This document shows, one piece after another, positions 1 through 64,000 of a stretch of 64,000 nucleotides of DNA. Position 1 is the first letter of the stretch, and every line of letters starts with the position of its first letter. The position numbers were made by a program, and so were the translations under genes. The notes below the pieces were generated by a model. That model ran no database searches. It saw only the letters and a program-made list of their open reading frames with translations, and was not told the origin of the DNA. Source of the DNA: Bacteroidota bacterium. GTDB taxonomy: Bacteria; Bacteroidota; Bacteroidia; Flavobacteriales_F; PHOS-HE28. Where the stretch lies: contig JACTMO010000053.1 of NCBI GenBank assembly GCA_014584605.1, positions 25,792-89,791 on the forward strand, in the 5' to 3' direction.

Positions 1-403
1 CGGCCTCCTCGGGCTTGAGCTCATTGAGCGCCCTGGCCGCATCGTTGAAATAGGTCTTGGCCAGGAAGTCGTGGGCCTGGGCGGCATTGTCCGCATAGGT
101 CCCGGCGCTGTCGAAGGTCAGGCAGCGGTCCAGGCTCGCCAGCGCACTGTCCCGGTCGGCCTCCCCCTTGGGCGTACCGCTTCCCGCCTTGTACAGGTCC
201 TTGAGGATGAAGCCGCGCAACAGCCAGGCCTCCGGGTCGCGCTGGTGGGACGGCTCCAGCACGGCCTCATCCACCAGCGCCCTCGCCTCGTTGAGGGCCC
301 CGGTCTGATACTTGCGCAGGGCTTCGCTCAGCAGGTCCGACTGGGCCCGGCCCGTCGCCGCCAGGGCGATCATCAGCAATGCGGTATGGAGGCGGCCGCT
401 CAT
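1..403 (-). CDS. Hypothetical secreted protein, N-terminal part only (gene continues beyond the window start)
   Basis: Reverse-complement reading from the ATG at 403..401 gives MSGRLHTALLMIALAATGRAQSDLLSEALRKYQTGALNEARALVDEAVLEP..., a Sec-type signal peptide followed by an open frame with no stop before position 1. The start lies 2 bp downstream of the stop of the DUF4154 gene (TGA at 407..405), suggesting an operon. Confidence 0.4.
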   Translation of the reverse strand, partial: MSGRLHTALLMIALAATGRAQSDLLSEALRKYQTGALNEARALVDEAVLEPSHQRDPEAWLLRGFILKDLYKAGSGTPKGEADRDSALASLDRCLTFDSAGTYADNAAQAHDFLAKTYFNDAARALNELKPEEA

Positions 404-404
404 G

Positions 405-935
405 TCATTCCACCGCCCGGTGGGCCAGTTGTTTCAAGGTGAGCGCCACCTCCAGCTTGTGTTTGCGGGCGTTGGCCACGCTCAGTTCGTACTTCAAGGT
501 GTTCGCCACCTTCACGAAGTTCGCCACGGCCCCGTCCTCCAAAGCATCGGCATATTCAGTGACGATCAGGGTGGGCTTGTCGGCCAGGTTGCGGTAGATC
601 TCGGGCATCAGCGCCAGGTCCGAACGGCCCACGAAGAGGATGTGACAGCGGGCCACATCGGCGGACCGCGGCAGCTTGCGCACCTCGATCGGCTGCTTGC
701 CGATGGCCTTCGTGCTGTACTTCCTGATCAGCTCCTGGTACAGGTTGGAGCCACCGATCACCCCGATCACGAAGGTGCCCGAGCTCATCGCCGGGTCCTT
801 CCACTCCACGAGCTTGGCGATGTTGTAGATGTAGCTGGCCTGCACAATGGCCGAGGTGTCCTTCTCGGTGTCCAGCTGGGGCGGTGCGGCAGCGATGGCG
901 GGCCAGGCCAGGACCAGGGCCAGCACCCGCCACAT
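405..935 (-). CDS. YfiR/DUF4154-family periplasmic protein
   Basis: A ~177-aa ORF. It has a signal peptide (MWRVLALVLAWPAIAAA) and DUF4154/YfiR-like motifs (YNIAKLVEW, FVIGVIGGS, IEVRKL, CHILFVG, TLIVTE, ANFVKV...LKYELS...LKQLA). Start taken at the internal Met (M41 of the six-frame ORF). Confidence 0.6.
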   Translation of the reverse strand: MWRVLALVLAWPAIAAAPPQLDTEKDTSAIVQASYIYNIAKLVEWKDPAMSSGTFVIGVIGGSNLYQELIRKYSTKAIGKQPIEVRKLPRSADVARCHILFVGRSDLALMPEIYRNLADKPTLIVTEYADALEDGAVANFVKVANTLKYELSVANARKHKLEVALTLKQLAHRAVE

Positions 936-981
936 CCGGGCAGGGGGACTGTGCGGGCTACCTTTGCCCGCCCGGTGCAGC

Positions 982-2460
982 ATGGCCATGATCGTCCCCA
1001 ACAGCGGGCAAAGTAGATGCCGATCCCTGGCAGCGGCGGCGCTGGTCCTCGGCATCTGTCCACACCCCGGTGTTCAAGGGCAGGTGGACGCGCTGCGGCG
1101 TTTCGAGGTTGAGGCCCGGGAGAACGCCCGGGGATTCGAGTGGTTGAACTGGAGCAGCGCCCACATCGGCCACCGGCTCACCGGCAGCCCGCAGGGGGTG
1201 CGTGCCGAGGAGGTGGCCGACAGCCTGTTCCGCCTGTGCGGCCTGCCCCGGGTCTCTTTTCATCCGTTCAACGCCGTGGCCTGGTCGCGCGGCAGCGTGA
1301 TGCTCCGGCTGAGCGACGGTACGGACACGGAACATCTGGCGGCCGTTGCCCTGGCCCAGACCCCGGACAGCGCCGATGTGGAGGGCGAGCTCGTGGACCT
1401 GGGCAACGGCCTGGCCGAGCACTTCGCCCGCCTCAAGGACCGCGTCGCAGGCCGGGTGGTGCTGATGAACATCGGACTGGTGGAGGCCCCGGAAGGCACG
1501 GGCAACCTGCACCGCAGTGAGAAGGCCGCGCTGGCCATCCGGCACGGTGCCATCGGCATCGTGTTCGTGAACAATGTGGAGGGCGGGGTGCTGCTCACGG
1601 GCACCGCCTCGGTGGACGGGGCGCCCATCGCGGTGCCGGCGGCCTGCATCGCCTCGGAGGATGGCCAGCGCATCCGGGAGCGGCTGCGCGCCGACGCCCC
1701 GCTCCGCATGGGCCTGCGCATGACCAACCGCACGGGCAACGTGCAGGCCCGCAACGTTGTGGCCGAGGTCCCCGGCAGCGACCTGGCACATGAGGTGGTG
1801 CTGGTGGGTGGGCACCTGGACAGCTGGGACCTGGCCACGGGCGCCACCGACAACGGGCTGGGCGCGTTCTCCATCGTGGACATGGCCCGGGCCGTGGTGG
1901 CCAGCGGCCATCGCCCGCGGCGAACCCTGCGTTTTGTGCTGTTCATGGGCGAGGAACAGGGCCTGCTGGGCTCTGCGGCCATGGTTTCCGACCTGCAGGC
2001 TGCGGGTGAACTGGCGCGCGTGCGCTGCATGATCAACCTGGACATGACCGGTGACCCCTTCGGTTTCGGCGTGGCGGGGCCGGAGGGCTGGGCCGCCACC
2101 CTGGATCCCCTGATGGACCCCATCCGTGACCTGGACACCGCCTTCCGGAGCACCCTGCGGGAGGCCGCCTGGTTGCACAGCGACCACCAGCCCTTCCTGC
2201 TGGCGGGCATACCGGTCATCCTTCCCCTGTGCGACCTGGGCGGGCACGTGTACGGCTGCTACCACAGCAGCTGTGACGACGTGCATCTGGTGGACCCCAT
2301 GGACATGGTGAACAACGTGCGCTTCGTGGGGGCGCTGTTGCTGCAATTGGCCGATGCGCCCACCCTGCCGCAGGTCTTCACCGAAGCGGAACTCGGTGCC
2401 CGGCTGCGCGCCGAAGGGCTCGAAGAGAAGCTTCGTATGGCCGGGCTGTGGCGGTGGTGA
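982..2460 (+). CDS. M28-family metallopeptidase with PA domain (secreted aminopeptidase-like)
   Basis: Signal-like N-terminus (MAMIVPNSGQSRCRSLAAAALVLGI). PA-domain segment (GRVVLMNIGLVEAPEGTGNLHRSEKAALAIRHGAIGIVFVNN). M28 metal-binding motifs (VVLVGGHLDSWDLATGATDNGLG, FMGEEQGLLGS, HSSCDD). Start at M46 of the ORF so the gene does not overlap the divergent upstream gene. Confidence 0.7.
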   Translation: MAMIVPNSGQSRCRSLAAAALVLGICPHPGVQGQVDALRRFEVEARENARGFEWLNWSSAHIGHRLTGSPQGVRAEEVADSLFRLCGLPRVSFHPFNAVAWSRGSVMLRLSDGTDTEHLAAVALAQTPDSADVEGELVDLGNGLAEHFARLKDRVAGRVVLMNIGLVEAPEGTGNLHRSEKAALAIRHGAIGIVFVNNVEGGVLLTGTASVDGAPIAVPAACIASEDGQRIRERLRADAPLRMGLRMTNRTGNVQARNVVAEVPGSDLAHEVVLVGGHLDSWDLATGATDNGLGAFSIVDMARAVVASGHRPRRTLRFVLFMGEEQGLLGSAAMVSDLQAAGELARVRCMINLDMTGDPFGFGVAGPEGWAATLDPLMDPIRDLDTAFRSTLREAAWLHSDHQPFLLAGIPVILPLCDLGGHVYGCYHSSCDDVHLVDPMDMVNNVRFVGALLLQLADAPTLPQVFTEAELGARLRAEGLEEKLRMAGLWRW

Positions 2461-2472
2461 CCGCACCGGGGT

Positions 2473-2991
2473 TCACACCCCGCCCTTGCCCCCCTGGCCC
2501 GGGGCCACAAGCCCCTCCAGGTCGCGGTCAAAGAGATACAGGCCGCCCTTGTCGTTCCCGATCAGGTTCAGCTTGTCGATAAGGGTACGCGCCAGGGCCT
2601 CCTCCTCGATCTGCTCGCTGACGTACCACTGCATGAAGTTGTGCGTGGTGTAATCCTTCTCCTTCAGGCAGGTGTCCACCACCTGGTTGATGGTGGCCGT
2701 GACGTGCGTCTCGTGCTCGAACAGGCTGCTGAAGATGTCGGTGATGCTCTTGAAGTCCGTCGAGGGCCGTTTGAGCGCAGGCACCACGGCGCGGCCACCC
2801 CGCTCGTTCACGAAGCGGATCAGCTTGAGCATGTGCATGCGCTCCTCATCGCTGTGGCGGTAGAGGAAAGCCGCAGTGCCGCTGAGCCCCTGGTTCTCGG
2901 CCCAGCTGGCCATGGCCAGATATGCCTGGCTGCTGTCCGCCTCAATGGCGATCTGTCCGTTGAGGGCGGTCTCGATCTTCTTGGAAAGCAT
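2473..2991 (-). CDS. ftn: Ferritin (non-haem, bacterial ferritin family)
   Basis: 172-aa ORF. Ferritin-like diiron motifs (EADSSQAYLAMASWAE, HSDEERMHMLKLIRFVNERGG, FEHETHVTATIN, HNFMQWYVSEQIEEEA). Confidence 0.9.
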   Translation of the reverse strand: MLSKKIETALNGQIAIEADSSQAYLAMASWAENQGLSGTAAFLYRHSDEERMHMLKLIRFVNERGGRAVVPALKRPSTDFKSITDIFSSLFEHETHVTATINQVVDTCLKEKDYTTHNFMQWYVSEQIEEEALARTLIDKLNLIGNDKGGLYLFDRDLEGLVAPGQGGKGGV

Positions 2992-3021
2992 GGTGTAAAG
3001 GTAGTTGGAGGGCCGGGTCGT

Positions 3022-3585
3022 TCAGCGGTTGTTGAAGTGGTTCATGGCCTGGGCAACGCCCAGCAGGCCCACCTGCACCACGGCCTTGGCGGCCACCTCC
3101 ACCCGGTCGGGAAGGGCGGCAGATTCCTCCGGGGTCCAGCGGCCCAGGACGAAATCGCTCTGCCGCCCCCTGGGAAAAACACTGCCGATGCCGAACCGCA
3201 GCCGGGGGAAGGCCTCCGAGCCGAGCACCTCGATGATGTGGGTGAGCCCGTTGTGCCCGCCGGCACCACCGGAGGAACGCAACCGCACCTTGCCGAACGG
3301 CAGGGCCAGGTCGTCGCTCACCACCAGCACGCGCTCCAGAGGCACGTCCTCCTGGTCCATCCAATAGCGAACGGCCTTGCCGCTCAGGTTCATGAAGGTC
3401 TGCGGCTTGAGCAGGATGAAGGTGCGGCCCTTGTGCCGGAACTCGGCATGGTCCGCGTACCGAGCGGGAGTGAAGCGCACCTCGAAGGTGCGTGCCAGGT
3501 GGTCCAGGACCTCGAACCCTGCGTTGTGCCTGGTGCCGGCGTATTCCGGACCGGGGTTGCCAAGGCCGACGACCAGGTGCTTCAT
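3022..3585 (-). CDS. pth: Peptidyl-tRNA hydrolase
   Basis: 187 aa. MKHLVVGLGNPGPEYAGTRHNAGFEVLDHLA, catalytic GGHNGL, FxRxRxGIG motifs. Classic position downstream of rplY(ctc). Confidence 0.9.
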   Translation of the reverse strand: MKHLVVGLGNPGPEYAGTRHNAGFEVLDHLARTFEVRFTPARYADHAEFRHKGRTFILLKPQTFMNLSGKAVRYWMDQEDVPLERVLVVSDDLALPFGKVRLRSSGGAGGHNGLTHIIEVLGSEAFPRLRFGIGSVFPRGRQSDFVLGRWTPEESAALPDRVEVAAKAVVQVGLLGVAQAMNHFNNR

Positions 3586-3657
3586 GGGCTGCCATGCACG
3601 CGGACCCCGTTGCAGCGGGGTCCGGGCGGGGGGTGTGCGGCCAGGATGGCCGGTTCA

Positions 3658-4314
3658 CTATTTCTTGGCGGCGGGCTTGGCCTCGGGCTTCTTGGCGTCC
3701 GCAGCGGCGGGCGCGGCAGCGGGGGCGGCGCCTGCGGCAGGGGCGGCAGCGGCGGGCGCGGCTTCGGCCTCCTTCTTGGGCATGCTCACCTTCAACACCA
3801 CCTCCTCGGGCTTGTTGAGCAGTTCCAGACCGGAGAACTTCAGGTCTCGCACACGCACGTTCTGGCCCAGTTCCACGTGTTCCACGTCGTACTCCAGGTG
3901 CTCGGGCAGCTGCCCGGGGAGACCCTTCACCTCCAGTTTGCGGAGGGTCTGGTTCAGTTTGCCACCCTTGCGCACGCCGGCGGGCTGCCCCTTCAGGCGC
4001 AGGCTCAGCGACACGCACGCAGGCTTATCCTCATCCAGTTCGATGAAGTCGGCGTGGAGGATCTTGTCGGATACCGGGTGGAACTGGGTCTCTTGTAGTT
4101 TGGCCATCAGCTTGCGACCGCCCAGGTCGAGCTCGATGCGATAGACCTCGGGAGTGAGGACCACTTCGCCCAGAGCGGCCTCATCGGTGGCGAAGTGGGT
4201 GACCTTGCCGCCGCCGTACAGCACGCAAGGCACCTGCTTCGCACGGCGCAGCTGGTCGGCGTTCCGGGTGCCGGTGGCGGTGCGCACGGCGCCGGTGAGT
4301 TCTACCTTCTTCAT
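3658..4314 (-). CDS. rplY: 50S ribosomal protein L25 / general stress protein Ctc
   Basis: 218 aa. L25/Ctc N-terminal domain (MKKVELTGAVRTATGTRNADQLRRAKQVPCVLYGGG...FHPVSDKILHADFIEL) plus an Ala/Pro/Lys-rich C-terminal tail. Sits between prs and pth. Confidence 0.85.
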   Translation of the reverse strand: MKKVELTGAVRTATGTRNADQLRRAKQVPCVLYGGGKVTHFATDEAALGEVVLTPEVYRIELDLGGRKLMAKLQETQFHPVSDKILHADFIELDEDKPACVSLSLRLKGQPAGVRKGGKLNQTLRKLEVKGLPGQLPEHLEYDVEHVELGQNVRVRDLKFSGLELLNKPEEVVLKVSMPKKEAEAAPAAAAPAAGAAPAAAPAAADAKKPEAKPAAKK

Positions 4315-4326
4315 GGGTCGGGGGTG

Positions 4327-5274
4327 TTAGGCGATGATGAAATGGCTGCTGATGCTCTCGTGGCTGCGCACGCGCTGGATGACGTTGGCGAACAGGCCGG
4401 CCACTGTGAGTTGCTTGATCTTGCTGGTGCGGGCCAGCTTGTCGGGCCCGATGGGGATGGTGTCCGTGACGATGAGCTCCGCCAGGCTGGAGCGCTCCAG
4501 CCGGTCGCAGGCATCGCCGCTCAGCACGGCGTGCGTGCAGACCGCGCGCACGCTCTTGGCGCCCAGTTCGGTCATCATGCCGGCGGCCTTGGTCAGCGTG
4601 CCGGCCGTGTCCACCATGTCGTCGATCAGCACCACGTCCTTGTCCTTGACGTCGCCGATCACGGTCATCTTCTCGATCTGGTTGGCCACCTTGCGCTGCT
4701 TGTAGCAGATGGCCATGTCGCAGCCCAGGTGCTTGCTGTAGGCATTGGCCCGCTTGGTGCCGCCGGTATCCGGGGCGGCCATCAACAGGTCCTTGAGGCC
4801 CAGCTCCTTGATGTGGGGCAGGAAGATGCTGCTGGCGAACAGGTGGTCCACCGGCACCTCGAAGAAACCCTGGATCTGGTCGGCATGCAGGTCCATGGTC
4901 ATCACGCGGTCCACACCGGCGGCCGTGAGCATGTTGGCCACCAGCTTGGCGCCGATGCTCACACGAGGTTTGTCCTTGCGGTCCTGGCGGGCGAAGCCGA
5001 AGTAAGGCATGACGGCCACGATGCGCTTGGCGCTGGCGCGCTTGGCGGCATCCACCATCATCAGCAGCTCGAACAGGTTGTCGCTGGGTGGAAAGGTGCT
5101 CTGCACGATGAAGACCAGCTGGCCGCGCACGGTCTCCTCGAAGCTCGGCTGGAACTCCCCGTCGCTGAACCGGCTGACGGTCACGTCCCCGAGCCGCTCG
5201 CCGGAACTCTGGGCGATCTTCTCGGCCAGGTACCGCGTGGCGGTCCCACTGAAGATCTTGGCCGGCTCGATCAT
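4327..5274 (-). CDS. prs: Ribose-phosphate pyrophosphokinase (PRPP synthetase)
   Basis: 315 aa. Conserved PRPP-synthetase motifs (FSDGEFQPSFEETVRG, VMPYFGFARQDRK, VLIDDMVDTAGT). Conserved prs-ctc-pth gene order. Confidence 0.95.
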   Translation of the reverse strand: MIEPAKIFSGTATRYLAEKIAQSSGERLGDVTVSRFSDGEFQPSFEETVRGQLVFIVQSTFPPSDNLFELLMMVDAAKRASAKRIVAVMPYFGFARQDRKDKPRVSIGAKLVANMLTAAGVDRVMTMDLHADQIQGFFEVPVDHLFASSIFLPHIKELGLKDLLMAAPDTGGTKRANAYSKHLGCDMAICYKQRKVANQIEKMTVIGDVKDKDVVLIDDMVDTAGTLTKAAGMMTELGAKSVRAVCTHAVLSGDACDRLERSSLAELIVTDTIPIGPDKLARTSKIKQLTVAGLFANVIQRVRSHESISSHFIIA

Positions 5275-5393
5275 GGCATCCCGCTAAGGGGCTGCAAAGT
5301 TAGAGATCTTCCGCAGGTTATCAACGATCGTTGGTGGAACCTTGCCGGCGCCGCTGCGGCTTTGAACGACCTTCGCCACCGACCCACCACCGG

Positions 5394-7574
5394 ATGCCCT
5401 CCCGAAGCCCCTCCCCCACCCCGGGCGACCTGGCCGCACGTGTGCTGGCCGCCGTGCGGCGGTCCGGCCACGCCGGCGTCACCAGCCAGCAATTGGCCCT
5501 CCAACTGGGCTTGCGCGACAAGGACCGCCGCTACCTGCTGTACGACGCGCTCGAGGCCCTGTTGGACGAGGGGCGCATCCGCAGCGGCAAGAAGGGCCGC
5601 TACATCGCTTCCGGCGGGACCGACACCCTGGAGGGCAGCATCGATATCATCGGCAGCGGCGGGGGCTACGTGCGGCCCGACCCCGCCCTCGGCGCGGACC
5701 AGGGGGATGTGTTCGTGCATCCGCGCAACGTGGGCACGGCCCTGCACGGCGACGCGGTGCGCGTGAAGCTGGTCGGCGGGCGGGGCCTTCGGCCCGAGGG
5801 CCGCGTGCTGGAGGTGCTGCGCCGCCGCCGCACCGAGTTCGTGGGCACCGTGCATCTGAAGCAGGGACGGTTGATGCTGGTGGCCGACGACCAGCGGGTG
5901 CAGCGGCCCTTCCTGATCCCCGCCAACGAAGGCCGGGGCGTCCGCGAAGGCGACAAGGCCATCATCGCCCTGGGCGAGTGGAAAGATGCGCGCGACCTGC
6001 CCCGCGGCCGCGTGGTCCGTGTCCTGGGCCGGGCGGGCGAGCATCAGGTGGAGATGCACGCCATCCTGGCGGAGTTCGGCCTCCCGCTGGAGTTCCCGGA
6101 GAGCGTGCTGGCGGCGGCGGTCGACATCCCCGACGGATGCACCCCCGAGGAGGTGGCCCTGCGTCGCGACGTGCGCGGCATCCCCACCCTCACCATCGAC
6201 CCCGACGATGCCAAGGACCTGGACGACGCGCTGAGCGTGCGTCCGCTCGCGAACGGTCACTGGGAGGTGGGGGTGCACATCGCCGATGTGAGCCACTACG
6301 TCCGGCCCGGCTCGGTCGTCGACCTGGAGGCGGCGGCACGTGCCACCAGTGTTTACCTGGTGGACCGCGTGGTGCCCATGCTGCCCGAGCGGCTCAGCAA
6401 CGACCTGTGCTCGCTGAACCCCCACACCGACAAGCTGAGCTTCAGCGCCATCTTCGAGCTGGACGAAAGGGCACAGGTGAAGGCCGAATGGTTCGGCCGG
6501 ACCGTCATGCGCGCGCAGCGTCGTTTCGCCTATGCCGAGGCCCAGGCCATCATCGACGGCAAGGGCGAGGGCCCCCTGCGGGACGAAGTGCTGCTGCTCC
6601 ACCGGCTGGGGCAGGTGCTGCGCAAGGACCGCATCGCCAACGGCGCCCTGGAGATCGGTGGCAACGAAGTGAAGTTCCGGCTGGACGAGAAGGGGCGGCC
6701 CCTCGAGGTGTACGAGAAGGTGATGGGGCCCGCCAACTGGCTCATCGAGGAGTTCATGCTGCTGGCCAACAAACGCGTGGCCGCATGGGTGGGCCGCCGG
6801 CGCAAGGGGGGTGTTCCGCCCTTCGTGTACCGCGTGCACGACCTGCCCGATACCGAAAAGGTCGAGCAGCTTCGCGCCCTGGCGCGAAGCTTCGGGCACG
6901 AGCTCCACATCGGCAAGGGTGAGGAGCTGCCCCATGCGATCAACCGGCTGCTGCGCGCCGTGAAGGGTCGCGAAGAGGAGAACATCATCAAACAGGTGGC
7001 GATCCGCAGCATGGCCAAGGCCATTTACAGCACCGACAACATCGGCCACTACGGCCTGGCCTTCGAGCACTACACGCACTTCACCAGCCCCATCCGGCGG
7101 TACCCGGACCTGCTGGTGCACCGGGCCCTGGCACACTACCTGGGCGGCGGCCGCCATCTGGACAAGGAACAGCTGGAGGTGAGCTGCCGGCACAGCTCCA
7201 ACATGGAAAAGCGGGCCGCCGACGCCGAGCGGGCGAGCATTCGCTACAAACAGGCCGAATACCTGCTGGCCCGTGTGGGCGAGCGGTTCGAGGGCACCAT
7301 CAGCGGGCTCACCAACTGGGGCGTCTACGTGGAGCTGAAGGCCAACCACTGCGAGGGCATGGTGCCGCTGCGCGAACTGCCCGGCGATGCCTACCGCTTC
7401 GACCCCGAACGCTATCAGGTGGCGGGCCAGCGCACCGGTCGGCGTTTCCGGCTGGGCGACGAGGTGGCCGTGCGGATCAAGGCGGTGGACATGGACCGCC
7501 GCACCGTGGACCTGGTGCTGGACGAGGCCCGTGCGGCCCGACCTGCCGGGCGCGGCCGCGCTAAACGAGCTTGA
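5394..7574 (+). CDS. rnr: Ribonuclease R
   Basis: ~726 aa. N-terminal HTH, cold-shock domain, RNB catalytic domain (IDPDDAKDLDDALS, HIADVSHYV), C-terminal S1 domain and a basic tail (RAARPAGRGRAKRA). Start at internal M22 (ATG 5394). Confidence 0.9.
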   Translation: MPSRSPSPTPGDLAARVLAAVRRSGHAGVTSQQLALQLGLRDKDRRYLLYDALEALLDEGRIRSGKKGRYIASGGTDTLEGSIDIIGSGGGYVRPDPALGADQGDVFVHPRNVGTALHGDAVRVKLVGGRGLRPEGRVLEVLRRRRTEFVGTVHLKQGRLMLVADDQRVQRPFLIPANEGRGVREGDKAIIALGEWKDARDLPRGRVVRVLGRAGEHQVEMHAILAEFGLPLEFPESVLAAAVDIPDGCTPEEVALRRDVRGIPTLTIDPDDAKDLDDALSVRPLANGHWEVGVHIADVSHYVRPGSVVDLEAAARATSVYLVDRVVPMLPERLSNDLCSLNPHTDKLSFSAIFELDERAQVKAEWFGRTVMRAQRRFAYAEAQAIIDGKGEGPLRDEVLLLHRLGQVLRKDRIANGALEIGGNEVKFRLDEKGRPLEVYEKVMGPANWLIEEFMLLANKRVAAWVGRRRKGGVPPFVYRVHDLPDTEKVEQLRALARSFGHELHIGKGEELPHAINRLLRAVKGREEENIIKQVAIRSMAKAIYSTDNIGHYGLAFEHYTHFTSPIRRYPDLLVHRALAHYLGGGRHLDKEQLEVSCRHSSNMEKRAADAERASIRYKQAEYLLARVGERFEGTISGLTNWGVYVELKANHCEGMVPLRELPGDAYRFDPERYQVAGQRTGRRFRLGDEVAVRIKAVDMDRRTVDLVLDEARAARPAGRGRAKRA

Positions 7575-8316
7575 GGCGGCGGGACAGGTCGTCCTTGTAG
7601 CTGCCGCCGATGGGGATCACCTTCTTGTCGTTCTCCAGGATCAGGTTGGGCTGCTCGATGGCCACGATCTTGTCGATGCGCACGATGAAGGACCGGTGCA
7701 CCCGCACGAACTCGCTCTCGGGCAGCTTGCCCTCGATGTCCTTCATGGTGCTGTGCACCGTGTACCGGGCGTTGAGCGTGTTGATCACCACGTAATCCTT
7801 CAGCGCCTCGATGAAATAGATGTCGCTGATGCGCAGCTTCACCAGGCGGCTGTTGCTCTTCACGAAGAGCAGGTCGTTGGCGCTTCCCTGGTTCTCCACC
7901 AGGTTGAAGAGCAGGTCGCGCTCCTTGAGCACCTCGGCCTCCTTCTTGTGCTTGTACAGCGCCATCTCGATCGACGTGTGGATGTCGATCTCCTTGAATG
8001 GCTTGATGATGTATCCGTAGGGTTGGGTGACCTTGGCTTTGTTGAGCGTGCTCTCGTCGGCGTACGCCGTGAGGAAGATCACCGGGATGTTGGTCTCCTG
8101 CCGGATCTGGGTGGCGGCCTCGATGCCGTTCATCTCCCCCTTGAGCATGATGTCCATGAGGATGATGTCCGGCTGTGCCTCCACGGCGAGCTTCACGGCC
8201 TGTTCGCCCGTGGCGGCGGCGCCCACGACATTGTAGCCCAGCTTCTTCAGGCTGTGCTGGATGTCCTTGCTCACGATGCTCTCGTCCTCAACGACCAGGA
8301 CATTGGTCTGGGCCAT
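7561..8316 (-). CDS. LytTR-family two-component response regulator (REC + LytTR DNA-binding domain)
   Basis: 251 aa. Receiver domain (VLVVEDE...DIILMDIML...KPF). C-terminal LytTR domain (RISDIYFIEALKDYVVINT...FVRVHRSFIV). Begins 10 bp downstream of the kinase gene. Confidence 0.85.
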   Translation of the reverse strand: MAQTNVLVVEDESIVSKDIQHSLKKLGYNVVGAAATGEQAVKLAVEAQPDIILMDIMLKGEMNGIEAATQIRQETNIPVIFLTAYADESTLNKAKVTQPYGYIIKPFKEIDIHTSIEMALYKHKKEAEVLKERDLLFNLVENQGSANDLLFVKSNSRLVKLRISDIYFIEALKDYVVINTLNARYTVHSTMKDIEGKLPESEFVRVHRSFIVRIDKIVAIEQPNLILENDKKVIPIGGSYKDDLSRRLKLV

Positions 8317-8325
8317 GTGCGCGAA

Positions 8326-11300
8326 CTACTTGATACGGTCAAAAGTAAGGAAATAGCGCACCCCGGGGCCATCGTGGCGATCCAGCCGCGCATCGAGCTG
8401 TTCGGTCAGGGAGGCCACCAATTGCAGGCCGAGGTTGGCATCCCGTCCGGGATCGAACCCCTCGGGCATGCCGATACCGTCGTCGACCACGCCGATGGTG
8501 ACGCGGCCACCGGCGCTGACAAGACTGATCTCGATGGAGCCTCCGGCACCATCGGGGTAACCGTGCTTGAGGGCGTTGCTGATGAGCTCGTTGAGGATCA
8601 GCCCGCAGGGTATGGCCTGGTCCAGCACCAGGTCCACCTTTTGCAGGTCGGTGCGCAGTTCCACCTTGCCGCCGAGGCTGTAGCTGATCACCAGGTTGCG
8701 GGCCAGCCGGTCGATGTAGGTGGCCAGGTCCACGCTGCTGAAGGTCTTGTTCTGATACAGGCTTTCGTGGATGAAGCTCATCGAGCGGATGCGGTCCTGG
8801 CTTTCGCGGATCAGGTCGAGCATGCGCTGATCGTGCCCCACGTAGGCGGTCTGTAGGTTGAGGATGCTGCTGATGATCTGCAGGTTGTTCTTGACACGAT
8901 GGTGGACCTCCTTGAGCAGCACCTCGTTCTCCCGGAGGCGCTCGATCAGTTGTTGCTGGGCCTCCTTCTTGTCGGTGGTGCCGTACGCCAGGCAGCTGAT
9001 CTCGGCCACCTGTCCGTCCACCCGGATGGGGTTCAGGAAGTTCTCGACCCAGCGACTGTGGCCGTCGTTGTCGCGCATCTCCACCTCGAACTGTCTGGGC
9101 CGGCCCTTCATGGCGGCCTCATAATGGGCGCGGATCGCACGGCGCTCGGCCGGTGCCACGCGCTCCAGCATGTGCTCCAGGAAGGCATCGCCCACCTGCG
9201 GGGTGTAGCCCAAGGCCTCCGTGCTGCTGTCGCGGAAATGGTCGTTCAGCGCGGTGATCCGGAAATCGCGGTCCAGGGTCCAGACCATCATGTTGGCGCT
9301 GTTCTCGAAGATCGCCGTGAGGCGGGCGGCCTGTTCGCGCACCGTGCGCTCGGCCAGCTTCTGCTCGGTGATCTCGTGCCCCACACCGAACACCTCGCGC
9401 ACCTTTCCGTCGGCGCTGAGCACCGGGCTCAGAAAGACCTCGTTGCTCACGAACCGCCCCTGGGCGTCCGCGAGCTCGGTCTCGAAACGAAGCGGCTTCC
9501 CGGCGAAGGCCTCCCTGTACTTCGCCTCCCAGAAGGCGTGGTAGGTGTCGTTGGCGAACCGTTTGCGGGGGCCCTTGCCGTCGGGGTCCAGTTCGGGGCT
9601 CCTGCCGTACAGACGCACGATCATCTGCTCATAGCCCTTGTTGAAGCTGGTGAGCGCGATGCGCTCATTCACGCTCCAGAACATGTGCTCGCTGCTCTCG
9701 AACAGGGCCCGCAGCTTGGCCTCCTGCCGTTCGGCCAGCCTGCGGGCCTCCTCCTCCCGGGTGACGTTGCGATAGATGCCCCGGGTGGCCACCGGGCGCC
9801 CGTCCACCATGCGCACGCTGCGACCGCCCTCCACAGTGACCTCGCGCCCATCCCGAGCAACGAGCACCGTGGTGACCGGACCGCCCGCGCCGCCCTTGAG
9901 GTCCTCCTCGAACCGGGTGCGGTACGCGTCGCGATAGGCCGGATGCACCACGTCCCACACGGTGAGCGCGGCGACCTCCTGTTCGGTATAACCGAGGGTG
10001 TCACGCCAGGCCTTGTTCACATACTCGAACCGCCCGTTGGGCGTCACGCTCTGGATCAGGTCGGTGGCGTTCTCGAAGAGATCGCGGTAGCGTTCCTCGC
10101 TGGCGCGCAGAGCCTCCTGGTCGCGCTTGGCGTGCGTGATGTCGCGGCTCACACCCATGCTGCCGAGCAGGGTTCCTTGCTCGTCGTACAGCCGGGATGC
10201 GGCCAGGAAGGTGAGGAAGACCTCGCCCTGGCGATCGATGTTCTGGACCTCGCCGGCAAAGGCCCCGTGCGCGTTGAGCTCGGCCTGGACGCGTTGGTAG
10301 TCCTCCGGACGGGCATAGAGCATGCGCGAATGCCTGCCCATCACCTCTTCGGCCTCGTAGCCGAAGCGCACCATGGCGGCCGGATTGAACTCGCTGATGT
10401 GCCCGGCCTCGTCGACGGCGATGATCATGTCCAGGGAGCTGTCCACCAGGCTTCGCGCAAAGCGGCGTGAGCGGCGCAGCTCCTCCTGGGTGCGGCGGTG
10501 GTCCATGATCTCCTGCCGCAGCACCCGGTTCACCTCCTCGGCCATCTGGGCGCGTAGTCCCACCGCCAGGGTGGCGCGCATGCGCACGGCATCGTGCAGC
10601 TGGACCTGCAGGGCCTCGGCACCCTCGTGGAAACTGCGCGCGGCCGACAACAGCACCAGCGAGGTGGACCCGTTGGCGCGCAGCATCTCCAGTTCCACGG
10701 CAGGGCTTTCGCCGCTGTGGTACGCCTCCTCCAGGTTGGCGGCCAGGGCCTCGCGATGTGCGGGCTCCACCGCGTCGGACAGCCATGTTCCCGTGAACGC
10801 GCGACCCACCAGTTGATCGGCGGCCGGGTTGGCATAGCGCACCCGGCCTTCCTGCACGATGAGGATGCCCTCCGGGGCCTTTTCCACCAGGCGCCGGTAG
10901 TTGTCCAGCAACGCCTGCTGCTCCAGCTCGGCCTGTACCTGATGGGAGCGGTCGATCAGCGTTCCGGCGATGGTGGTGGTCCCCTCCTGCGATCGGTCCA
11001 GGAACACGTTCTCCAGCACATGCACGGTACGACCGCTGGCATGACGCAGACGGATGGTGTGGTTGATGAGATGGCCCCGGTCGGTGAGCTCTTCCAGGTA
11101 CTCCGCACGGTCCCTTTCATCCACGTACAGGGTCCGTGCATCCACGCGCATCAATGCCTCGCGGTCCGCGTAGCCCAGGATCCGTGCCATCGAGGCATTA
11201 CATTCCAGGAACCTGCCGTCCAGTGTGGTCCGGAAGACCCCCGCCATGTTGCGTTCCACCAGGTCCTCGTACTGCCTGCGCAGGTACATATAGACCTTGG

Positions 11301-11346
11301 CCAGCTCCTGGCTGCGCTCCCCATCGCCTCCATCCCGTCGGCTCAT
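8326..11346 (-). CDS. Multi-PAS sensor histidine kinase, HisKA_2 type
   Basis: 1006 aa. Several PAS/PAC repeats. C-terminal HisKA_2 signature ([18 protein letters not shown]) and HATPase_c (LILNELISNALKHG...DDGIGMP). No obvious TM segment, so a cytoplasmic sensor. Forms an operon with the downstream LytTR regulator. Confidence 0.85.
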   Translation of the reverse strand: MSRRDGGDGERSQELAKVYMYLRRQYEDLVERNMAGVFRTTLDGRFLECNASMARILGYADREALMRVDARTLYVDERDRAEYLEELTDRGHLINHTIRLRHASGRTVHVLENVFLDRSQEGTTTIAGTLIDRSHQVQAELEQQALLDNYRRLVEKAPEGILIVQEGRVRYANPAADQLVGRAFTGTWLSDAVEPAHREALAANLEEAYHSGESPAVELEMLRANGSTSLVLLSAARSFHEGAEALQVQLHDAVRMRATLAVGLRAQMAEEVNRVLRQEIMDHRRTQEELRRSRRFARSLVDSSLDMIIAVDEAGHISEFNPAAMVRFGYEAEEVMGRHSRMLYARPEDYQRVQAELNAHGAFAGEVQNIDRQGEVFLTFLAASRLYDEQGTLLGSMGVSRDITHAKRDQEALRASEERYRDLFENATDLIQSVTPNGRFEYVNKAWRDTLGYTEQEVAALTVWDVVHPAYRDAYRTRFEEDLKGGAGGPVTTVLVARDGREVTVEGGRSVRMVDGRPVATRGIYRNVTREEEARRLAERQEAKLRALFESSEHMFWSVNERIALTSFNKGYEQMIVRLYGRSPELDPDGKGPRKRFANDTYHAFWEAKYREAFAGKPLRFETELADAQGRFVSNEVFLSPVLSADGKVREVFGVGHEITEQKLAERTVREQAARLTAIFENSANMMVWTLDRDFRITALNDHFRDSSTEALGYTPQVGDAFLEHMLERVAPAERRAIRAHYEAAMKGRPRQFEVEMRDNDGHSRWVENFLNPIRVDGQVAEISCLAYGTTDKKEAQQQLIERLRENEVLLKEVHHRVKNNLQIISSILNLQTAYVGHDQRMLDLIRESQDRIRSMSFIHESLYQNKTFSSVDLATYIDRLARNLVISYSLGGKVELRTDLQKVDLVLDQAIPCGLILNELISNALKHGYPDGAGGSIEISLVSAGGRVTIGVVDDGIGMPEGFDPGRDANLGLQLVASLTEQLDARLDRHDGPGVRYFLTFDRIK

Positions 11347-11391
11347 GGGGTCGAACTTACGCCACAGACCTGCGGGATCGGAAAGGTCTTC

Positions 11392-12921
11392 TCAGGGCGC
11401 CACATCATCGGTGCCGTAAGGCGGCGGCACCCGTGTACCATCGATGCGCACCTCCTGGCCGTCCTTGTACCGGATGGTGATCAGCAGCTGGCCTTCGGGC
11501 GACCAGTGCTCGAAATCGCCCTGCTGCAGGCCCATCGCATAGCGGCCTTCCAAGCGCAACTGGCCGTTGGGCCACCAGGAGCGGTGGCGGCCGTTGGGCT
11601 CGCCGCCCACGTAGGAACCCTCGAAACTGCGTTTGCCGTTCTCGTAGGTGTGGCGCCACTCTCCTTCCTTGAGGCCGTCCCTGTACACACCTTCCTCGGT
11701 GTGGTCGCCCACCCGGTAGAACCACTGGCCTTCGCGTTTGCCGTCGATGTACTCGCCCTGGGTGATCACCCCGCCCTCCTCGTCGTACTCCACGGATGCA
11801 CCGTCCTCACGGCCCTTGCGATAGTTCTCTTCACGGTGGAGCTTACCGCTCTCGTAGAACCACTTCCATAGGTTCTGGGCCATGCCCGCCTGGTACCGAC
11901 CCTTCTGCTCCACGGCACCACTGCGGTGAAAGAAGGTCCACTCCCCTTCCCGCTTGCCGTCCTTGTACTCCCCTTCAGCCCGCTTCTCGCCGGTGGCATA
12001 GTACTCCGTCCAGGCACCCTGGGGCACACCGCGCTCGTCCACCGGTCCCTCCCGCATCAGCCTGTCATCGGTGTAGATCGCGGCCGTGCGCACATGGCCC
12101 TGCTCATCGAACTCCCGGAAGAGCCCTTCGCGCCTACCCTGCTTGCTGTAACTTCCGATGCTGGCCACACGACCGTTCGAGTGGTAGGTGTTCTTGATCG
12201 TGAGCGTCATGGCCGCACGGGACCCGGAATCCACCTGGTCCTGGTCGTACTTCACCATCTGCTTGAGGCTCCCGGCGCTGTCATACTCTTTGTAGATGCC
12301 CTGACGCTTGCCGTCCACATAGGTGCACTCCCATTTCACCTTGCCGTTGGGATGGAACTCCTTCCACGGTCCCTGCCTCAGGCCGGCCTCATCGATCCGG
12401 TTGATCGCCTCACGCTTGCGCAGCATCCCCGCGCCATAGGTCAGCAAGGCCACCAGGCGGCCATCCTCGGCGTATTCGTAGCCACGGCCCTCTTCCAGAC
12501 CACCCTTGTAGGGCACCACCTTGTGCACCTGCCCGTTGGGATGGAAATAGCTGCTGTTCCCCTCGCGCACATCGTCCACGAAAAGCTCCTCGCTCACCAG
12601 GACGCCCGAAGCATCGTACTTGCGCTGGGCACCGTTCTTGCGGCCGTCGGCGTACTGGATCGTGGAGCTCAACCAGCCCTCCGGTGCGTAGAACTTCCAA
12701 AGGCTGTCCAGTTGGAACCGTACGCGGCCTCCTTCGGACCGCAACACCCCGTTCTCGTAGTAGGTCTTCCAGTAGCCCTCCGGCTTGCCGTCCACCAACA
12801 TCCCTTCGCTGCTGACGGTTCCATTGGCGTGGTGGTATTGCGTGTAGCCGTCCTGACCGGCCGCCACAAAGGTGTGGCTCAGCGCTCCGATGGCGACGAT
12901 CACCCGAATTCTTGCAAGCAT
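11392..12921 (-). CDS. MORN-repeat (YwqK/MORN-variant) secreted protein
   Basis: ~509 aa after the signal peptide (MLARIRVIVAIGALSHTFVAAGQDG). More than 15 tandem MORN-variant repeats (Y..G...G....YY.NG.L..EG.Y.DGK..G.W). 45 bp upstream of the kinase gene on the same strand. Confidence 0.7.
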   Translation of the reverse strand: MLARIRVIVAIGALSHTFVAAGQDGYTQYHHANGTVSSEGMLVDGKPEGYWKTYYENGVLRSEGGRVRFQLDSLWKFYAPEGWLSSTIQYADGRKNGAQRKYDASGVLVSEELFVDDVREGNSSYFHPNGQVHKVVPYKGGLEEGRGYEYAEDGRLVALLTYGAGMLRKREAINRIDEAGLRQGPWKEFHPNGKVKWECTYVDGKRQGIYKEYDSAGSLKQMVKYDQDQVDSGSRAAMTLTIKNTYHSNGRVASIGSYSKQGRREGLFREFDEQGHVRTAAIYTDDRLMREGPVDERGVPQGAWTEYYATGEKRAEGEYKDGKREGEWTFFHRSGAVEQKGRYQAGMAQNLWKWFYESGKLHREENYRKGREDGASVEYDEEGGVITQGEYIDGKREGQWFYRVGDHTEEGVYRDGLKEGEWRHTYENGKRSFEGSYVGGEPNGRHRSWWPNGQLRLEGRYAMGLQQGDFEHWSPEGQLLITIRYKDGQEVRIDGTRVPPPYGTDDVAP

Positions 12922-13346
12922 CCCATGAACACTTTTCTTAAAAAAGAATGGTGATATGATAGGGGCTGTGGACAAGGTGGATGATCCGTTGGTGCCTGGC
13001 TTGCAGGAACGGGTTATCAAAAGTAGTTCACCGGTACGGTGGGTCCCTGTGGAAAGCGAGGTCTTCTGCAAGGCAAGGTGGACGCGGAACAGGCATCGGT
13101 CATCCATGATCGTGGAGAACCGGGCCGATGGCCCATGGTGGATAACTCAGTGGCATGCATCCGTGCTCCGGCGGTGCATGATCCGGTGGACATCGCGGTA
13201 GAAGTTCCGCTTGCTGTTGACAAGGGGATCGCTTATGGCGATGTGGAAAGATCACCGGCCACAAAAGTTGCTGGTCTTTCATCAACAGGGGTCCACCGCG
13301 ATCGACAGGGGGATCGTGGACAAGTGCTCCGGGGTATCTTTGAGGC
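12922..13346. promoter_or_regulatory. Large divergent intergenic region with a cluster of DnaA-box-like motifs, GATC sites and an AT-rich block (candidate oriC or DnaA-regulated region)
   Basis: AT-rich stretch at 12931-12960. Perfect TGTGGACAA (= TTGTCCACA) at 12967-12975. GTGGATAAC at ~13139-13147. GTGGACAAG at ~13317-13325. Additional 7/9 matches (TGTGGAAAG twice, GTGGAGAAC, GTGGACAT). Seven GATC sites. 425 bp is unusually long for this compact region. Confidence 0.3.
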
Positions 13347-13784
13347 ATGGCACAACACATCGCCATTGGCGGCGACCATGCGGGCGTGGACCTCAAGCAC
13401 GCGGTGAAGGATCACCTGCGTGCCCGGGGTGCGGAGGTGATCGACAAGGGTACGCACATACGGGAGAGCGTGGATTATCCGGACCATGCCCATGCCGTGG
13501 CCGCCGCGGTGGCCGGGGACCAGGTGGAGCTGGGCATCCTGATCTGCGGCAGCGGCAACGGGGTGGCCATCACCGCCAACAAGCATAAGGGGGTGCGTGC
13601 GGCCCTGGCCTGGACCCCCGAACTGGGGCGGCTGGCCCGTGAACACAACAACGCCAATGTGCTGGCCCTGCCTGCACGCTTCGTGACCACCGAGCAGGCC
13701 CTGGCCATCGTGGACGCATTCCTTGACGCGCATTTCGAAGGTGGCCGCCATCAATTGCGGGTGGCGAAGATCGAGCCGGCATGA
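13347..13784 (+). CDS. rpiB: Ribose-5-phosphate isomerase B
   Basis: 145 aa. RpiB/LacAB motifs (IAIGGDHAG, ILICGSGNGVAITANK, RAAL). Confidence 0.9.
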   Translation: MAQHIAIGGDHAGVDLKHAVKDHLRARGAEVIDKGTHIRESVDYPDHAHAVAAAVAGDQVELGILICGSGNGVAITANKHKGVRAALAWTPELGRLAREHNNANVLALPARFVTTEQALAIVDAFLDAHFEGGRHQLRVAKIEPA

Positions 13785-15343
13785 AGGGCTGCTCGAGGTG
13801 GGTCTTGGTCCTGCTGACCTTGGCCGGCCTGCCGGCAACGGCACAGGTGGACAGCGCTGCGCTGCGCTATGCGGGCACCATCACTGCGGGCGACCTGATG
13901 CGCCATCTCGAGGTGCTGGCCAGCGATGCCTACGAAGGGCGGGAGACCGGCCAGCGGGGGCAGAAGATGGCCGCCGAATACCTGCGCGAGCAGTTCCGGT
14001 CCTACGGCATTCCACCGGTACCCGGTGGCGATACGCTGGGCGTTGAGGAAGGCTATTTCCAACCCTTCGTGCTGGAAGTGCGGCGCCCGGGCGGTGTCCT
14101 GCTTACCGTGGCGGGACGTCCCTATCGGTTCATGGAGGGCATGTTCTATTTCAACGAGCGGTTGGAAGGGGAATTGCGGGTGCAGGAACTGGTGGTCGTG
14201 GTGGCTACTGCGGCCCGACCTTCAGAGCTCCTGCAAGGTGTGGACCTGAAGGGCAAGGGACTGCTGGTGCTCCAGGACGGTCGCAACCGGGAGCAGGTAC
14301 TGAACGTGCTCAGCAACTGGACCGCGGCGGCCGAGACGGCCGGAGCAGCGGCATTGCTTTTTGCACCCGATCGGTACGATGCCCTGCACGCCACGTACGA
14401 GCACTACCTCACCGGCCCGCGCATGCGCCTGGCCGGTGAGGATGGGGCTGCTGGGAAAAAGGACCAACGGCCCGCGCTGCAGGCCCTGATCGTGGACGCG
14501 GCGCTCCGCGATGCGCTGTTGGAACGTCTCGGGCTCGAGCATCGGCGCCTGCTGCGCAAGGCCCGGCGAAGACCCGTCGCACAAAGCGGCCCGATCGACC
14601 TGACGTTGTCCGGCACACCGCTGCGGAGCAGGCTCATCAGCGAGAATGTGCTGGCCTATGTGGAAGGGAGCGACAAGAAGGATGAGCTGGTGGTGGTCAC
14701 TGCGCACTACGACCACATCGGCAAGGACGGTGGCGAGGTGTACAACGGAGCGGACGATGATGGCAGCGGCACGGTGGCCGTGCTGGAGATGGCCGAGGCC
14801 TTCGCCTGGGCGAAGGCCGAAGGGCATGGGCCCCGGCGCAGCGTGCTTCTCATGCCGGTGAGCGCCGAAGAGAAGGGCCTGCTCGGCTCACAGTATTACA
14901 GCATGCATCCGGTCTTTCCCCTGGAGCGCACCGTGGCCAACCTGAACATCGACATGATCGGGCGACGGGACAGCGCGCATGCCGCCAGCTCCCCTTATGT
15001 GTATGTGATCGGCAGCGACCGCATGAGCAGTGAACTGCACGCGATCAACGAGCGGGCGAACAGCACCTACACCAGCCTGGAATTGGACTACACCTTCAAC
15101 GCGCCGGACGATCCCAACAAGTACTACTACCGGAGCGACCACTACAATTTCGCCCGCAACGGGGTGCCGGCCATCTTCTATTTCAGCGGGGTCCACGAGG
15201 ACTACCATGGCCCGCACGACGAGGTGGACAAGATCCTGCCGGACCTGCTGGAACAGCGCACCCGCCTGGTGTTCCACACAGCCTGGTTGCTGGCCAACCG
15301 ACCGGAGCGGATCGTCGCGGACCGGCCCGAGGGCGGCCGGTGA
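13781..15343 (+). CDS. M28-family peptidase with PA domain, secreted (paralog of the 982..2460 gene)
   Basis: 520 aa. Signal peptide. M28 motifs (VVVTAHYDHIGKDG...NGADDDGSG, MPVSAEEKGLLGS, HEDYHGPHDE). Overlaps the rpiB stop by 4 bp (ATGA). Confidence 0.8.
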   Translation: MKGCSRWVLVLLTLAGLPATAQVDSAALRYAGTITAGDLMRHLEVLASDAYEGRETGQRGQKMAAEYLREQFRSYGIPPVPGGDTLGVEEGYFQPFVLEVRRPGGVLLTVAGRPYRFMEGMFYFNERLEGELRVQELVVVVATAARPSELLQGVDLKGKGLLVLQDGRNREQVLNVLSNWTAAAETAGAAALLFAPDRYDALHATYEHYLTGPRMRLAGEDGAAGKKDQRPALQALIVDAALRDALLERLGLEHRRLLRKARRRPVAQSGPIDLTLSGTPLRSRLISENVLAYVEGSDKKDELVVVTAHYDHIGKDGGEVYNGADDDGSGTVAVLEMAEAFAWAKAEGHGPRRSVLLMPVSAEEKGLLGSQYYSMHPVFPLERTVANLNIDMIGRRDSAHAASSPYVYVIGSDRMSSELHAINERANSTYTSLELDYTFNAPDDPNKYYYRSDHYNFARNGVPAIFYFSGVHEDYHGPHDEVDKILPDLLEQRTRLVFHTAWLLANRPERIVADRPEGGR

Positions 15344-15346
15344 GGT

Positions 15347-16597
15347 TCAGGGGGTGGGAGCTGCTTCGGCCAGCAGGTCCTGCAGAAAGCGCTCCAGGTT
15401 GCGCTTGTAATGGGTGTAGTGCTCCCCAGTGCCCGGTCCGTAGAAACCCGTCCGGATGCGCCTTACCCGGCCGCCGCGGTCGATGAAGATGCAGGTGGGA
15501 TAGCCCATCACATGGTCCAGGAAGGGCAGTTTGGCACTGGCCACCTCCTTGTTGGCATTGCCGGCGTAAACGATGGGGTATTGCACGCCGAGGCGGTCGC
15601 GGAAGTGCCGCAGGGCGTTCAAGGAGCGCGCCTCGTCCTCATACTTCTCGAAGGCGATGGCGATCACCTCCAGGCCTGCGGTCCGGTACTTGCCGTAGAG
15701 CTCGTCCAGCAGCACGGTCTCGTCCACACAGTTGGGGCACCAGCTGCCCATCACCTGCACCATGAGCACCTTGCCGGCGAAACGCGGGTCCTTGGGGCTC
15801 ACCGCTCCCCCATCGATGGACGGGAAACGGAAGTCCACCATGGCGTGGCCCTCCTTCAGGAAGGTGAGCGAATCGGGATCGCGCAACCGGAAGTCCGGGT
15901 CGCGTACGGCCAACCAGGGCTCCTGCCAGTGGGTGCCGCTCCAGTAGCGGCCCAGCAGGCTGTCGTTGCGCATCACGGCCTTGAACAGGAAGGCGTGCGA
16001 CCCGTCGAAGCAGGAGAGCTTCAGGGAGTCGTGGTCCACCACGCCCTCCAGGAAGCGATAATCACCTGTTTCCGTTCCGAAGGTGCCGGTGAGGTGGTCG
16101 TGGTCCTGGGTGAAGAGCCCCAGCGCATCGTAGGCCTCGGGCGATCCCGGGCTGAAGCGGGTACGCCATTGCCCGGAGAGGTCGCCCACAGGCCGGGCCA
16201 CCTCGGTGAACCGCGTGGCGTCGCCGGCCCGTGCGGTAAAGGCGATGCGGTAGTCGGGTCCCTTGAGGTGGTTGTGCCAGAACCCGGTGATGGTGCTGTC
16301 GTTCGGCAGATGGCCCCGGAACTCCGAATCGAAGAGGGGCATGCGCACCCGGATGGAATCGCCGAGCAGGGCGATGTCGTCCACGACGATGCGCTCCTCA
16401 CCGTTATGCACCACCATGCGCCATGCGCCGCTGTCCTGATGCAGGTCGAACAGGAAGGGCAGTTCCTCTCCGTTCAGGTCGAGCACCATGCGCCAGGGGC
16501 CGGTGCGCGGTGCCGGCAGCTGCCGGGTGGCCACGGAGGTGCAGCCGCCCAAGGCCAGGGCGAGGATGAGCGGGAACAGAGCGGTGTTCGGGGCCAT
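15347..16597 (-). CDS. TlpA-like thioredoxin-fold (redoxin) lipoprotein with an N-terminal beta-rich domain
   Basis: C-terminal thioredoxin fold with a CxxC motif (VMGSWCPNCVDE) and AhpC/TSA-like context. Predicted lipoprotein signal (MAPNTALFPLILALALGGC). Start at internal M69 so the gene does not overlap the downstream ALDH gene. Confidence 0.7.
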   Translation of the reverse strand: MAPNTALFPLILALALGGCTSVATRQLPAPRTGPWRMVLDLNGEELPFLFDLHQDSGAWRMVVHNGEERIVVDDIALLGDSIRVRMPLFDSEFRGHLPNDSTITGFWHNHLKGPDYRIAFTARAGDATRFTEVARPVGDLSGQWRTRFSPGSPEAYDALGLFTQDHDHLTGTFGTETGDYRFLEGVVDHDSLKLSCFDGSHAFLFKAVMRNDSLLGRYWSGTHWQEPWLAVRDPDFRLRDPDSLTFLKEGHAMVDFRFPSIDGGAVSPKDPRFAGKVLMVQVMGSWCPNCVDETVLLDELYGKYRTAGLEVIAIAFEKYEDEARSLNALRHFRDRLGVQYPIVYAGNANKEVASAKLPFLDHVMGYPTCIFIDRGGRVRRIRTGFYGPGTGEHYTHYKRNLERFLQDLLAEAAPTP

Positions 16598-16667
16598 GGA
16601 CCGGGCGGCAAAGCTATCCGAGCATGGTGCACGGGCCATGCACGCAAGTGGGGGGCACCGTGGAAGG

Positions 16668-18227
16668 CTACAGGTCGAAGCTGATGCCCTGGGCCAGCGG
16701 CAGCTTGGTACCGTGGTTGATGGTGTTGGTCTGGCGACGCATGTAGGCCTTCCAGGCGTCGCTGCCGCTCTCGCGGCCGCCGCCGGTCTCCTTCTCCCCA
16801 CCGAAGGCGCCCCCGATCTCTGCTCCGCTGGTGCCGATGTTCACGTTGGCGATGCCGCAATCGCTGCCGGCCGCGCCCAGGAAGCGTTCCGCCTCGCGCA
16901 GGTCCAGCGTCATGATGGCGCTGCTGAGGCCCTGCTTCACGTTGTTCTGGATGGCGATGGCCTCGTCGAGGTCGCCGTTGTAACGCAGCAGGTAGAGGAT
17001 CGGTGCGAAGGTCTCCTCCTGCACGATGGCCATGTCGGCCGTGGCCTCCACCACGGCGGGCTTCACGTAACAGCCGCTCTCATAGGGGCCGCCGCTCAGC
17101 ACAGCGCCCGGCACCACCAGGCGCCCACCCTGTTGTTCGGCGGCCTGCAAAGCGGCCTGGTACATGGCCACCGCCGCCTTGTCGATCAGCGGGCCCACGT
17201 GGTTGCGTTCGTCCAGCGGGTCGCCGATGCGCAGCTGCCCGTACGCGTTCACCAGTTTCTGTTTGAAGCTGTCGTACACCTTGTGGTGGATGATCAGGCG
17301 GCGGGTGCTGGTGCAGCGCTGGCCGGCGGTGCCCACCGCGCCGAACACACAGCCGATGAGGGCCATGTCCAGGTCGGCCTTGTCGCTGATGATGATGGCG
17401 TTGTTGCCCCCCAGCTCCAGCAACGCACGGCCCAGGCGTTGACCCACGGCGGCGCCCACGGCTTTGCCCATGCGCGTGCTGCCGGTGGCGCTCACCAGCG
17501 GGATGCGCACGTCATGGCTCATCCATTCGCCCACCTCGCGGCCGCCGTTGACGATGCAGCTCACCCCCTCCGGCACGCCGTTGCGTGCGAAGACGCGGGC
17601 GGTGATCTGCTGGCACGCAATGCTGCACAGGGGCGTCTTTTCGCTGGGCTTCCAAAGGGTGACATCGCCGCAGACCCATGCCAGTGCGGTGTTCCAGCTC
17701 CACACGGCCACCGGGAAGTTGAAGGCCGTGATGATGCCCACCGGTCCCACCGGATGCCATTGTTCGTACATGCGATGATCGGGGCGCTCGCTGTGCATGG
17801 TGAGTCCGTGCAGCTGGCGGCTCAAACCCACGGCGAAGTCGCAGATGTCGATCATCTCCTGAACTTCGCCCAGCCCCTCCTGGTAGCTCTTGCCCATCTC
17901 GTAGCTCACCAGTTTGCCCAAGGCGGTCTTGTGCTGCCGCAGCTCCTCGCCCAGCTGGCGTACCACTTCGCCGCGCTTGGGCGCGGGCCACTTGCGCCAT
18001 GCAACGAACGCCTGTTGCGCAGTCGTCAGCACCTGTTCGTACTCCGCTCGCGAAGCGCCGCGCACCGTGCCGATCAGTGCGCCATCGACCGGGCTGTGGC
18101 TCTCCAGCCCCTCGCCGGCGCCAGGCAGCCAGGTGTTCCCGGTGGACACGCCGGAGTTCAAGTCCTGAACGCCGAGGGAGCGAAGCAGGTCGCCGATCCG
18201 CTGGTCGGGGAGGGTGATGGTGGACAT
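16668..18227 (-). CDS. Aldehyde dehydrogenase, ALDH7 family (alpha-aminoadipic/piperideine-6-carboxylate semialdehyde dehydrogenase-like)
   Basis: 519 aa. ALDH catalytic Cys motif (GQRCTS) and Glu motif (LELGGNNA). Strong overall similarity to the antiquitin/AmaB-type family (MSTITLPDQ...WRKWPAPKRGE...). Confidence 0.85.
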   Translation of the reverse strand: MSTITLPDQRIGDLLRSLGVQDLNSGVSTGNTWLPGAGEGLESHSPVDGALIGTVRGASRAEYEQVLTTAQQAFVAWRKWPAPKRGEVVRQLGEELRQHKTALGKLVSYEMGKSYQEGLGEVQEMIDICDFAVGLSRQLHGLTMHSERPDHRMYEQWHPVGPVGIITAFNFPVAVWSWNTALAWVCGDVTLWKPSEKTPLCSIACQQITARVFARNGVPEGVSCIVNGGREVGEWMSHDVRIPLVSATGSTRMGKAVGAAVGQRLGRALLELGGNNAIIISDKADLDMALIGCVFGAVGTAGQRCTSTRRLIIHHKVYDSFKQKLVNAYGQLRIGDPLDERNHVGPLIDKAAVAMYQAALQAAEQQGGRLVVPGAVLSGGPYESGCYVKPAVVEATADMAIVQEETFAPILYLLRYNGDLDEAIAIQNNVKQGLSSAIMTLDLREAERFLGAAGSDCGIANVNIGTSGAEIGGAFGGEKETGGGRESGSDAWKAYMRRQTNTINHGTKLPLAQGISFDL

Positions 18228-18472
18228 GGGGATGCAAAAAGGGCCGCAAAGGTAATCCCATCCGGCAGGGGTCTCCGGAAGGCGACGGCATCAGGACCCG
18301 TCCGGTTCGACCCGATCGCGGAGCATTTCGCTTAATTTACTGAGGTTCAACGAATTATATCATTTTATAGGGCGCCGTCCAGATCGCGCCAGGATCACCG
18401 AACGAGCACGGTTAATAGGTGCACCACTACCCCGGGGCCTCGAACGCGGCAAACGCGAGAAAAACGACCTTA

Positions 18473-19402
18473 TCAGCGAGCCGACTTCCTGAAGAGGTAC
18501 AACGAGCTGGATGTTGGTCGCTCCGTGAACGCGCTCTTTAAGTTGGACCATGCGCCCAAGAGCACACCGCGCAGCAGGGCCATCACCGGGCCGTGGCCGC
18601 GATAGCGTTCGCTGAGCATGGCGATGTAAGGTGCGTCCAGCCACATGCGTCGCATCGCGACGAGCTCGAATCCATGGGACGACACCAGCCGGAGCATGTC
18701 GCTTCGACGGAAATGCGAGAGGTGGCGCGGTACGTCGTAGGCGGCCCAGTCCGGGCCGTAGTACGCCGCATCCCAGCTGTCGCGATCGGGCACCGCGATC
18801 AGCAGCAGGGCTTGATCGGCCGAGAGCGCATAGAGCCGCTTCAGGGTGCCGCGCAGGTCGGGCAGATGCTCGAGCACATGCCAGAGCGTGACCACATGGA
18901 ACTGTTCGAGCCCGGGTACCAGGTCCAGGCTCGGCACGACCGGGATCGCGTGGTGGGCGATGGCTTGTTCGCGGGCCTTGAGAGCAGGCTCCACCCCGGT
19001 AACGAGATAGCCTTTGCGCTTGAGGTGCCCGAGGAATTCGCCGGTACCGCAACCCACATCGAGCACACGACCATGGGGTCGGTGCTGGGCGACCAGGGCG
19101 TGTTTGCGGTTCAAGGCCCAGCGTCGGGCCAGCTTGTAAAGGCGGTCGCCGAGGGAGCGGCTGCTGTTGCTGTGGCTGATGTAGTCGTCGCTCTCGTAGT
19201 AGCGACCGAGCGCCTGGGCGGCGGGGCGGGGAGAGGTGGAACGAAAGCCGCAGCTGGCGCAGTCCACCAGCTGGAAGCGCTCATGCGAAACGGTGTGGTC
19301 CTCCACCTCGAGCGAGGGCCGTAGATGTTCCGCCTCGCAGAGAGGGCATTGGACCAGGGATTCCAGGCCAGGCGGTTCCACGTGGAACGATCGGTCGTTC
19401 AT
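18473..19402 (-). CDS. Class I SAM-dependent methyltransferase
   Basis: 309 aa. Motif I ([11 protein letters not shown]) and post-I acidic residue. N-terminal Cys pairs (CPLCEAE...CASCGF) suggest a zinc ribbon. Overlaps the mnmG stop by 4 bp. Confidence 0.7.
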
Positions 19403-21279
19403 CGGCCCATGTAAACGAGCAGGACGCTGATATCGGCGGGAGAGACTCCGCTGATCCGGCTGGCCTGTCCCAGAGTGGTGGGCCTGACCCGGTCCAGCTT
19501 CTGCCGCGCCTCGATGCTCAGCGAACTGAGTTTGTTGTAATCCAGGTCCACATCGAGGGGAACGTGCTCCAGTCGGCTGAGGCGTGAGGCCAAGTCGCGT
19601 TCACGCTCCAGATAGCCCTCGTACTTCACCTGGATCTCCACTTGTTCGATGGCCTCCTCGGCCAGATCTCCTGCCTGGTTGCGCCATTCGGAACGCTGTT
19701 CGAACAGGGGCTCCAGGTCGGCGAAGGTGAGCTGGGGTCGGGCGAGCAGGTCGAACAGGCGTGTGCGTTGTTTCACCGCCGTGGTTCCACGTGGAACGAT
19801 CACGGCGTTGGCGTCTTCCGCCGCAGGGCTTTCGGCCTTGAGCCCGGCCACCAAGGCCTTGCTGAGCCGCTGTTTGTGTTCCACCCGCCGCATGCGCGCG
19901 TCGTCGGCCAGGCCGAGCGCGTGGCTCCGGGGGGTGAGCCGCAGGTCGGCATTGTCCTGGCGCAGCAGGATGCGGAACTCGGCCCGGCTGGTGAACATGC
20001 GGTAGGGTTCCTCGGTGCCCTTGGTGATCAGATCGTCCACCAGCACGCCGATGTAGGCCTCATCCCGGCCCAGCACAAAGGGGTCCGTTCCCCGCACCTT
20101 CAAGTGTGCATTGATGCCCGCCATCAAACCCTGGCAGGCGGCCTCTTCGTAGCCGGTGGTGCCGTTGATCTGCCCGGCGAAGTAGAGCCCGTCCACCAGT
20201 TTGGTCTCCAGGCTGTGCCGCAGCTGGGTGGGGGGAAAATAGTCGTATTCCACGGCATACCCGGGTCGGAACATCCGTGCGTGGGCAAAGCCCGGGATCT
20301 TGCGCAAAGCGGCCAGCTGCACCTCTTCGGGCAGGCTGGTGCTGAAACCGTTGATGTAGGTCTCCACCGTATCCCAGCCCTCCGGCTCCACGAAGATCTG
20401 GTGTCGGTCCTTGTCGGCGAAGCGGTCGATCTTGTCCTCGATGCTCGGGCAATAGCGGGGGCCGATGCCCTGGATACGCCCGTTGAACATGGGGCTCCGG
20501 TCGAAGCCCGTGCGCAGGATGTCGTGCACCTCGGGGCTGGTGTAGGTCATCCAGCAGCTCAACTGCCGCTCCAGCGGTCGGGTGGCGGTGGAGTAGCTGA
20601 ACTTGCCCGGTCGCTCATCCCCGGGCTGTTCCTCCATGGCCCGGTGGTCGATGCTTCGGCCGTCCACCCGGGGGGGGGTGCCGGTCTTCATCCGCCCCGC
20701 CTCGAAGCCCAGCCCCACCAACTGCTCGGTGATGCCGTGGCTGGCCTTCTCGCCGGCGCGTCCACCCCCGATCTGGCGCTCACCGATGTGCATCACCCCG
20801 TTCATGAAGGTGCCGCTGGTGAGCACCACGGCCCGGCAGGGGATCCGCATGCCCAGCCCGGTGACCACACCCGCCACACGACCAGCCTCCAGGAGTATCC
20901 GGGTCACCGTATCCTGCCAGAAATGGACGTTGGGGGTTTGCTCCAGCAGGCGGCGCCATTCGGCCGCGAAGCGGTTGCGGTCGTTCTGGGTGCGGGGGCT
21001 CCACATGGCGGGGCCCTTGCTGCGGTTCAGCATGCGGAACTGCACGGCGCTGCGGTCGCTGACGATGCCGCTGTAGCCTCCCAGCGCATCGATCTCCCGC
21101 ACGATCTGCCCCTTGGCCACACCGCCCATGGCGGGGTTGCAGCTCATCTGCCCGATCACCCCCATGTTCATGGTCACCAGCAACACGCGCGAGCCCAGGT
21201 TGGCCGCTGCGGCAGCGGCCTCACAGCCGGCGTGCCCGCCACCCACCACCACCACGTCGTAGCCTTCGGTCCAGCTCAC
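19399..21279 (-). CDS. mnmG: tRNA uridine-5-carboxymethylaminomethyl modification enzyme MnmG (GidA)
   Basis: 626 aa. FAD-binding motif ([16 protein letters not shown]). Conserved MnmG motifs ([26 protein letters not shown]). Apparent GTG start. Confidence 0.95.
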
Positions 21280-21280
21280 G

Positions 21281-21334
21281 GTTCGATCGTGGAAAACCCG
21301 GTGTGTTCCACGTGGAACGATCGTGGAAAACCGA
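21281..21334. repeat. Direct repeat GATCGTGGAAAACC(C/G) flanking the palindrome GTTCCACGTGGAAC, immediately upstream of the mnmG start
   Basis: Sequence read directly: gttcGATCGTGGAAAACCcggtgtGTTCCACGTGGAACGATCGTGGAAAACCgaagg. The 18-mer GTTCCACGTGGAACGATC recurs exactly at 19375-19392 and 19784-19801. Confidence 0.5.
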
Positions 21335-21396
21335 AGGAGGACGGTTGGTCGAACACCGTTGTGCGGGACGTGGTCATGGGGTGTCCAGCCGGTGGA

Positions 21397-21930
21397 TCAA
21401 CGGCTGTGGTAGAAGATGAGGCTGGCTTTGGCCAGGGTGTTCGCCCAGAGGTTGAAGCTCACCATGGCAGGGCCGGCCTGGGCGTCCAGCCCAAGACGTT
21501 CCACGCCCAAGGCAAACACGGTGATCACGTACCGATGAGTTCCATGCCCCGGGGGCGGGCAGGGTCCACCATACCCCGGTTCGCCGTAGTCGTTGCGGAC
21601 CTGTATGGCCGAGGCGGGCAGGTCCGTGCTGTCGGGGCTTCCGGCCCCGGTGGGCAGGGTGTTGGTGGTGGCGGGCAGATCGAAGACCACCCAGTGCCAC
21701 CACCCGCTGTCGGTGGGCGCATCCGGGTCGTGGATGGTCACCGCAAAGCTCTTGGTACCGGCCGGGGCGTTGGCCCAGCTGAGTTGTGGGCTCAGGTTCC
21801 GGCCGTTGCAGCCCGACCCGTGGTACAGGTGCGGTTCGGTGGCCTGGCCGCCGAGGTCTGCGCTGCTGAGGGTGAAGGTCGGTTGCGGGGTGGGGGACTT
21901 CGCGGGTGGGTTGGCCGGTGGGGCGGGCAT
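21397..21930 (-). CDS. YbhB/YbcL-family PEBP (phosphatidylethanolamine-binding protein-like)
   Basis: PEBP/YbhB motifs (LSPQLSWANAPAGTKSFAVTIHDPDAP...GYGGPCPPPGHGTHRYVITVFAL). Start taken at internal M58; the upstream in-frame part looks non-coding. Confidence 0.65.
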   Translation of the reverse strand: MPAPPANPPAKSPTPQPTFTLSSADLGGQATEPHLYHGSGCNGRNLSPQLSWANAPAGTKSFAVTIHDPDAPTDSGWWHWVVFDLPATTNTLPTGAGSPDSTDLPASAIQVRNDYGEPGYGGPCPPPGHGTHRYVITVFALGVERLGLDAQAGPAMVSFNLWANTLAKASLIFYHSR

Positions 21931-21995
21931 GGTCGGCGAATGGATCCCCGAAGGTAAACCGTCCGGCCCGAGCGTACCGGAGCCAAGAGGGGCGT

Positions 21996-22055
21996 TGGCG
22001 GAATGAAGCCCCCTCCTGTCCGGCAGAACCCTCCGCCGGACCTGGCAAGGAGGGG
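21996..22055. repeat. Dispersed copy of the B-type hairpin repeat (same family as the elements at 50793-51870)
   Basis: gaatgaagccccctcctgtccggcagaaccctccgccggacctggcaaggagggg. Shares the outer CCCCTCCT/AGGAGGGG arms and inner TCCGGCGGA/TCCGCCGGA arms. Lies in the PEBP-ade intergenic region. Confidence 0.5.
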
Positions 22056-22078
22056 CCGGGATGGGACCCCGGCGTGCA

Positions 22079-23716
22079 TCACAGGATCTCCGCAGGGTCA
22101 TCGACCAGGCGGAAGCTGTCGCCGTCGAAGAGGCCCCGGTCGCTCAGCTTCAGGTGGGGGATCACCAGCAGCGCCATGAAGCTCAGCGTCATGTACGGCG
22201 CAGCGAGGGTGCTGCCGAGTTCCCGGGCCTCGCGGTCCAGCTCGGCGTAGGCGTCGGCCACGGTCCAGGCGTCCGCATCGGTCATGATGCCGGCCACGGG
22301 CAGGGGCAGCACACGGTGGTGGGCACCGTCGGCGAGACTGATGCCGCCCTGGTGCGCGATCACCTGGTTGATGGCGGCACAGAGGTCGTGGTCGTTGGTG
22401 CCCACGGCCACGATGTTGTGGCTGTCGTGGGCCACGCTGCCGGCGATGGCACCGCGCTTGAGCCCGAAGTTGGTGACCCAGGCCACCGCCGGGGGAGCAT
22501 CGCCGTAGCGGTTCACCACGGCGATCTTCAGCAGGTCCTTGGCCGTGTCGGTCACGCATCGACCTTCGACCACGGTGGGGGGCATCCAGCGTTTTCGCGT
22601 GATCAGCTGGCCGTCCAGGACCTCGATCACCAGCAGGTCGCTGGCGCAGGCCGCCACTGCGAAGTCCTCGGGCCGCTTGGCCGTGCAACGGAAGTGGTTG
22701 GGCCGGTCGGCGGGCACGCGGGCAATGAGGCTCCGGCCCTGTTCGGCCACCAGCTGCCCGCGCACCCAGGTGCGTTGTACGCGGAAGTCCGTCAGGTCCT
22801 GCACCTGGATGAGGTCGGCGCCATCGCCGGGGCGCAGCAGGCCCACCGGCATGCGGTAGTGCTCCACGGGGTTGATGCAGGCCGCGCGCAGCACCTGGAA
22901 CACATCGTGGCCCAGGGCCACCGCGCGTGCGCACAGCCGGTCGATGTGACCGGCCACCAGGCTGTCCGGATGTTTGTCGTCGCTGCAGAACATGAGCCTG
23001 GGCGCATGGTCGTGCAGCAGGCCGATCAGCGCCTCGAAGTTCCGGGCGGCGCTGCCTTCGCGCACCAGGATCTTCATGCCGCAGGCCAGCTTGTCCAGCG
23101 CCTCCTCGCGGGTGACGCATTCGTGGTCGGTGCTGATGCCGGCGGCGATGTAGCGCCGGGCCAGCTCACCGCGCAGGCCGGGGGCGTGGCCGTCCACAGG
23201 CTTGCCCAGGCGGTGGGCGTGCGCGATCGCGGCCATCACGCCGGGGTCGCCGTTGAGCACCCCGGGGAAGTTCATCATCTCGGCCAGGTAGCCGATGTCG
23301 GGATCGGCCAGCAGGTTCCCGATCGCCTCCGCGTCGATGCGGGCGCCGGCGGTCTCGAAGGGCGTGGCCGGCACGCAGCTCGGTGCGCCGAAGTGGAAAT
23401 GAAAGGGCACACGCTTGCCGTTGGCGATCATGTACGCCACGCCTTCCGTGCCCAGCACGTTGGCGATCTCGTGCGGGTCGCTCACGGTGGCCACGGTGCC
23501 GTGCACCACCGCCACCCGGGCGAACTCCGAGGGGATGAGCATGCTGCTCTCCACGTGCACATGGGCATCCACGAAGCCCGGCAGCAGGTAGCCCTCCACC
23601 GGCCCGGGCAGCTCGGTGATCGCCGCGATGCGCCCTTCCGCCACGCGCAGCTCCACCGGCACGATGCGCCGTGCGGGGATGTCCACCAGGTTGCCGCGGA
23701 CGGTGAGCTCGGACAT
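22079..23716 (-). CDS. ade: Adenine deaminase
   Basis: 545 aa. Amidohydrolase metal-binding motifs (GFVDAHVHVESS, HECV...). Global similarity to Ade (adenine deaminase). Confidence 0.9.
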   Translation of the reverse strand: MSELTVRGNLVDIPARRIVPVELRVAEGRIAAITELPGPVEGYLLPGFVDAHVHVESSMLIPSEFARVAVVHGTVATVSDPHEIANVLGTEGVAYMIANGKRVPFHFHFGAPSCVPATPFETAGARIDAEAIGNLLADPDIGYLAEMMNFPGVLNGDPGVMAAIAHAHRLGKPVDGHAPGLRGELARRYIAAGISTDHECVTREEALDKLACGMKILVREGSAARNFEALIGLLHDHAPRLMFCSDDKHPDSLVAGHIDRLCARAVALGHDVFQVLRAACINPVEHYRMPVGLLRPGDGADLIQVQDLTDFRVQRTWVRGQLVAEQGRSLIARVPADRPNHFRCTAKRPEDFAVAACASDLLVIEVLDGQLITRKRWMPPTVVEGRCVTDTAKDLLKIAVVNRYGDAPPAVAWVTNFGLKRGAIAGSVAHDSHNIVAVGTNDHDLCAAINQVIAHQGGISLADGAHHRVLPLPVAGIMTDADAWTVADAYAELDREARELGSTLAAPYMTLSFMALLVIPHLKLSDRGLFDGDSFRLVDDPAEIL

Positions 23717-23754
23717 GGGGCCAAGGTATCCCGGAACGGGGTGGGTAAGTTCGC

Positions 23755-25878
23755 GTGGTACAGGCGGTGCATCTGCTGCCCGTGGGGGGCGTGGCGGACG
23801 ACCCCATGCGGTACAAGCGGATCCAATACCGCTACGACCTGATCAGCGGCAAGGTGCGGGAGGTGAAGTACCAGGAGGGGCACCACGACCAGTTCTTCCA
23901 CCGGTACGGGTACGATGCGGACAACCGGATCACCAAGGCGGAGACGAGCCTGGACGGCAGCCTGTGGCACACCGACGCGGAGTACTTCTACTACCCGCAC
24001 GGCCCGCTGCAACGGGTGGAACTGGGCGAGCAGAAGGTGCAAGGCATGGACCATGCCTACACCCTGCAGGGCTGGCTGAAGGGCATCAACAGCGAGCTGC
24101 TGACCCCGGAGAACGACATGGGTCTGGATGGCGTGGTGGGAGGCGGGAATGCCAACGAACTCGTGGGCCGGGATGCCTATGGCCTGAGCCTCACGTATCA
24201 TGGCAACGACTATCGCGCCATCGACAATGCCCGCTGGGACAATACCAATGCCCACCGGCCCTTTGCCCCGCAAGCGTGGACCACGCCGGACTGGCATCCG
24301 CTCTACAACGGGAACATCGCCGGCACGGTGCACAGCCTGCAGCCCTTCGGGGTGGGCGGCTGGCAGGGCACGGCGGGCGAAGTGGGGCAGGCGCTGGCGG
24401 GGCTGTACCGTTACGACCAGCTGAACCGCCTCCGCGAGATGCGCACCCGCGCCGGGCTTGACGATGCGACGAACGATTGGACCACACTGCCCACGCCCAC
24501 CGGGCCGGATGCCGAGAAGTACCGCAGCAGCTACACCTACGACGCCAACGGCAACATCCGCACGGCCGACCGCTGGGACCAGGCCGGAGCGCCCTACGAC
24601 GCGCTGGCGTACGGCTACAAGGAAGCCTCCGGGGCCAAACTGCTGCGCAACCGCCTGTACCAGGTGGACGACCTGGCCGACCCGACCAACGCGCTGGTGA
24701 ACGCCGGCCCCGGGGAGCAGGCCGTGGACATCCTCCACACGGGGCCCACGGGCTTCGATCCGCAGGACCAGAACATCGAGACGGCCTACAACTACCGCTA
24801 CGACCAGCTGGGCAACCTGACCCACGACGTGGCGGCGCACATCGACGCCATCGCGTGGACGGCGGCGGGAAAAGTGAGCACTGTGGACCACGCCGCGGGC
24901 CAGGGTCCCGACCTGGCGTTCGGGTACGGGGAGGGCGGGCATCGCATCAGCAAGCAGGTGGGCGGCACGGTGGGCGACCCGGGCACCTACAGGGAGCATT
25001 ACATTCGGGATGCGCAAGGGAACCTCATGGCCACCTACCGGCTGCACCCCAACGGGGCCTTCCGCGTGCAGGAGCGGCCCATCTACGGCAGCAGCCGGGT
25101 GGGCCTTTACGCGGGCAAGGTGGACCTGTACCCGGCCACGCAGCTGGTGCCCATGCCGCAGGTGATCCCGGTGTTCGATGCCTTGCTGCGCTACGAGCTC
25201 ACCGACCACTTGGGCAACGTGGCGGCCGTGGTGACAGGCCGGTTGTTACCGGGTGATGGCGCCCCGCACGAGGCGGAGGTGATCAGCGCGCAGGGGTATG
25301 AACCGTTCGGTTCCCTGTTGCCCGGACGCAACTACAGCAGCGACGCGTATAGGTTCGGGTTCCAGGGGCAGGAGAAGGACAACGAGGTCTATGGAAGCGA
25401 AGGCACCAGCTACGCCTTGGACTACCGCATGCACGATGCCAGGGTCGGAAGGTTCCTGAGCATCGATCCGCTGGCGTTCCTGTTCCCTTGGAATTCACCC
25501 TATGCCTTCAGCGAGAATCGCGTCTTGGACACGGTGGAACTTGAAGGATCGGAAGCGGTACCGACCCCGGACAAGGCAGAAGACCCCAAGTGGGGCCTTC
25601 CTGATGGAGGTGAAGGCTGGACGGAGGGGGGCTCATACGACGACGGGAACGGCTTTTCTTTCAAGAGCTTCAAAGGGCCACGACCGGATCCCGGTGCTGG
25701 GGAGCCCTCGTCTTCGCCTTCTGCGGGGAATGCGCCAAGTCTGTTCCCCAGCGGAAAGCCACCCATTCCTAAGCCCGGGGGAGGCGGAGGCTTCGTGGGC
25801 TGGCGATCTCACAAGGGAGGCCGAACTTTTCATTCAACTACACGCCGCCATCGTCGCCGTTCAACAACCCTTGGATGA
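23755..25878 (+). CDS. Rhs/YD-repeat protein, N-terminally truncated, with RHS repeat-associated core and a short divergent C-terminal tip
   Basis: 707 aa. YD repeats (YTYDANGNI, YRYDQLGNL). RHS core motif (DPLAFLFPWNSPYAFSENRVLDTVELEG). The frame is closed immediately upstream (39 bp from the divergent ade start), so no N-terminal domain is present. The last ~380 bp drop in GC. Confidence 0.75.
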   Translation: MVQAVHLLPVGGVADDPMRYKRIQYRYDLISGKVREVKYQEGHHDQFFHRYGYDADNRITKAETSLDGSLWHTDAEYFYYPHGPLQRVELGEQKVQGMDHAYTLQGWLKGINSELLTPENDMGLDGVVGGGNANELVGRDAYGLSLTYHGNDYRAIDNARWDNTNAHRPFAPQAWTTPDWHPLYNGNIAGTVHSLQPFGVGGWQGTAGEVGQALAGLYRYDQLNRLREMRTRAGLDDATNDWTTLPTPTGPDAEKYRSSYTYDANGNIRTADRWDQAGAPYDALAYGYKEASGAKLLRNRLYQVDDLADPTNALVNAGPGEQAVDILHTGPTGFDPQDQNIETAYNYRYDQLGNLTHDVAAHIDAIAWTAAGKVSTVDHAAGQGPDLAFGYGEGGHRISKQVGGTVGDPGTYREHYIRDAQGNLMATYRLHPNGAFRVQERPIYGSSRVGLYAGKVDLYPATQLVPMPQVIPVFDALLRYELTDHLGNVAAVVTGRLLPGDGAPHEAEVISAQGYEPFGSLLPGRNYSSDAYRFGFQGQEKDNEVYGSEGTSYALDYRMHDARVGRFLSIDPLAFLFPWNSPYAFSENRVLDTVELEGSEAVPTPDKAEDPKWGLPDGGEGWTEGGSYDDGNGFSFKSFKGPRPDPGAGEPSSSPSAGNAPSLFPSGKPPIPKPGGGGGFVGWRSHKGGRTFHSTTRRHRRRSTTLG

Positions 25879-26111
25879 GTGGAGCTAACGATGTGAACAC
25901 AGGAATTGGGATAGGCACCGGAGTGGGGAGGCATGTTTGGATACGTCTCAAAACCGGCCCCCCTCAGGTATGCCAGGAACGTCAATGGTGTAACACGTTC
26001 GGCCCCTGTTCTAACGCGAGCGCATACGATCACATCCCTTCGTGCTGCTGCGAAACTGTCGCGGCTGAATGTGATCACCTCAGTACTTGGCACGGGATAC
26101 ACGTTTGGTAA
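25875..26111 (+). CDS. Small Cys-rich ORF overlapping the Rhs stop (candidate immunity or orphan protein)
   Basis: 78 aa (…CQERQWCNTFGPCSNASAYDHIPSCCCETVAAECDHL…). ATGA overlap with the Rhs stop. Lies in the local low-GC (~50%) island at 25880-26170. Confidence 0.25.
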   Translation: MSGANDVNTGIGIGTGVGRHVWIRLKTGPPQVCQERQWCNTFGPCSNASAYDHIPSCCCETVAAECDHLSTWHGIHVW

Positions 26112-26170
26112 GATCAACCGCGATTATCAACGTGGGGGCTGGAACAATATCAGCAACTGGGATCTATTGG

Positions 26171-26920
26171 ATGCTGCCCTTGGTGGCCTTGGCGGCCTCC
26201 CTGCTCACGTTCGTGAGCGGCTTCGGGCTGGGCACCCTGCTGCTGCCGGCCTTCGCGCTCTTCCTGCCGTTGCCGCAGGCCGTGGCGCTCACCGCGGTGG
26301 TGCATCTGCTGAACAACGTCTTCAAGTTCACGCTGCTGCGCCCCCACGTGCACCGGCCCACCCTGCTGGCCTTCGGGCTGCCGGCCATCGCCGGCGCCTT
26401 CCTGGGGGCCTGGCTGCTGGGGCGGCTGGGCACGCTGGAACCCCTCTACCACGGCGCCCGCCACGCGGTGGGGCCCTTGCAGGTCACCATCGCCCTGCTG
26501 ATGGCGCTCTTCGCCCTGCTGGAGCTATCGCCTGCGCTCAAGGGCCTGCGCTTCGATGCGCGCTGGCGCACCGTGGGCGGGCTGGTCAGTGGCCTCTTCG
26601 GCGGGCTCAGCGGCCACCAGGGGGCGCTGCGCAGCATGTTCCTCGTACACGGGGGGCTGACCCCGGAGGGTTACGTGGCCACGGGCACGGCGATCGCCCT
26701 GTTGGTGGACCTGGCGCGCATCCCGGTGTACCTCGCGGCGCTGGACATCGCGGCGCTGCGCTTGCATGCGGGGCTGCTTGCGGTGTGCGTGCTCGCCGCC
26801 TTTGCTGGCGCATGGTGGGGACGCAAGCTGCTGCCCTCCCTCACGTACCGCGGGGTGCAGCTCGCCGTGGCGGTGCTGCTGCTGGCCATCGCCGCAGGCT
26901 TGCTGGCGGGGCTGATCTGA
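26171..26920 (+). CDS. TauE/SafE-family sulfite-exporter-like membrane protein (DUF81)
   Basis: ~249 aa. Multiple TM helices. Duplicated TauE motifs (LTFVSGFGLGTLLLP..., GLFGGLSGHQGALRSMFLV). Confidence 0.8.
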   Translation: MLPLVALAASLLTFVSGFGLGTLLLPAFALFLPLPQAVALTAVVHLLNNVFKFTLLRPHVHRPTLLAFGLPAIAGAFLGAWLLGRLGTLEPLYHGARHAVGPLQVTIALLMALFALLELSPALKGLRFDARWRTVGGLVSGLFGGLSGHQGALRSMFLVHGGLTPEGYVATGTAIALLVDLARIPVYLAALDIAALRLHAGLLAVCVLAAFAGAWWGRKLLPSLTYRGVQLAVAVLLLAIAAGLLAGLI

Positions 26921-26923
26921 GGC

Positions 26924-28465
26924 CTACAGCGGGATGTTCCCGTGCTTCTTGCGCGGCAGGCGGTCCACCTTGTTGCGGAGCATGCGCAGGGCGTGCATCA
27001 CCTTGATGCGCGTTTCGCTGGGGCGGATCACCTCGTCCACGTAGCCGCGTGCCGCCGCCTCGTACGGATTGGCGAACTGCTCCTTGTACTCGGCTTCCTT
27101 CTCCTGCCATTTGGCCTGGGGGTCCTTGGCCTTGGCGATCTCGTTCTTGAAGATGATCTCGGCGGCACCCTTGGCTCCCATCACGGCGATCTCCGCACTG
27201 GGCCAGGCGTAGTTCATGTCGCAGCCGATGTGCTTGCTGTTCATCACGTCGTAGGCGCCCCCGTAGGCCTTGCGGGTGATGACGGTGATGCGGGGCACGG
27301 TGGCCTCGCTGAAGGCGTAGAGCAGCTTGGCGCCGTGGTCGATGATACCGCGCCACTCCTGGTCCGTACCGGGCAGGAAGCCGGGCACGTCCACGAACAC
27401 GAGCAGGGGGATGTTGAAGGCGTCGCAGAAACGCACGAAGCGCGCGGCCTTGATGCTGGCATCGATGTCGAGCACACCGGCGAGCACGGCCGGCTGGTTG
27501 GCCACACAGCCCACGGTGCGGCCCTCCACACGGGCGAACCCGATCACCATGTTGCGGGCGTAGTCGGCGTGCACCTCCATGCTGCTGTCGGGGTCGATCA
27601 CCGCGTTCATCACCTGGCGGATGTCGTAGGGCTGGTTGGGGTTGGCCGGGATGATGCTGTCGAGCTCGGGCCGCCGTTCGTCGCCGGCGGTGTAGGGGAG
27701 CGCGGGCGGCTCCTCCTCGCAATTGCCGGGGATGAAGGACACCAGGCGGCGCAGGGCCTGCAGCGCCTCCAGCTCGTTGGGCGCGGTGAAGTGCGCCACC
27801 CCGCTCTTGCCGGCGTGGGTGGCGGCGCCGCCGAGCTCCTCGGCGGTCACCGTCTCGTGCGTCACGGTCTTCACCACGTTGGGCCCGGTGACGAACATGT
27901 AGCTGGTGCCCTCCACCATGAGCACGAAGTCCGTGAGCGCCGGGCTGTACACCGCGCCGCCGGCACAGGGCCCCATGATGGCGCTGATCTGCGGCACCAC
28001 CCCGCTGCTGCGCACGTTGCGGAAGAAGATGTCCGCGTAGCCGCCCAGGCTCACCACGCCTTCCTGGATGCGGGCGCCGCCGCTGTCGTTGAGGCCGATC
28101 ACCGGGGCCCCGTTCTGCATGGCCAGGTCCATGATGCGGCAGATCTTCTCGGCATGCGCCTCGGCCAGCGAGCCGCCCAGCACGGTGAAGTCCTGGCTGA
28201 AGACGTACACCAGGCGCCCCTCGATGGTGCCGTAGCCGGTGACCACTCCGTCGCCCAGGAACACCTGGTCGGCCAGCCCGAAGTTGGTGCTGCGGTGGGT
28301 CACCAGCTGGCCGATCTCCTGAAAGCTGCCCTCGTCCAAGAGCATGTCCACCCGCTCGCGCGCGGTGAGCTTGCCCTTCTTGTGCTGGGCGGCGATGCGG
28401 TCCGGGCCACCGCCCTGGAGGGCCTGCTCGGTGCGTTCGGCGAGGGTCTTGAAGGCGTCGTTCAT
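26924..28465 (-). CDS. pccB: Acyl-CoA (propionyl/methylmalonyl-CoA) carboxylase carboxyltransferase beta subunit
   Basis: ~513 aa from internal M65. Carboxyl-transferase N and C domains ([67 protein letters not shown]). Confidence 0.9.
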
Positions 28466-28544
28466 CGGCGGGGCGGGATGCAGGGGCGGCCAAGTTAACG
28501 GGCGGGGGCATGGCCCGGCGTGCCGCGTCGCGTACTTTGCGGGC

Positions 28545-30461
28545 ATGTCGTGGCGCTTTGCGGACCTGCGGGTGCGCACCAAGCTGCTGATCACCCTGGG
28601 CATCCCGGTGGCGGGCCTGGTGCTGCTGATCGCCAAGCAGGTGGACGGCAGCCTCAAGCGGCGCGATGTGCTGAGCTACATCAACCTGCAGGCGCGCAAC
28701 ATCGGGCGGTTGAGCAGCCTGTTGCACGAGCTTCAGGAGGAGAACGCGGCGGCCATGGCCTACCTGTCGGGCGTGCAGGAGAACCAGGCGCGGCTGGCGC
28801 TGCAGTACGTCCGCACCGACGGGGCGGCGGACGCCCTCGACGATCCGGAGCTGGTGCTGGGCCAGGATGTGGAGGGCGCGGCCTCGCTCGCGGGCCTGGG
28901 CCTGCTGCGCCAGCGGATACAGGAGCGGCGGATCTCCAGTGCCGACGCGGACATGGCCTACCGCACCATGCGCGCCGCCCTGCTCAACGACCTGAGCCGC
29001 GTGGCCAAGCTGGCGTTGGACCCCGAGACCAAGGACCGCCTGTACTCACACCTCAGCCTGCTGAACGCGATCGATGCCCAGGCGGGGGTGTGCATCACCC
29101 TGGGGCGCGGCTTCGGCAAGGGCTGGCTGGCGATGGCCGAACTGGGTGCGGTGGGGGATGCCCTGGCGCGCTACGCCACCAACCTGTACCTCTTCGAGCG
29201 CGACGCGCCCGCCGAGGTGCTGGCGGCCTACCAGCGGACCTTCCAGGGCCCCGAGGTCAACTTCGTGCGCACCGTCATGGGCACCGTGCAGGAGAAACGG
29301 GCGCTGGAGGGCCTCAACGTGGACCCTGCGGAGTGGCGCACCAGCAGCGATCGGGCCGTGACCCTGCTGAACACGGTGGCCGCCTTGTCCCTCGCCCGGA
29401 TCGTGGAGTCCACCGAGGTCAACCGGCGCGACGCCGAGCGGCGGCTCGGACTGGTGGTCGCGGCCTTCTTCGGGGTGCTGGTGGCGGTGGTGGCCATGGC
29501 CTGGGCGCTGCTGCAGGGCATGCAGCGCACCGTGAACGAGGTGACCCGGGCGGCGGGCGCCCTGGCCGAAGGGGACATCCGCGCGAAGGTGCCCGTGACC
29601 AGCAACGACGAGTTCGGCAGGATGGCCCGCAGCTTCAACCGCATGATCGAGAACGTGGGCGCCTTGAGCGCCAGCGCCGAGGCCATCGGCAAGGGCAACT
29701 ACGGCACGGTGGTGCCGGTGCGCGGCGCCGCCGACGTGCTGGGCGTGGCGTTGACCCGCATGAAGGAGAACCTGCGCACGGCCCGCGACCTGGATGCCGA
29801 GCAGAAGAAAGCCCTCGAGGAGGAGAAGGCCAAGCTGCAGCAGGCCAACGACCGCATCAACGTGCTCATCAAGGAGATCCACCACCGGGTGAAGAACAAC
29901 CTGCAGGTGATCGCCAGCCTGCTGCGCCTGCAGCGCGCCACCATCGACGACGAGCGGCTGCAGCATGTGTTCGACCAGAGCCAGAGCCGGGTGGCGTCCA
30001 TGGCCCTGATCCACGAGAAGCTCTACCGCGGCGACGAGCTGGTGCATCTGGACCTGGCCCAGTACATCCGGGAGCTGTTCGCCGAGCTGGTGCAGCTGAA
30101 CAACGTGCGCGACACGATCACCTACAAGGCCGAGGTGGACCCCGGGGTCACCTTCGACCTCACCACCATGGTGCCGTTGGGGCTGGTGCTCAACGAGCTC
30201 ATCACCAACTCGTTCAAGCACGCCTTCAAGGACCGGCCTGCGGGCCGGATCGTGCTGGCCGTCCGGCGGGTGGGCGAGCAGGCCTTCGACCTGCTCTATA
30301 CCGACGACGGGGTGGGCATCCCGCCGCACCGGATCGGGGGCGACGGCAGCACCCTGGGGGTGAGCCTGATCGAGAGCCTCGTGGAACAGATGAACGGCCT
30401 GCTCACGGTGGAGAGCGATGCCGGGGGCACGCGGTACCACATCCGCTTCCGGCCGCGGTAG
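28545..30461 (+). CDS. Membrane sensor histidine kinase (two TM helices, periplasmic sensor domain, HAMP, HisKA_2, HATPase_c); no adjacent response regulator
   Basis: TM1 ([17 protein letters not shown]), a ~330-aa periplasmic domain that may be NIT-like, TM2, HAMP ([30 protein letters not shown]), HisKA_2 ([15 protein letters not shown]), HATPase ([13 protein letters not shown]...DDGVGIP). Start at internal M68. Confidence 0.85.
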
Positions 30462-30465
30462 GGCC

Positions 30466-31218
30466 TCAGCCCTGGGCCAGCTCGGCCTCCACCTCGTCGG
30501 TGAGCTCCATGTTGTGGAAGACGGCGTTGACGTCGTCGTCCTCCTCCAGCATGTCGATCAGCCGCATCACGTTGCGCGCCGTGGCCAGGTCCACCGGGAT
30601 GGTGGTCAGGGGCAGGCGCTTGAGCTCGGCGCTCTTGCTTTCCACGCCCAGCTGGTCCAGCCGTTGTTGCATGGCGCCGAAGCCCTGGAAGGGCACGTAC
30701 ACCACGAAGCCCTCCTCGTCGCGCAGCACATCGTCGGCCCCCGCGTCGATCAGCTCCATCTCGAACTCGTCGGCATCGCGCCCCTTGAGCGCGGCCGCTT
30801 CGATGACGAACTCTCCCTTGCGCTCGAACACGTGGGCCAGCGAGCCGTTGGTGCCCAGGTTGCTGTCGCACTTGCTGAAGTAGCTGCGCACGTTGCCCAC
30901 CGTCCGGTTCACGTTGTTGGTGCTGGCGTCCACGAAGAGGGCCACCCCGCCGGGCGCGTAGCCCTCATAGGTGACCTCGGTGTAGTCCGCCTCGCCACCC
31001 CCGGCCGCCTTTTTGATGGCGCGCTCGATGTTGTCCTTGGGCATGTTGGCCCCGCGGGCGTTCTGGATGGCCATGCGCAGCCGCATGTTGGCCTCCGGGC
31101 TGGGGCCTCCGGCCTTCACGGCCATGGAGATCTCCTTGCCGATGCGGGTGAAGAGCTTGCTCAGCTTGGCGTTGCGCGCGAAGATCTTGTGCTTGCGTTT
31201 CTCGAAGATGCGGCCCAT
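30466..31218 (-). CDS. yebC: YebC/PmpR-family transcriptional regulatory protein
   Basis: ~250 aa from internal M40. YebC motifs (MGRIFEKRKHKI, NIERAIKKAAG, EVTYEGYAPGGVALFVD). Confidence 0.9.
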   Translation of the reverse strand: MGRIFEKRKHKIFARNAKLSKLFTRIGKEISMAVKAGGPSPEANMRLRMAIQNARGANMPKDNIERAIKKAAGGGEADYTEVTYEGYAPGGVALFVDASTNNVNRTVGNVRSYFSKCDSNLGTNGSLAHVFERKGEFVIEAAALKGRDADEFEMELIDAGADDVLRDEEGFVVYVPFQGFGAMQQRLDQLGVESKSAELKRLPLTTIPVDLATARNVMRLIDMLEEDDDVNAVFHNMELTDEVEAELAQG

Positions 31219-31499
31219 GGTGCGGTGATGGATGAGGCGTGTAACGCACGTGCACGTGCGCACAAAGGGTCGCAAAGTTAGGAACGACCCCACGAACCCC
31301 GGGCCGCAGCCCAGGGCAAGGACCCTTGCGGACACCCGGACCGATGATGGCGATCACGAGGGCTTGCGGGACCGGCCGTACCCCGCACCACAAGGACCAT
31401 GCTGACCGGCAAGGGCACGTTGACCACGAATGCGAAGCAGCTCATTCATGGCAATATGGGCTTACTATTACGGTACCGAAAGGCCAACACCATCCGCCG

Positions 31500-33197
31500 A
31501 TGCGTGCAAAGGGTGTGAGCTTGCTGTTGCCTCTGGTCGTAGCGGTACTGCATGCCACGGCCCAGGACCTCGCCACGCTGGGCCAGCAGGATAACTTCCG
31601 CCTGAGCGCGGGTCTGCAGGCGCAGTTCACGTTCTACCAGGCGCACGGCATCGATCCGCGGCGCACGCCCTGGTCCTGGTCGCTCAGCGGCACGCCCACG
31701 GCCACCATCGCCGGGGTGGACCTGCCCTTCCTGCTGGTGATCGGCGACCAGCAGCGCTCGTTCCAGCAGCCCTTCAACCAGTTCGGCATCAGCCCCAAAT
31801 ACAAATGGGCCAAGCTGCACCTGGGCTATCAGGACGTCAGCTTCTCCAAGTTCACCATGGCGGGCTATCGCGCGCTGATGGCCGGCGTGGAGCTGAACCC
31901 GGGGAAGTTCCGCTTCGGCTTCCTCTACGGCCGCTTCCAGAAGGCCGTGGAAGAGGACACCACCGCGGTGTACGACCCCTCGAAGTTCATCAGCGACGTG
32001 CCCGTGGCGGCCTATGAGCGCAAGGGCTTCGCGGTGAAGGTGGGCGTGGGCACCGAGGAGGAGCACGTGGACCTGGTGCTGCTGCGCGCCAAGGACGACC
32101 CGCGCTCCATCCGGCGGCCGGTGCGTACCGCCCTGGCCCCTGCGGGGAACCTGGTGGCCGGGCTGAAGGGCCGGGTGAAGCTGGCCAAGGCCCTGCATTG
32201 GGACTTCGATGTGGCGGCCAGCGAGTACGTGCGTGACGTGGAGGCCCCGGCGCTCACCGGCGATGCCGGGCCCATCACCACGGCCTTGTCCGGCATTTTG
32301 GGGCCGAACACCAGCAGCCAGAGCCTGATGGCCTTGGAGACCGGCCTGCAGCTGAAGCGCAAGCGCGCCCGCTACAAACTCACCTACCGCAGGGTGGACC
32401 CCGACTTCAAGAGCATGGGTGCCTACTACCTGCAGACCGATGTGGAGCAGGTGACCGGCACGGTGACGGCCACCCTGCTCAAGGGCAGGCTCAGCACCAA
32501 CCTCACCGCGGGCTGGCAGCACAACAACCTGAAGAAGCTGCGGGAGTCCACGGCACGGCGCATCATCGGCAACCTGAGCCTGAACTATACCGCCAAGAAG
32601 GTCTTCGGCTGCCTGGTGAACTACACCAACTTCGGCATCACACAGACGCCGGAACGCCGCAGCGTGAACGATACCACCCTGCTGGAGCAGGTGAGCCAGA
32701 ACCTGCTGGTGCAGCCGCGTGCCCGCTTCGCCGCAGCCAATGGCGGCCACATGGCCACATACACGTTCAACTATTTCGCGCTCAGCGACCGCAGTGAGAA
32801 CGCCTTCAGCAGCGCCCAGCTCACCGGCTTCCACAACGACCTGGCCTACACGCGCAACTGGAAGCGGGCACAGGCCATGCTCGGCGGCGGGTTGATCTGG
32901 CGCCGTACGGAGAACTTCATCGGGCGCATGGAAAGCCGGGGCGTACATGCCGAGGCCGGCCGCGCCTGGCTGAAGAAGGACCGCCTGCGCACCGAGCTGC
33001 GCACCAGCTTTCTGGCCAACACGCTGCCCGCCGGTGGCGACGGCAGTACCTGGCAGCTGGACCTGCGCGCCACCTGGCAACTGGACAAGCTCGCCATCTC
33101 GCTCACCGTGGGCCATCAGGAAAACCGGAGCCGTGATGCCACCGTGCCCTCCTTCACCGAGGACCTGGGGCAGCTCGGCGTCAATTACCGCTTCTGA
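31500..33197 (+). CDS. Predicted outer-membrane beta-barrel protein (uncharacterised family)
   Basis: ~565 aa. Signal peptide (MRAKGVSLLLPLVVAVLHATAQD). Alternating amphipathic beta-strand pattern throughout. C-terminal aromatic residue (…LGVNYRF). Its stop lies 2 bp before the start of the giant gene. Confidence 0.6.
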   Translation: MRAKGVSLLLPLVVAVLHATAQDLATLGQQDNFRLSAGLQAQFTFYQAHGIDPRRTPWSWSLSGTPTATIAGVDLPFLLVIGDQQRSFQQPFNQFGISPKYKWAKLHLGYQDVSFSKFTMAGYRALMAGVELNPGKFRFGFLYGRFQKAVEEDTTAVYDPSKFISDVPVAAYERKGFAVKVGVGTEEEHVDLVLLRAKDDPRSIRRPVRTALAPAGNLVAGLKGRVKLAKALHWDFDVAASEYVRDVEAPALTGDAGPITTALSGILGPNTSSQSLMALETGLQLKRKRARYKLTYRRVDPDFKSMGAYYLQTDVEQVTGTVTATLLKGRLSTNLTAGWQHNNLKKLRESTARRIIGNLSLNYTAKKVFGCLVNYTNFGITQTPERRSVNDTTLLEQVSQNLLVQPRARFAAANGGHMATYTFNYFALSDRSENAFSSAQLTGFHNDLAYTRNWKRAQAMLGGGLIWRRTENFIGRMESRGVHAEAGRAWLKKDRLRTELRTSFLANTLPAGGDGSTWQLDLRATWQLDKLAISLTVGHQENRSRDATVPSFTEDLGQLGVNYRF

Positions 33198-33199
33198 CC

Positions 33200-36100
33200 A
33201 TGAGACACAGGATCCCCTCCTTGATCGCCACGGCCCTGGTCACTGCCGCTGCCATTGCACAGGCGCAGGTCTCGGTGATGCCCGTGATCACGCCGCCCTA
33301 CAGCACCCACCTCAGCGACTACCAGGGCGCGCTGATCGTGAACCTCACCAACACCACCAACGAGCAGGTGGCCTTGAAGCTGATCGGCACCCTCACCGGC
33401 GACAACGGTTGCAGCGGCCACACACGCAGCACCTACGCGCCCCCGGCACCGGTGGTGCTGGGCCCGCTGGAGACCCGCGTGCTGCAGGCCAATTCACAGG
33501 CGCTGGACTTCATCGACCGCAACAACTTCGAGGTCAACGCGCCGCAGCAGGTGCAGAACGCCGTGATCCAGACGGGCATCCTGCCGGAGGGTAATTACGA
33601 GCTCTGCGTGCAGGCCGTGGACTACCAGACGGGCGAGCCCTTGTCCGCCGAGGCGCCCGCGGGCTGTCTCTTCTTCCTCATCACCTACGCCCAGCCGCCG
33701 GTGCTCACCTTCCCCTGGTGCGACGGCACCGTGGGCGATCCCTGGCCGGTGTTCACCTGGAGCCCGCCGGTGGGTGCCATCAACATGGCCAACGTGCGCT
33801 ACGACCTCTACGTGCTGGAGGTGCTGCCTGGGCAGAACCCCGCGAACGCGATGATGCTGGCCATGGACGGCGTGGCCGGCAACCCCATGGTGCGCACGGA
33901 CCTGATGGTGCCTTCCTATCCGTGGCAGCCCTACGATCCACCCTTGAAGGAGAACACCCTCTATGCCGTGGGCGTGGTGGCTCGCGACGTGACGGAAAGC
34001 GTCCTCTTCGAGAACCGGGGGCGGAGCGAGGTGTGCACCTTCACCATCCAACCGCCGACCCCGACCACCGGCACGGGCGCCCCCGTTACCGATCAGGGCA
34101 TCAGCACGGTTGTCCCGGCGATCACCTTGCCCATCGGGCCGTTGCCGGATACCCATGTGAAGGGGCGATTGCTGTACCGCTTCAAGGAAAGCACGCGCCC
34201 GGGCTGTGATCCGGCGGGGCCGCTTTCGATCGCCCACATGGACGGCGTCGTCCTTTCACCGGTGAATGCAACGGGCCTGGTCGGCCTTTCCCCATCCGGC
34301 GGTACTGCGCCATCCGGCGGTACCAACGCGGCCATCACCGGGCCGTTGATCAACACCCTGGGTGCGGGTCCGGCCAGTGGCACCTTTACCATCGGCGGGT
34401 TCATGGACGCCTTCAACCAATCCGGTGGCTCCATCGGTTACAGCATGGGCGAGAGCATGAATGCGCCGGCCGGTTTGGAATTGGCCAGCTTGTTTCCGGA
34501 GGAGAAGTGGAAGGACCCCTTCCCGGTGAGCACCACCGGTGCGAAGCCGCTGAAGAACATCCCCATCAAACTGGTGGAACGCGTGGTGCTCACCGGAGTG
34601 ACCGTGTACCAGGGCAAAGGCCAGCAGACGCAATATGACCGCTTGATCCTCGGTGTGGATTCCCTGCCTTTCATAGGGGGTGCGCTCACCGGCCAGCAGG
34701 GCGAGGCGGTGGAATGGCACTACGGCAAGGTGGTGGCCACGGGAACCACCGACGGCAACGGTCATTTCGACCTCTTCTACCACCAGCCCAGCTACACGGG
34801 CATCTTCCTGGGCAGCTCATCGGCGGGGATCAACAGCCTGATCATCGACCCCATCAGCCAGGAGCCGATCATGATGGGCGCCATCGATGCCTATAACAGC
34901 TCCAAGGTGCTGATGATCGAGGTGGCCTCGCCCTACTACTGCAGCCCCGACCTGGAGATCTATGCCCAGCCCGGCGATGTGGTGGACCTGCCCGAACAGG
35001 CATGCTATGTGCGCAGCTACGACCTGAAGGTGAGCGTGCGCCAGGGCGATTGCGCCATGCAGATGGGCGGCACCGGGTCGCCGATGGGGAACGTGCAGGT
35101 GAGCGTGATGCGCCCTGCGGACCATGCCTCCGAGGAGATCCCGGATGACGAGGGCCAACATCTGGACCAAAGCATGCCGATGCCGGGCCTGGGCGATGTG
35201 CCGCTGATCGCCCGCTGCGCCACCAAGTCCGGCGACGGCAGCGCGCTCTTCCACAACATGGTGGTGCACAGTAACGCCGCTCCCGACGATTATCTGCTGG
35301 ACTGCCGCACCAGCACCGAACGCGGGCTTTACCACTACCTGTCGTGGAACAAGGCCTGGCCCAACTGGTACGGCCAGCCGCCCGTGGTGCTCCACGGCGC
35401 ACGCAGCCCGCTGAACAGCCAGCTGGGCGACATCCCCGTGTACGAGGTGCCCGTGGACCTGGTGCCGCTGCAGCCCCGCGTGATGGGCCGCGTGATGGTC
35501 TCCGCCACCGAGCCGCTGCCCAATGCCAAGGTCACCCTGAAGCTGGCCTATGATGAGGCACCGGGCAACGTGTCCCCGGTGATCGTGGGCTGCGACCAGA
35601 ACACCGGGGCCGCCGACTTCACCTACCTGGAGTACACGCGGCTCACCGATCCGAACGGCTTCTTCGATTTCACCGGCATCCTGGTGAAGGGCTCGGAAGA
35701 CGGCATGTTCTTCCTGGGCCCTCACGCCAGCATCATCGTGAGCAAGCCGGGCTATTGGCCTGCCGTGCGGCCCTTGGCCGGTGAACCACCCGGCGTGCCA
35801 CCCGGGCAGGTGAACAACAGCAACCCCGCAAGCCCCAAGGTGGACCTGAAGATGGGCCTGCAGTGGGACATGACCAGCGGCATCCTGATGAAGCCCGTGG
35901 GCTGGGTGAAGGGCCTGATCCAGGATGAGGAAGGCGAACCGGTGCGTTGCGACGTGCAGGTGGGTGACGGGCCGTGGGGCCGTTCGGAACTGATGATCGA
36001 AGTGGTGGGCAGCGCAAGCAGTGGTCAGTCGCAATCGGGTGGAAATACGAGCACACCGCAGATCCAGATGGGGGACCCGATCATCCCTTGGTTCTTCCAG

Positions 36101-39100
36101 GTTCCCGGTGCGGGCGGCGGCGGGCAGACCGTGCAACAGGGGGCACCACTGGGGCAAGCCCAGGTACTGCCACCCGCCCCGCCGGTCCAGATCGGCTCCA
36201 TCATGACCTACAAGGCCACGGAGCAGTTCATGGTGCATGGCCCTTCCGGCATGCAGCAGGTGAAGCTGGTGCCGCTCAGCGACCAGTATTTCCCGCTCAC
36301 CGTGACGCGCAACGTGCCGTTCCCGGTGGGTGATCAACCCGTGGACCTCGGCGCGTTCACCGTGAAGGAGAAGCGCCACCGCCTCCGCGTGAAGCTCATT
36401 TCGCCATTGGGGCCCGTGGCCGGTGCGGTGGTGCGCGTGGATGACCGCCAACAGGTATCCGGCAGCGACGGCATCGCCTACTTCGAGTTCCTCTCCGCCG
36501 CCTCCGAATTCCGCTTGCGCGTGCAGCCGTCCGGAAGCCTGATCCCGGTGGACCGCATCATCGTGAATGAGGTGTCGCCCGAACCCGTGACGCTGGAGCA
36601 GTACGTGGAAAGCGGCACCCAGCTCATCGGTCATGTGGTGTCCATTCCCGGCAACGTGCCGGTGCCCGGTGCGCGGGTGTGGGTGGAGACCGGCAGCGAT
36701 CAATACGGCCCGCAGATCAACCAGACCACTTCCGATGCCGAGGGCAACTTCACGCTGTCCGGCGTGCCCATGGGGCCGATCACGGTGAATGCCGCCAAGT
36801 CGGACCCCCAGGATAGCTACATCGGCACATCGCAGCAAGTCACCTACATGATGGTGCCCGGCCTGCCACCGGACTTCGGCATGGTGCCCAAGATGCCCGA
36901 GGTGACGCTGGAGATGCAACGCGTGGACGACCTGGACCTCACCACCCTGCTCGGCTTCCCGGTGGAGGTGACCGCACGGACCAAGAACAACGACGGCAGC
37001 TCCACCATCAGCGGGGCCTTCGTCAACCTGCCGGCCAACCCCAACTTCCGCCTGTACGATCCCGCGCAGCGCATCCTCTTCAGCGCCATCATCGTGGACC
37101 CCGGCCCGCCCGGCCCCGGCGGCAAGCCGCGCGCCGTGCCCCGCGACGGAAAGGTGGTGACGGACATGGCGCAGGTACCGCTCGGGCTTTACACCGACCT
37201 GCGGGCCAGCCTGAAGGGCCTGCCCTTCTCCTTCTTCCCGGGGCGCGTGGAAGTGCATGGCACACCCGGCGGTGGCGAGGTGCGCGGCACGGTGAGCAGC
37301 GAGCTCTCCTCCTTCAACTTCTCCTACGACTTCACCGGCCGCTTCTACCTGGGCGATGGCGCGGAGCAACCCTTGATCACCGCCTTCCGCAACGGCGCAC
37401 CGCTGCCCCAGCGCACCTACAACCTGATGACGCTGGCCTACGGCGGCGGCATGTTCGGCACCTGGCAGCCGTCGGACGCGCAGTTCTCCCTCCGCGGCTT
37501 CCCCGCCCGCAGCGACCGCACGCGCTCGGTGGTGGAGCCCGACGTGTTCCGCATCGCCACGGTGATCCAGGTGAAGGATGTGCCCGACATCACCCCGGCC
37601 GTGCTGGACCTGGACGTGGGCGAGATCCGCGTGAACGCCACCACCATCGAGGGCATCCAGGGCGGCGGCAGCACGCTCAACTTCAAGCTCAACGACTGGA
37701 GCTTCAGCGCCACCAGCCCGTGGACCTTCAACAACGAACTGGCCGCCATCGTGATCCCCAGCGGCGTGCTGGACATGAAGCTGGCCAAGGCCGACATGAG
37801 CCAGGTGATGATCCGCCCCAATGCGCTGGAGATGGCCGCGAAGAACCTGGGCGAGGTGCGACTCGGCGGCGTGGCCCCGCTGCAGCCCGCACCGGGCACG
37901 GCGTGGACCTTCGGCTATGATCCCGGCTACATCTTCCAGGGCAAGGCCGGTGCCTGGCGCTTCGGCGCGCTCACCGCCGGGTCCGCTTCGGTGGCCACCA
38001 TCCAGGGCCCGCCGCAACTGGTGCCCGCACAGGTGGAACTCTCCAGCTTCTCGCTCTTCAGCCGCGGCATGCCCCTGGCCGAGGTGCGCGCTCGCAGCTA
38101 CCGCTACCAGGACATCGTGGACCTGGTGCCCGTGGGCGCCATGCAGTTCACGCCCGATGGCGTGGACCTGCTGGCCAACTGCTCGCTGGCCATCCACGGG
38201 CTGCCGCAGACCACCGGCTTCTTCAGCTTCTACAAGGAGAACGGCCAGCCCACCAGCCGCCTGAAGCCGCTCGGCGGCACCATCACCACCGGGCGCGGCA
38301 ACGTGTACTTCAAGCTGGACGACCGCATGGCCTCGCAGGAGATCACGCCCGGCCGTTTCACCTGCTACGGCCGCTTCCGCATCGACCCGGGCAATGGCGA
38401 AACCGGCGATCCCGTGTACGCCTACGGCTTCCTGGACCACAAGGCGAGCAACACCTTCATCGACCTGATCCGCGTGGACGCGCAGAACTACAAGGGATCC
38501 ACGCGCCAGGCCATCGCCTTCGGCAGCGACAAGAAGATGCTGCTCAACAGCGGAAGGCAGACCATGGGCAGCAGCCAATGGGACGAGCTTTCCTTCAAGG
38601 GCAACCTGGTGAACATGGAAGGCATCGCCGATGCGCCCGCGAACGAACTCTCCTTCACGGTGAAGGGCGCCGTGAGCCTGCAGGACGGCAAGATCGGCAT
38701 GGACCAGCTGGCCACGCCCTTCGGCAACATGGCCATGAGCTACGATTTCGAGCATGCACGCCTGGTGGGCAGCCTGGACCTGCACAACAACAACTTCGGC
38801 GCGGTGAACATCGTGGATGCGCAGCTCGGCCTGCTGGTGGACAAGGGCGGCTTCCTGGTGAGCTGCTACGATGCGCACGTGATCGTGCCGCCAGTGCCCT
38901 GGCCCCTGCAGGACCACCATCCGGCTTTCCTGATCGGTGCGCACAACAGCATCCCGGACACCCTGCTCGGCAACATGATGGCGAACTTCCGCCTGAAGAG
39001 CCTGCCCGCGCACATGGCCGGCAAGAAGATCCAGGGCCTGTACCTGCAGGATAAACTGAGCCTCGTGGACCTGTCCGTGCCGAGTGTGGACCTGCTGCTG

Positions 39101-39442
39101 TTGGGCGTGGAGGGCCACGCCAGTTGCGCGGTGGAAGGCCGCAATTGGGTGGACCTCAGCGGAAGCATCGGCTTCGGGGGCATGGCCTACGCCGATGCGG
39201 GCCTCAACTTCTGGCTGCTGAGCCCGATCCCCAACTGCGGCAGCCTGGACATCTCGACCAGTGCCTCGGCGCTGTTCGAGGCCTCCCTCCAGAACGGCAG
39301 CTTCGCGCTGGATGCCTGCGGCTCCACCGGCGCCAGCGCCTCCATCTGCGGCGTGGGCGACAGCTACACCTTCACCGTGAAGGCCGGTGTGGGAAGCGGC
39401 GGTTTCACCTTGCAACGGATCGATGGGTCCTGCGGACAATGA
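33200..39442 (+). CDS. Giant (2080-aa) secreted multi-domain protein with repeated carboxypeptidase-regulatory-like / transthyretin-like beta-sandwich domains
   Basis: Signal peptide (MRHRIPSLIATALVTAAAIAQAQ). At least four CarboxypepD_reg-like modules, e.g. VMGRVMVSATEPLPNAKVTLKL, LRVKLISPLGPVAGAVVRVDD...SGSDGIAYFEF, LIGHVVSIPGNVPVPGARVWVETG...TTSDAEGNFTLSGVPMGPITV. Gly/Pro-rich linkers. Beta-rich C-terminal ~700 aa. Confidence 0.7.
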   Translation: MRHRIPSLIATALVTAAAIAQAQVSVMPVITPPYSTHLSDYQGALIVNLTNTTNEQVALKLIGTLTGDNGCSGHTRSTYAPPAPVVLGPLETRVLQANSQALDFIDRNNFEVNAPQQVQNAVIQTGILPEGNYELCVQAVDYQTGEPLSAEAPAGCLFFLITYAQPPVLTFPWCDGTVGDPWPVFTWSPPVGAINMANVRYDLYVLEVLPGQNPANAMMLAMDGVAGNPMVRTDLMVPSYPWQPYDPPLKENTLYAVGVVARDVTESVLFENRGRSEVCTFTIQPPTPTTGTGAPVTDQGISTVVPAITLPIGPLPDTHVKGRLLYRFKESTRPGCDPAGPLSIAHMDGVVLSPVNATGLVGLSPSGGTAPSGGTNAAITGPLINTLGAGPASGTFTIGGFMDAFNQSGGSIGYSMGESMNAPAGLELASLFPEEKWKDPFPVSTTGAKPLKNIPIKLVERVVLTGVTVYQGKGQQTQYDRLILGVDSLPFIGGALTGQQGEAVEWHYGKVVATGTTDGNGHFDLFYHQPSYTGIFLGSSSAGINSLIIDPISQEPIMMGAIDAYNSSKVLMIEVASPYYCSPDLEIYAQPGDVVDLPEQACYVRSYDLKVSVRQGDCAMQMGGTGSPMGNVQVSVMRPADHASEEIPDDEGQHLDQSMPMPGLGDVPLIARCATKSGDGSALFHNMVVHSNAAPDDYLLDCRTSTERGLYHYLSWNKAWPNWYGQPPVVLHGARSPLNSQLGDIPVYEVPVDLVPLQPRVMGRVMVSATEPLPNAKVTLKLAYDEAPGNVSPVIVGCDQNTGAADFTYLEYTRLTDPNGFFDFTGILVKGSEDGMFFLGPHASIIVSKPGYWPAVRPLAGEPPGVPPGQVNNSNPASPKVDLKMGLQWDMTSGILMKPVGWVKGLIQDEEGEPVRCDVQVGDGPWGRSELMIEVVGSASSGQSQSGGNTSTPQIQMGDPIIPWFFQVPGAGGGGQTVQQGAPLGQAQVLPPAPPVQIGSIMTYKATEQFMVHGPSGMQQVKLVPLSDQYFPLTVTRNVPFPVGDQPVDLGAFTVKEKRHRLRVKLISPLGPVAGAVVRVDDRQQVSGSDGIAYFEFLSAASEFRLRVQPSGSLIPVDRIIVNEVSPEPVTLEQYVESGTQLIGHVVSIPGNVPVPGARVWVETGSDQYGPQINQTTSDAEGNFTLSGVPMGPITVNAAKSDPQDSYIGTSQQVTYMMVPGLPPDFGMVPKMPEVTLEMQRVDDLDLTTLLGFPVEVTARTKNNDGSSTISGAFVNLPANPNFRLYDPAQRILFSAIIVDPGPPGPGGKPRAVPRDGKVVTDMAQVPLGLYTDLRASLKGLPFSFFPGRVEVHGTPGGGEVRGTVSSELSSFNFSYDFTGRFYLGDGAEQPLITAFRNGAPLPQRTYNLMTLAYGGGMFGTWQPSDAQFSLRGFPARSDRTRSVVEPDVFRIATVIQVKDVPDITPAVLDLDVGEIRVNATTIEGIQGGGSTLNFKLNDWSFSATSPWTFNNELAAIVIPSGVLDMKLAKADMSQVMIRPNALEMAAKNLGEVRLGGVAPLQPAPGTAWTFGYDPGYIFQGKAGAWRFGALTAGSASVATIQGPPQLVPAQVELSSFSLFSRGMPLAEVRARSYRYQDIVDLVPVGAMQFTPDGVDLLANCSLAIHGLPQTTGFFSFYKENGQPTSRLKPLGGTITTGRGNVYFKLDDRMASQEITPGRFTCYGRFRIDPGNGETGDPVYAYGFLDHKASNTFIDLIRVDAQNYKGSTRQAIAFGSDKKMLLNSGRQTMGSSQWDELSFKGNLVNMEGIADAPANELSFTVKGAVSLQDGKIGMDQLATPFGNMAMSYDFEHARLVGSLDLHNNNFGAVNIVDAQLGLLVDKGGFLVSCYDAHVIVPPVPWPLQDHHPAFLIGAHNSIPDTLLGNMMANFRLKSLPAHMAGKKIQGLYLQDKLSLVDLSVPSVDLLLLGVEGHASCAVEGRNWVDLSGSIGFGGMAYADAGLNFWLLSPIPNCGSLDISTSASALFEASLQNGSFALDACGSTGASASICGVGDSYTFTVKAGVGSGGFTLQRIDGSCGQ

Positions 39443-41001
39443 ACGGCACTGCGATGAAACCGATCCTCTTCACCCTCCTGCTGTTGGTCGCTGCTCCCGC
39501 ATTGGGCCAGCAAGCCGCCACACCGAAACCCGCACGTGGGGCCTGTGCGCTGGCCCCGATGCATGCACAGGGCAACGGCCCCCGGATCCAGGTGACCTGG
39601 GCCGCGCCCGCCTGCACCATCGCCAAGGTGCGCATCTACCGCCGCCGCCAGCACGTGGGCAGCGAGGCGGTGATCCATCCCGTGGTCCTTATCGGACACC
39701 GCCACGACAGCACCGTCGTGCAGTGCTGGGACAGCACCTTCACCGCATTGGGCATCTACGAGTACCGCGCCGTGCCGGTGGATTCCACAGGCCGCGAAGG
39801 CACGAGCTCGGCCTGGATCTCCGCCAACAACCTGGACGATGAGGTGCGGCCCTGGATCAGTTCCGCGAGGGCCGAGGACCTGCCCGGGCAACGCGCCATC
39901 CGCTTGCGTTGGAAGGTGATGAACGGGGTGCGCGTGCGCGGCATCGTACTGCACCGCGCCGACCGGTTCGACGGGCCGTACACGCCCATCGCCGACCTGC
40001 CGCCCACCGACAGCAGCTACACCGACCACGTGCAGCGCGTGAAGGAGACCTACTTCTACCGCATCGAGCTGGTGGACGTGGTGGGGCGCTCCACCGTGGG
40101 CATGCCCGTGCAGGGCCTGAGCAACGACGAGCCCAAGGTGATGCCACCCGCCGCGGTGACGGCGGAGGCCACGCCGCACGGCATCGTGCTCCGCTGGCAG
40201 GCCGGAGGTCCCGATGTGTCGTTCTACCAGGTGGAGCGCGGCGCGCCGAAGGACACCGCCTTCGCGTTGGCCGCCACCGGCATCCGCGCCCCGGCGCAAG
40301 GCCCCGTGCAATGGACCGACAGCCTGGCCACCGACAACGCCCTGCGGCGGTACCGCGTGCGGGCCGTGAGCATCGGCGGGCCGGTGAGCGCGCCCTCCGT
40401 GGTGGCGATGGCGCAGGCCTTCGATGGCCGGGTACCGAGCACGCCCACCGATGTGGCCGTGCGTGACGTGGATGGCGTGGCGTTGGTGAGCTGGCGCGAT
40501 CCCTGGGCCGGAGATGAAGGCCTCTTCGAGGCCGATGTGGAGCGCGCCGGTGCGGGTGATACGGTCTTCCGCGTCGTGAGTGCCGCACCGCTCCCGGCGG
40601 GCACCACCGTGTTCCGGGACAGCAGCATCGTGGCGGGCCGCGCCTACCGTTACCGCGTGGTGGGCCGCTCGATCAATGGCCTGCGCGGCAAGCCCTCCAT
40701 GCCTGCGGAATGGCATGCCCCCCAAGGAGGGATTGCTGGCCCACGCCTGTTGACCGCAAAGCGCACGGCCGAGGGCATCGCCTTGGAATGGGCCGCCCGC
40801 GCCTGGGAGGGCAAGGAGCTCCGCCTGTACCGCTCGGTGAACGGCGCCGCGCCAACCTTGTTGAAGACCTTGCCACTTGATGCCGCCAGCTACACCGATC
40901 GCCAAGCGGTGAAGGGCGCGTTCAACCAGTACGTGTTGCGGCTGTTGCGCGCCGACGGCACCGAGAGCGGGCCGAGCGAAGCGGTGGGCTTGCGCTGGTG
41001 A
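39439..41001 (+). CDS. Secreted protein with ~5 tandem fibronectin type III-like domains
   Basis: Signal peptide (MNGTAMKPILFTLLLLVAAPALGQQ). Repeated FN3 signatures (YEYRAVPVDSTGREGTSS, YFYRIELVDVVGRST, RYRVRAVSIGGPVSAPS, YRYRVVGRSINGLRGKPS, NQYVLRLLRADGTESGPS). ATGA overlap with the stop of the giant gene. Confidence 0.7.
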   Translation: MNGTAMKPILFTLLLLVAAPALGQQAATPKPARGACALAPMHAQGNGPRIQVTWAAPACTIAKVRIYRRRQHVGSEAVIHPVVLIGHRHDSTVVQCWDSTFTALGIYEYRAVPVDSTGREGTSSAWISANNLDDEVRPWISSARAEDLPGQRAIRLRWKVMNGVRVRGIVLHRADRFDGPYTPIADLPPTDSSYTDHVQRVKETYFYRIELVDVVGRSTVGMPVQGLSNDEPKVMPPAAVTAEATPHGIVLRWQAGGPDVSFYQVERGAPKDTAFALAATGIRAPAQGPVQWTDSLATDNALRRYRVRAVSIGGPVSAPSVVAMAQAFDGRVPSTPTDVAVRDVDGVALVSWRDPWAGDEGLFEADVERAGAGDTVFRVVSAAPLPAGTTVFRDSSIVAGRAYRYRVVGRSINGLRGKPSMPAEWHAPQGGIAGPRLLTAKRTAEGIALEWAARAWEGKELRLYRSVNGAAPTLLKTLPLDAASYTDRQAVKGAFNQYVLRLLRADGTESGPSEAVGLRW

Positions 41002-41134
41002 GGTATCACGCCAGTGCTGACGCCGGCGCGTTCACGGCGTTCATCGCGTTCTACGCCCGGATGCCTTGGAAGGGATCCACAGCGAGCTTCTTGCGGGTCC
41101 CTTCGCCCGGCCCCTTCTCGTATTTTCGTCCCAA

Positions 41135-41734
41135 ATGATCGTTGCGGGAACGGATCGATCGGCCATCGTGATCATGATGGTGCTGTGCTGTCCCGCGTGC
41201 ACAAAGGACCCGACCCTGGATCCACCGGCCGACGCTTCGGAAGAGGCACTCTCCAACATCCTCCATCTCGACCCCGAACCCGACCCGTTCACTACGGCGC
41301 CCTGGTGGGGCCCGGTGGTCGTTGACATCGATCTCGATTCGGTCGCGGACCTTGAGCTTCGCGTATTGTACGAGGATGACACGACCACGCCCTGGCCTGA
41401 TGCGCTCTGGGGAACCCAGGTGGTCAGCATGCACGATAGTGTAGAGGTCTCGGTCGGCTCGCTCGATGGGTCGTGGTCGCTCCTTTCCCCGGGCGACCCC
41501 ATAGACGGTGACCTGTACTGGATGCGAACATTGGGGCTCCACAGCCAGATCCCTGGATACTCCGAAATGTGGTCGGGCGTATCCAGCGGGTATATCGGAG
41601 TGCGCAAGCGAAATGGTGATGTGAACTATGCTTGGGTACAGGTGCATTCAGGCGTTGACGACATCGCTTACCAGCAAAGCGGGTTCGAACGCACGTTGAA
41701 CCTTCCGATCCATGCCGCAGATACGGGGGAATAG
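41135..41734 (+). CDS. Hypothetical acidic lipoprotein (low-GC island)
   Basis: ~199 aa. Possible lipoprotein signal (MIVAGTDRSAIVIMMVLCC). Asp-rich composition. Local GC (~58%) is below the window average. Antisense ORFs on the other strand look non-coding. Confidence 0.35.
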   Translation: MIVAGTDRSAIVIMMVLCCPACTKDPTLDPPADASEEALSNILHLDPEPDPFTTAPWWGPVVVDIDLDSVADLELRVLYEDDTTTPWPDALWGTQVVSMHDSVEVSVGSLDGSWSLLSPGDPIDGDLYWMRTLGLHSQIPGYSEMWSGVSSGYIGVRKRNGDVNYAWVQVHSGVDDIAYQQSGFERTLNLPIHAADTGE

Positions 41735-41892
41735 GTCGCGCCATCGGCAATGACGGATCCTGATCCGCCAGAAGCGCGCTACCCGATCCCTTTTCCGGGG
41801 ACCGTCCTTGGCCGCTCCGGCACCTGCCGCCGCATGCGCGGCTTCCTGTTCCCCGCTTCGCGGTGAGACCTCCCATCCTGCTGGAAAGCAAG

Positions 41893-41918
41893 CAGGGCCG
41901 CCGGGAACGGCGGCCCTG
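41893..41918 (-). terminator. Putative intrinsic terminator hairpin downstream of the OMP gene
   Basis: Perfect 11-bp stem CAGGGCCGCCG-GGAA-CGGCGGCCCTG, 48 bp downstream of the 41966..42958 gene. On the minus strand it is followed by a short T-containing tract (TGCTTGCTTTCC). Confidence 0.3.
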
Positions 41919-41965
41919 CACGGGCGGTCGCGGACGTATCCCCTCGTCGCGGTGCCCGCGTTCCT

Positions 41966-42958
41966 TCAGAAGCTCACCAGGGTGAGTCCCGCGTTCACCG
42001 GTACCAGTTCGGGCCCGCGGTCCTTGCGGAAGAGCGGCGTGAGGGCGTATTCGGCGAAGAGGTTGAGGCCCGCCCAGCCCACCTGGACCCTGGCGGCCAG
42101 GCGGTGGTCCAGCAGCTGGAAGGAACCCTTGCTGCGCTCCTTCTCCACCGCGCCGTCCTGGCGGTACTTCACCTTGTACATGGTATCGAAGTACCAGCTG
42201 CCCACCAGGCCGAAGGCCAGATGGAAGTTGTTCTTGCGGGAGAAGCCGTGGTCCTTCCAGCTCCCGCTGCGCAGCGCCTCCTCGGTGGGCAGGGGCGAGC
42301 GCCTGGTGTTGAACTCCAGCATCAGGGGCACGCGCAATCCGATCTGGCGCAGTTTGTTCTTCCGCAGGTCCGGGTCCACCACCACCTGCCCGAACACCGA
42401 GTCGGCATCGTACGCCAGGCGCACGTTGTTGCTGAGCCGGTAGTTCACGAACTCCAGGCCCACGCCGGTGAACAGGCCCGCGTGGTGGCTCCCGAACTCC
42501 ACCTTGTACGCGGCGGCATTGATGGCGAAGAACCGCGAATTGGCGTCCTCCAGCTGCAGGAAGCGGGCCTTGTCCGGCAGGTCGAAACCGCCGTCGGGGT
42601 TCATGTAGTTATTGAGGCCGATCTCCACCCCGGTCCAGTAGGTGAAGGCGTTGCGGCGCGAGCGCCGCAGTTCGCGCAGCCGTTTGGCGGCCGCCACGCC
42701 CGTGGTGTCCAGCACCTTGTTCGCCGAGAGGATGGTGATGATCTTGCGCCTGGTCTGGAAGGTGATGGTGTCGGGCCGGTCCTCGCTGGCTGTGTCGTCC
42801 TTGCCCTTCACCCCGGCGTACGGCCCCCGCTCGCTGTCCACCCCGATCTCCAGGCGGTTGCGGTGGGTGCCGGTGCTGTCGTCCTGTGCCCGCAGTGCCG
42901 ACCGGTGCAGCAGGAGGGAGGCCACCGCGAGGGTGGCGAAGGCTGTCGCGTTGCGCAT
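41966..42958 (-). CDS. Outer-membrane beta-barrel protein (OmpA-like barrel / porin-type family)
   Basis: 330 aa. Signal peptide (MRNATAFATLAVASLLLHRSALRAQ). Amphipathic beta-strands. C-terminal …AGLTLVSF. Confidence 0.65.
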   Translation of the reverse strand: MRNATAFATLAVASLLLHRSALRAQDDSTGTHRNRLEIGVDSERGPYAGVKGKDDTASEDRPDTITFQTRRKIITILSANKVLDTTGVAAAKRLRELRRSRRNAFTYWTGVEIGLNNYMNPDGGFDLPDKARFLQLEDANSRFFAINAAAYKVEFGSHHAGLFTGVGLEFVNYRLSNNVRLAYDADSVFGQVVVDPDLRKNKLRQIGLRVPLMLEFNTRRSPLPTEEALRSGSWKDHGFSRKNNFHLAFGLVGSWYFDTMYKVKYRQDGAVEKERSKGSFQLLDHRLAARVQVGWAGLNLFAEYALTPLFRKDRGPELVPVNAGLTLVSF

Positions 42959-43115
42959 GATCTTGCTGTGCGGCGGCGGCCTGGTGGCCGCCTGCAGACA
43001 TAGGACGGGTCACCGGGCCCGTTGTTACAGCGCCGCAAGGAATAGGGTGTGGAAAGGGCGAAGGGGCCGCCCCTTTCAAGACGACCCCTTCGCTGCGGGC
43101 GTACAAAGCGCGGCG

Positions 43116-43490
43116 TCAGACCTTCTCGGGACGGAAGACGAAGCGGACCCGGGTGGTGCGCCAGATGCCGTCCAGGTTATCGCCCACATCCACCTTGGCC
43201 AGCTTTTCCAGCACGTACTGGCGCAGGGCCTCGTTGGTGGACCAGGAGTCCAGGACCACGATCCGGCCCTCGCTGTTGACCACGAAGCTGGCGGTGACCT
43301 CGCCGGTCATGTCGTGCGTGCGCTCCAGGACGGGGAACACCATGTGGCGGTTCAGCTGGCGCTCCAGGGCGCGCTCCAGGGTGGTGGTGTTGTCATGCGC
43401 GGTGCGCAGGGGTTCGGCGGCGCGGGTGTACCCGTAGGTGAACACGGTGGCGAGCAGCAGGAGGCTCTTCTTGAGGGTGGCGGCGTTCAT
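43116..43490 (-). CDS. TonB C-terminal-domain-like (energy transducer TonB family) small secreted protein
   Basis: ~124 aa from internal M97. Signal peptide (MNAATLKKSLLLLATVF). TonB_C-like fold signature (VFPVLE...GEVTASFVVNSEGRIVVL...RFVFRP). Confidence 0.55.
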   Translation of the reverse strand: MNAATLKKSLLLLATVFTYGYTRAAEPLRTAHDNTTTLERALERQLNRHMVFPVLERTHDMTGEVTASFVVNSEGRIVVLDSWSTNEALRQYVLEKLAKVDVGDNLDGIWRTTRVRFVFRPEKV

Positions 43491-43608
43491 GGCGGTGGTG
43501 TTTGTCTGTGCCCATGGGACGGGCCCCGGCCGTCCGCTGTTACAGTTTGACGGGCATCCTGTGATGAGCGGAAGCGGTGCCGGGATGAGCGGCGTGGACC
43601 CGGGCCGA

Positions 43609-44937
43609 TCAATGACCCCGGTTGGCCGATACGGCGAGGCCGGCGCCCAGGCGCAGGTCGAAGCGGGTGATGCGCCTGCCCCGGCGCTGTACCGCAAGGC
43701 CGGCCGCCTCCCCGCCGATCCGCCGGAGGCCCTTGTCCACCACGGCCAGGGCATCGCCCTCATCCAAGGGGCGGGCATCGGCCCCGGGCTGGTCGAGCAC
43801 CTTGTTCCGCAGGCGCTGGGCGATCAGCCCGCCCAGGGTGGGCGGCGCGGCCGCGGTGGCAACGGCCAGGAACTCGTCGGGCGTGGGCACCGAGGCTGCA
43901 AGCGGCGCCGGGTCCACGGGGATGGGGTTCTGTGCCCTGGTTCCGATGGGGTGGTGCCGCAGAGGCTCCATGTGTGCCAGCAGGGTGCGCTCCCGTGCGT
44001 CCTCCGTGGTTCCGGCGGGATCGCGCAACGTTCGCTCGTTCGTTCGATGGTCCCCGTGCGTTGTTGCGGACCGTTGGGGCGGGTCCTGCGGACCGCCGGG
44101 GAGCGCTGCGGGACGCTGGGCCGATCCACCGGTCGGGGCTGGAGCTCGCTGTTCCGGCCGTTGCGGGGCGGCGGGTGCTTCCCGGAGCTCCGCCAGGCCT
44201 GCGCGGTCGGGGTCAGGACGGTCCAGGAGCGCCCACAGGCCGAGGCCCAGCAAGAGGGCTGCGGCTGCGGCGTAGCGGTAAAAGGCCGGGCGGTGGAAGA
44301 GCGGAAGCACCCGGCCCCGGCCCCGGTACAGCGCGTCCCTTGCCGGGAAGCGCACGGCCTCGGGGCGCAGGCGTGTGGCGGCCACGAGCCTGCGTTCGCG
44401 TTCCGCTTCAGGGTGTGCGGCAAGGAAGGCCTGGAGGGCGGCGCGGCCCCCGGCATCGAGCGTTCCTTCCAGTTCGGCGATCAGGAAGTCGGTGAGCCGG
44501 TGGCGGTCCACGGCGCCGGTGGGTGGGAAGGTGCGCCGCAGGGTCTCGCGGGTCGGCATGGGTTCCGGCGGCGGCGTCAGGCGGGCCAGCGCCATCAGGC
44601 GGGCATCGTTCCGGGCTTCGGGGTGCTGGTCCAGGTATTCGGCGAGCGCGCGCTGCTGTTGCGGGTCCAGGTCGCCCTCGCCAAGGGCCACCAGGAAGTC
44701 CGGCAGGGTGGTCGGGGTGGGCAGGCCCTGCGGGGGCAGGGTCCGCTTCAGGGAGGCCTTGTCGTCAAAGCCCGGGTCTTCGGCACGGAGCATCGGCGGG
44801 TCGCCGTGCGGGACCTCGGCCGCCAGGTCGGGGTTGGCGCGCAGGAAATCGTCGAGCTCCCGCAGTTGTGCGGGGCTGAGCGTGCCTTCCATGCGGTCCA
44901 GCAGCCAGGCTTCGTAGGTGGTGCGGTCCAGTTTCAC
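43609..44937 (-). CDS. Putative membrane-anchored anti-sigma factor with triplicated N-terminal helical motif and Pro/Ala-rich extracytoplasmic region
   Basis: 442 aa. Three tandem ~40-aa repeats (…EGTLSPAQLRELDDFLRANPDLAAE / EGDLDPQQQRALAEYLDQHPEARND / EGTLDAGGRAALQAFLAAHPEAERE). Single TM helix (FYRYAAAAALLLGLGLWALL). Start overlaps the sigma-factor stop (ATGA). Confidence 0.6.
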   Translation of the reverse strand: MKLDRTTYEAWLLDRMEGTLSPAQLRELDDFLRANPDLAAEVPHGDPPMLRAEDPGFDDKASLKRTLPPQGLPTPTTLPDFLVALGEGDLDPQQQRALAEYLDQHPEARNDARLMALARLTPPPEPMPTRETLRRTFPPTGAVDRHRLTDFLIAELEGTLDAGGRAALQAFLAAHPEAERERRLVAATRLRPEAVRFPARDALYRGRGRVLPLFHRPAFYRYAAAAALLLGLGLWALLDRPDPDRAGLAELREAPAAPQRPEQRAPAPTGGSAQRPAALPGGPQDPPQRSATTHGDHRTNERTLRDPAGTTEDARERTLLAHMEPLRHHPIGTRAQNPIPVDPAPLAASVPTPDEFLAVATAAAPPTLGGLIAQRLRNKVLDQPGADARPLDEGDALAVVDKGLRRIGGEAAGLAVQRRGRRITRFDLRLGAGLAVSANRGH

Positions 44938-45462
44938 AGCACGAGCTCCAGTTGTCCGATGTGATCCTTCAGTGCGGTGCGCCCCCGGTAAATGTAGACC
45001 TTGACCTGTGCGAGGTTCAGCCCGGTGAGCTGGGCGATCTCCTCATAGCTGTAGCCTTCCAGGTCGCGCAGGAGCACCACGCTGCGTTGGACCTGGGGAA
45101 GCCGGGCAAGCCCGGTCTCCAGCACCTTCTGCAGGTCGGGTTCCGACTGGACGCTCCAGCGCAGGTCCTCGTGGTGTTCCTCGAGGCGCGTGCTGCGCCC
45201 CCCCTTTGCGCGCCTCGTCCACCAGCAGATGGTGCGCGGTGGTGAACAGGTAGCTCTTGCTCTTGGCGGCCTCCACCTCGTCCACCCTGGCCCACAGCCG
45301 GGCGAAGCTCTCCTGCACGACATCCTTGGCCACGTCCGCATCGCGCAGATGTTTCAAGGCGAAGCGAAAGAGCCCGTCGGCATGGGCATCCACGGCGCTG
45401 TTGTATTCGTCGGCGGTCACGAAGGTGGTGGTCGTCGCTGCTGATGGGACGTTCGGGTGCAA
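44934..45462 (-). pseudogene. ECF (sigma-70 family) RNA polymerase sigma factor, interrupted by a +1 frameshift in a G7 homopolymer
   Basis: N-terminal sigma region 2 lies in the 45043..45462 frame (…FRFALKHLRDADVAKDVVQESFARLWARV…HLLVDEARKGG). C-terminal region 4 lies in the 44934..45341 frame (…RSTRLEE…VVLLRDLEGYSYEEIAQLTGLNLAQVKVYIYRGRTAL). The frames join perfectly if the G7 run (C7 on the plus strand, 45198-45204) is shortened to G6. Confidence 0.7.
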
Positions 45463-45571
45463 GGAAAGTTACAGGCTCCGGTGGGTGCGCGGGATGCCCG
45501 GCACCCGCCCAAGCTTGTTGACCGCCCCTGCCCGGATCCAGTAAATTGCCCACCCTCAGACCCCGCACCCC

Positions 45572-47773
45572 TTGAAAACCGCGACGCACGCCCTTTCGTT
45601 CCTCATGACCGGCCTTGTGGCCGGCGCTCTCCAGGCCCAGTCCTTCACGCGGAACACCACCCCGCTCACCAACGAGAGCGCCCGCTCGGGCGGCTGTGTG
45701 GGGATCACCGACATGGACGGCGACGGGCTGGACGACCTGATCCTGCTCCACCAATCGGAGAACCTGTACATCGATTACCAGAACCCGGACGGCAGTTTCA
45801 CCTCGTTTTCCTACGGATCGGTGAGCTCCAGCGACCAGTGGGGCATGGCCGTGGGCGACGTGGACAACGACGGGCACAAGGACTTCGTAAGCGGTGGCAA
45901 CGGCGATGGGGTTCACTTCGTGGAGATCAGCGGACGTGGCGTGTACACGCCGGTCACCAACCTGAACAACGGTTCCATGTTCATGCAGTGCATGAACATG
46001 GCCGACATCAACAACGACAGCTGGCTGGACGTGTTCGGCTGTGGCGACACCGGCCCGAACAAGATCTGGCTGAACAACGGCAGCGGTTCCTTGAGCTACA
46101 ACAACTACATCAATTTTGCCACCACGCCGGCCACCGACATGAGCGGCAACTACGGCAGCACATGGACCGATTTCGACAACGACGGGGACATCGACCTGTA
46201 CATCACCAAGTGCCGACAGGGGGTGAACAGCCCCACCGACCCGCGCCGCTGGAACCGCCTGTTCGTGAACGACGGCAGCAACAACTACAGCGACCTGGCC
46301 GACACCTATGGGGTACAGAACCAGGAGCAGTCCTGGTCCAGCGACTTCGCCGACATCGACAACGACGGCGACCTGGACCTGATCACCTCCAACCACAGCA
46401 CCACGATCCAGTTGTTCCTGAACGACGGCACGGGGCATTACACCAACGCCACCAGCGGCAGCGGGCTGGAATACACCTCCTTCTTCCTACAGACCAAGTG
46501 CGAGGACCTGGACAACGACGGGTTCGTGGACCTGATCACGTCCGGCGGGGAGTATTACTTCCACGGCAACGGCGACGGCACCTTCACCCGCATCCTGAAC
46601 ATGCTGCCCGAGCCCGGGAGCTACACGCTGCACACCTTCGCCCTGGGCGACATGAACCACGACGGGTTCATCGACGTGTATGCCGGCTACGGCAGCAGCT
46701 ACGTGACGCCCAGCAGCAGCCGCGACGATGAGCTCTACCTGAACAACGGCAATGCGAACCACTTCCTGAACTTCCAGCTGACCGGGCAGGAGAGCAATCG
46801 GGATGCGGTGGGCGCTCGCGTCACCCTGTACGGCCCGTGGGGCATCCAGATCCGCGAGGTGCGGGCCGGGGAGAGCTACGGCATCGTCTGCTCCTCCACC
46901 TGCCATTTCGGGCTGGGGGGTGCCGTGGAAGCCGACAGCGCGGTGGTGCGCTGGCCCAGCGGCACGGTGGACAGGCTGTACAACGTGGCCGCGGACCAAT
47001 GGGTGGCGCTGGAAGAAGGCCAGACCACGCGCGGCGTGGTGGCCATCAAGGCCATGCTGGGCGGGCCGTACGACCAGGGCTCGGGCCTGATGACCGATGG
47101 CCTGCGCAACCTGGGCCTGCTGCCGCTCACCGAACCGTACACGGGACTTGGCCGCACCATCACCGGTCCGCCTGCGCTGCGCATCATCCCCGCGTCGGTG
47201 CTGGCCACCACGGGGGCCAACGCCATCGTGGACTGGGTGTGGGCCGAGCTGCGCGACCCGTCCACTCCGGGCGTGGTGCTGGCCGCCAAACCCGCCTTGG
47301 TGCAGCGCGACGGCGATGTGGTGGGCCTGGACGGGGAGCTCCCCGTGGCCATGGGTCTGGCTGACGGTAATTACCACGTGGCGCTGCGCCACCGCAACCA
47401 CCTGGGCGTGATGACCGGCGCGGCGCTCGCCCTGAGCGGAACGCCCACCGCGCTCGACCTCACGTTGCCCGCCACGCCCACCTGGGGCACGGCCGCGCGC
47501 AAGGATGTGAACGGCACCGCGGTGCTGTGGGACGGGAACGCCCGGGCCACGGACGGGGTGGTGAAGTACGCCGGAGGCAGCAACGACCGCGACCCCATCC
47601 TGGTGGCCATCGGCGGGGCGGTGCCCACGGCCACCACCACCGGCTACTTGCTGGAGGACGTGAACATGAACGGCGCCGTGAAGTACGCCGGTGGCGGCAA
47701 CGACCGCGACCGCATCCTGGTGAACATCGGCGGCTCGGTGCCCACCGGCACACGCACCGAACAGTTGCCCTGA
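45572..47773 (+). CDS. FG-GAP/VCBS-repeat protein with ASPIC/UnbV domain (CRTAC1-like), secreted
   Basis: 733 aa. Signal peptide. Repeated FG-GAP-like motifs (DMDGDGLDDLIL, DVDNDGHKDFV, DFDNDGDIDLY, DIDNDGDLDLI, DLDNDGFVDLI). ASPIC/UnbV domain (RDAVGARVTLYGPWGIQIREVRAGESYG...GLGGAVEADSAVVRWPSG). Confidence 0.85.
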   Translation: MKTATHALSFLMTGLVAGALQAQSFTRNTTPLTNESARSGGCVGITDMDGDGLDDLILLHQSENLYIDYQNPDGSFTSFSYGSVSSSDQWGMAVGDVDNDGHKDFVSGGNGDGVHFVEISGRGVYTPVTNLNNGSMFMQCMNMADINNDSWLDVFGCGDTGPNKIWLNNGSGSLSYNNYINFATTPATDMSGNYGSTWTDFDNDGDIDLYITKCRQGVNSPTDPRRWNRLFVNDGSNNYSDLADTYGVQNQEQSWSSDFADIDNDGDLDLITSNHSTTIQLFLNDGTGHYTNATSGSGLEYTSFFLQTKCEDLDNDGFVDLITSGGEYYFHGNGDGTFTRILNMLPEPGSYTLHTFALGDMNHDGFIDVYAGYGSSYVTPSSSRDDELYLNNGNANHFLNFQLTGQESNRDAVGARVTLYGPWGIQIREVRAGESYGIVCSSTCHFGLGGAVEADSAVVRWPSGTVDRLYNVAADQWVALEEGQTTRGVVAIKAMLGGPYDQGSGLMTDGLRNLGLLPLTEPYTGLGRTITGPPALRIIPASVLATTGANAIVDWVWAELRDPSTPGVVLAAKPALVQRDGDVVGLDGELPVAMGLADGNYHVALRHRNHLGVMTGAALALSGTPTALDLTLPATPTWGTAARKDVNGTAVLWDGNARATDGVVKYAGGSNDRDPILVAIGGAVPTATTTGYLLEDVNMNGAVKYAGGGNDRDRILVNIGGSVPTGTRTEQLP

Positions 47774-47914
47774 CGGGGCTGGTCTTGCGAAGCCTCCAGC
47801 CCGGCGGTGCTGCTGTCCCGCGACGGGCTGGCCGCCGGGCGTACACCGTGCAGGGGGGTGACCGTGGTCGGGGATGTACGGCCGCTGGCCTGCATCCCCG
47901 ATGAACGCAGCGGT

Positions 47915-49702
<1,788 letters not shown>

Positions 49703-49962
49703 GGCCGGGTCCGGAAAAGGCGTGCAAAGGTAGCCCTTGGCCTGCTGGCCGCCCTGCGATCCGGATGACGGCGCAAATGGCACCTTCGAGCATCCACCTC
49801 CTTCCCCGTGCGCATGCATCGCCATCATGGGATCCCGGCCGCCGACGGGAAGCGGGGAACGCGGTTCACATGAAAGTGGTATTGCCCGCCGCAGCGCTTC
49901 CGGCGGAGCTTTGTACACCCGCCCGGAATTGCGGCGAGGACCACCATCCACCGACCCATACC

Positions 49963-50523
49963 ATGAAGCGCGCGATCCTCTTGTTCTCGGTCCTGACCCT
50001 GGCGGCCTGCCAGAAGGAAGAAACCGCTCCGACCCCGACGGGTGGGAGCGACCCGAACGCATGGACCCCGCCGACCACCAGCTATTGGAAGATCAACGGG
50101 GTGGCCAACGGCAGCAGCATGGACGCGGTGAGCGTGAACATCACCGGGAACAACATGGGCTTGGCCAAGCCCTTTCCGGACCTTGGCTTCGGCTACTGCC
50201 AGCTGCGTGTTTTCTCGGACAACAACAACCTCAATATCCGGGACAGCGTACCGGAAGGTGGCTACATCACCCTGCCCATCACCATCAACAGCACCTCCAA
50301 CAACGACTCCATCCGCGTGGAACTGGACGTTGAGGATAATAACAGCGGTACCCAGGGCAACTACTTCTACCGGGCCACCGGCGGCACGGTGTACATCTCG
50401 AAGTCGGGCGGCAAGCTGCGCTATACCAGCAACGGCACCCTGGCCATGGAAGGGGTGAAATACCCAGACATGCAGAGCTACATCTACACCTGCCAGCTTT
50501 CCTTCAGCCAGGTTCAGCCGTAG
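49963..50523 (+). CDS. Hypothetical lipoprotein
   Basis: ~186 aa. Lipoprotein signal with lipobox ([16 protein letters not shown]). Asn/Ser/Gly-rich beta-type composition. Confidence 0.6.
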
Positions 50524-50792
50524 GTCCCGGTCCGCACCGTGTGGTGCGAGGGGGCATTTGCCCAATGCAGCGAATGCTGGGCATCCGGTGGCGTTCATGG
50601 GACTCGACGAGAGTGCGCGGGGCACCATGGGGAACATTGCGGCACCACTCGGCCTTGTGCTCCCTTTTGCAAATTCGAAGGTCCTGGCCAGGACTCCTGT
50701 GGCCGGGCCGCTGTATTTTCCGCCCTGAACGGTCCTCCCATGCGTTTTCTGGTCGTTGTTCTGCTGTTCTGCTGCGTGCAAAGAACCGATCA

Positions 50793-51113
50793 AGTCCCCT
50801 CATGTCCGGCGGAGCACTCCGCCGGACCCGGCAAGGAGGGGTACGGGGTGGTTACCGCTGATGGGGAACAAGATCCCTGAGTTGAAACCTCCCCCGGCCC
50901 CTCCTTGTGCGGCGCGTGGAGGGTTCCACGCGCAGGAGGGGAGTTGAACGGAATGAAGCCCCCTCCTGTCCGGCGGAACGCTTCGCCGGAAATGGCAAGG
51001 AGGGATACGGGGTGGTTTCCGTTGATGGGGAACAAGATCCCTGAGTTGAAATCTCCCCCGGCCCCTCCTTGTGCGGCGCGTGGAGGGTTCCACGCGCAGG
51101 AGGGGAGTTGGAT
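50793..51113. repeat. Left array of structured hairpin repeats (B1-A1-B2-A2) flanking the DUF559 gene
   Basis: B unit ~88 bp (…CCCCTCCTGTCCGGCGGA-loop-TCCGCCGGACCCGGCAAGGAGGGG…GGGGAACAAGATCCCTGA). A unit ~75 bp (GTTGAAACCTCCCCCGGCCCCTCCTTGTGCGGCGCGTGGAGGGTTCCACGCGCAGGAGGGGAGTTG). Both have nested inverted repeats. Units are 90-97% identical between copies. Confidence 0.6.
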
Positions 51114-51130
51114 TGCGTCAAGGGTCCTCG

Positions 51131-51514
51131 CTAAGTGCGATCGCTGGACGGCTCTTCCGCGAGTGTCGTGCGGATCATTTCCAGCACACCCTCCGGATCC
51201 TTCAGTAATTCCCGGTTCTCGATCCGAAGGACCCGGATCCCCAATGCACGCAGGAGCTCATCCCGGGCGCCGTCGTTCGCGTCGCCGAGCACCTCAAAGT
51301 GCTCTGCGCCATCCAGTTCGATCGCCAGTCGCTTGGCCGGACAATAGAAGTCCAGGACGATCGAGCTGCCGATGCTGTGCTGCCGACGGAACTTGAATCC
51401 ATCGAGTTTTCGTCCGCGGATCAACGACCACAACGCATCCTCCGCGGCCGTGGACGCCGCCCGAAGCCCGCGGCGAATTTCGAGGAGTTCCGGCCTGTTG
51501 TGGATACTGGTCAT
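51131..51514 (-). CDS. DUF559 endonuclease-domain protein (Vsr/restriction-endonuclease-like fold)
   Basis: ~127 aa from internal M148. DUF559 signature (…RKLDGFKFRRQHSIGSSIVLDFYCPAKRLAIELDGAEH…RDELLRALGIRVLRIENRE). Confidence 0.7.
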   Translation of the reverse strand: MTSIHNRPELLEIRRGLRAASTAAEDALWSLIRGRKLDGFKFRRQHSIGSSIVLDFYCPAKRLAIELDGAEHFEVLGDANDGARDELLRALGIRVLRIENRELLKDPEGVLEMIRTTLAEEPSSDRT

Positions 51515-51548
51515 CCCGGTCGTGTTGTGGTGGATGAAGGTATGGGCT

Positions 51549-51870
51549 GAGTTGAAACCTCCCCCAGCCCCTCCTTGTGCGGCGCGTGGAGTATTCCACG
51601 CGCAGGAGGGGAGTTCCGCGATCAAGCCCCCTCCTGTCCGGCGGAACACTCCGCCGGACCCGGCAAGGAGGGGTACGGGGTGGTTACCGTTGTTGGGGAA
51701 CAAGATCCTGAGTTGAAACCTCCCCCGACCCCTCCTTGTTCGGCGTGTGGAGGGTTCCACACGCAGGAGGGGAGTTGGATCGGTTGTGCGGCGCGTGGAG
51801 TATTCCACGCGCAGGAGGGGAGTTGAACGGAATGAAGTCCCCTCCTGTCCGGCGGAACGCTCCGCATTCG
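51549..51870. repeat. Right array of structured hairpin repeats (A3-B3-A4-A5'-B4') flanking the DUF559 gene
   Basis: Same A and B unit types as the left array. Copy A4 carries paired compensatory changes that preserve the inner stem (GCGTGTGGA/TCCACACGC versus GCGCGTGGA/TCCACGCGC). Confidence 0.6.
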
Positions 51871-51982
51871 GGTCTTCTTGCACTGGAGCTCCTGCCGGTC
51901 GGGTCGTGCGCCACGAACGACAACAAGGAAAAAATTCACACAGAACGCCGATCATTCAAGGAACGTGGATACTTTTCCACCA

Positions 51983-52714
51983 GTGAACCCCACGGTATTC
52001 ATTGTAGAGGATGAGCCGCAGGCCCGCGAGCTGATCCGCGCGTTGTTGACCAAGCGGCATCCACGCGTCAAGCTGGTGGGCGAGGCGGGCGATGTGCATA
52101 GCGCCGCGGACGCGATCCGTGCCGCAGTGCCGCAGGTGCTCTTCCTGGACGTGGACCTGGGCGGGCTGGACGGGTTCGACCTCCTGCGTCGTATCGTGCC
52201 GGTGGAGCCGTTGGTGATCTTCACCACCGGCAAGGCTGAACACGCGGTCCAGGCCTTCGATGTGCGGGCGGTCGACTTTCTGGTGAAGCCCATCAGCGGT
52301 CCGCGCTTCGACGAGGCCGTGCTGCGCGCCCTGGAGCAGTTGGAACGGCGGGCACCCCAGGTCCCCCCGGGCATGGTGGTGAGCGACCGCCGCATTGCAC
52401 TGCCCGACGCGCGGGGGCTGACGCTGCTTCCGCTGGACGAACTGCTGTACTGCGCCAGCGACAACAACTACACCCTGGTGCACCGGCGCGGCGAGGCGCG
52501 GCCACTGGTGGTGAGCCGAGGCATTGTGGCGTTCGACGACGCGCTGCACGACCAGGGCTTCGTGCGCATCCACCAACGGTACCTGGTGAACCGCAAGCAC
52601 ATCCAGCGCTACATCAAGGGCGAGGGCGGCGAGGTGATCATGAGCGATGGCGCCAACCTGCCTGTGAGCCGCCGCCAGAAGGCCGACCTGATGGAGGCCC
52701 TGGAGCGGCTCTGA
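51983..52714 (+). CDS. LytTR-family response regulator (REC + LytTR), orphan
   Basis: ~243 aa. Probable GTG start at 51983. Receiver domain (FIVEDEP...VLFLDVDLGGLDGF...KPI). LytTR domain (LLYCASDNNYTLVH...FVRIHQRYLVN). Confidence 0.75.
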   Translation: MNPTVFIVEDEPQARELIRALLTKRHPRVKLVGEAGDVHSAADAIRAAVPQVLFLDVDLGGLDGFDLLRRIVPVEPLVIFTTGKAEHAVQAFDVRAVDFLVKPISGPRFDEAVLRALEQLERRAPQVPPGMVVSDRRIALPDARGLTLLPLDELLYCASDNNYTLVHRRGEARPLVVSRGIVAFDDALHDQGFVRIHQRYLVNRKHIQRYIKGEGGEVIMSDGANLPVSRRQKADLMEALERL

Positions 52715-52808
52715 ACCGAATTCACGATCACAACCGCCACGAACACGATCATCCATCCGGCCTCGCCCGGCACCACCCACCTTCGGCCCACGAACAACAC
52801 ACTAACCC

Positions 52809-53888
52809 ATGAGAACATTCTTCCTTCTGGCCCTTGCGCTCGTTACCAGCATGATGGCGAACGCCCAAGGCGTGATCACGCGCCAGTTGAACGGGCAATC
52901 CTTCTTCTACTATGCCGGAGAGCTGCAACAGGTCTTCGACGATGCCGAGCAGTCCGCTGGCCAGGATACGGTGATCCTTGCGGGCGGTCAGTACATGACG
53001 GCCACCGACCTCTTTATCCGGACGCCGATCGTGCTCATGGGCAGTGGGGTGTACCCGGACAGTGTGACGGCCTACGGCGGGCGGACAACGATATCCGGCA
53101 GTGGATTCAGGTACCTGCGCATCATGGAGGATGCAGATGGCACGCAACTCCACGGGATCGCCTTCATGGGAAGCATTGGTGTGACGATCGGAACCTCGCT
53201 GAGCACATCCGATGCAGATGGTGTTGTGGTGTCCCGTTGTGAACTTGAAGTGCTGTACCTGGGCTCCGGCTCATACGGGTCCAATGCGAACGACCCCTTG
53301 GTTGAACAGTGCATCATCACCAACCTGGACTTGAATGAATGCACCGATCCCACGATCCGCAATTGTGTGATCGGCAGCATGGATGGGGGGATACCGACCA
53401 CCGACGCGCGGGTCGAGCAATGCATGTTCTTCAACTTTGCGCTGAACAGCAACACAGGCAACGAGTACACCAACTGCATCTTCATCCGCAATCAATCGAA
53501 CGCCTTTGTGGCCAACGAAACGGGCGCCATCTTCCGCAACAACCTTTTCGTGGGCCAGAGCGGATTCTCCTTCAGTATCGGTCCAAATGCCACGGACGGA
53601 GGCGGCAATGTGAGCGACAGCCCGATCAACACCGTGAACGGCGCATTTCCGCAGCTAACGTCCACCAGCTACACCGTCTTTGCTCATGGGGACAACTACA
53701 CGCCGGCCGTGCAATGGTTGACCGCCGGTCTGGGCGGCACCCAGGTGGGGATCCATGGTGGTGCGCGACCCTGGAAGGATGGGCTGCTGCCGTTCAATCC
53801 GCATTGGATCCAGTTGATCGCACCGAGCACCACGGTGAACGGCACTTTGCAGGGGGTGCAGATCAAGGCCAGCGCACAGCAACCCTGA
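52809..53888 (+). CDS. Secreted protein with predicted right-handed parallel beta-helix repeats
   Basis: 359 aa. Signal peptide (MRTFFLLALALVTSMMANAQG). Repetitive N/G/I/V-rich ~22-aa periodicity (NC.I..N...) typical of pectin-lyase-fold proteins. Confidence 0.5.
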   Translation: MRTFFLLALALVTSMMANAQGVITRQLNGQSFFYYAGELQQVFDDAEQSAGQDTVILAGGQYMTATDLFIRTPIVLMGSGVYPDSVTAYGGRTTISGSGFRYLRIMEDADGTQLHGIAFMGSIGVTIGTSLSTSDADGVVVSRCELEVLYLGSGSYGSNANDPLVEQCIITNLDLNECTDPTIRNCVIGSMDGGIPTTDARVEQCMFFNFALNSNTGNEYTNCIFIRNQSNAFVANETGAIFRNNLFVGQSGFSFSIGPNATDGGGNVSDSPINTVNGAFPQLTSTSYTVFAHGDNYTPAVQWLTAGLGGTQVGIHGGARPWKDGLLPFNPHWIQLIAPSTTVNGTLQGVQIKASAQQP

Positions 53889-53891
53889 GCC

Positions 53892-55142
53892 ATGGGACGC
53901 GCGCTCTTGCTTCTGGTGCTTCTGGCTCCGATGTGGGCCACGGCACAGGTGCCGGACCTTTCCGGATACGAGTACTGGTTCGATCAGGCGGATGCGGACA
54001 ACGAACGGGTGTTCGTTCCCTTCACCGCGCCCGGCCAGGTGGTGAGTTTGAGCAGCGAACAACTCGCTGCGGCGGCACTTGGCGTGGGTCAGCACCGCCT
54101 GCACATCCGCCTGCGCGATCAGGCGGGCCGCTGGAGCAGCACCTTGTTCCGCTCGTTCCTGATCCATCCGGCCGGCCCCTTCGCGGTGATCTCCGGCGAA
54201 TACTGGTTCGACCAGGACGATGCGAACCGGCAATCCTTCAACCTGACACCGGGTGGCAGCGTGTCCATCACCCTGAACACACCGGCCGGAGGACTTTCGA
54301 CGGGCCAGCATCGCGTTCACTACCGCCTGCGCGATGACCACGGGGTATGGAGCAGTGTGCTGGCACGGAAGTTCCTGGTGACCACGGAAGGCCCGCACGA
54401 GCTTGTGCTCCTGCGCTACTGGAGCGAACCCGTTCCACAGAACCCCAGCGACATGACCGAGGTACCCATCACACCCGCCGTGCAGGTGCTGGACATCGTC
54501 GATGACGTGCTCTTCTGCAACTGGAGCAGCACGGGGCAGACCGATGTGTATTTCCAACTACAGGACAACCACGGGCAGTGGAGCTCGGTGATCACGCGCG
54601 GCATCGACGTGGATGCGGTGAGCGCGCCTCCTGCAGCGACCACGATCTCGGGCCCAGCCCTGGTGCTGGACAACAGCGCGCAGACCTACACGGCCACCAC
54701 GGTACCCGGCGCCTCGTACTATGTGTGGACCCTGCCGACGGGATGGTCGGGGACCAGCACCGGCAATTCGATCAACGTAACGACAGGCGCGCCCGGCGAG
54801 GATGGATGGGTGGTCGTGACCGCCGGCAACGGATGCGGCCTTGGAGATCCGGACAGCCTGTTCGTGACGATCACCGGCACGGGCATACCGATTGACGGAA
54901 CGACAGGCATCTTGCTTTTCCCCAACCCCACCACCGGCCTGATGACCATCGCGCTGCCGGATGCCGAAGGAGCGGAGCGCCTCCAAGTGTTCAACGCGCA
55001 AGGTGCCGTGGTGCGCGATGAACACCCGGCGCCTTCCGATCGCCTGACGCTGGACCTCCGCGGCGCGGCTGAGGGCCTCTACACCGTTCGTCTGCATCGC
55101 GATGCGCAGATCACCGACCTGCGGGTGATGCTGCGGCGATGA
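53892..55142 (+). CDS. T9SS C-terminal-target-domain protein with three tandem ~65-aa 'EYWFDQ' repeats
   Basis: 416 aa. Signal peptide. Repeats (SGYEYWFDQADADNERVF…GQHRLHIRLRDQAGRWSS / SGEYWFDQDDANRQSF…GQHRVHYRLRDDHGVWSS / LRYWSEPVPQNPSD…QLQDNHGQWSS). C-terminal Por/T9SS sorting domain (LLFPNPTTGLMTIALPD…LYTVRLHRDAQITDLRVMLRR). Confidence 0.7.
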   Translation: MGRALLLLVLLAPMWATAQVPDLSGYEYWFDQADADNERVFVPFTAPGQVVSLSSEQLAAAALGVGQHRLHIRLRDQAGRWSSTLFRSFLIHPAGPFAVISGEYWFDQDDANRQSFNLTPGGSVSITLNTPAGGLSTGQHRVHYRLRDDHGVWSSVLARKFLVTTEGPHELVLLRYWSEPVPQNPSDMTEVPITPAVQVLDIVDDVLFCNWSSTGQTDVYFQLQDNHGQWSSVITRGIDVDAVSAPPAATTISGPALVLDNSAQTYTATTVPGASYYVWTLPTGWSGTSTGNSINVTTGAPGEDGWVVVTAGNGCGLGDPDSLFVTITGTGIPIDGTTGILLFPNPTTGLMTIALPDAEGAERLQVFNAQGAVVRDEHPAPSDRLTLDLRGAAEGLYTVRLHRDAQITDLRVMLRR

Positions 55143-55180
55143 GTTCTTCTTCATCACTCACCCCGGAACCCCAGGCCCTC

Positions 55181-56143
55181 ATGAACCGATCGATCCTGCT
55201 GACACTGGGCGCCACCGTGGCCCTCAGCGCCAGCGCACAACGCAAGAAGACCCCCACGGTCTACACCCCGCTCACGGGGGTCAGTACCGAGGAGGTACTG
55301 CCCGTGGCCGCCTATATGATCAAGACCTATTACAAGGGCGACATCGACTACCTGGCCTGGGGCGATCGGCATTTGCGTTCGTACTGGATCAACTACTACT
55401 GGGGCCTCGGCACCCAATGCCACCTGAAGGCCAACTTCAAGGTGGATGCGTCCAACGGGTTGGAGATCATCATGGACCCCGTGGAGATGTACGACACGGA
55501 CAGCCACCGGTGGATCGGCGCCCGGGAGGACAAACGTGAGCTGAACATCAAGATCGAGATGGTGGAGCACATCCGGGCGCGGCTGGCCGTGCCGGACAGC
55601 GTGCAGAAGGCGAAGGACTGGTTCTACACGGATCTGCGGGTGAACGCCTGCTTCTTCGAGACGGCGACCGAGCTGGCCGGTCAGCGCTGGTTCGAGGCCT
55701 ACCTGCGCGACAAGGCCGTGCAATGGACCGTGCCCTTCGATGACGTGAAGGCCAACGCGGTGGAGGGGTACAAATACGCCGAGCATTACAGCGCGGACAT
55801 CTCCAATACCGCGCTGGACCCCAATGCCGATGTGGTGAAGCGCTTCCAGATCGTCAAGTACACCAACTCGGACAAGAACGTGATGAGCAGCAAGGGGTCC
55901 AACCTGAAGGTGTCGGGATACTTCCGCTCCTTGACCTTCTCGAACGACCAGTTCCTCATCACCATCACCGAGGCATTGAACGACCCGCTGCCCAAGACCT
56001 CGGCGCAGGCCACGGAGAGCAAGGGCGGCGGCGCACTGGAGAACGCCGACAAGCTGAAGAAGCTGAAGGAGTTGCTGGACGCGGGCATCCTGACGAAGGC
56101 CGAGTATGACGCCGAGAAGAAGAAGCTGCTCGGCCCCCCCTGA
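55181..56143 (+). CDS. Secreted hypothetical protein with C-terminal SHOCT domain
   Basis: ~320 aa. Signal peptide (MNRSILLTLGATVALSASAQ). C-terminal SHOCT motif (KLKELLDAGILTKAEYDAEKKKLL). Confidence 0.6.
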   Translation: MNRSILLTLGATVALSASAQRKKTPTVYTPLTGVSTEEVLPVAAYMIKTYYKGDIDYLAWGDRHLRSYWINYYWGLGTQCHLKANFKVDASNGLEIIMDPVEMYDTDSHRWIGAREDKRELNIKIEMVEHIRARLAVPDSVQKAKDWFYTDLRVNACFFETATELAGQRWFEAYLRDKAVQWTVPFDDVKANAVEGYKYAEHYSADISNTALDPNADVVKRFQIVKYTNSDKNVMSSKGSNLKVSGYFRSLTFSNDQFLITITEALNDPLPKTSAQATESKGGGALENADKLKKLKELLDAGILTKAEYDAEKKKLLGPP

Positions 56144-56167
56144 CCTCACCGCGCCCATCCCAGGCAC

Positions 56168-57820
56168 GTGACCCGCCTGCTGTCGCCCCTGCTCTTCGCC
56201 GCTGCGCTGACCTGCCTGTTCCTGGGCTTCGCCGAGCTACGCACGGCCGAGGGCCCCGTGGGCCAACAGAGCGGCTGGGACCGTCTGCTGGGCCGGGTGC
56301 CCGACCTGAGCGCGTGGGCCACCGGAGAGGAGGTGGACGAAGCGGAGGTGGGCGCTCCGGAGGTCGTGTCCCCGCCCGAGCCGAACGAAAGCACCGCCGA
56401 CCGGGCCCGGCGCCTGTTGCGCGAGCAACGGTCCGCCCCGCCGACCAACCCGGACGCGGCGGTACCGGTCGTGTCGAACGAAGAACCGGGGGTTCCGATG
56501 GACCCGTGGACGGCCGTGGCGGTGCTGTGCGCACTGCTCGGCCTGGTGGGTGTGGCACTTCGCACGACCTGGGTACCAGTAGCCTCCTCGGCACTGGGCA
56601 TCGTGGGAGCCGGTGCGCTGGCGATCGGCCATTGGCAATGGGCCACGCAGCTGGCGGAGCAAGGGCTGCCCGCGTTGCGCATCGACGCCGGGGCGGTGGA
56701 AGCCCTGCCGGTCGCCGGCCTGTGGGCCGCGGTGGGCTTTCTGGTGGCCGCCGCCATCGCCGGTCTTGTGCCCCTGCTGCTGCACGAACGTCCGTCCTCC
56801 ACCTCACCGGCGACCCGCGGACGATCGGGCCCGTCGCCACGTCCCGTTCCGCACGCCGCACCTACCGCGCGTCCCCTACCCGATCCGCCCAAGGCCCCTG
56901 TGTCCTCCGTGCCGGTACGAGAAACCAGCGGACCCTCGGCGAGCGCCAGCGCGCCGTTACGCCCTGCTGATCGTCCGGGTGTCCCACCTTCGGGAGAAGG
57001 ATCACCCCCTGCACCCTCTGCACTTCTGGGTGCGACCAGCGTTCCCTCCGCGAGCGCTGGCGTGCCCCCGCCGCCCCCCGCGCGCCCCACTGTCCCCTCG
57101 GAAGAAGCCCCCCACCCTGCGTCCTCCGCGCCTCTACGTGAGGCCCGGCCCGAAAGCCTTTCTCCTGCCACTGCCCCCAACCCACCTCGCATGGATCCTC
57201 AGCACGCCCACCACAGCACACCGCCGCCGGCCGCCGCCTCGCCGCTGGACCACTTCACCGGCTTCGCACGGCCCTACTTTGCCCTGATCGATGGCGGCGC
57301 GTTGTTCCGAAAACCCTTCCGCTTCCTGTACATGGTGCTGGCCGCCCTCAACCTGCTGGCCATCCTGGGGGTGCTGGCGGTGATGTTCAAGGGCGGTGTG
57401 GGCGGCATCCTCATCGGCCTCTTCGGCATCTTCGGGCTGTGGATCGGCTTCCAGCTCTGGTGGGACCGCAAGGACCGCATCAACCAGTATGTGAGCCCGG
57501 GGTCGGAATTCGTGGCGCTGCCGGTGTTCGCCCATTTCTTCCAGACCTGCGGCGAGTGGTTCGGCACCCTGATGGCCATCGTGGGCACGGGCGCTTCGTT
57601 GGTGATGGCGTTGTTGGGCCGAAGCGGTGGGCATGGCCGCAGCCCCCTGGACATGTTCACGGCCATGGCCGGTGACGCGCCGTTGGTGGGGCTGATCGCC
57701 AGTCCGTTGCTCGGCTTCCTGATCATCATCCTCACCCGCGCCATCGCCGAGCAGATCCGGGCGCTGGTGGCCGTGGCCAACAACACCAAGGCCATCGAGG
57801 TGAACACACGCAAGGGCTGA
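56168..57820 (+). CDS. Hypothetical integral membrane protein with long Pro/Ser/Ala-rich linker
   Basis: 550 aa. Apparent GTG start. N-terminal TM. ~250-aa low-complexity proline-rich segment. Four C-terminal TM helices (YMVLAALNLLAILGVLAVMF, ILIGLFGIFGLWIGF, LMAIVGTGASLVMALL, LVGLIASPLLGFLIIIL). Confidence 0.55.
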   Translation: MTRLLSPLLFAAALTCLFLGFAELRTAEGPVGQQSGWDRLLGRVPDLSAWATGEEVDEAEVGAPEVVSPPEPNESTADRARRLLREQRSAPPTNPDAAVPVVSNEEPGVPMDPWTAVAVLCALLGLVGVALRTTWVPVASSALGIVGAGALAIGHWQWATQLAEQGLPALRIDAGAVEALPVAGLWAAVGFLVAAAIAGLVPLLLHERPSSTSPATRGRSGPSPRPVPHAAPTARPLPDPPKAPVSSVPVRETSGPSASASAPLRPADRPGVPPSGEGSPPAPSALLGATSVPSASAGVPPPPPARPTVPSEEAPHPASSAPLREARPESLSPATAPNPPRMDPQHAHHSTPPPAAASPLDHFTGFARPYFALIDGGALFRKPFRFLYMVLAALNLLAILGVLAVMFKGGVGGILIGLFGIFGLWIGFQLWWDRKDRINQYVSPGSEFVALPVFAHFFQTCGEWFGTLMAIVGTGASLVMALLGRSGGHGRSPLDMFTAMAGDAPLVGLIASPLLGFLIIILTRAIAEQIRALVAVANNTKAIEVNTRKG

Positions 57821-57914
57821 GCCGCCGTTCTCCCGATCGGGGCCGCCGCCTTCACACCGGCGCATGCCGAGGGCGCCCCTGGGGTCGGTGCTTTGGGGCA
57901 TCAACACGAACGCC

Positions 57915-58340
57915 ATGAACCCCAAGCCCCTCCTCGCCGCCCTACTGCTGTCCACCGGTATCCCCGCCGCCGCTCAGGTGACCCTGGCCCCGCTGCCCAC
58001 CCACGCACCCCAGGGCCTGGCCACCCAACTACAGGCCGCGCTGACCCCGGCGCTCGCGTCCATGGCGCCCTGCACGGTGCGGGTGGCGGAGGTCGCTGAA
58101 GGCCGCCACGGCAGCGGGGCCGCGCTGGTGATGGGACAGGCCCCGGCCCTTTGGCTGGTGCTGACGGTGGAGTGGATGGATGCCCGCGGACAGGCCCGGC
58201 GCACCGAACTGTATGCACAGGGCCGGGACAGCAAGGACCTGATGGAGGCGCTGGCCGACCGGATGGAGGCCTCTTTCGGGACCTGGACCCCCGTCCCACC
58301 GGCTGTCGAAGAGCCCGTTCAGGCCCGCCGCGAACGGTGA
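57915..58340 (+). CDS. Small hypothetical secreted protein
   Basis: ~141 aa. Signal peptide (MNPKPLLAALLLSTGIPAAAQ). No recognisable domain. Confidence 0.4.
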   Translation: MNPKPLLAALLLSTGIPAAAQVTLAPLPTHAPQGLATQLQAALTPALASMAPCTVRVAEVAEGRHGSGAALVMGQAPALWLVLTVEWMDARGQARRTELYAQGRDSKDLMEALADRMEASFGTWTPVPPAVEEPVQARRER

Positions 58341-58413
58341 TACACGATGAACTGTGGATCAAGTCCAGCGGAAGTCCCGTTCGATGTGGAATGATCCCGC
58401 GAACTTTGGCTGG

Positions 58414-61400
58414 ATGTGCCGTTCCGCATACCACCGCACGATCCTGGTGTTCGTGCTGCTCCTGGTCGGCACGGCGCGGGAGGTGGTGGCGCAATGCACC
58501 GTGACGATCAACAATCCGGTCGCTTCACCTTGCCTGGGCGACACGCTTGCCCTTTCGGCAACGGCGAACGGCCAGACCGGACCGTTCATCTTCGCCTGGA
58601 CGGTGACCGCGGGATCCGGGGTGTTCTCCTCCACGACCACGTCCAACACGCTCTTCAGTCCGTCGACCTCGGGCACGGTGACCGTGCAGGTGAGCGTGAC
58701 GGACACCAACGGAACGGTCTGCGCCACGGACCTTAACAGTTGGAGCGTGACGAATGCCTCGGTGGCGTCGCTGACCTGTACGAACGCACCATCGGTGACC
58801 TTCGATGGCCTGACGACATTCAGGAACTGTACGCCACAGAACCAGTTCCTGTTCAATTTCCAGGAGAACGGGTCCATCCTGGGCAACGCGCAGGTGACCA
58901 TCGACTGGGGCGATGCGAGCCCGGTGTTCACCTCGACCGGGGCTTGGCCGCCACAGGGGCACCTGTATTCGCCTCCGGGTCTGTACACCATCACCTACAC
59001 GGTGGATGATGGTGTGTGCGAGGACACGCAATTCTACAACGTGTTCCTGGGGGTGAATCCTGGCGCCCAGTTCGGCCGGCCGAACAACGCGCCGGTCTGT
59101 GACGGGGCCACGGTGGACTTTCTGATCACGCCGGACGCCACGAACGTGCCGGGCACCACGTACACGGTGTACTATGGTGATGGGTCGAGCGCGGTGTTCA
59201 CCCACCCGCCACCCGCTACGGTGAGCCACACCTACACGGCCAGTTCGTGCACGGGCGGGCCTTACACGGTGACCTGCGGCGGCAGTCAGTTCCCGGTGGT
59301 GCCCGCGGCGAACACCTTCACGGCCTGCTTGTGCGTGGAGAACCCCTGCGGCGGTTTTCCTCCGACGGCGCCGAACATCATTGTGCACGAGGCGGCCAAT
59401 GCCGGCTTCAATGCGCCGACGACGGCCTGCACCACGACCGGGGTGGCCTTCAGCAGCACCAGCACCGGCGGGGTGATCGGGGCACCGTGCGGCACGCCCT
59501 ACCACACCTGGTCGATCAGCGGCCCCGGCGCCTACAACCTGCAGGCGGGGAACCCGGGACCGTTCGGGTCGACTGGCCTCACCGTGCAGTTCCCCGTGCC
59601 CGGTGTGTACACCGTTTCCTTGACGGCCGAGGGGGAGATCTGCCCGGCGGACACGTACGATCAGCAGATCTGCATCGAGCCGCCCCTGGTGCCCACCTTC
59701 GACACCACGCAGGTGGGGCTGTGCAATCCGGTGACGGTGGCCTTGCAGAACACCACGGACCTGACGGACAACTGCAGTGTGCAGTGGGACTGGGTGGTGA
59801 GCGGTTCGGGCTTCTGCGGCGCCACGGCCGCCTGGCAATGGACCAACGGCAACGCCACGAGCGCATCGCCGAGCATCCAGTTCACCGCGCCGGGCACCTA
59901 CACCATCCGGCTGCGCGCCCTCAATAGCTGCGGCTGGCAGCAGAGCGCGCCGGTCACCGTGACGGTGTTCGATGACCCGCAGATCCAGATGGGCGCCGCG
60001 CTCTCGCTCTGCGAAGGGGACGGGGCCAACCCCACGGCCACCTACACTACTTGCGGCACACCGATCACCAGCTACCTGTGGAACATGCCGTCGGCCACGC
60101 CCTCGAGCTCCAACCTTCCGCTCCCCGGTCCGGTGACGATCAACTCAAGTGGAACTATCTCCGTCACCGTGACGAGCGTGTGTGGATCGGTGACGGCCAG
60201 CAACCCGGTCGTCGCTAACCCGGACCCACCGGCGAGCACGGTGCCGCCCGGGCCGATCTCCATCTGCCAGGGACAGCCGCTCACCCTCGGCGCCACGAAT
60301 GTGCCTGGTGCCACCTTCGTGTGGACCTCTCCCTTGGGCGTCACCTATGCCATGGATACGGTGGTGATCCCGGCCGCAGGACCGGCAGAGGACGGGCTGT
60401 GGACCGTGGTCGCGTTCCTGGGTGTGTGCGAGGGGCCGCCCGCCACAGTCGACGTGAGCATCATCCTGGCACCCGTGCTCGGCGTGGTGGCGAACCCATC
60501 GTCGATCTGCGTGGGTGACAGCAGCACGTTGGTCGCGGTGAACGCCACCAGCTACGCGTGGACCATCGGCACCACGCCCGTGGGTACGGGCAGCACCTTG
60601 GTGGTGGCGCCGACAAGCACCACCACGTACACCGTGGAAGGCGATGTGGGCGGCTGCATCAGTGAACTGGATGTCACCGTCACCGTGAACCCGCTGCCTG
60701 TCGTGAACGCCGGTCCGGACCTGAGCCTCTGCGACCAGCCCATCCCCGAACTGCTGCAACCGGTGACCGCTGGCGGTACATGGGGCGCACCCGTGGTGGG
60801 CGGCCAATACACGCCCAACGGGCAGGGCGTGTTCGAGGTGGCTTACGACTACACGGATGCCAACGGCTGCTTCAACAGCGACACCATCACCATCACCGTC
60901 GGTCCGCCCCCCGCGCCGGTCACCGCCGGTCCGGACACGCTGATCTGCCTCAACAGCGGCACCGTGCAACTGGTGGCCGACCAACCTGGCGGAACATGGA
61001 GCAACAGCGTGTGGGTGAACGGTGCGGGCGAGTTCACCCCGGGAGCGGTGTCCACGGAACTTGTGGTGTACACAGTGGGCGCCGGTACCTGCGCGGTGGA
61101 CGATACGGTGCAGGTGCAGGTGGTGCCGGGCGCCACGGTGGAAGCAGGACCGAACGACCAGCTGTGCGTGAACGACCAGGCGCTGCAGCTGGTTCCGAAT
61201 CCGCTGGGCGGCAGCTGGAGCGGCAACGGCGTCAGCATCACCGGCCTCTTCGACCCCGCGCAGGCCGTGATCGGGCCCAACGTGCTCACCTACACCTACC
61301 CGGACCCGAACGGCTGCATTGTGGTCGACCAGCTCACCATCCAGGTGGATCCGCTGCCTGTGCTCACCGTCACGAGCGACACCACCTTCTGCGTGTCGCC

Positions 61401-64000
61401 CATCGCGCAGCAGATCACGCATGCCCCGACGGGCGGTACGTGGAGCGGCCCGAACGTGGATCCTGTGAGCGGCCAATACACGCCGGTGGCCACCACGCCG
61501 ATCGGTTCGCCGGACGTGCTGGTGTACACCTACACCGACGGCAATGGCTGCACGAACACCGCCTCCGTGCAGGTGACGGTGATCGACCCGCCCTTCGTGG
61601 CCTTCGCGGGCAACGACACGGCGGCCTGTGTGGGCGATGCACCGTTCAACCTGCAGGGAGCTCCCGCCGGCGGCACGTGGTCGGGCATCTGGGTGAACGG
61701 GGGTGCCTTTGACCCGGCGTTGGTGGGCACCTGGACGCTCACCTACTCGGTTGGCTCGGCCTCCTGCGAAACACAGGACCAGGTGGACATCACCGTGGAC
61801 CCGCTGCCGCCCAGCTTCGCCGGCGCACCGCTCACCGTGTGCGTGTACGATCCCGTGCAGACGCTGCAAGGCACGCCCGCCGGCGGCGCGTGGGACCGGC
61901 CGAACACCTTCGATCCGGACACGATGCAGCTTGGCCCCACCACCTTCTGCTACACCTACACCGACCCGATCACCGAGTGCGACAGCACGCACTGCACCAC
62001 CGTCACCGTGGAGCCCATTCCCGCAGCGGACTTCAGCCTGCCCGACAGCGCGTGCGTGAACACGCCGGTGAACTTCACCAACATCACCGCCTGCGGCTGC
62101 ACCTGGACCTGGGACTTCGGCGACCTCAGCCTACCCAGCACGCAGCAGGACCCGCAGCACACGTATGGGGCCACCGGCACGTACACCGTGCAGCTGGTGG
62201 CCACCTCCGGTGCCGGATGCAGCGACACCATCACGCACGCCCTGGTGATCACCGAGGCGCCCACCGCGCAACTCACCTGGACCGTGGCCGACAGCTGCGG
62301 GGACGGCCTGGTGCTGGTGACCAACGACCTGGTGATGGCCAACACCACGCACACCTGGTGGGTGAACGGAACGGTCGTGAGCAACGCGGTGCAGCCCGGC
62401 ACCTTCGCCCTGCAGGGCCCGGTGCTGGCCGACACGCTGTACACCCTGGTGTATGAACAGGCCAACTTCTGCGGCGCGGACCGCGATACGCTCCTGGTGA
62501 CGCTCTACCCGCTTCCGGTGGCCTCCTTCGGCACCGACCAGTTGATCTATTGCCTGGCGGACACGGTCTTCATCGGCAACGACAGCTACGGGATGGTGGA
62601 TTCGGCCTTCTGGCAGCTCGGCGACGGCACCGTCAGCACCAACGGCTCGCCCACCTGGTACCACCAGTACGTGCAGGACAGCACATGGACGATCACCCTC
62701 GAGGTGTACAACGAATGCGGAGCGGACACCGCGAGCTGGAGCGTGACCGTGCTGCCCAACCAGGTGACGGCCTTCTTCAGCACCGACACGGTGATCGGCT
62801 GTGCGCCCCTTACCAGCACTTTCACCAATTTCAGCGTGGGCGACACGGCGAGCATCTGGTACTTCGGCGACTCGTTGAACACCACGAGCATCAGCACGAA
62901 CACCGGCTTCACCTACACCGACCCCGGCACCTACACCGTGCAGCTGGTGGCCCTGGGCTGCGGGGTGGACACGGCCACGCAGGTGATCGAGGTGCTGGCC
63001 CTCCCAGTGGTGGACGCGCTGAGCGACCCCTCCGTGTGCCTGGGCGATGCGGTGAGCTTCAGCGCGAGCGGCGCAGGCCTCGTGGGCCTGCTGTGGTCCT
63101 TCGGCGACGGCAGCTTCGACTCCATCCCCAACCCCACACACACCTATGCGAACGCCGGCATCTATGACGTGATCCTCACGGTGGTGAGCAACATGACGTT
63201 GTGCCCTTCGGCGGACACGGTCCAGGTGGAGGTGGTGGAGGCGCCGGTGCTTTCCCTGAGCGCCGCGGACACGGTGTTCTGCGTGCCCTTCGACCTGGCC
63301 CTGAGCGCCGCCGGCACCACGGGCAGCAACCTCGCCTACGTGTGGACCCTGGGCGGAGACACGGTGTCGTACAGCCCGAACCCGTTGCCGCAATCGATCC
63401 CCGACCCGGGCAGCTACGTGCTCGCGCTCACCGTGGAGGACCTCCTCACCGGCTGCACCGACAGCACCGGCTTCACGGTGGTGGGCCTGGAGACGCCGGT
63501 GAGCGGCCTGCTGCTGGACCCTTACGACCCCTGTGGCGACCCCGCCCAGCTGGTGGCCACCAGCACCGCCACACCGCCGCAGGCCACGCTCGCCTGGAAC
63601 ATCAACGGGCAGCTCGTGGGGCAGGGGCCCGTGCTCGCCACCGCCTACAGCACGCCCGGCACACACACCCTGGCGCTGATCGCCGAGCTGCCCGGTCCCT
63701 GCGCGGACACGGCCACCACGACCTTCACGCTGCTGGAGCGCCCGCTGGCCGGCTTCGACACGGGCCCCGCCTGCCTGGGGCAGGCCATCCCGATCACGGA
63801 CAGCAGCAGCAATGCGGTGGCCTGGTGGTGGTACCTCAACGGGGCCTTCGTGGGCAATGACCCCGGCGGCAGTGGCATCGTGCCCTCCTATCTGGGTAAC
63901 GACACCATCGCCCTGGCGGTGACCAGCCCTGACGGCTGTCGGGACAGCACCTGGGTGGTGGTGGACGTGAACGACCCGCCCCTGGCCGAGCTGCTGGCCG
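58414..64000 (+). CDS. Giant cell-surface adhesin-like protein with PKD and Ig-like repeats (partial; continues beyond the window end)
   Basis: Single open frame of >1860 codons from ATG 58414 to the window end. It is absent from the ORF track because no stop occurs inside the window. Signal peptide (MCRSAYHRTILVFVLLLVGTAREVVAQ). PKD-domain signatures (WDFGDLSLPSTQQDPQHTYGATGTYTVQLVA, WSFGDGSFDSIPNPTHTYANAGIYDVILTV). Many ~90-aa Cys-containing Ig-like repeats (…PLGGSWSGNGVS…, …APTGGTWSGPNVD…). Confidence 0.8.
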   Translation, partial: MCRSAYHRTILVFVLLLVGTAREVVAQCTVTINNPVASPCLGDTLALSATANGQTGPFIFAWTVTAGSGVFSSTTTSNTLFSPSTSGTVTVQVSVTDTNGTVCATDLNSWSVTNASVASLTCTNAPSVTFDGLTTFRNCTPQNQFLFNFQENGSILGNAQVTIDWGDASPVFTSTGAWPPQGHLYSPPGLYTITYTVDDGVCEDTQFYNVFLGVNPGAQFGRPNNAPVCDGATVDFLITPDATNVPGTTYTVYYGDGSSAVFTHPPPATVSHTYTASSCTGGPYTVTCGGSQFPVVPAANTFTACLCVENPCGGFPPTAPNIIVHEAANAGFNAPTTACTTTGVAFSSTSTGGVIGAPCGTPYHTWSISGPGAYNLQAGNPGPFGSTGLTVQFPVPGVYTVSLTAEGEICPADTYDQQICIEPPLVPTFDTTQVGLCNPVTVALQNTTDLTDNCSVQWDWVVSGSGFCGATAAWQWTNGNATSASPSIQFTAPGTYTIRLRALNSCGWQQSAPVTVTVFDDPQIQMGAALSLCEGDGANPTATYTTCGTPITSYLWNMPSATPSSSNLPLPGPVTINSSGTISVTVTSVCGSVTASNPVVANPDPPASTVPPGPISICQGQPLTLGATNVPGATFVWTSPLGVTYAMDTVVIPAAGPAEDGLWTVVAFLGVCEGPPATVDVSIILAPVLGVVANPSSICVGDSSTLVAVNATSYAWTIGTTPVGTGSTLVVAPTSTTTYTVEGDVGGCISELDVTVTVNPLPVVNAGPDLSLCDQPIPELLQPVTAGGTWGAPVVGGQYTPNGQGVFEVAYDYTDANGCFNSDTITITVGPPPAPVTAGPDTLICLNSGTVQLVADQPGGTWSNSVWVNGAGEFTPGAVSTELVVYTVGAGTCAVDDTVQVQVVPGATVEAGPNDQLCVNDQALQLVPNPLGGSWSGNGVSITGLFDPAQAVIGPNVLTYTYPDPNGCIVVDQLTIQVDPLPVLTVTSDTTFCVSPIAQQITHAPTGGTWSGPNVDPVSGQYTPVATTPIGSPDVLVYTYTDGNGCTNTASVQVTVIDPPFVAFAGNDTAACVGDAPFNLQGAPAGGTWSGIWVNGGAFDPALVGTWTLTYSVGSASCETQDQVDITVDPLPPSFAGAPLTVCVYDPVQTLQGTPAGGAWDRPNTFDPDTMQLGPTTFCYTYTDPITECDSTHCTTVTVEPIPAADFSLPDSACVNTPVNFTNITACGCTWTWDFGDLSLPSTQQDPQHTYGATGTYTVQLVATSGAGCSDTITHALVITEAPTAQLTWTVADSCGDGLVLVTNDLVMANTTHTWWVNGTVVSNAVQPGTFALQGPVLADTLYTLVYEQANFCGADRDTLLVTLYPLPVASFGTDQLIYCLADTVFIGNDSYGMVDSAFWQLGDGTVSTNGSPTWYHQYVQDSTWTITLEVYNECGADTASWSVTVLPNQVTAFFSTDTVIGCAPLTSTFTNFSVGDTASIWYFGDSLNTTSISTNTGFTYTDPGTYTVQLVALGCGVDTATQVIEVLALPVVDALSDPSVCLGDAVSFSASGAGLVGLLWSFGDGSFDSIPNPTHTYANAGIYDVILTVVSNMTLCPSADTVQVEVVEAPVLSLSAADTVFCVPFDLALSAAGTTGSNLAYVWTLGGDTVSYSPNPLPQSIPDPGSYVLALTVEDLLTGCTDSTGFTVVGLETPVSGLLLDPYDPCGDPAQLVATSTATPPQATLAWNINGQLVGQGPVLATAYSTPGTHTLALIAELPGPCADTATTTFTLLERPLAGFDTGPACLGQAIPITDSSSNAVAWWWYLNGAFVGNDPGGSGIVPSYLGNDTIALAVTSPDGCRDSTWVVVDVNDPPLAELLA

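Follow-up and report, generated by a model that had tools for sequence, protein, structure and literature searches.

An Rhs/YD-repeat open reading frame that starts close to an adenine deaminase gene (ade), falls in GC content towards its end, and overlaps a small Cys-rich open reading frame raises the question of whether it encodes a working polymorphic toxin with its immunity protein or is what remains of one. The original prediction, made on a window of 64 kb (the whole stretch of DNA that was analysed), favoured the first possibility. The 2390 bp between 23782 and 26171 are instead very probably a non-functional relic of an Rhs polymorphic-toxin gene in an uncultured Flavobacteriales bacterium. 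A pseudogene is recognised by frame disruptions and truncations that intact homologues lack and that recur in independent data. Here these are the indels, a TGA and a lost tail, with six assemblies behind them, and the locus is thus an ordinary pseudogene, not a working toxin/immunity cassette.

The Rhs fragment is truncated at both ends

The open frame covers 707 codons on the forward strand (23755–25878). As predicted, it lies close to the start of the divergent ade, with 38 nt between its own start and position 23716. The ade gene (22079–23716, reverse strand; Pfam Adenine_deam_C 1.6e-58, Amidohydro_1 2.2e-34; GC3 0.92) is intact and lies outside the relic. Homology of the 707-aa product to Rhs/YD proteins starts within its first ~10 residues (626 matches, best non-self E-value 3e-220). 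The frame had been said to begin directly in YD repeats, which holds once its first nine codons, assigned below to a displaced start of the TauE gene, are set aside. DNA homology to the related locus L010 begins at 23781/23782, the left edge of the Rhs part. The stretch 23782–25296 (forward strand) corresponds to the C-terminal part of a full-length shell, as indicated by the 626 homologues and by the homology to L010. We placed it on full-length homologues of 2327–4908 aa, which carry DUF6443, a beta-propeller, RHS repeats, PT-TG, and HNH. Residue 19 of the 707-aa frame aligns to residue 1402 of a 2327-aa homologue and to residue 3066 of a 3856-aa homologue. By these two alignments the loss is at least 1400–3000 residues, not the N-terminal 500–700 first estimated. 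The N-terminal secretion/delivery region and the complete shell are absent, and Rhs homology is found only from 23782 on. The homologues and the position within full-length proteins thus bear out a piece of an Rhs/YD gene cut at its 5' end; the 3' end is cut too, contrary to the initial 5'-only view.

The conserved profiles match weakly. The Pfam RHS_repeat profile gives 18.1 bits on the 707-aa frame, under its 22-bit cut-off, which the full-length homologue L015 passes. The RHS-associated core domain (25297–25548, forward strand; TIGR03696 at residues 515–596) reaches 31.7 bits, short of its cut-off of 32.5, and ends in NRVLDTVELEG. The predicted core motif DPLAFLFPWNSPYAFSENRVLDTVELEG is present at residues 571–598. 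It is followed by Ser599 (25549–25551) in place of the Leu of ELEGL, which is invariant in seven homologues (alignment position L91). Next comes a pre-toxin linker, PTPDKAEDPKWGLPDGGEGW...KPGGGGG (25549–25790, forward strand), still in the frame of the 707-aa product and common to P0002, P0012, P0123, P0124, and P0259.

Composition changes stepwise along the locus, from a GC content of 0.676 (23782–25300) to 0.611 (25300–25790) and 0.538 (25791–26171). GC3 falls from ~0.9 to 0.5–0.68. The drop from ~68% to ~50–57% that had been reported for the last 125 codons and beyond is therefore real, but these codons stand at 0.61 and values of 0.53–0.54 are reached only past the stop. No tRNA genes were found in the 64-kb window, and a minus-strand 95-aa frame has no Pfam or NCBIfam match.

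The toxin domain is broken by two frameshifts

Comparison with intact homologues shows that the end of the frame is disrupted. One base is missing at 25790–25800 (forward strand) in DNA alignments to L001 and L008, the placement being ambiguous within 11 nt. The first part of the toxin domain, LAISQGRPNFSFNYTPPSSPFNNPWMSGANDVNTGIGIGTGVG (25801–25927, forward strand), is consequently readable only in the +2 frame, where a tblastn search with the C-terminus of P0002 matches it (E-value 1.3e-5). The TGA that ends the 707-aa frame (25876–25878, forward strand) is premature and lies inside this out-of-frame stretch. Two further bases are missing between 25927 and 25928 in the DNA alignment to L008, which restores the original frame. 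The middle part of the domain, GMFGYVSKPAPLRYARNVNGVTRSAPVLTRAHTITSLRAAAKLSRLNVITSVLGTGYTFGKINRDYQRGGWNNISNWDLLDA (25928–26176, forward strand), follows in that frame and is truncated. A tblastn search with P0124, the true counterpart, which we found by searching with the C-terminus of P0002, gives one HSP over 25291–26199 (E-value 1e-115) that runs through three stops. Repair of both indels yields an 808-codon open reading whose last 209 residues align without gaps to residues 92–300 of P0124 (78% identity, E-value 3e-106). The relic ends at about residue 300–307 of P0124. The last 39 residues of the toxin, a hydrophobic Gly-zipper tail conserved in the family, are absent. An earlier candidate, in which the frame-1 peptide would be a relative of the P0002/P0012/P0047 toxins, was discarded when its BLAST support ended after the first 22 residues.

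A phmmer search with the 82-aa in-frame piece of the toxin against 1.84 billion representatives returned 16 matches, one of which (P0272) is a low-complexity false positive; the best has an E-value of 5.4e-39 and 84% identity. These homologues extend ~45 residues further, including NPVGWGIGIG...Y. On these alignments, the toxin domain extends beyond the annotated stop and the basic tail '...GWRSHKGGRTFHSTTRRHRRRSTTLG' is an out-of-frame translation. The Gly/Pro/basic-rich tip to which no known fold could be given thus turns out to be part conserved pre-toxin linker and, after about residue 680, part frameshift read-through. The toxin domain proper belongs to a family that is conserved but lacks annotation, and we found no Pfam or NCBIfam match for the C-terminal domains.

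The second of these indels accounts for the small Cys-rich frame. The 78-aa mini-ORF (25875–26111, forward strand) does overlap the stop of the 707-aa frame by ATGA (25875–25878) and has seven Cys, as described. It consists of 18 toxin codons in the true frame, of which residues 2–18 match P0124 at 14 of 17 positions, followed by 60 out-of-frame codons (19–78). All seven Cys, at positions 33–66, fall in the out-of-frame part. The mini-ORF has no Pfam or NCBIfam match, and the frame that overlaps it has the strong homologues just mentioned. Far from being an immunity gene, it is a by-product of the 2-nt deletion within toxin-coding DNA, and should not be annotated as such a gene. The case advises caution more generally: a tidy arrangement of a toxin with an overlapping small open reading frame may be frameshift debris.

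The fragment splits the 5' end of a TauE gene

The relic is directly followed by a TauE/TSUP transporter gene (26171–26920, forward strand; Pfam TauE 1.8e-19), with no immunity gene between. The Pfam match (PF01925) covers profile positions 3–235 of 237. The protein has 249 aa compared with 254 aa in its orthologues, which have five more N-terminal residues, and blastn homology to L055, L137, L138, and L139 starts at 26172 in every case. The first five native codons and the upstream region have therefore been replaced, and the ATG at 26171 is a hybrid whose A is toxin-derived. What appears to be the displaced 5' end lies on the other side of the relic, at 23745–23781 (forward strand). It comprises a box GTAAGTTCG (23745–23753), the native start position (GTG 23755 or GTA 23758, where the start of the 707-aa frame is annotated), and codons up to CTG CTG CCC. 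The box, a 19-nt spacer and CTGCTGCCC are common to four TauE orthologues (L055, L056, L137, and L138), and only two exact copies of the box are present in the 64 kb. The local alignment of the left junction to L055 has a score that was reached by 1 of 2000 mononucleotide shuffles, over a similarity of 37 nt only. Read in this way, the 2390-bp fragment sits inside the 5' end of TauE, with the upstream box and the first eight codons left behind on its left. An 8-bp direct repeat TGCTGCCC flanks it, with the left copy at the TauE/Rhs junction (23774–23781, forward strand, as read from the sequence) and the right copy at 26172–26179 (forward strand). TGCTG (26172–26176) is common to the toxin and TauE parents and constitutes a microhomology at the junction.

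Two simpler histories were considered and rejected. Rhs homology might have reached back to an in-frame TAA (23746), in which case ade would truncate the gene directly; DNA homology to L010 is found only from 23782, and the preceding 37 nt resemble the start of TauE far more closely, for which reason we prefer a TauE origin for them. One deletion or one inversion between toxin and TauE would account for the junction on the right, but it leaves the TauE 5' piece to the left unexplained. Two relatives are syntenic on the left, with ThrE and a lipoprotein gene in the slot of ade. Two relatives have an orphan Rhs beside the same gidA-PEBP block, but their TauE is elsewhere, next to xseA. This implies that more than one rearrangement is needed, and that the 'insertion' may be a duplication plus deletions. 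A metagenome scan with ade gave 80 loci, the closest 70% identical, none of them near TauE, PEBP, gidA, or carboxyltransferase. We propose that the fragment arrived by illegitimate, microhomology-mediated recombination, either by direct insertion or by a tandem duplication that would have fused the TauE 5' end to Rhs and been followed by deletions.

TauE has thus been interrupted, with an 8-bp repeat left at the junctions and a replacement start codon supplied by the fragment, and the relic may since have been co-opted. TauE could depend on it for its start codon, for upstream signals, or for read-through from the displaced promoter at 23745. TauE is intact and evolves under purifying selection (dN/dS 0.12–0.25), its ATG is hybrid, and 2.4 kb now separate the gene from its native promoter-proximal box upstream. 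We nevertheless regard such a dependence as rather unlikely, if worth keeping in mind: the AT-richer stretch 25800–26170 could contain a new promoter at any point, and retention may merely reflect the short time since the event. Co-option would be compatible with decay of the toxin. A truncated protein could also still be made, the 707 codons being open and starting at the would-be TauE promoter and start. The locus offers a base-resolved case of how an element known as a rearrangement hotspot decays and disturbs its neighbours.

Intact relatives carry likely immunity genes

The toxins of intact relatives are followed by genes of 128, 130, and 139 aa, each encoding a membrane protein with three transmembrane helices. 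These are likely to be the immunity proteins, because of their position, their membrane topology and their low GC. In the 64 kb we found no homologue of them (tblastn of the three relatives' small membrane proteins, all E > 0.7). The view of the C-terminal module as a lower-GC, horizontally mobile toxin piece thus stands, with relatives that carry a likely immunity gene; that of a working toxin/immunity cassette does not.

The intact homologues P0124, P0259, P0261, and P0262 have a C-terminal segment, NPVGWGIGIGIAAYYG, that is rich in Gly and moderately hydrophobic (Kyte-Doolittle 1.0–1.3 over residues 297–340 of P0124). Across the family we observe the conserved pattern NTGIG...KYAQRxNGxxRSAPxLSRA...LGRxNxVTxVLG...DYxxGGW...NPVGWGIGIG. 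A comparison of the toxin domain with all PDB chain sequences showed no similarity at E ≤ 1, and an AlphaFold2 model of P0124 from a 7-sequence alignment (mean pLDDT 38.6) was too poor for a fold search. The ancestral toxin may have acted on membranes, because the intact relatives have the Gly-zipper tail and the three-helix membrane proteins downstream. The P0124/P0259-type family comprises only 16 clusters among the 1.84 billion representatives and has no Pfam or PDB relative. One may tentatively go further, with chances a little short of even, and propose that this domain defines an undescribed family of membrane-acting Bacteroidota toxins with its own immunity family, and that the insertion rewired TauE through a start codon donated by the toxin. 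P0124, P0259, and P0002, together with the small membrane proteins whose genes follow theirs, form an uncharacterised family of toxins and likely immunity proteins that can be tested.

Decay is reproducible and probably recent

The relic retains ~500 aa of the end of the YD shell, the RHS core, the pre-toxin linker and ~80% of the toxin domain. It has lost at least 1400 aa of the N-terminal delivery/shell part, the toxin frame (by a 1-nt and a 2-nt deletion with the TGA between), the tail, and, within the 64 kb, any immunity gene. Inactivation would be recent, because the sequence still bears the signature of purifying selection: relative to related loci, dN/dS is 0.26–0.30 for the shell and 0.06–0.19 for the toxin. 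A low dN/dS by itself does not show decay. The dS of Rhs to L011 is 0.29 compared with 0.6–0.8 for the flanking genes, which hints at exchange among Rhs copies.

This last observation could also mean that the fragment is kept as a silent donor, whose homology serves to swap C-terminal ends with full-length rhs genes, as described for the orphan rhs modules of Salmonella (PMC3967940). The ~1.7 kb of shell and core, 79–88% identical to paralogues and orthologues, would suit such a role. We consider it improbable, since a recombinant would receive a frameshifted, tail-less toxin without an immunity gene, and the 64 kb contain no full-length rhs gene and no other Rhs-like sequence (tblastn; the large ORFs nearby are unrelated). 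Neither VgrG/PAAR nor a second Rhs gene was seen in the window; elsewhere in the genome, a full-length parental rhs gene and an immunity gene acting in trans may exist.

Errors of sequencing or assembly could in principle have created the frameshifts or the joins between ade and Rhs and between Rhs and TauE. Both indels occur within G-rich stretches (GGAGGCGGAGG and GTGGGG), assemblies often break at Rhs repeats, and the contig of L055 ends inside an Rhs snippet. Such an artefact is very improbable here: six contigs, independently assembled from six runs in two accession series, encode the identical 707-aa frame. L002, over 9.8 kb, and L003, over 9.4 kb, match the window with 100% identity across both junctions and both indels, and the shorter L007 is 99.97% identical. 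This also disposes of a chimera or mis-join near 23.74 kb, which had been named as one of the findings that would overturn the original prediction.

Least credible of all is a functional orphan cassette, a 707-aa protein ending in a small basic toxin tip of a new kind, with the 78-aa product as its immunity protein: the geometry is classic, with a low-GC tail and the ATGA overlap, and orphan Rhs modules with a likely immunity gene occupy the syntenic place in relatives, but the tip after about residue 680 and the greater part of the mini-ORF arise by frameshifting within a conserved domain, in their own frames they match no homologue and no family while the alternative frame has matches down to 5e-39, and the 128–139-aa membrane proteins of this toxin family are absent here.

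Comparison with known systems

Among the closest counterparts are the giant YD/Rhs proteins of Bacteroidota, such as the 3856-aa protein of Pedobacter xixiisoli in L015. They have an N-terminal DUF6443 and, at their ends, interchangeable toxins, which in L015 are PT-TG and HNH. The 707-aa frame aligns at 36–55% identity to the last ~600 shell and core residues of these proteins. Unlike them, it is devoid of at least 1400–3000 N-terminal residues, of DUF6443 and of the beta-propeller.

The relic also resembles the orphan rhs-CT/rhsI modules of Enterobacteria (Poole et al. 2011, PMC3150448; Koskiniemi et al. 2014, PMC3967940; the Salmonella orphan, PMC7043789) in being a 5'-truncated rhs with core homology and a lower-GC, variable C-terminal toxin module. 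The related loci L001, L011, and L008 have such modules followed by a small membrane-protein gene, the likely immunity gene. The relic differs from the enterobacterial modules in that its toxin is frameshifted twice and lacks tail and immunity gene, and in that it lies inside TauE, with no full-length rhs upstream and outside any rhs array.

Finally, Tse5 (PA2684), an Rhs effector of Pseudomonas aeruginosa, has a pore-forming, membrane-depolarising C-terminal toxin (PMC9637101, PMC10684867), and other ionophoric polymorphic toxins with glycine zippers have been described (PMC11630599, PMC12744356). In contrast to these toxins, the intact homologues of the relic have no Pfam family or PDB similarity at E ≤ 1, and the copy in the window has lost exactly the hydrophobic Gly tail. 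Judged from sequence, what the intact homologues would share with them is the Gly-rich hydrophobic end, followed, as one would expect of toxins that act on membranes, by polytopic membrane proteins.

An Rhs relic in the 5' end of a TauE gene

The original prediction of an orphan toxin/immunity cassette at 23755-26170 started from real observations. A 707-aa open frame (23755-25878, + strand) lies between a divergent adenine deaminase gene (ade, 22079-23716, - strand; Pfam 1.6e-58) and a 249-aa TauE/TSUP transporter gene (+ strand), for which gene callers give a start ATG at 26171. GC drops from 0.676 in the Rhs shell to 0.611 at 25300-25790 and 0.538 at 25791-26171, GC3 declines from ~0.9 to 0.5-0.68, and an ATGA at 25875-25878 connects the stop of the 707-aa ORF with a 78-aa ORF containing seven Cys. 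The interpretation was right only in part: the 5' end of the TauE gene holds a recently inactivated Rhs relic, truncated at both ends, frameshifted twice, and without an immunity gene.

Rhs-like in sequence, the 707-aa ORF has 626 homologues, nearly all in Flavobacteriales/Bacteroidota MAGs and frequently named 'RHS repeat-associated protein'. TIGR03696 scores 31.7 bits at aa 515-596 (cut-off 32.5); the core motif cited in the prediction occupies aa 571-598. At 25549-25551, the ELEGL motif that closes the RHS core has Ser in place of its Leu. This Leu, invariant in 7 homologues, is possibly located at the autoproteolysis site; the substitution fits relaxed constraint.

The relic, its junctions, and its indels are no artefact. 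The identical 707-aa ORF occurs on contigs from six independently assembled sequencing runs. Three of these contigs were aligned to the window: two are 100% identical over 9,761 (L002) and 9,411 bp (L003), including both junctions and both indels, and the third (L007) is 99.97% identical over 3,471 bp.

Two frameshifts in the toxin domain

We searched with the C-terminal region of P0002, the closest intact homologue, and found P0124, a 346-aa orphan Rhs piece from a different MAG. Its toxin domain matches the window across three successive reading frames: a single tblastn HSP (25291-26199, E 1e-115) crosses three stop codons. DNA alignments with the P0002 and P0124 genes place a one-base deletion within 25790-25800, which shifts the frame and leads to a TGA at 25876, and a two-base deletion between 25927 and 25928, which brings back the original frame. 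When N and NN are inserted at these sites, the reading is open over 808 codons and its last 209 residues align without gaps to residues 92-300 of P0124 (78% identity, E 3e-106). On these grounds, the tail of the 707-aa ORF (...VGWRSHKGGRTFHSTTRRHRRRSTTLG) is an out-of-frame translation. The 78-aa ORF, predicted to be the immunity gene, dissolves likewise: codons 2-18 (SGANDVNTGIGIGTGVG) are genuine toxin codons and codons 19-78, with all seven Cys, are toxin DNA out of frame. The real toxin frame is 25928-26176, which the prediction had left aside; this 82-aa piece retrieves 16 proteins among 1.84 billion representatives (best 5.4e-39, 84% identity).

Both ends of the toxin gene are missing

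The N-terminal region is absent, as predicted, but the loss exceeds the claimed 500-700 aa. Full-length Rhs homologues have 2,327-4,908 aa, and alignment places ORF residue 19 at aa 1402 of 2,327 in one (L019) and at aa 3066 of 3,856 in another (L015; DUF6443, beta-propeller, RHS repeats, PT-TG, HNH toxin), which indicates that at least 1,400 aa are gone. DNA homology with the closest Rhs copy (L010) starts at 23782. Among 119 homologues, 72 are short forms and ~35 start where the window ORF does, near RYKRxDYxYDLISG. Several of these ~800-aa proteins (the group includes P0083, P0057, P0059, and P0088) have signal-peptide-like N-termini. These forms point to a favoured site of truncation or recombination, or else to a real 'short Rhs' architecture among Bacteroidota.

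At the other end, every intact homologue runs ~40-46 residues beyond the window's match, in a conserved, Gly-rich, moderately hydrophobic tail (NPVGWGIGIGIAAYYGARF...). Immediately after the toxin gene, relatives encode a protein of 128, 130, or 139 aa for which three membrane helices are predicted; location, topology in the membrane, and low GC make these the likely immunity proteins. Neither the tail nor these small membrane proteins have a match in the 64-kb window (all E > 0.7). In every host examined, GC is 0.44-0.55 in the toxin module and its downstream gene but 0.63-0.68 genome-wide, so the idea of a horizontally swapped C-terminal module is sound for the family, even if the window copy is broken.

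Junctions and a hybrid TauE start

The 37 nt preceding 23782 are not Rhs: they read GTAAGTTCG-(19 nt)-CTGCTGCCC. In four TauE orthologues (L055, L056, L137, L138), the stretch before the gene and its first eight codons show this box with identical spacing and codons. The local alignment score against L055 was equalled by 1 of 2,000 shuffles. The exact box occurs twice in the window, at 23745-23753 and, on the minus strand, at 11352-11360, 5 nt upstream of a PAS histidine kinase gene (8326-11346). It sits 1-5 nt before the start codons of this gene and of the four TauE orthologues. In sequence it is close to TAnnTTTG, the -7 promoter box of Bacteroidetes, and the transcripts concerned may be leaderless or have very short leaders.

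At the right junction, blastn matches to the TauE genes of four relatives (L055, L137, L138, L139) begin exactly at 26172. There, ...CTATTGGATGCTG comes from the toxin parent and TGCTGCCCTTGGTGG from the TauE parent, with five bases (TGCTG) common to both. Because of this shared TGCTG, TGCTGCCC is present at 23774-23781 and 26172-26179, flanking the 2,390-bp insert (23782-26171). The orthologues have 254 aa and start M-L-A-T-L-L-L-P-L-V; the window protein starts M-L-P-L-V, and the A of its ATG is toxin-derived. TauE nevertheless looks functional, given its intact frame, GC3 of 0.88, and dN/dS of 0.12-0.25.

Genomic history

The left side of the window (methyltransferase-gidA-PEBP) shares synteny with two related MAGs at ~81% nucleotide identity. 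Both MAGs hold an orphan Rhs piece at the equivalent place, 5'-truncated even further, with a different, intact toxin and a likely immunity gene, plus ParE modules in one MAG. Their TauE-carboxyltransferase-kinase-YebC block lies elsewhere, adjoining xseA: 42 kb off and inverted in GCA_016715895.1, ~19 kb downstream of an Rhs array in the other. Two scenarios fit this arrangement. In one, a fragment would have entered where the DNA was broken with staggered ends; in the other, a tandem duplication would have joined Rhs to the 5' end of TauE at its junction, and two deletions would have followed. A single deletion or inversion accounts for the right junction but fails for the left one.

Against relatives, dN/dS is 0.26-0.30 in the shell and 0.06-0.19 in the toxin. 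These values show purifying selection through most of the relic's history, and from them we infer a recent inactivation.

Compared with the same two relatives, DNA identity is ~81% in the block to the left (13928-21961) and 89-91% in the block to the right (26172-31224) of the relic, which may reflect differing flank histories, recombination, or gene-specific constraint. In the syntenic relatives, ThrE and a lipoprotein gene occupy the slot of ade. The closest metagenomic relative of ade is just 70% identical, no common neighbourhood was found, and none of 80 metagenomic loci places ade beside TauE or PEBP. Short Rhs snippets (30-36 nt), identical to the window Rhs at 29/30 to 33/36 positions (HIDAIAWTVA; AGQGPDLEFG; EQLGNLTQDAAA), lie just before an intact TauE gene in one relative and just before two ParE/antitoxin modules in another (L055 1-30; L001 12688-12718 and 13528-13564); they are debris of earlier Rhs rearrangements. 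A ~10.7-kb segment (31225-41947) is missing from L056, L137, and L138, where YebC directly precedes a 331-aa gene; its ORFs of 623, 2,080, and 625 aa have a single Pfam match, a CarboxypepD_reg domain in the 2,080-aa ORF.

Relation to known toxin systems

The relic descends from a polymorphic Rhs toxin gene of the kind that encodes the giant YD proteins of Bacteroidota. For the ancestral C-terminal toxin domain there is no Pfam family and no sequence relative in the PDB, and the predicted structure is unusable (pLDDT 38.6). Neither a second Rhs gene nor VgrG or PAAR is present in the window; a Pfam scan of its ten large ORFs showed no T6SS, VgrG, or PAAR genes. A PKD-domain protein (53892-55142) bears a Por_Secre_tail, the type IX secretion sorting domain, which indicates that the organism uses a T9SS.

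The relic belongs to a well-known kind. Its base-resolved junctions and the hybrid TauE start codon are of modest interest, and it points to an uncharacterised family of toxins and likely immunity proteins in intact relatives. These relatives carry a Gly-zipper tail and are followed by genes for polytopic membrane proteins, features that suggest a membrane-depolarising ancestral toxin, with a putative activity similar, by analogy and with no claim of membership, to that of Tse5-CT and ionophoric CdiA-CTs (PMC9637101, PMC10684867, PMC11630599). The 'orphan rhs-CT' modules of Enterobacteria (PMC3150448, PMC3967940) differ from the window copy in their intact CT, their immunity gene, and the full-length rhs upstream, but they share with it a 5'-truncated piece and a foreign-looking CT.

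Follow-up and report, generated by a model that had tools for sequence, protein, structure and literature searches.

A conserved ECF sigma factor gene of an uncultured Flavobacteriales bacterium is split by a probable recent G6-to-G7 slippage

An uncultured high-GC Flavobacteriales bacterium harbors a gene for an ECF sigma factor, a regulator of stress responses, that is split across two reading frames by a minus-strand run of seven Gs (plus-strand C7) at 45198-45204 of the window, the whole 64-kb stretch of DNA analysed here. The frameshift is real, a sequencing error is unlikely, and the G7 allele was assembled in every population sampled. The lesion probably arose by a recent, strain-specific slippage from G6 to G7 at the end of sigma region 2, leaving a young null allele, the nascent pseudogene of a conserved ECF sigma factor, that would be revertible in principle and bears no sign of selected or ongoing switching. 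A preliminary description of this DNA had offered a phase-variable switch, a pseudogene and a homopolymer sequencing error as explanations. A pseudogene fits best, but a very young one, in which the 3' half is free of decay and the operon is otherwise undamaged.

Reading of the sequence from 44300 to 46000 confirmed both the position of the +1 frameshift and the two frames given in the preliminary description. On the minus strand the site reads CGC AAA GGG GGG G CGC AGC. The 5' ORF (45462/45420 to 45043) encodes region 2 (…FRFALKHLRDADVAKDVVQESFARLW…HLLVDEARKGG), followed by 52 out-of-frame codons before the TGA at 45043-45045. Region 4 (…VVLLRDLEGYSYEEIAQLTGLNLAQVKVYIYRGRTAL…) lies in the +1 frame, in a second minus-strand ORF that ends at 44934. 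As had been proposed, removal of one G fuses the two into a single ORF. It is 161 aa long from the GTG at 45420 and contains both sigma Pfam domains. In the G7 allele the region 2 frame stops 106 nt short of the next gene, with region 4 left out of frame. No uninterrupted frame joins regions 2 and 4, and the ORF is disrupted relative to intact orthologues, as expected of a pseudogene. Gene callers annotate just a 63-aa piece of the 3' part, starting at a GTG at 45125. The sigma stop codon (TGA, 44934-44936) overlaps the GTG start (44937) of the following gene; the overlap described previously is therefore present, but as GTGA and not ATGA. The features of the locus are collected in Table 1.

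Table 1. Coordinates of the split sigma factor gene and its cassette in the window.
Feature	Position	Strand	Remarks
ECF-type promoter motif TGTAACTTTC-N12-CGTC	45448..45473	-	28 nt upstream of start codon; intact
Sigma gene, 5' reading frame	45043..45420	-	GTG start 45420; sigma region 2, residues 1-74; TGA 45043-45045
G7 homopolymer (AAA GGG GGG G)	45198..45204	-	bears +1 frameshift; G6 needed for in-frame gene
Sigma gene, 3' part, +1 frame	44934..45197	-	linker and region 4, residues 75-161 of repaired protein
442-aa gene, putative single-pass membrane anti-sigma factor	43609..44937	-	overlaps sigma stop; intact; position conserved in orthologous loci
124-aa secreted protein	43116..43490	-	intact; conserved in cassette
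330-aa putative outer-membrane protein	41966..42958	-	signal peptide, C-terminal Phe; intact; last cassette gene, conserved
GC-rich 12-bp hairpin, probable operon terminator	41892..41919	-	47 nt past last gene

Once repaired, the protein is a small two-domain ECF (group 4) sigma factor with regions 2 and 4 and without regions 1 and 3. It matches Pfam Sigma70_r2 (1.5e-11) and Sigma70_r4_2 (1.7e-16). The repaired 175-aa translation scores 44.3 bits for PF04542 (cut-off 24; residues 24-89), and the repaired translation scores 60.1 bits for PF08281 (cut-off 25.7). The NCBIfam model TIGR02937 (sigma70-ECF) is matched at 64.7 against a cut-off of 42.9, and residues 5-155 align to solved ECF sigma structures (SigE, SigW, SigL). 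The top named family is the Bacteroidota GFO_1088/PG0214 ECF sigma, NF058625 ('GFO_1088 family ECF-type sigma factor'; 3e-31, covering positions 3-163 of the 170 in the profile). The score of 108.4 bits lies below the curated cut-off of 130 for this equivalog, which makes the repaired protein a relative and not a certified member. A total of 1671 homologues were found. The top matches are 161-aa proteins from Flavobacteriales metagenome-assembled genomes, the orthologues share an equivalent start codon, the closest database proteins are 87-88% identical, and hundreds of intact 161-aa orthologues align end to end.

The interruption is confined to the lineage sampled by the window. Eighteen aligned orthologues with 75-88% identity have no gap at the shift site (…VDE[VA]RKG[GSKA]RSTRMEE…). 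The sigma gene is uninterrupted in all of the best 80 loci recovered from GTDB species genomes, a set that leaves out the window's own species and in which a split match may rank below the best 80. The site itself could be read in 33 orthologous loci (31 GTDB loci plus L088 and L089). The gene is intact in each, and the longest G run at the site is five, with two to three in most. Codons at this position include AAG GGA AGC, AAA GGC TCC, AAG GGC GGA, AAG GGG GCG and similar triplets, and the nearest relative (WBZY01000087.1) has AAG GGG AAG. The G tract is thus specific to this lineage, and the simplest history would be the gain of one G by an ancestral AAA GGG GGG CGC (K-G-G-R, G6).

These comparisons bear directly on the contingency locus suggested in the preliminary description, according to which intact orthologues lacking a homopolymer at the site would speak against the proposal. 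The 33 loci, intact and with no G run above five, are of this kind. In such a locus, the tract would flip between G6 (ON) and G7 (OFF) by replication slippage, bet-hedging the whole ECF regulon, and the window would have captured the OFF state. A seven-base G run within the coding sequence of a regulator, with the remaining gene and the operon undamaged, is compatible with this. A G7 inside an ORF is a hypermutable repeat, though a short one for a tract that can switch. The tract also consists of three minor codons, AAA accounting for 11% of Lys codons and GGG for 18% of Gly codons. However, the codon argument is circular, since frameshifts are visible only where a tract exists (an ascertainment effect). 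Maintenance of the tract, which would be expected of a contingency locus, was not observed in any of the 33 orthologous loci, the closest relative included. With these observations, a phase-variable regulator is an unsupported and unlikely explanation.

Other tract lengths were not found either. The exact repaired proteins corresponding to G6 (161 aa) and G9 (162 aa) are absent from a collection of ~15 billion proteins, and JGI metagenome contigs gave no match to a gapped DNA pattern in which 5-9 bases separate the two exact flanks. A search for the locus in JGI data by means of the anti-sigma gene recovered relatives at 66% and 38% identity only. Polymorphism in tract length, another property of contingency loci, was therefore not detected at the contig level among the eight SRA-run assemblies described below, the protein collection and the JGI contigs.

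The base call itself is well supported. Contigs from eight SRA runs (SRR30202054/55/57/58, SRR28758104/06 and SRR33126933/34), located by exact-protein look-ups with the neighbouring genes and the 63-aa region 4 fragment, all carry G7. Over 1.7-5.4 kb, every contig that was read matches the window with 100% identity and passes continuously through the tract, at a contig-level resolution that would conceal minority G6 or G8 subpopulations. The 63-aa fragment is also present on one 172-kb NCBI contig. Since the eight read sets are 100% identical, they probably stem from a single clonal population, and while the base call is confirmed by them, they carry little information on evolutionary stability. 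Logan contigs from different runs, eleven contigs in all, tend to share end points, at ~42605-42685 and ~48001-48023 and not at the G tract, and there may be strain variation or repeats at these positions.

The window also contains an internal control against homopolymer miscalls. Its longest run, nine bases at 20670-20678, is C on the sense strand and lies in frame within the minus-strand mnmG (19399-21279). It reads ACC CCC CCC CGG in a T-P-P-R stretch of an intact 626-aa ORF. The mnmG run would itself be a mutational hot spot. There are 25 runs of at least six bases in the window, and the G7 is the sole one at which a high-GC3 ORF changes frame. Of the others, 22 are within uninterrupted high-GC3 ORFs and two (25958-25963 and 53385-53390) are in none. 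No other homopolymer-linked frame break was found within the window. Overlapping ORFs in three places (13.3-15.3, 15.3-18.3 and 18.5-21.4 kb) were considered as split genes and proved to be separate intact genes. The sole other seven-base run is a C7 at 56134-56140 on the plus strand. It encodes the last two prolines (…LLGPP*) of an ORF ending at 56143, directly before the stop, and a ±1 change there would lengthen the protein and not truncate it.

Taken together, these data disfavour the sequencing error that the preliminary description had listed among its options, that is, a sequencing, polishing or assembly artefact in a genome that truly has G6 and an intact gene. Single-base homopolymer errors are the commonest artefact of long-read metagenome-assembled genomes, and the lesion is a single base in a run. 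Nevertheless, an artefact is very unlikely because eight separately assembled public read sets all have G7 with identical flanks and the longer mnmG run is in frame. In addition, no other run of at least six bases interrupts an ORF, and the exact intact protein has not been called from any assembly in the protein collection.

The assemblies and the G/C runs of the window also weigh against switching. All eight read sets assemble G7, with contigs that pass straight through the tract, and G/C runs of at least seven bases are depleted, not enriched, in the window. There are five hits at three loci compared to 39 expected from dinucleotide shuffles of this 66% GC sequence, a depletion of ~8-fold. 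Phase variation in Bacteroidota is mainly known from DNA inversions. Regulators elsewhere, including those encoded by Bordetella pertussis bvgS with its C-run and Campylobacter jejuni flgR/flgS, are switched off by ±1 homopolymer changes, and these switches operate in both directions and at high frequency in culture. In contrast, two-way switching of the window G tract was not seen at the contig level. The closest parallel in favour of a switch is the 7C tract of Mycobacterium tuberculosis glpK, which is likewise a seven-base G/C run in the coding sequence of a high-GC bacterium, in which ±1 slippage inactivates the gene and tracts switch reversibly (10.1101/717272; PMC10334774). The glpK tract, however, is conserved in the species and is found at mixed lengths within colonies and among thousands of isolates, with reversion demonstrated (10.1101/717272; PMC10334774), whereas the window tract is lineage-specific and is seen at one length. 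It is conceivable that a newly arisen, lineage-specific slippage switch toggles the ECF sigma factor and the envelope-protein operon ON (G6) and OFF (G7), but this is improbable. G7 is intrinsically mutable, so reversion by loss of one G would be possible, and the border between a recent slippage mutation and phase variation is not sharp.

The 3' half of the gene has not decayed. In comparisons with the two closest orthologues, the out-of-frame 3' part, read in its own frame, has a dN/dS of 0.11-0.12 and the 5' part 0.13-0.24, values that show absence of decay only and cannot separate a recent null allele from a gene that still functions. Comparisons with L011 and L021, where the orthologues are 162 aa and misaligned, were left out. 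The sigma gene has a single lesion, no relaxed dN/dS and none of the secondary decay typical of older pseudogenes. Compared with the divergence from the nearest sequenced relative (dS 0.3-0.6), the undecayed gene points to a very young mutation. The absence of decay means that the mutation is recent or that the gene is not yet drifting, and it fits equally a gene kept functional by some bypass.

Two further explanations can be envisaged. Programmed recoding, by +1 ribosomal frameshifting on GGG GGG G or by transcriptional loss of one G, would supply some full-length sigma factor from the G7 allele. The tRNA-Gly can re-pair perfectly in the +1 frame on G7, and the intact 3' frame would be accounted for. 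However, the shift site is conserved in no orthologue, all of which are single-frame and lack the tract. The next 0-frame codon, GCG, represents 26% of Ala codons, such that neither a stop nor a rare codon is available for pausing. Folding of the 106-nt stretch that starts at the tract is not stronger than that of shuffled sequence (z = -0.24). Transcriptional slippage is known mostly from A/T runs of at least nine bases. Recoding is therefore highly improbable. Alternatively, a 63-aa region 4 fragment with its own start (GTG 45125) could join the region 2 fragment on RNA polymerase as a two-piece sigma factor. Sigma factors with two subunits occur in nature, as with SigO-RsoA of Bacillus subtilis. 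The 63-aa ORF is indeed predicted by gene callers, and its GTGA overlap with the anti-sigma gene is kept. Yet nothing indicates a translation start at 45125, the region 2 fragment would bear 52 junk residues, and the split occurs in a single clonal lineage only, all relatives being fused. It would be very surprising if the two fragments functioned in this manner.

The probable null allele is set within an otherwise intact cassette. The promoter motif upstream of the sigma gene occurs once in the 64-kb window, with 0.01 expected by chance. AAC…CGT is the form of ECF promoters, and among 25 upstream regions of orthologues, 22 contain an AAC-N15-18-CGT form. Most of the orthologous Flavobacteriales loci (L004-L028, L088 and L089) have the motif as TGTAACTTTC-N12/13-CGTC(C/A)(C/T)A, located 25-35 nt before the start codon. 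The motif in the window is presumably the autoregulated promoter of the sigma gene itself, as its form suggests.

The preliminary description of the neighbourhood as an anti-sigma gene, a TonB-C-like gene and an outer-membrane protein gene was broadly correct as to its layout, but the anti-sigma and TonB-C labels gained no significant support from profile searches. The 442-aa protein has three N-terminal copies of a helical motif followed by a hydrophobic segment, and it is full-length compared with its closest relative. It had no significant Pfam, NCBIfam or PDB sequence match (DUF4880, E=0.053), and its anti-sigma role is suggested by position only. The helical motifs are tandem, of ~40 residues each (YEAWLLDRMEGTLSPAQLRELDDFLRANPD…, LPDFLVALGEGDLDPQQQRALAEYLDQHPE…, LTDFLIAELEGTLDAGGRAALQAFLAAHPE…), and just the N-terminal ~215 residues are conserved in most orthologues. 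Searches with the 124-aa protein returned TonB_C at E=0.22 only, with no PDB sequence relative and no significant Pfam or NCBIfam match. The 330-aa protein had no Pfam, NCBIfam or PDB sequence match, and features of its sequence point to a role in the outer membrane.

The order of the three downstream genes is kept across Flavobacteriales and partly in Bacteroidales, often beside lepA. The cassette directly adjoins lepA in eight distant Bacteroidota loci. In the window a divergent FG-GAP/ASPIC gene (45605-47773) lies between the cassette (41966-45420, minus strand) and lepA (47915-49720, minus strand), which suggests that the FG-GAP/ASPIC gene was inserted where the gene neighbourhood is otherwise conserved. 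Two ORFs of very large size and strong coding GC3, one at 33137-39442 on the plus strand (~2100 aa) and the other from 58351 past the window end at 64000 on the plus strand (>1880 aa), presumably encode giant surface proteins.

If the G7 allele is a null, its effects would likely extend to the whole cassette. A product without region 4 would be unable to read the -35 element, and self-activation from its own ECF-type promoter would be lost. Translational coupling to the putative anti-sigma gene would also be broken. As a result, the four-gene cassette, consisting of the genes for the sigma factor, the putative anti-sigma factor, the 124-aa protein and the outer-membrane-like protein, may stay at basal expression.

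Related modules provide context for such a lesion. Porphyromonas gingivalis PG0214-PG0218 comprises an ECF sigma factor and four hypothetical proteins, and PG0214-18 go down together (PMC11018363). As in the window, a Bacteroidota sigma gene heads a cluster of uncharacterised envelope proteins, with co-regulation reported for PG0214-18. Unlike the window gene, the P. gingivalis sigma gene is intact; the window sigma factor falls below the NF058625 cut-off. In Pseudomonas aeruginosa, the mucA22 allele has lost one base from a G5 run in the gene for the anti-sigma factor of AlgU, an ECF sigma factor (PMC2781719). In both cases a short G run slips by a single base and an ECF sigma/anti-sigma module is rewired, as an ordinary adaptive or neutral mutation and without a dedicated switch. 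The mucA22 mutation strikes the anti-sigma gene and turns the regulon ON, whereas the lesion in the window strikes the sigma gene and should turn the regulon OFF.

Finally, the event is of an ordinary kind, a recent gene knockout, and it matters mainly to annotation and quality control: records should retain the frameshift and mark the gene as genuinely disrupted, without silent homopolymer 'correction'. If mixed tract lengths were true of this population, the locus would be a moderately interesting case of an ECF sigma factor switched by way of a repeat. The conserved motif TGTAACTTTC-N12/13-CGTC could serve in mapping the regulon that belongs to this sigma family. The G7 allele would represent a knockout, made by nature, of an ECF sigma cassette that is widely conserved in Bacteroidota, uncharacterised and related to P. 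gingivalis PG0214-0218, implying that the bacterium can do without the regulator in at least one environment.

Follow-up and report, generated by a model that had tools for sequence, protein, structure and literature searches.

REPIN-like palindromic repeats associated with a Vsr-like DUF559 nuclease gene in Bacteroidota and other phyla

The region at 50790-51870 of a 64,000-nucleotide stretch of Bacteroidota DNA (hereafter, the window) is probably a local array of dispersed REPIN/BIME-like palindromic repeats that are partnered with a Vsr-like nuclease, and we propose that the nuclease drives their spread. The nuclease and the repeat recur together across several phyla, which suggests a selfish repeat/nuclease partnership that is apparently undescribed. 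No earlier link between DUF559 and repeats was found in the openly accessible literature searched. The partnership between the DUF559 nuclease and the repeat is supported by the data; the route by which the repeats would be mobilized we infer.

Read directly, the array consists of one module of approximately 68 nt, here called X, in seven complete and two partial copies whose orientation alternates around a DUF559 gene (Table 1). The layout of X is CCCCTCCTG, a variable inner hairpin, CAAGGAGGGG and GGGG(T/G)(G/A)GGTT. Thus, CCCCTCCTG and CAAGGAGGGG form the outer stem of a sequence-conserved C-rich/G-rich hairpin, within which lies the variable hairpin, and a conserved G-rich tail follows at the 3' side. 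An extra short inverted-repeat stretch is present at both ends. The module begins with TGAACT/TCAAGC-CCCCTCCTG and finishes with GGGGTGGTT. Its copies are basically organized as convergent doublets, X-> (loop of ~25 nt) <-X, one of which is made up of copies A1 and B1. An earlier note on this DNA regarded A and B as two repeat types, but the two are opposite orientations of a single module and differ in their inner stems. The order given in that note, B-A-B-A, then the gene, then A-B-A-A'-B', is correct.

Several searches define the extent of X. Repeat finding in the array region detected numerous inverted repeats and a direct repeat of 164 nt, and TRF reported a period of 164 (1.9 copies, 92% matches) at 50792-51110. 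There are four A cores and three B cores in the window, one of the latter being the solo copy at 22010, against an expectation of zero in shuffled sequences. A covariance model of X (CM R1) was run over the 64-kb window with filters off, and it retrieved seven full copies (62-84 bits), one partial copy and one solo copy, with no further match. The array and the solo copy are therefore the only two X loci in the window. The solo copy is situated 6 nt 3' of the stop codon of an adenine-deaminase gene and upstream of a PBP-family gene.

Table 1. Coordinates of the X modules and associated genes in the window
Feature	Position	Strand	Evidence	Remarks
Solo module X	22004..22073	+	CM R1 51.4 bits	Without canonical G-rich tail
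Histidine-kinase gene remnant	50740..50789	+		ATG and ~45 nt of ORF; rest overwritten by array
Module X copy B1	50790..50859	+	CM R1 62.5 bits, pattern match	Inner stem TCCGGCGGA/TCCGCCGGA, tail GGGGTGGTT
Module X copy A1	50880..50947	-	CM R1 83.6 bits	Inner stem CGCGTGGA/TCCACGCG, tail GGGGGAGGTT
Module X copy B2	50954..51023	+	CM R1 62.6 bits	
Module X copy A2	51044..51111	-	CM R1 78.1 bits	Adjoins DUF559 stop codon downstream, in the sense of the gene
DUF559 (Vsr-like PD-(D/E)XK) nuclease gene	51131..51514	-	PF04480	127 aa
Module X copy A3	51550..51617	-	CM R1 80.3 bits, unit dissection	X-> upstream of DUF559 gene
Module X copy B3	51622..51691	+	CM R1 71.2 bits	
Module X copy A4	51711..51778	-	CM R1 80.9 bits	Compensatory C>T / G>A in inner stem
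Truncated module A'	51773..51820	-	Partial CM match 51784-51813, 20.4 bits	Limited to 5' outer arm plus inner hairpin
Truncated module B'	51840..51865	+		5' half only; right edge of array

The gene within the array, which starts just past the tail of an X, was correctly assigned to DUF559 in the earlier note: ORF 51131-51514 matches Pfam PF04480 (101.8 bits, cut-off 20.6; E = 2.4e-29). A profile of the family matches the PDB entries 3hrl, which is a DUF559 structure (E = 1e-29), and 3r3p (5e-5). An AF2 model of the 127-aa protein (pLDDT 87) was matched by Foldseek to the same two entries, the second of which is I-Bth0305I, and to 1vsr, which is Vsr. In a family alignment of 35 homologues, the catalytic-type residues D55, E66, D68 and H72 do not vary and D81 hardly varies; dN/dS is ~0.1 at a dS of ~2. 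By these measures, the gene is under purifying selection and its catalytic residues are kept. A longer ORF of 274 aa (51131-51955) was rejected as the gene, because its N-terminal extension is read through repeats. PADLOC returned only weak partial nuclease-domain matches, and the NCBIfam YcjD model scored under its cut-off.

The array is bordered on one side by a LepA/small-protein pair and on the other by a LytTR regulator. A Pfam inventory of the scanned ORFs of the window contains no transposase, RAYT (Y1_Tnp) or integrase. Few relatives (20) occur on viral contigs, so phages are not the main carriers.

At its left edge, the array adjoins the remains of another gene. Positions 50740-50789 align to the start of a 786-aa TPR/His_kinase gene at two syntenic loci (L197 and L198), whose flanks are 84-94% identical in nucleotide sequence and which carry the kinase gene intact, with no X and no DUF559. 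These "empty" loci hold the kinase gene where the array sits, and not a vacant doublet. This synteny shows the array to be an insertion in place of a histidine-kinase gene, a circumstance overlooked in the earlier note. The element is not harmless at this locus, where the sensor kinase is erased and its response regulator left orphaned.

The pairing of X with DUF559 extends to many other genomes. Close relatives of the gene (74-78% identity) that reside in other genomic neighborhoods lie in the same kind of X array, and X also brackets the gene at loci L104, L099, L105 and L115. We picked 80 DUF559 loci from metagenomes by protein alone (GC content 32-71%) and scored X within 220 nt of the gene. 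An X-type module lies within this distance at 46 of the 80 loci but in only 17 of 2216 control windows (0.8%) from the same contigs, which is an enrichment of ~70-fold. The 34 loci without a scored X include several with variant motifs missed by the detector, and others may truly lack X. Pairing was also found in named genomes: Nitrospirae, a Methylococcus-like gammaproteobacterium, Hymenobacter glacialis and Rubricoccaceae. The earlier suggestion of a REP/BIME-like family is thus borne out well beyond the one locus.

The modules have a preferred orientation relative to the gene. Among the 46 positive loci, X is upstream and forward in 32, downstream and reverse in 36, and both in 24, and the opposite orientations are rarer (eight upstream-reverse, 10 downstream-forward). 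The usual layout is therefore X-> gene <-X. When the flanks of 68 loci were aligned in inverted orientation, the median Smith-Waterman score was 38, compared with 16.7 for shuffles; this test for TIRs is judged against shuffles, because a direct-orientation control is confounded by modules that are palindromic and arrayed.

These data bear on the idea that X and DUF559 are independent elements, in which X would be a REP-like or terminator-like intergenic repeat kept for the host's benefit (termination, mRNA stability, supercoiling) and DUF559 would merely land or persist in "safe" repeat-rich DNA. Most X loci have no DUF559 nearby, the solo X directly follows a stop codon in the manner of a terminator, and orthologous singlets are kept between MAG species (L077/L083). 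However, the enrichment over windows of the same contigs and the orientation preference, both upstream (32 versus 8) and downstream (36 versus 10), make independence improbable. Moreover, the same motifs flank DUF559 in phyla with GC contents from 32 to 74%, which would not be expected of unrelated host-specific repeats, and motif variants shift in concert on the two sides of a gene (L211, L212; flank classes).

Copies of X without the gene are widely dispersed. The module is spread over many contigs of at least eight Flavobacteriales MAG species, one MAG has at least 17 8-kb blocks that contain it, and a related repeat family is present in Pontibacter. The gene-less copies comprise 35 singlets, 14 "><" doublets and longer arrays, with just one lone "<>". 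Spacing is regular in the "><" doublets and "><><" arrays, at ~60 nt and ~17 nt. Copies that bear the gene are far fewer than gene-less singlets and doublets, and in L099 a copy of X truncates a DUF559 gene. The flanks of doublets and singlets have no target-site duplication, only a 6-nt inverted-repeat extension, TSAASY, and no precise pair of empty and filled sites was found for a single module. This dispersal, the alternating orientation and the 46 of 80 loci against 0.8% of controls together favor what the earlier note had offered as one option, a REP/BIME- or MITE-like family with an associated nuclease.

Where the layout is the dominant one, GGGGTGGTT and AACCACCCC enclose the gene, which thereby occupies the position of the ~25-nt loop in gene-less doublets; the hairpins of such doublets are spaced ~60 nt apart. 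This arrangement might be produced by a free-standing homing endonuclease of the EDxHD/Vsr type. Its homing site would be the vacant X-> <-X doublet, the gene would split the half-sites and spread by double-strand-break repair, and the doublets would be targets or relics and not mobilized elements. The catalytic fold and motif are those of I-Bth0305I, a homodimer that contacts ~60 bp of a pseudo-palindromic target (PMC3239194). The gene unit also parts from the repeat unit at a single point, directly after GGGGGAGGTTTCAACTCAG (CTCAG), and a protein similarity of ~50% across phyla suggests horizontal spread.

We nevertheless consider homing unlikely, although it deserves to be weighed. Many vacant doublets that seem intact share an array and a genome with the gene, and an active enzyme should fill or destroy these sites. 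Both in the window and in the two relatives nearest to it, there is no canonical <-X downstream and the next X-> comes directly after the gene, so no loop plus <-X remains there. In Pontibacter and L104, the gene occupies the other gap (<-X gene X->), which indicates that the position of the gene in arrays is not rigid. Homing also leaves the dispersal of gene-less singlets and doublets unexplained. Finally, the N-terminal part of the 127-aa protein has two helices only and lacks the extra DNA-binding domain of I-Bth0305I.

The conservation of X itself differs between its parts. All eight pairs of the inner helix have double-sided changes, amounting to 122 cells as compared with 53±5 in shuffled and at most 36 in slid controls. 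The covariation claimed in the earlier note is therefore real, and the paired changes that it described in copy A4 are present (GCGTGTGGA/TCCACACGC at 51729-51772). In a comparison across phyla, 95% of 61 distinct sequences fold into the second hairpin, and 39 different stems are represented. Inner stems covary strongly, and the outer stem and G-rich tail hold their sequence; the outer stem and tail remain nearly invariant at divergences that saturate synonymous sites.

Maintained helices raise the question of whether X acts as RNA, with the hairpins serving as 5' or 3' UTR control of DUF559 expression or stability, or as a small-RNA array. Each 165-nt unit folds much better than shuffles (z ~-5), flanking TIRs would pair the ends of an mRNA, and in some low-GC loci the G-rich tail is 5-12 nt ahead of the ATG and could be a Shine-Dalgarno sequence. 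Several observations nonetheless lead us to view a structured RNA as very improbable. Both strands fold equally well, either orientation of the module can be found in a single array and with respect to host genes, and gene-less copies are plentiful in places remote from any DUF559. Searches of Rfam gave zero matches at the gathering threshold in the whole window, and at a permissive E-value only far-sub-threshold chance matches to miRNA hairpin models in the array region. The loops of the second hairpin are C-GNA-G triloops in 29 of 52 cases, on the G-rich strand. Such triloops are typical of DNA mini-hairpins, and Hirao et al. are said to have found d(GCGAAGC) to be an exceptionally stable one. 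The asymmetry of G.T versus A.C in inner stems is weak (16 versus 6). A structured noncoding RNA array, the other option of the earlier note, is thus not supported. The SD-like lead into a short ORF that the note described as AGGAGGGG(N13)ATG has a spacing of 11 nt, and the ATG is missing from the equivalent junction in related arrays; neither the ATG nor the short ORF is conserved there, which leaves the idea unsupported.

Structured imperfect palindromes in tandem around a small promoter-less ORF also resemble an integron-type attC array (CALIN) or a CRISPR-like array in which DUF559 would be a cassette, and GTTGAAC and GTTGGAT at some junctions fit GTTRRRY. We attach almost no probability to these readings, and both were rejected, as the earlier note had already done for CRISPR. 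The units adjoin one another in alternating orientation, with neither ORFs nor unique spacers between them, and the same modules are also dispersed as singlets. Furthermore, the GTTRRRY-like strings are direct repeats, unlike the inverted R''/R' pair of attC, and neither integrase nor cas genes are among the genes of the window.

For the repeat/nuclease partnership that we favor, we propose the following mechanism. The conserved outer stem and G-rich tail would be recognized by the nuclease, which probably binds the module pair, with its two-fold symmetry, as a dimer. It may act on these parts when they form hairpins or a cruciform, or when they lie open as single strands. The nuclease would nick or cut there. 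Through host recombination and repair, modules would subsequently be copied, converted or amplified, either together with the gene or without it, and so reach new sites and build up tandem arrays. This logic would parallel that of RAYT proteins with REPs and REPINs, with a hydrolytic Vsr-type nuclease in place of an HUH transposase. Binding and cutting of X by DUF559 is putative, and the mobilization step is conjecture; we know of no strand transfer by a hydrolytic PD-(D/E)XK nuclease.

A partnership of this kind would have several consequences. It proposes a testable function for DUF559, a widespread family of small nucleases of "unknown function," whose partner would be a structured palindromic repeat. 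It also offers a candidate protein partner for REP-like repeats that have no GTAG or CGTC tag and no RAYT, and the partner of such repeats is listed explicitly as an open question in the REP literature (PMC3733652). If the nuclease does recognize the module, then a Vsr-type hydrolase instead of an HUH transposase would provide a new enzymatic route to repeat proliferation, and the two would make up a compact, programmable-looking pair of protein and DNA structure. A practical consequence is that the repeats inflate ORF calls, as in the 274-aa ORF here and in the repeat-derived C-terminal tails of database homologues.

Compared with known nucleases, DUF559 shares with EDxHD homing endonucleases such as I-Bth0305I not only the catalytic fold and motif but also the association of a selfish gene with a pseudo-palindromic DNA site. 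In contrast to I-Bth0305I, however, the gene is outside any intron or intein, its putative site is a multi-copy structured repeat, and vacant sites persist next to it. The Vsr repair endonuclease has a homologous fold; it acts by nicking and reads DNA that is distorted or mismatched. Unlike Vsr, the protein matches PF04480 and not the Vsr family, and no cytosine methyltransferase neighbor suggestive of dcm-vsr-type linkage was found in the window or in the DUF559 loci inspected. Among mobile elements, MITEs and their IS parents are likewise small and TIR-bounded, with gene-less forms (X-> <-X) more numerous than gene-bearing ones (X-> gene <-X). They differ from X in that X has no DDE or other transposase and no detected target-site duplication, and its TIRs are themselves hairpins.

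The E. coli DUF559 gene ycjD provides a further comparison. This gene terminates within nested hairpins of the C-rich/G-rich kind, which continue past its end and have a G-rich tail (CCCCTCGCCCCTCTGGGGAGAGGGTTAGGGTGAGGGG); the likeness to X is one seen by eye. The adjacent sequence is a dispersed repeat, found in all 5426 E. coli genomes at a median of 15 places per genome, and it is presumably the "box C" family. Its motif sequence differs from X, and there is no upstream module. We tentatively raise the possibility, which we hold with more doubt than confidence, that small DUF559 proteins including YcjD are dedicated partner nucleases of cross-phylum "untagged" REP-like repeats. They would constitute a second, RAYT-independent REPIN-type system, in which Vsr-type nicking of hairpins or cruciforms (conserved C-rich/G-rich hairpin, GNA-looped hairpin and G-rich tail) maintains and disperses the repeats. 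Such a system may also explain orphan families such as the box-C-like elements of E. coli.

The closest parallels to X are the REP, BIME and REPIN elements that are associated with RAYTs. Palindromes in alternating orientation are defined as BIMEs, and inverted doublets as REPINs (PMC2817692, PMC3337134); X is found in both arrangements. Unlike REPs, X has neither a GTAG nor a CGTC tag (tag criterion in PMC3733652), and it is longer (~68 nt), with a nested or two-hairpin structure and a conserved G-rich tail. Its partner is a Vsr-like PD-(D/E)XK protein (DUF559) and not an HUH Y1 transposase of the IS200/IS605-like type. Nevertheless, X resembles REPs in being a short imperfect palindrome of high GC content that is probably dispersed mostly between genes and, as in REPtrons, one or a few nuclease genes are flanked by repeats whose gene-less copies are more numerous.

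Direct reading of the region, together with sampling of related loci, establishes a conserved partnership between a gene for a Vsr-like nuclease (DUF559) and a structured palindromic module of ~68 nt, here called X. The repeats of the earlier note are present as described, with four copies of the core of its unit A and three of unit B in the window (one B core stands alone, at 22010) and none in shuffled sequence. A repeat search showed the array to be dense in inverted repeats, with a direct repeat of 164 nt, and Tandem Repeats Finder gave a period of 164, with 1.9 copies and 92% matches. However, A and B, which had been taken for two repeat types, are a single module in opposite orientations, as became evident when the array was re-read in the sense of the DUF559 gene (minus strand) and compared with related loci. 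X consists of (T)GAACT/TCAAGC, CCCCTCCTG, an inner hairpin of 8-9 bp with a 4-nt loop, a bulge of ~5 nt, CAAGGAGGGG, 2-3 nt, and GGGG(T/G)(G/A)GGTT. The unit of 161-165 nt comprises two convergent modules, a doublet (X->, a loop of ~25 nt, <-X), and as single-stranded DNA either strand of one unit adopts a three-way fold (z about -5 versus shuffles).

Coordinates of features in the window and at comparison loci
Sequence	Positions	Strand	Feature
Window	7561-11346		Second LytTR response regulator with histidine kinase
Window	21397-22101		ORF call, PBP-family gene
Window	22004-22073		Solo X
Window	22079-23716	minus	Adenine-deaminase gene
Window	50524		End of left alignment with syntenic loci
Window	50740-50789		Retained kinase start (ATG at 50740)
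Window	50790-51870		X array
Window	50792-51110		Tandem Repeats Finder call
Window	51131-51514	minus	DUF559 gene (127 aa)
Window	51131-51955	minus	274-aa ORF
Window	about 51953		Alignment with syntenic loci resumes
Window	51977-52714		LytTR response regulator at array
L088 (JAXLVG010000001.1)	1-1200		Tandem X units
L036 (CALMPI01)	3385-3561		Doublet
L065 (CALMPI01)	5333-5481		Doublet
L099 (JADKGB010000001.1)	633-880		Interrupted DUF559 gene
L001 (GCA_016715895.1)	1-5200		Locus adjoining IS elements
L001 (GCA_016715895.1)	7009-7773		Longer DUF559 protein
L196 (E. coli K-12, NC_000913.3)	1351040-1351830		ycjD and adjacent hairpin

A covariance model of X, with 53 distinct modules as input, was run on the window unfiltered. 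Its hits within the array were seven full copies, at 62-84 bits and with strands clearly discriminated, and one partial copy; the solo copy was the only other hit in the 64 kb. In the gene sense, the array reads > < > DUF559 > < > < and closes with two truncated copies beyond the last of these. The gene-bearing unit matches the repeat unit exactly as far as ...GGGGGAGGTTTCAACTCAG, beyond which the gene leader begins. The next X-> starts straight after the DUF559 stop codon, and the downstream <-X expected there is absent from the window array.

The solo copy has a degenerate G-rich tail and lies 6 nt past the stop of the adenine-deaminase gene and upstream of a PBP-family gene. Because the ORF call for the latter reads through the repeat, its true start is probably further downstream. 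Read-through likewise lengthens the DUF559 frame to 274 aa, and four database homologues (P0032, P0062, P0063 and P0018) carry repeat-derived C-terminal tails, such as ...TTPDPSLTKEGS, which is translated AACCACCCC...CCCCTCCTT...AAGGAGGG. This inflation of ORFs is an annotation hazard.

The structure of X is under constraint. Across the 53 modules, the sequence of the outer helix does not vary, and 98% of cells are paired. In the inner helix, both-sided changes number 122 cells, versus 53±5 in column shuffles (0 of 500 reach 122) and no more than 36 with the partner slid out of register; at least ten unrelated inner stems occur, including CGCGTGGA, AGCAGCGA, TCCGGCGGA, CCGATCGA and GCGGGCGA. 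The earlier note had argued for selection on structure from one paired change in its copy A4. That change is present, and the argument holds with far more force than a single pair could give it, since all eight inner-helix pairs show double-sided changes. Outside Flavobacteriales, a second hairpin of X folds in 95% of 61 distinct sequences with 39 different stems (MFE/nt -0.45, versus -0.17 shuffled), and C-GNA-G triloops on the G-rich strand account for 29 of 52 loops of this hairpin. Triloops of the d(GCGAAGC) type, described by Hirao and colleagues, reportedly form exceptionally stable DNA mini-hairpins. These triloops, and the occurrence of modules in both orientations, point to a structure that acts as DNA rather than RNA. 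The X motifs are kept at a divergence (dS about 2) where neutral DNA would be randomised. Readings of X as RNA elements, as independent terminator-like repeats, or as integron or CRISPR arrays are contradicted by the features tested.

The ORF inside the array is indeed a DUF559 gene (PF04480, E=2.4e-29), and an identical copy of its protein exists in the database. With its family profile, the DUF559 structure 3hrl in the PDB scores E=1e-29, and the I-Bth0305I homing-endonuclease catalytic domain (3r3p) scores E=5e-5; an AlphaFold model (pLDDT 87) matches both and, more weakly, Vsr. Residues D55, E66, D68 and H72 are conserved without exception across 35 homologues. Comparing the window gene with its two close relatives gives a dN/dS of 0.09-0.12 at dS about 2; the gene is functional. 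The protein does not belong to the known defence proteins, and no methyltransferase gene neighbours it. Published classifications place DUF559 only with Vsr and EDxHD nucleases (PMC3424549, PMC9403480).

To sample the family independently of the repeat, 80 metagenomic loci were picked by protein only (42-54% identity, GC 32-71%). An X-type module lies within 220 nt of the gene in 46 of the 80, a count from a strict detector that scores as negative several loci with variant motifs (CCTCCCCTT.../GGAGGGGTT or CCCCTCTTAAG.../GGGGAGTTATG); control windows elsewhere on the same contigs gave 17 of 2216. Modules were upstream and forward in 32 loci, downstream and reverse in 36, and both in 24. The canonical form outside Flavobacteriales is CTCCCCTCCT-loop-AGGAGGGG, a second small hairpin, and GGGGTGGTT, arranged as X, 5-60 nt, the gene and an inverted X copy. 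The isolate Hymenobacter glacialis has a clean X-> gene <-X with TIRs of ~75 nt. The pairing also occurs in Pontibacter, further Flavobacteriales MAGs, a Nitrospirae MAG, a Rubricoccaceae MAG and a Methylococcus-like contig, on which the gene is flanked by uvrC and a uvrA-like gene. Viral contigs yielded only 20 relatives, the closest again with variant X flanks.

Individual loci show further arrangements. On metagenome contig WNFA01185620.1 (L182), an outer inverted repeat, TCCATTTTAACCGGTGAGGCATGACA / TGTCATGCCTCGCAGGTTAAAATGGA, located ~30-60 upstream and also downstream of the element, encloses the entire X-> gene <-X, an arrangement suggestive of a longer TIR in this lineage or of an element nested within another palindromic one. 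In a Flavobacteriales MAG (L099), insertion of an X at around residue 86 has cut a same-clade DUF559 gene, which is a pseudogene inside an X array. A related locus (L001) adjoins several IS elements (rve, DDE_Tnp_1); a second DUF559 protein there, of 254 aa with an N-terminal extension, is without flanking X modules.

The presence/absence polymorphism that the earlier note proposed to seek at orthologous loci was found. Loci with an orthologue of the adjacent LytTR response regulator (93%, 87% and 74% identity) have the gene order LepA, small protein, 786-aa TPR/His_kinase gene, response regulator, 359-aa protein, PKD/T9SS protein, and none of these syntenic loci has X modules or a DUF559 gene. 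The window keeps the kinase upstream region, the ATG and about 45 nt of the ORF ahead of the array, whose right junction is just upstream of the response regulator. Judging from the alignment breaks and this retained start, the array with DUF559 (about 1.4 kb) has replaced about 3.1 kb, including the histidine-kinase gene, in a recent lineage. Deletion or overwriting of the kinase gene has left the regulator orphaned of its cognate kinase. Presence and absence at this locus show the element to be invasive and damaging; a target-site duplication was looked for and not found. Elsewhere in the window, a second LytTR response regulator and its neighbouring multi-PAS HisKA_2 kinase form an intact pair, unlike that at the array.

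The two closest relatives of the window DUF559 (74% and 78% identity; from a Flavobacteriales MAG and a JGI metagenome contig) are both inside X arrays with the same gene/repeat junctions, in neighbourhoods quite different from that of the window. Scanning species-representative genomes with an X template whose inner stem was left free gave at least 112 stretches. Among the matches listed, about 40 are from at least 8 Flavobacteriales MAG species and about 30 from Pontibacter; the others look like chance matches. The listed Flavobacteriales loci hold 114 modules. They occur as 35 singlets, as 14 '><' doublets and as longer '><><' arrays, and a '<>' pair stands isolated only once; successive hairpins are about 60 nt apart within a doublet, and about 17 nt separate one doublet from the next. 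Two doublets on different contigs of one MAG (L036, L065), one with an extra hairpin inserted in its central loop, have identical outer flanks over at least 30 nt on both sides, and the duplicated unit was therefore larger than the doublet. L088 represents an array type of longer period, with a ~348-nt unit four times in tandem, each with one X and identical flanks.

Gene-less copies are in excess; the arrangement they favour, X-><-X, equals the gene-bearing one with its gene removed. The position of the gene within arrays varies. Pure homing, with the vacant doublet as homing site, is the main rival explanation and would account for the position of the gene; however, it leaves unexplained both the many vacant doublets persisting beside the gene and the dispersal of gene-less copies. 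We prefer a model in which paired modules, possibly extruded as hairpins, would be recognised by a DUF559 dimer through their conserved outer stem and G-rich tail and would be nicked there, after which recombination or repair might copy or amplify the modules.

In E. coli K-12, ycjD (DUF559) ends inside a C-rich/G-rich hairpin; beyond it come a ~55-nt duplicate remnant of the ycjD 3' end and then a nested hairpin, CCCCTCGCCCCTCTGGGGAGAGGGTTAGGGTGAGGGG. The downstream hairpin is a dispersed repeat, found in 5426 of 5426 complete E. coli genomes at a median of 15 places per genome; it may be the 'box C' family.

A search of the literature open without subscription gave no description of the DUF559-repeat association, and protein partners of untagged palindromic repeats are an open question in REP studies (PMC3733652). 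The nearest enzymatic relative of DUF559 with a known selfish role, I-Bth0305I, is homodimeric and makes contact with about 60 bp of a pseudo-palindromic site (PMC3239194). REP/REPIN elements with their RAYT resemble the X system in alternating orientation, inverted doublets and one partner gene flanked by repeats (PMC2817692, PMC3337134), but the X system is without the HUH transposase and the GTAG/CGTC tag that define that family (PMC3733652).
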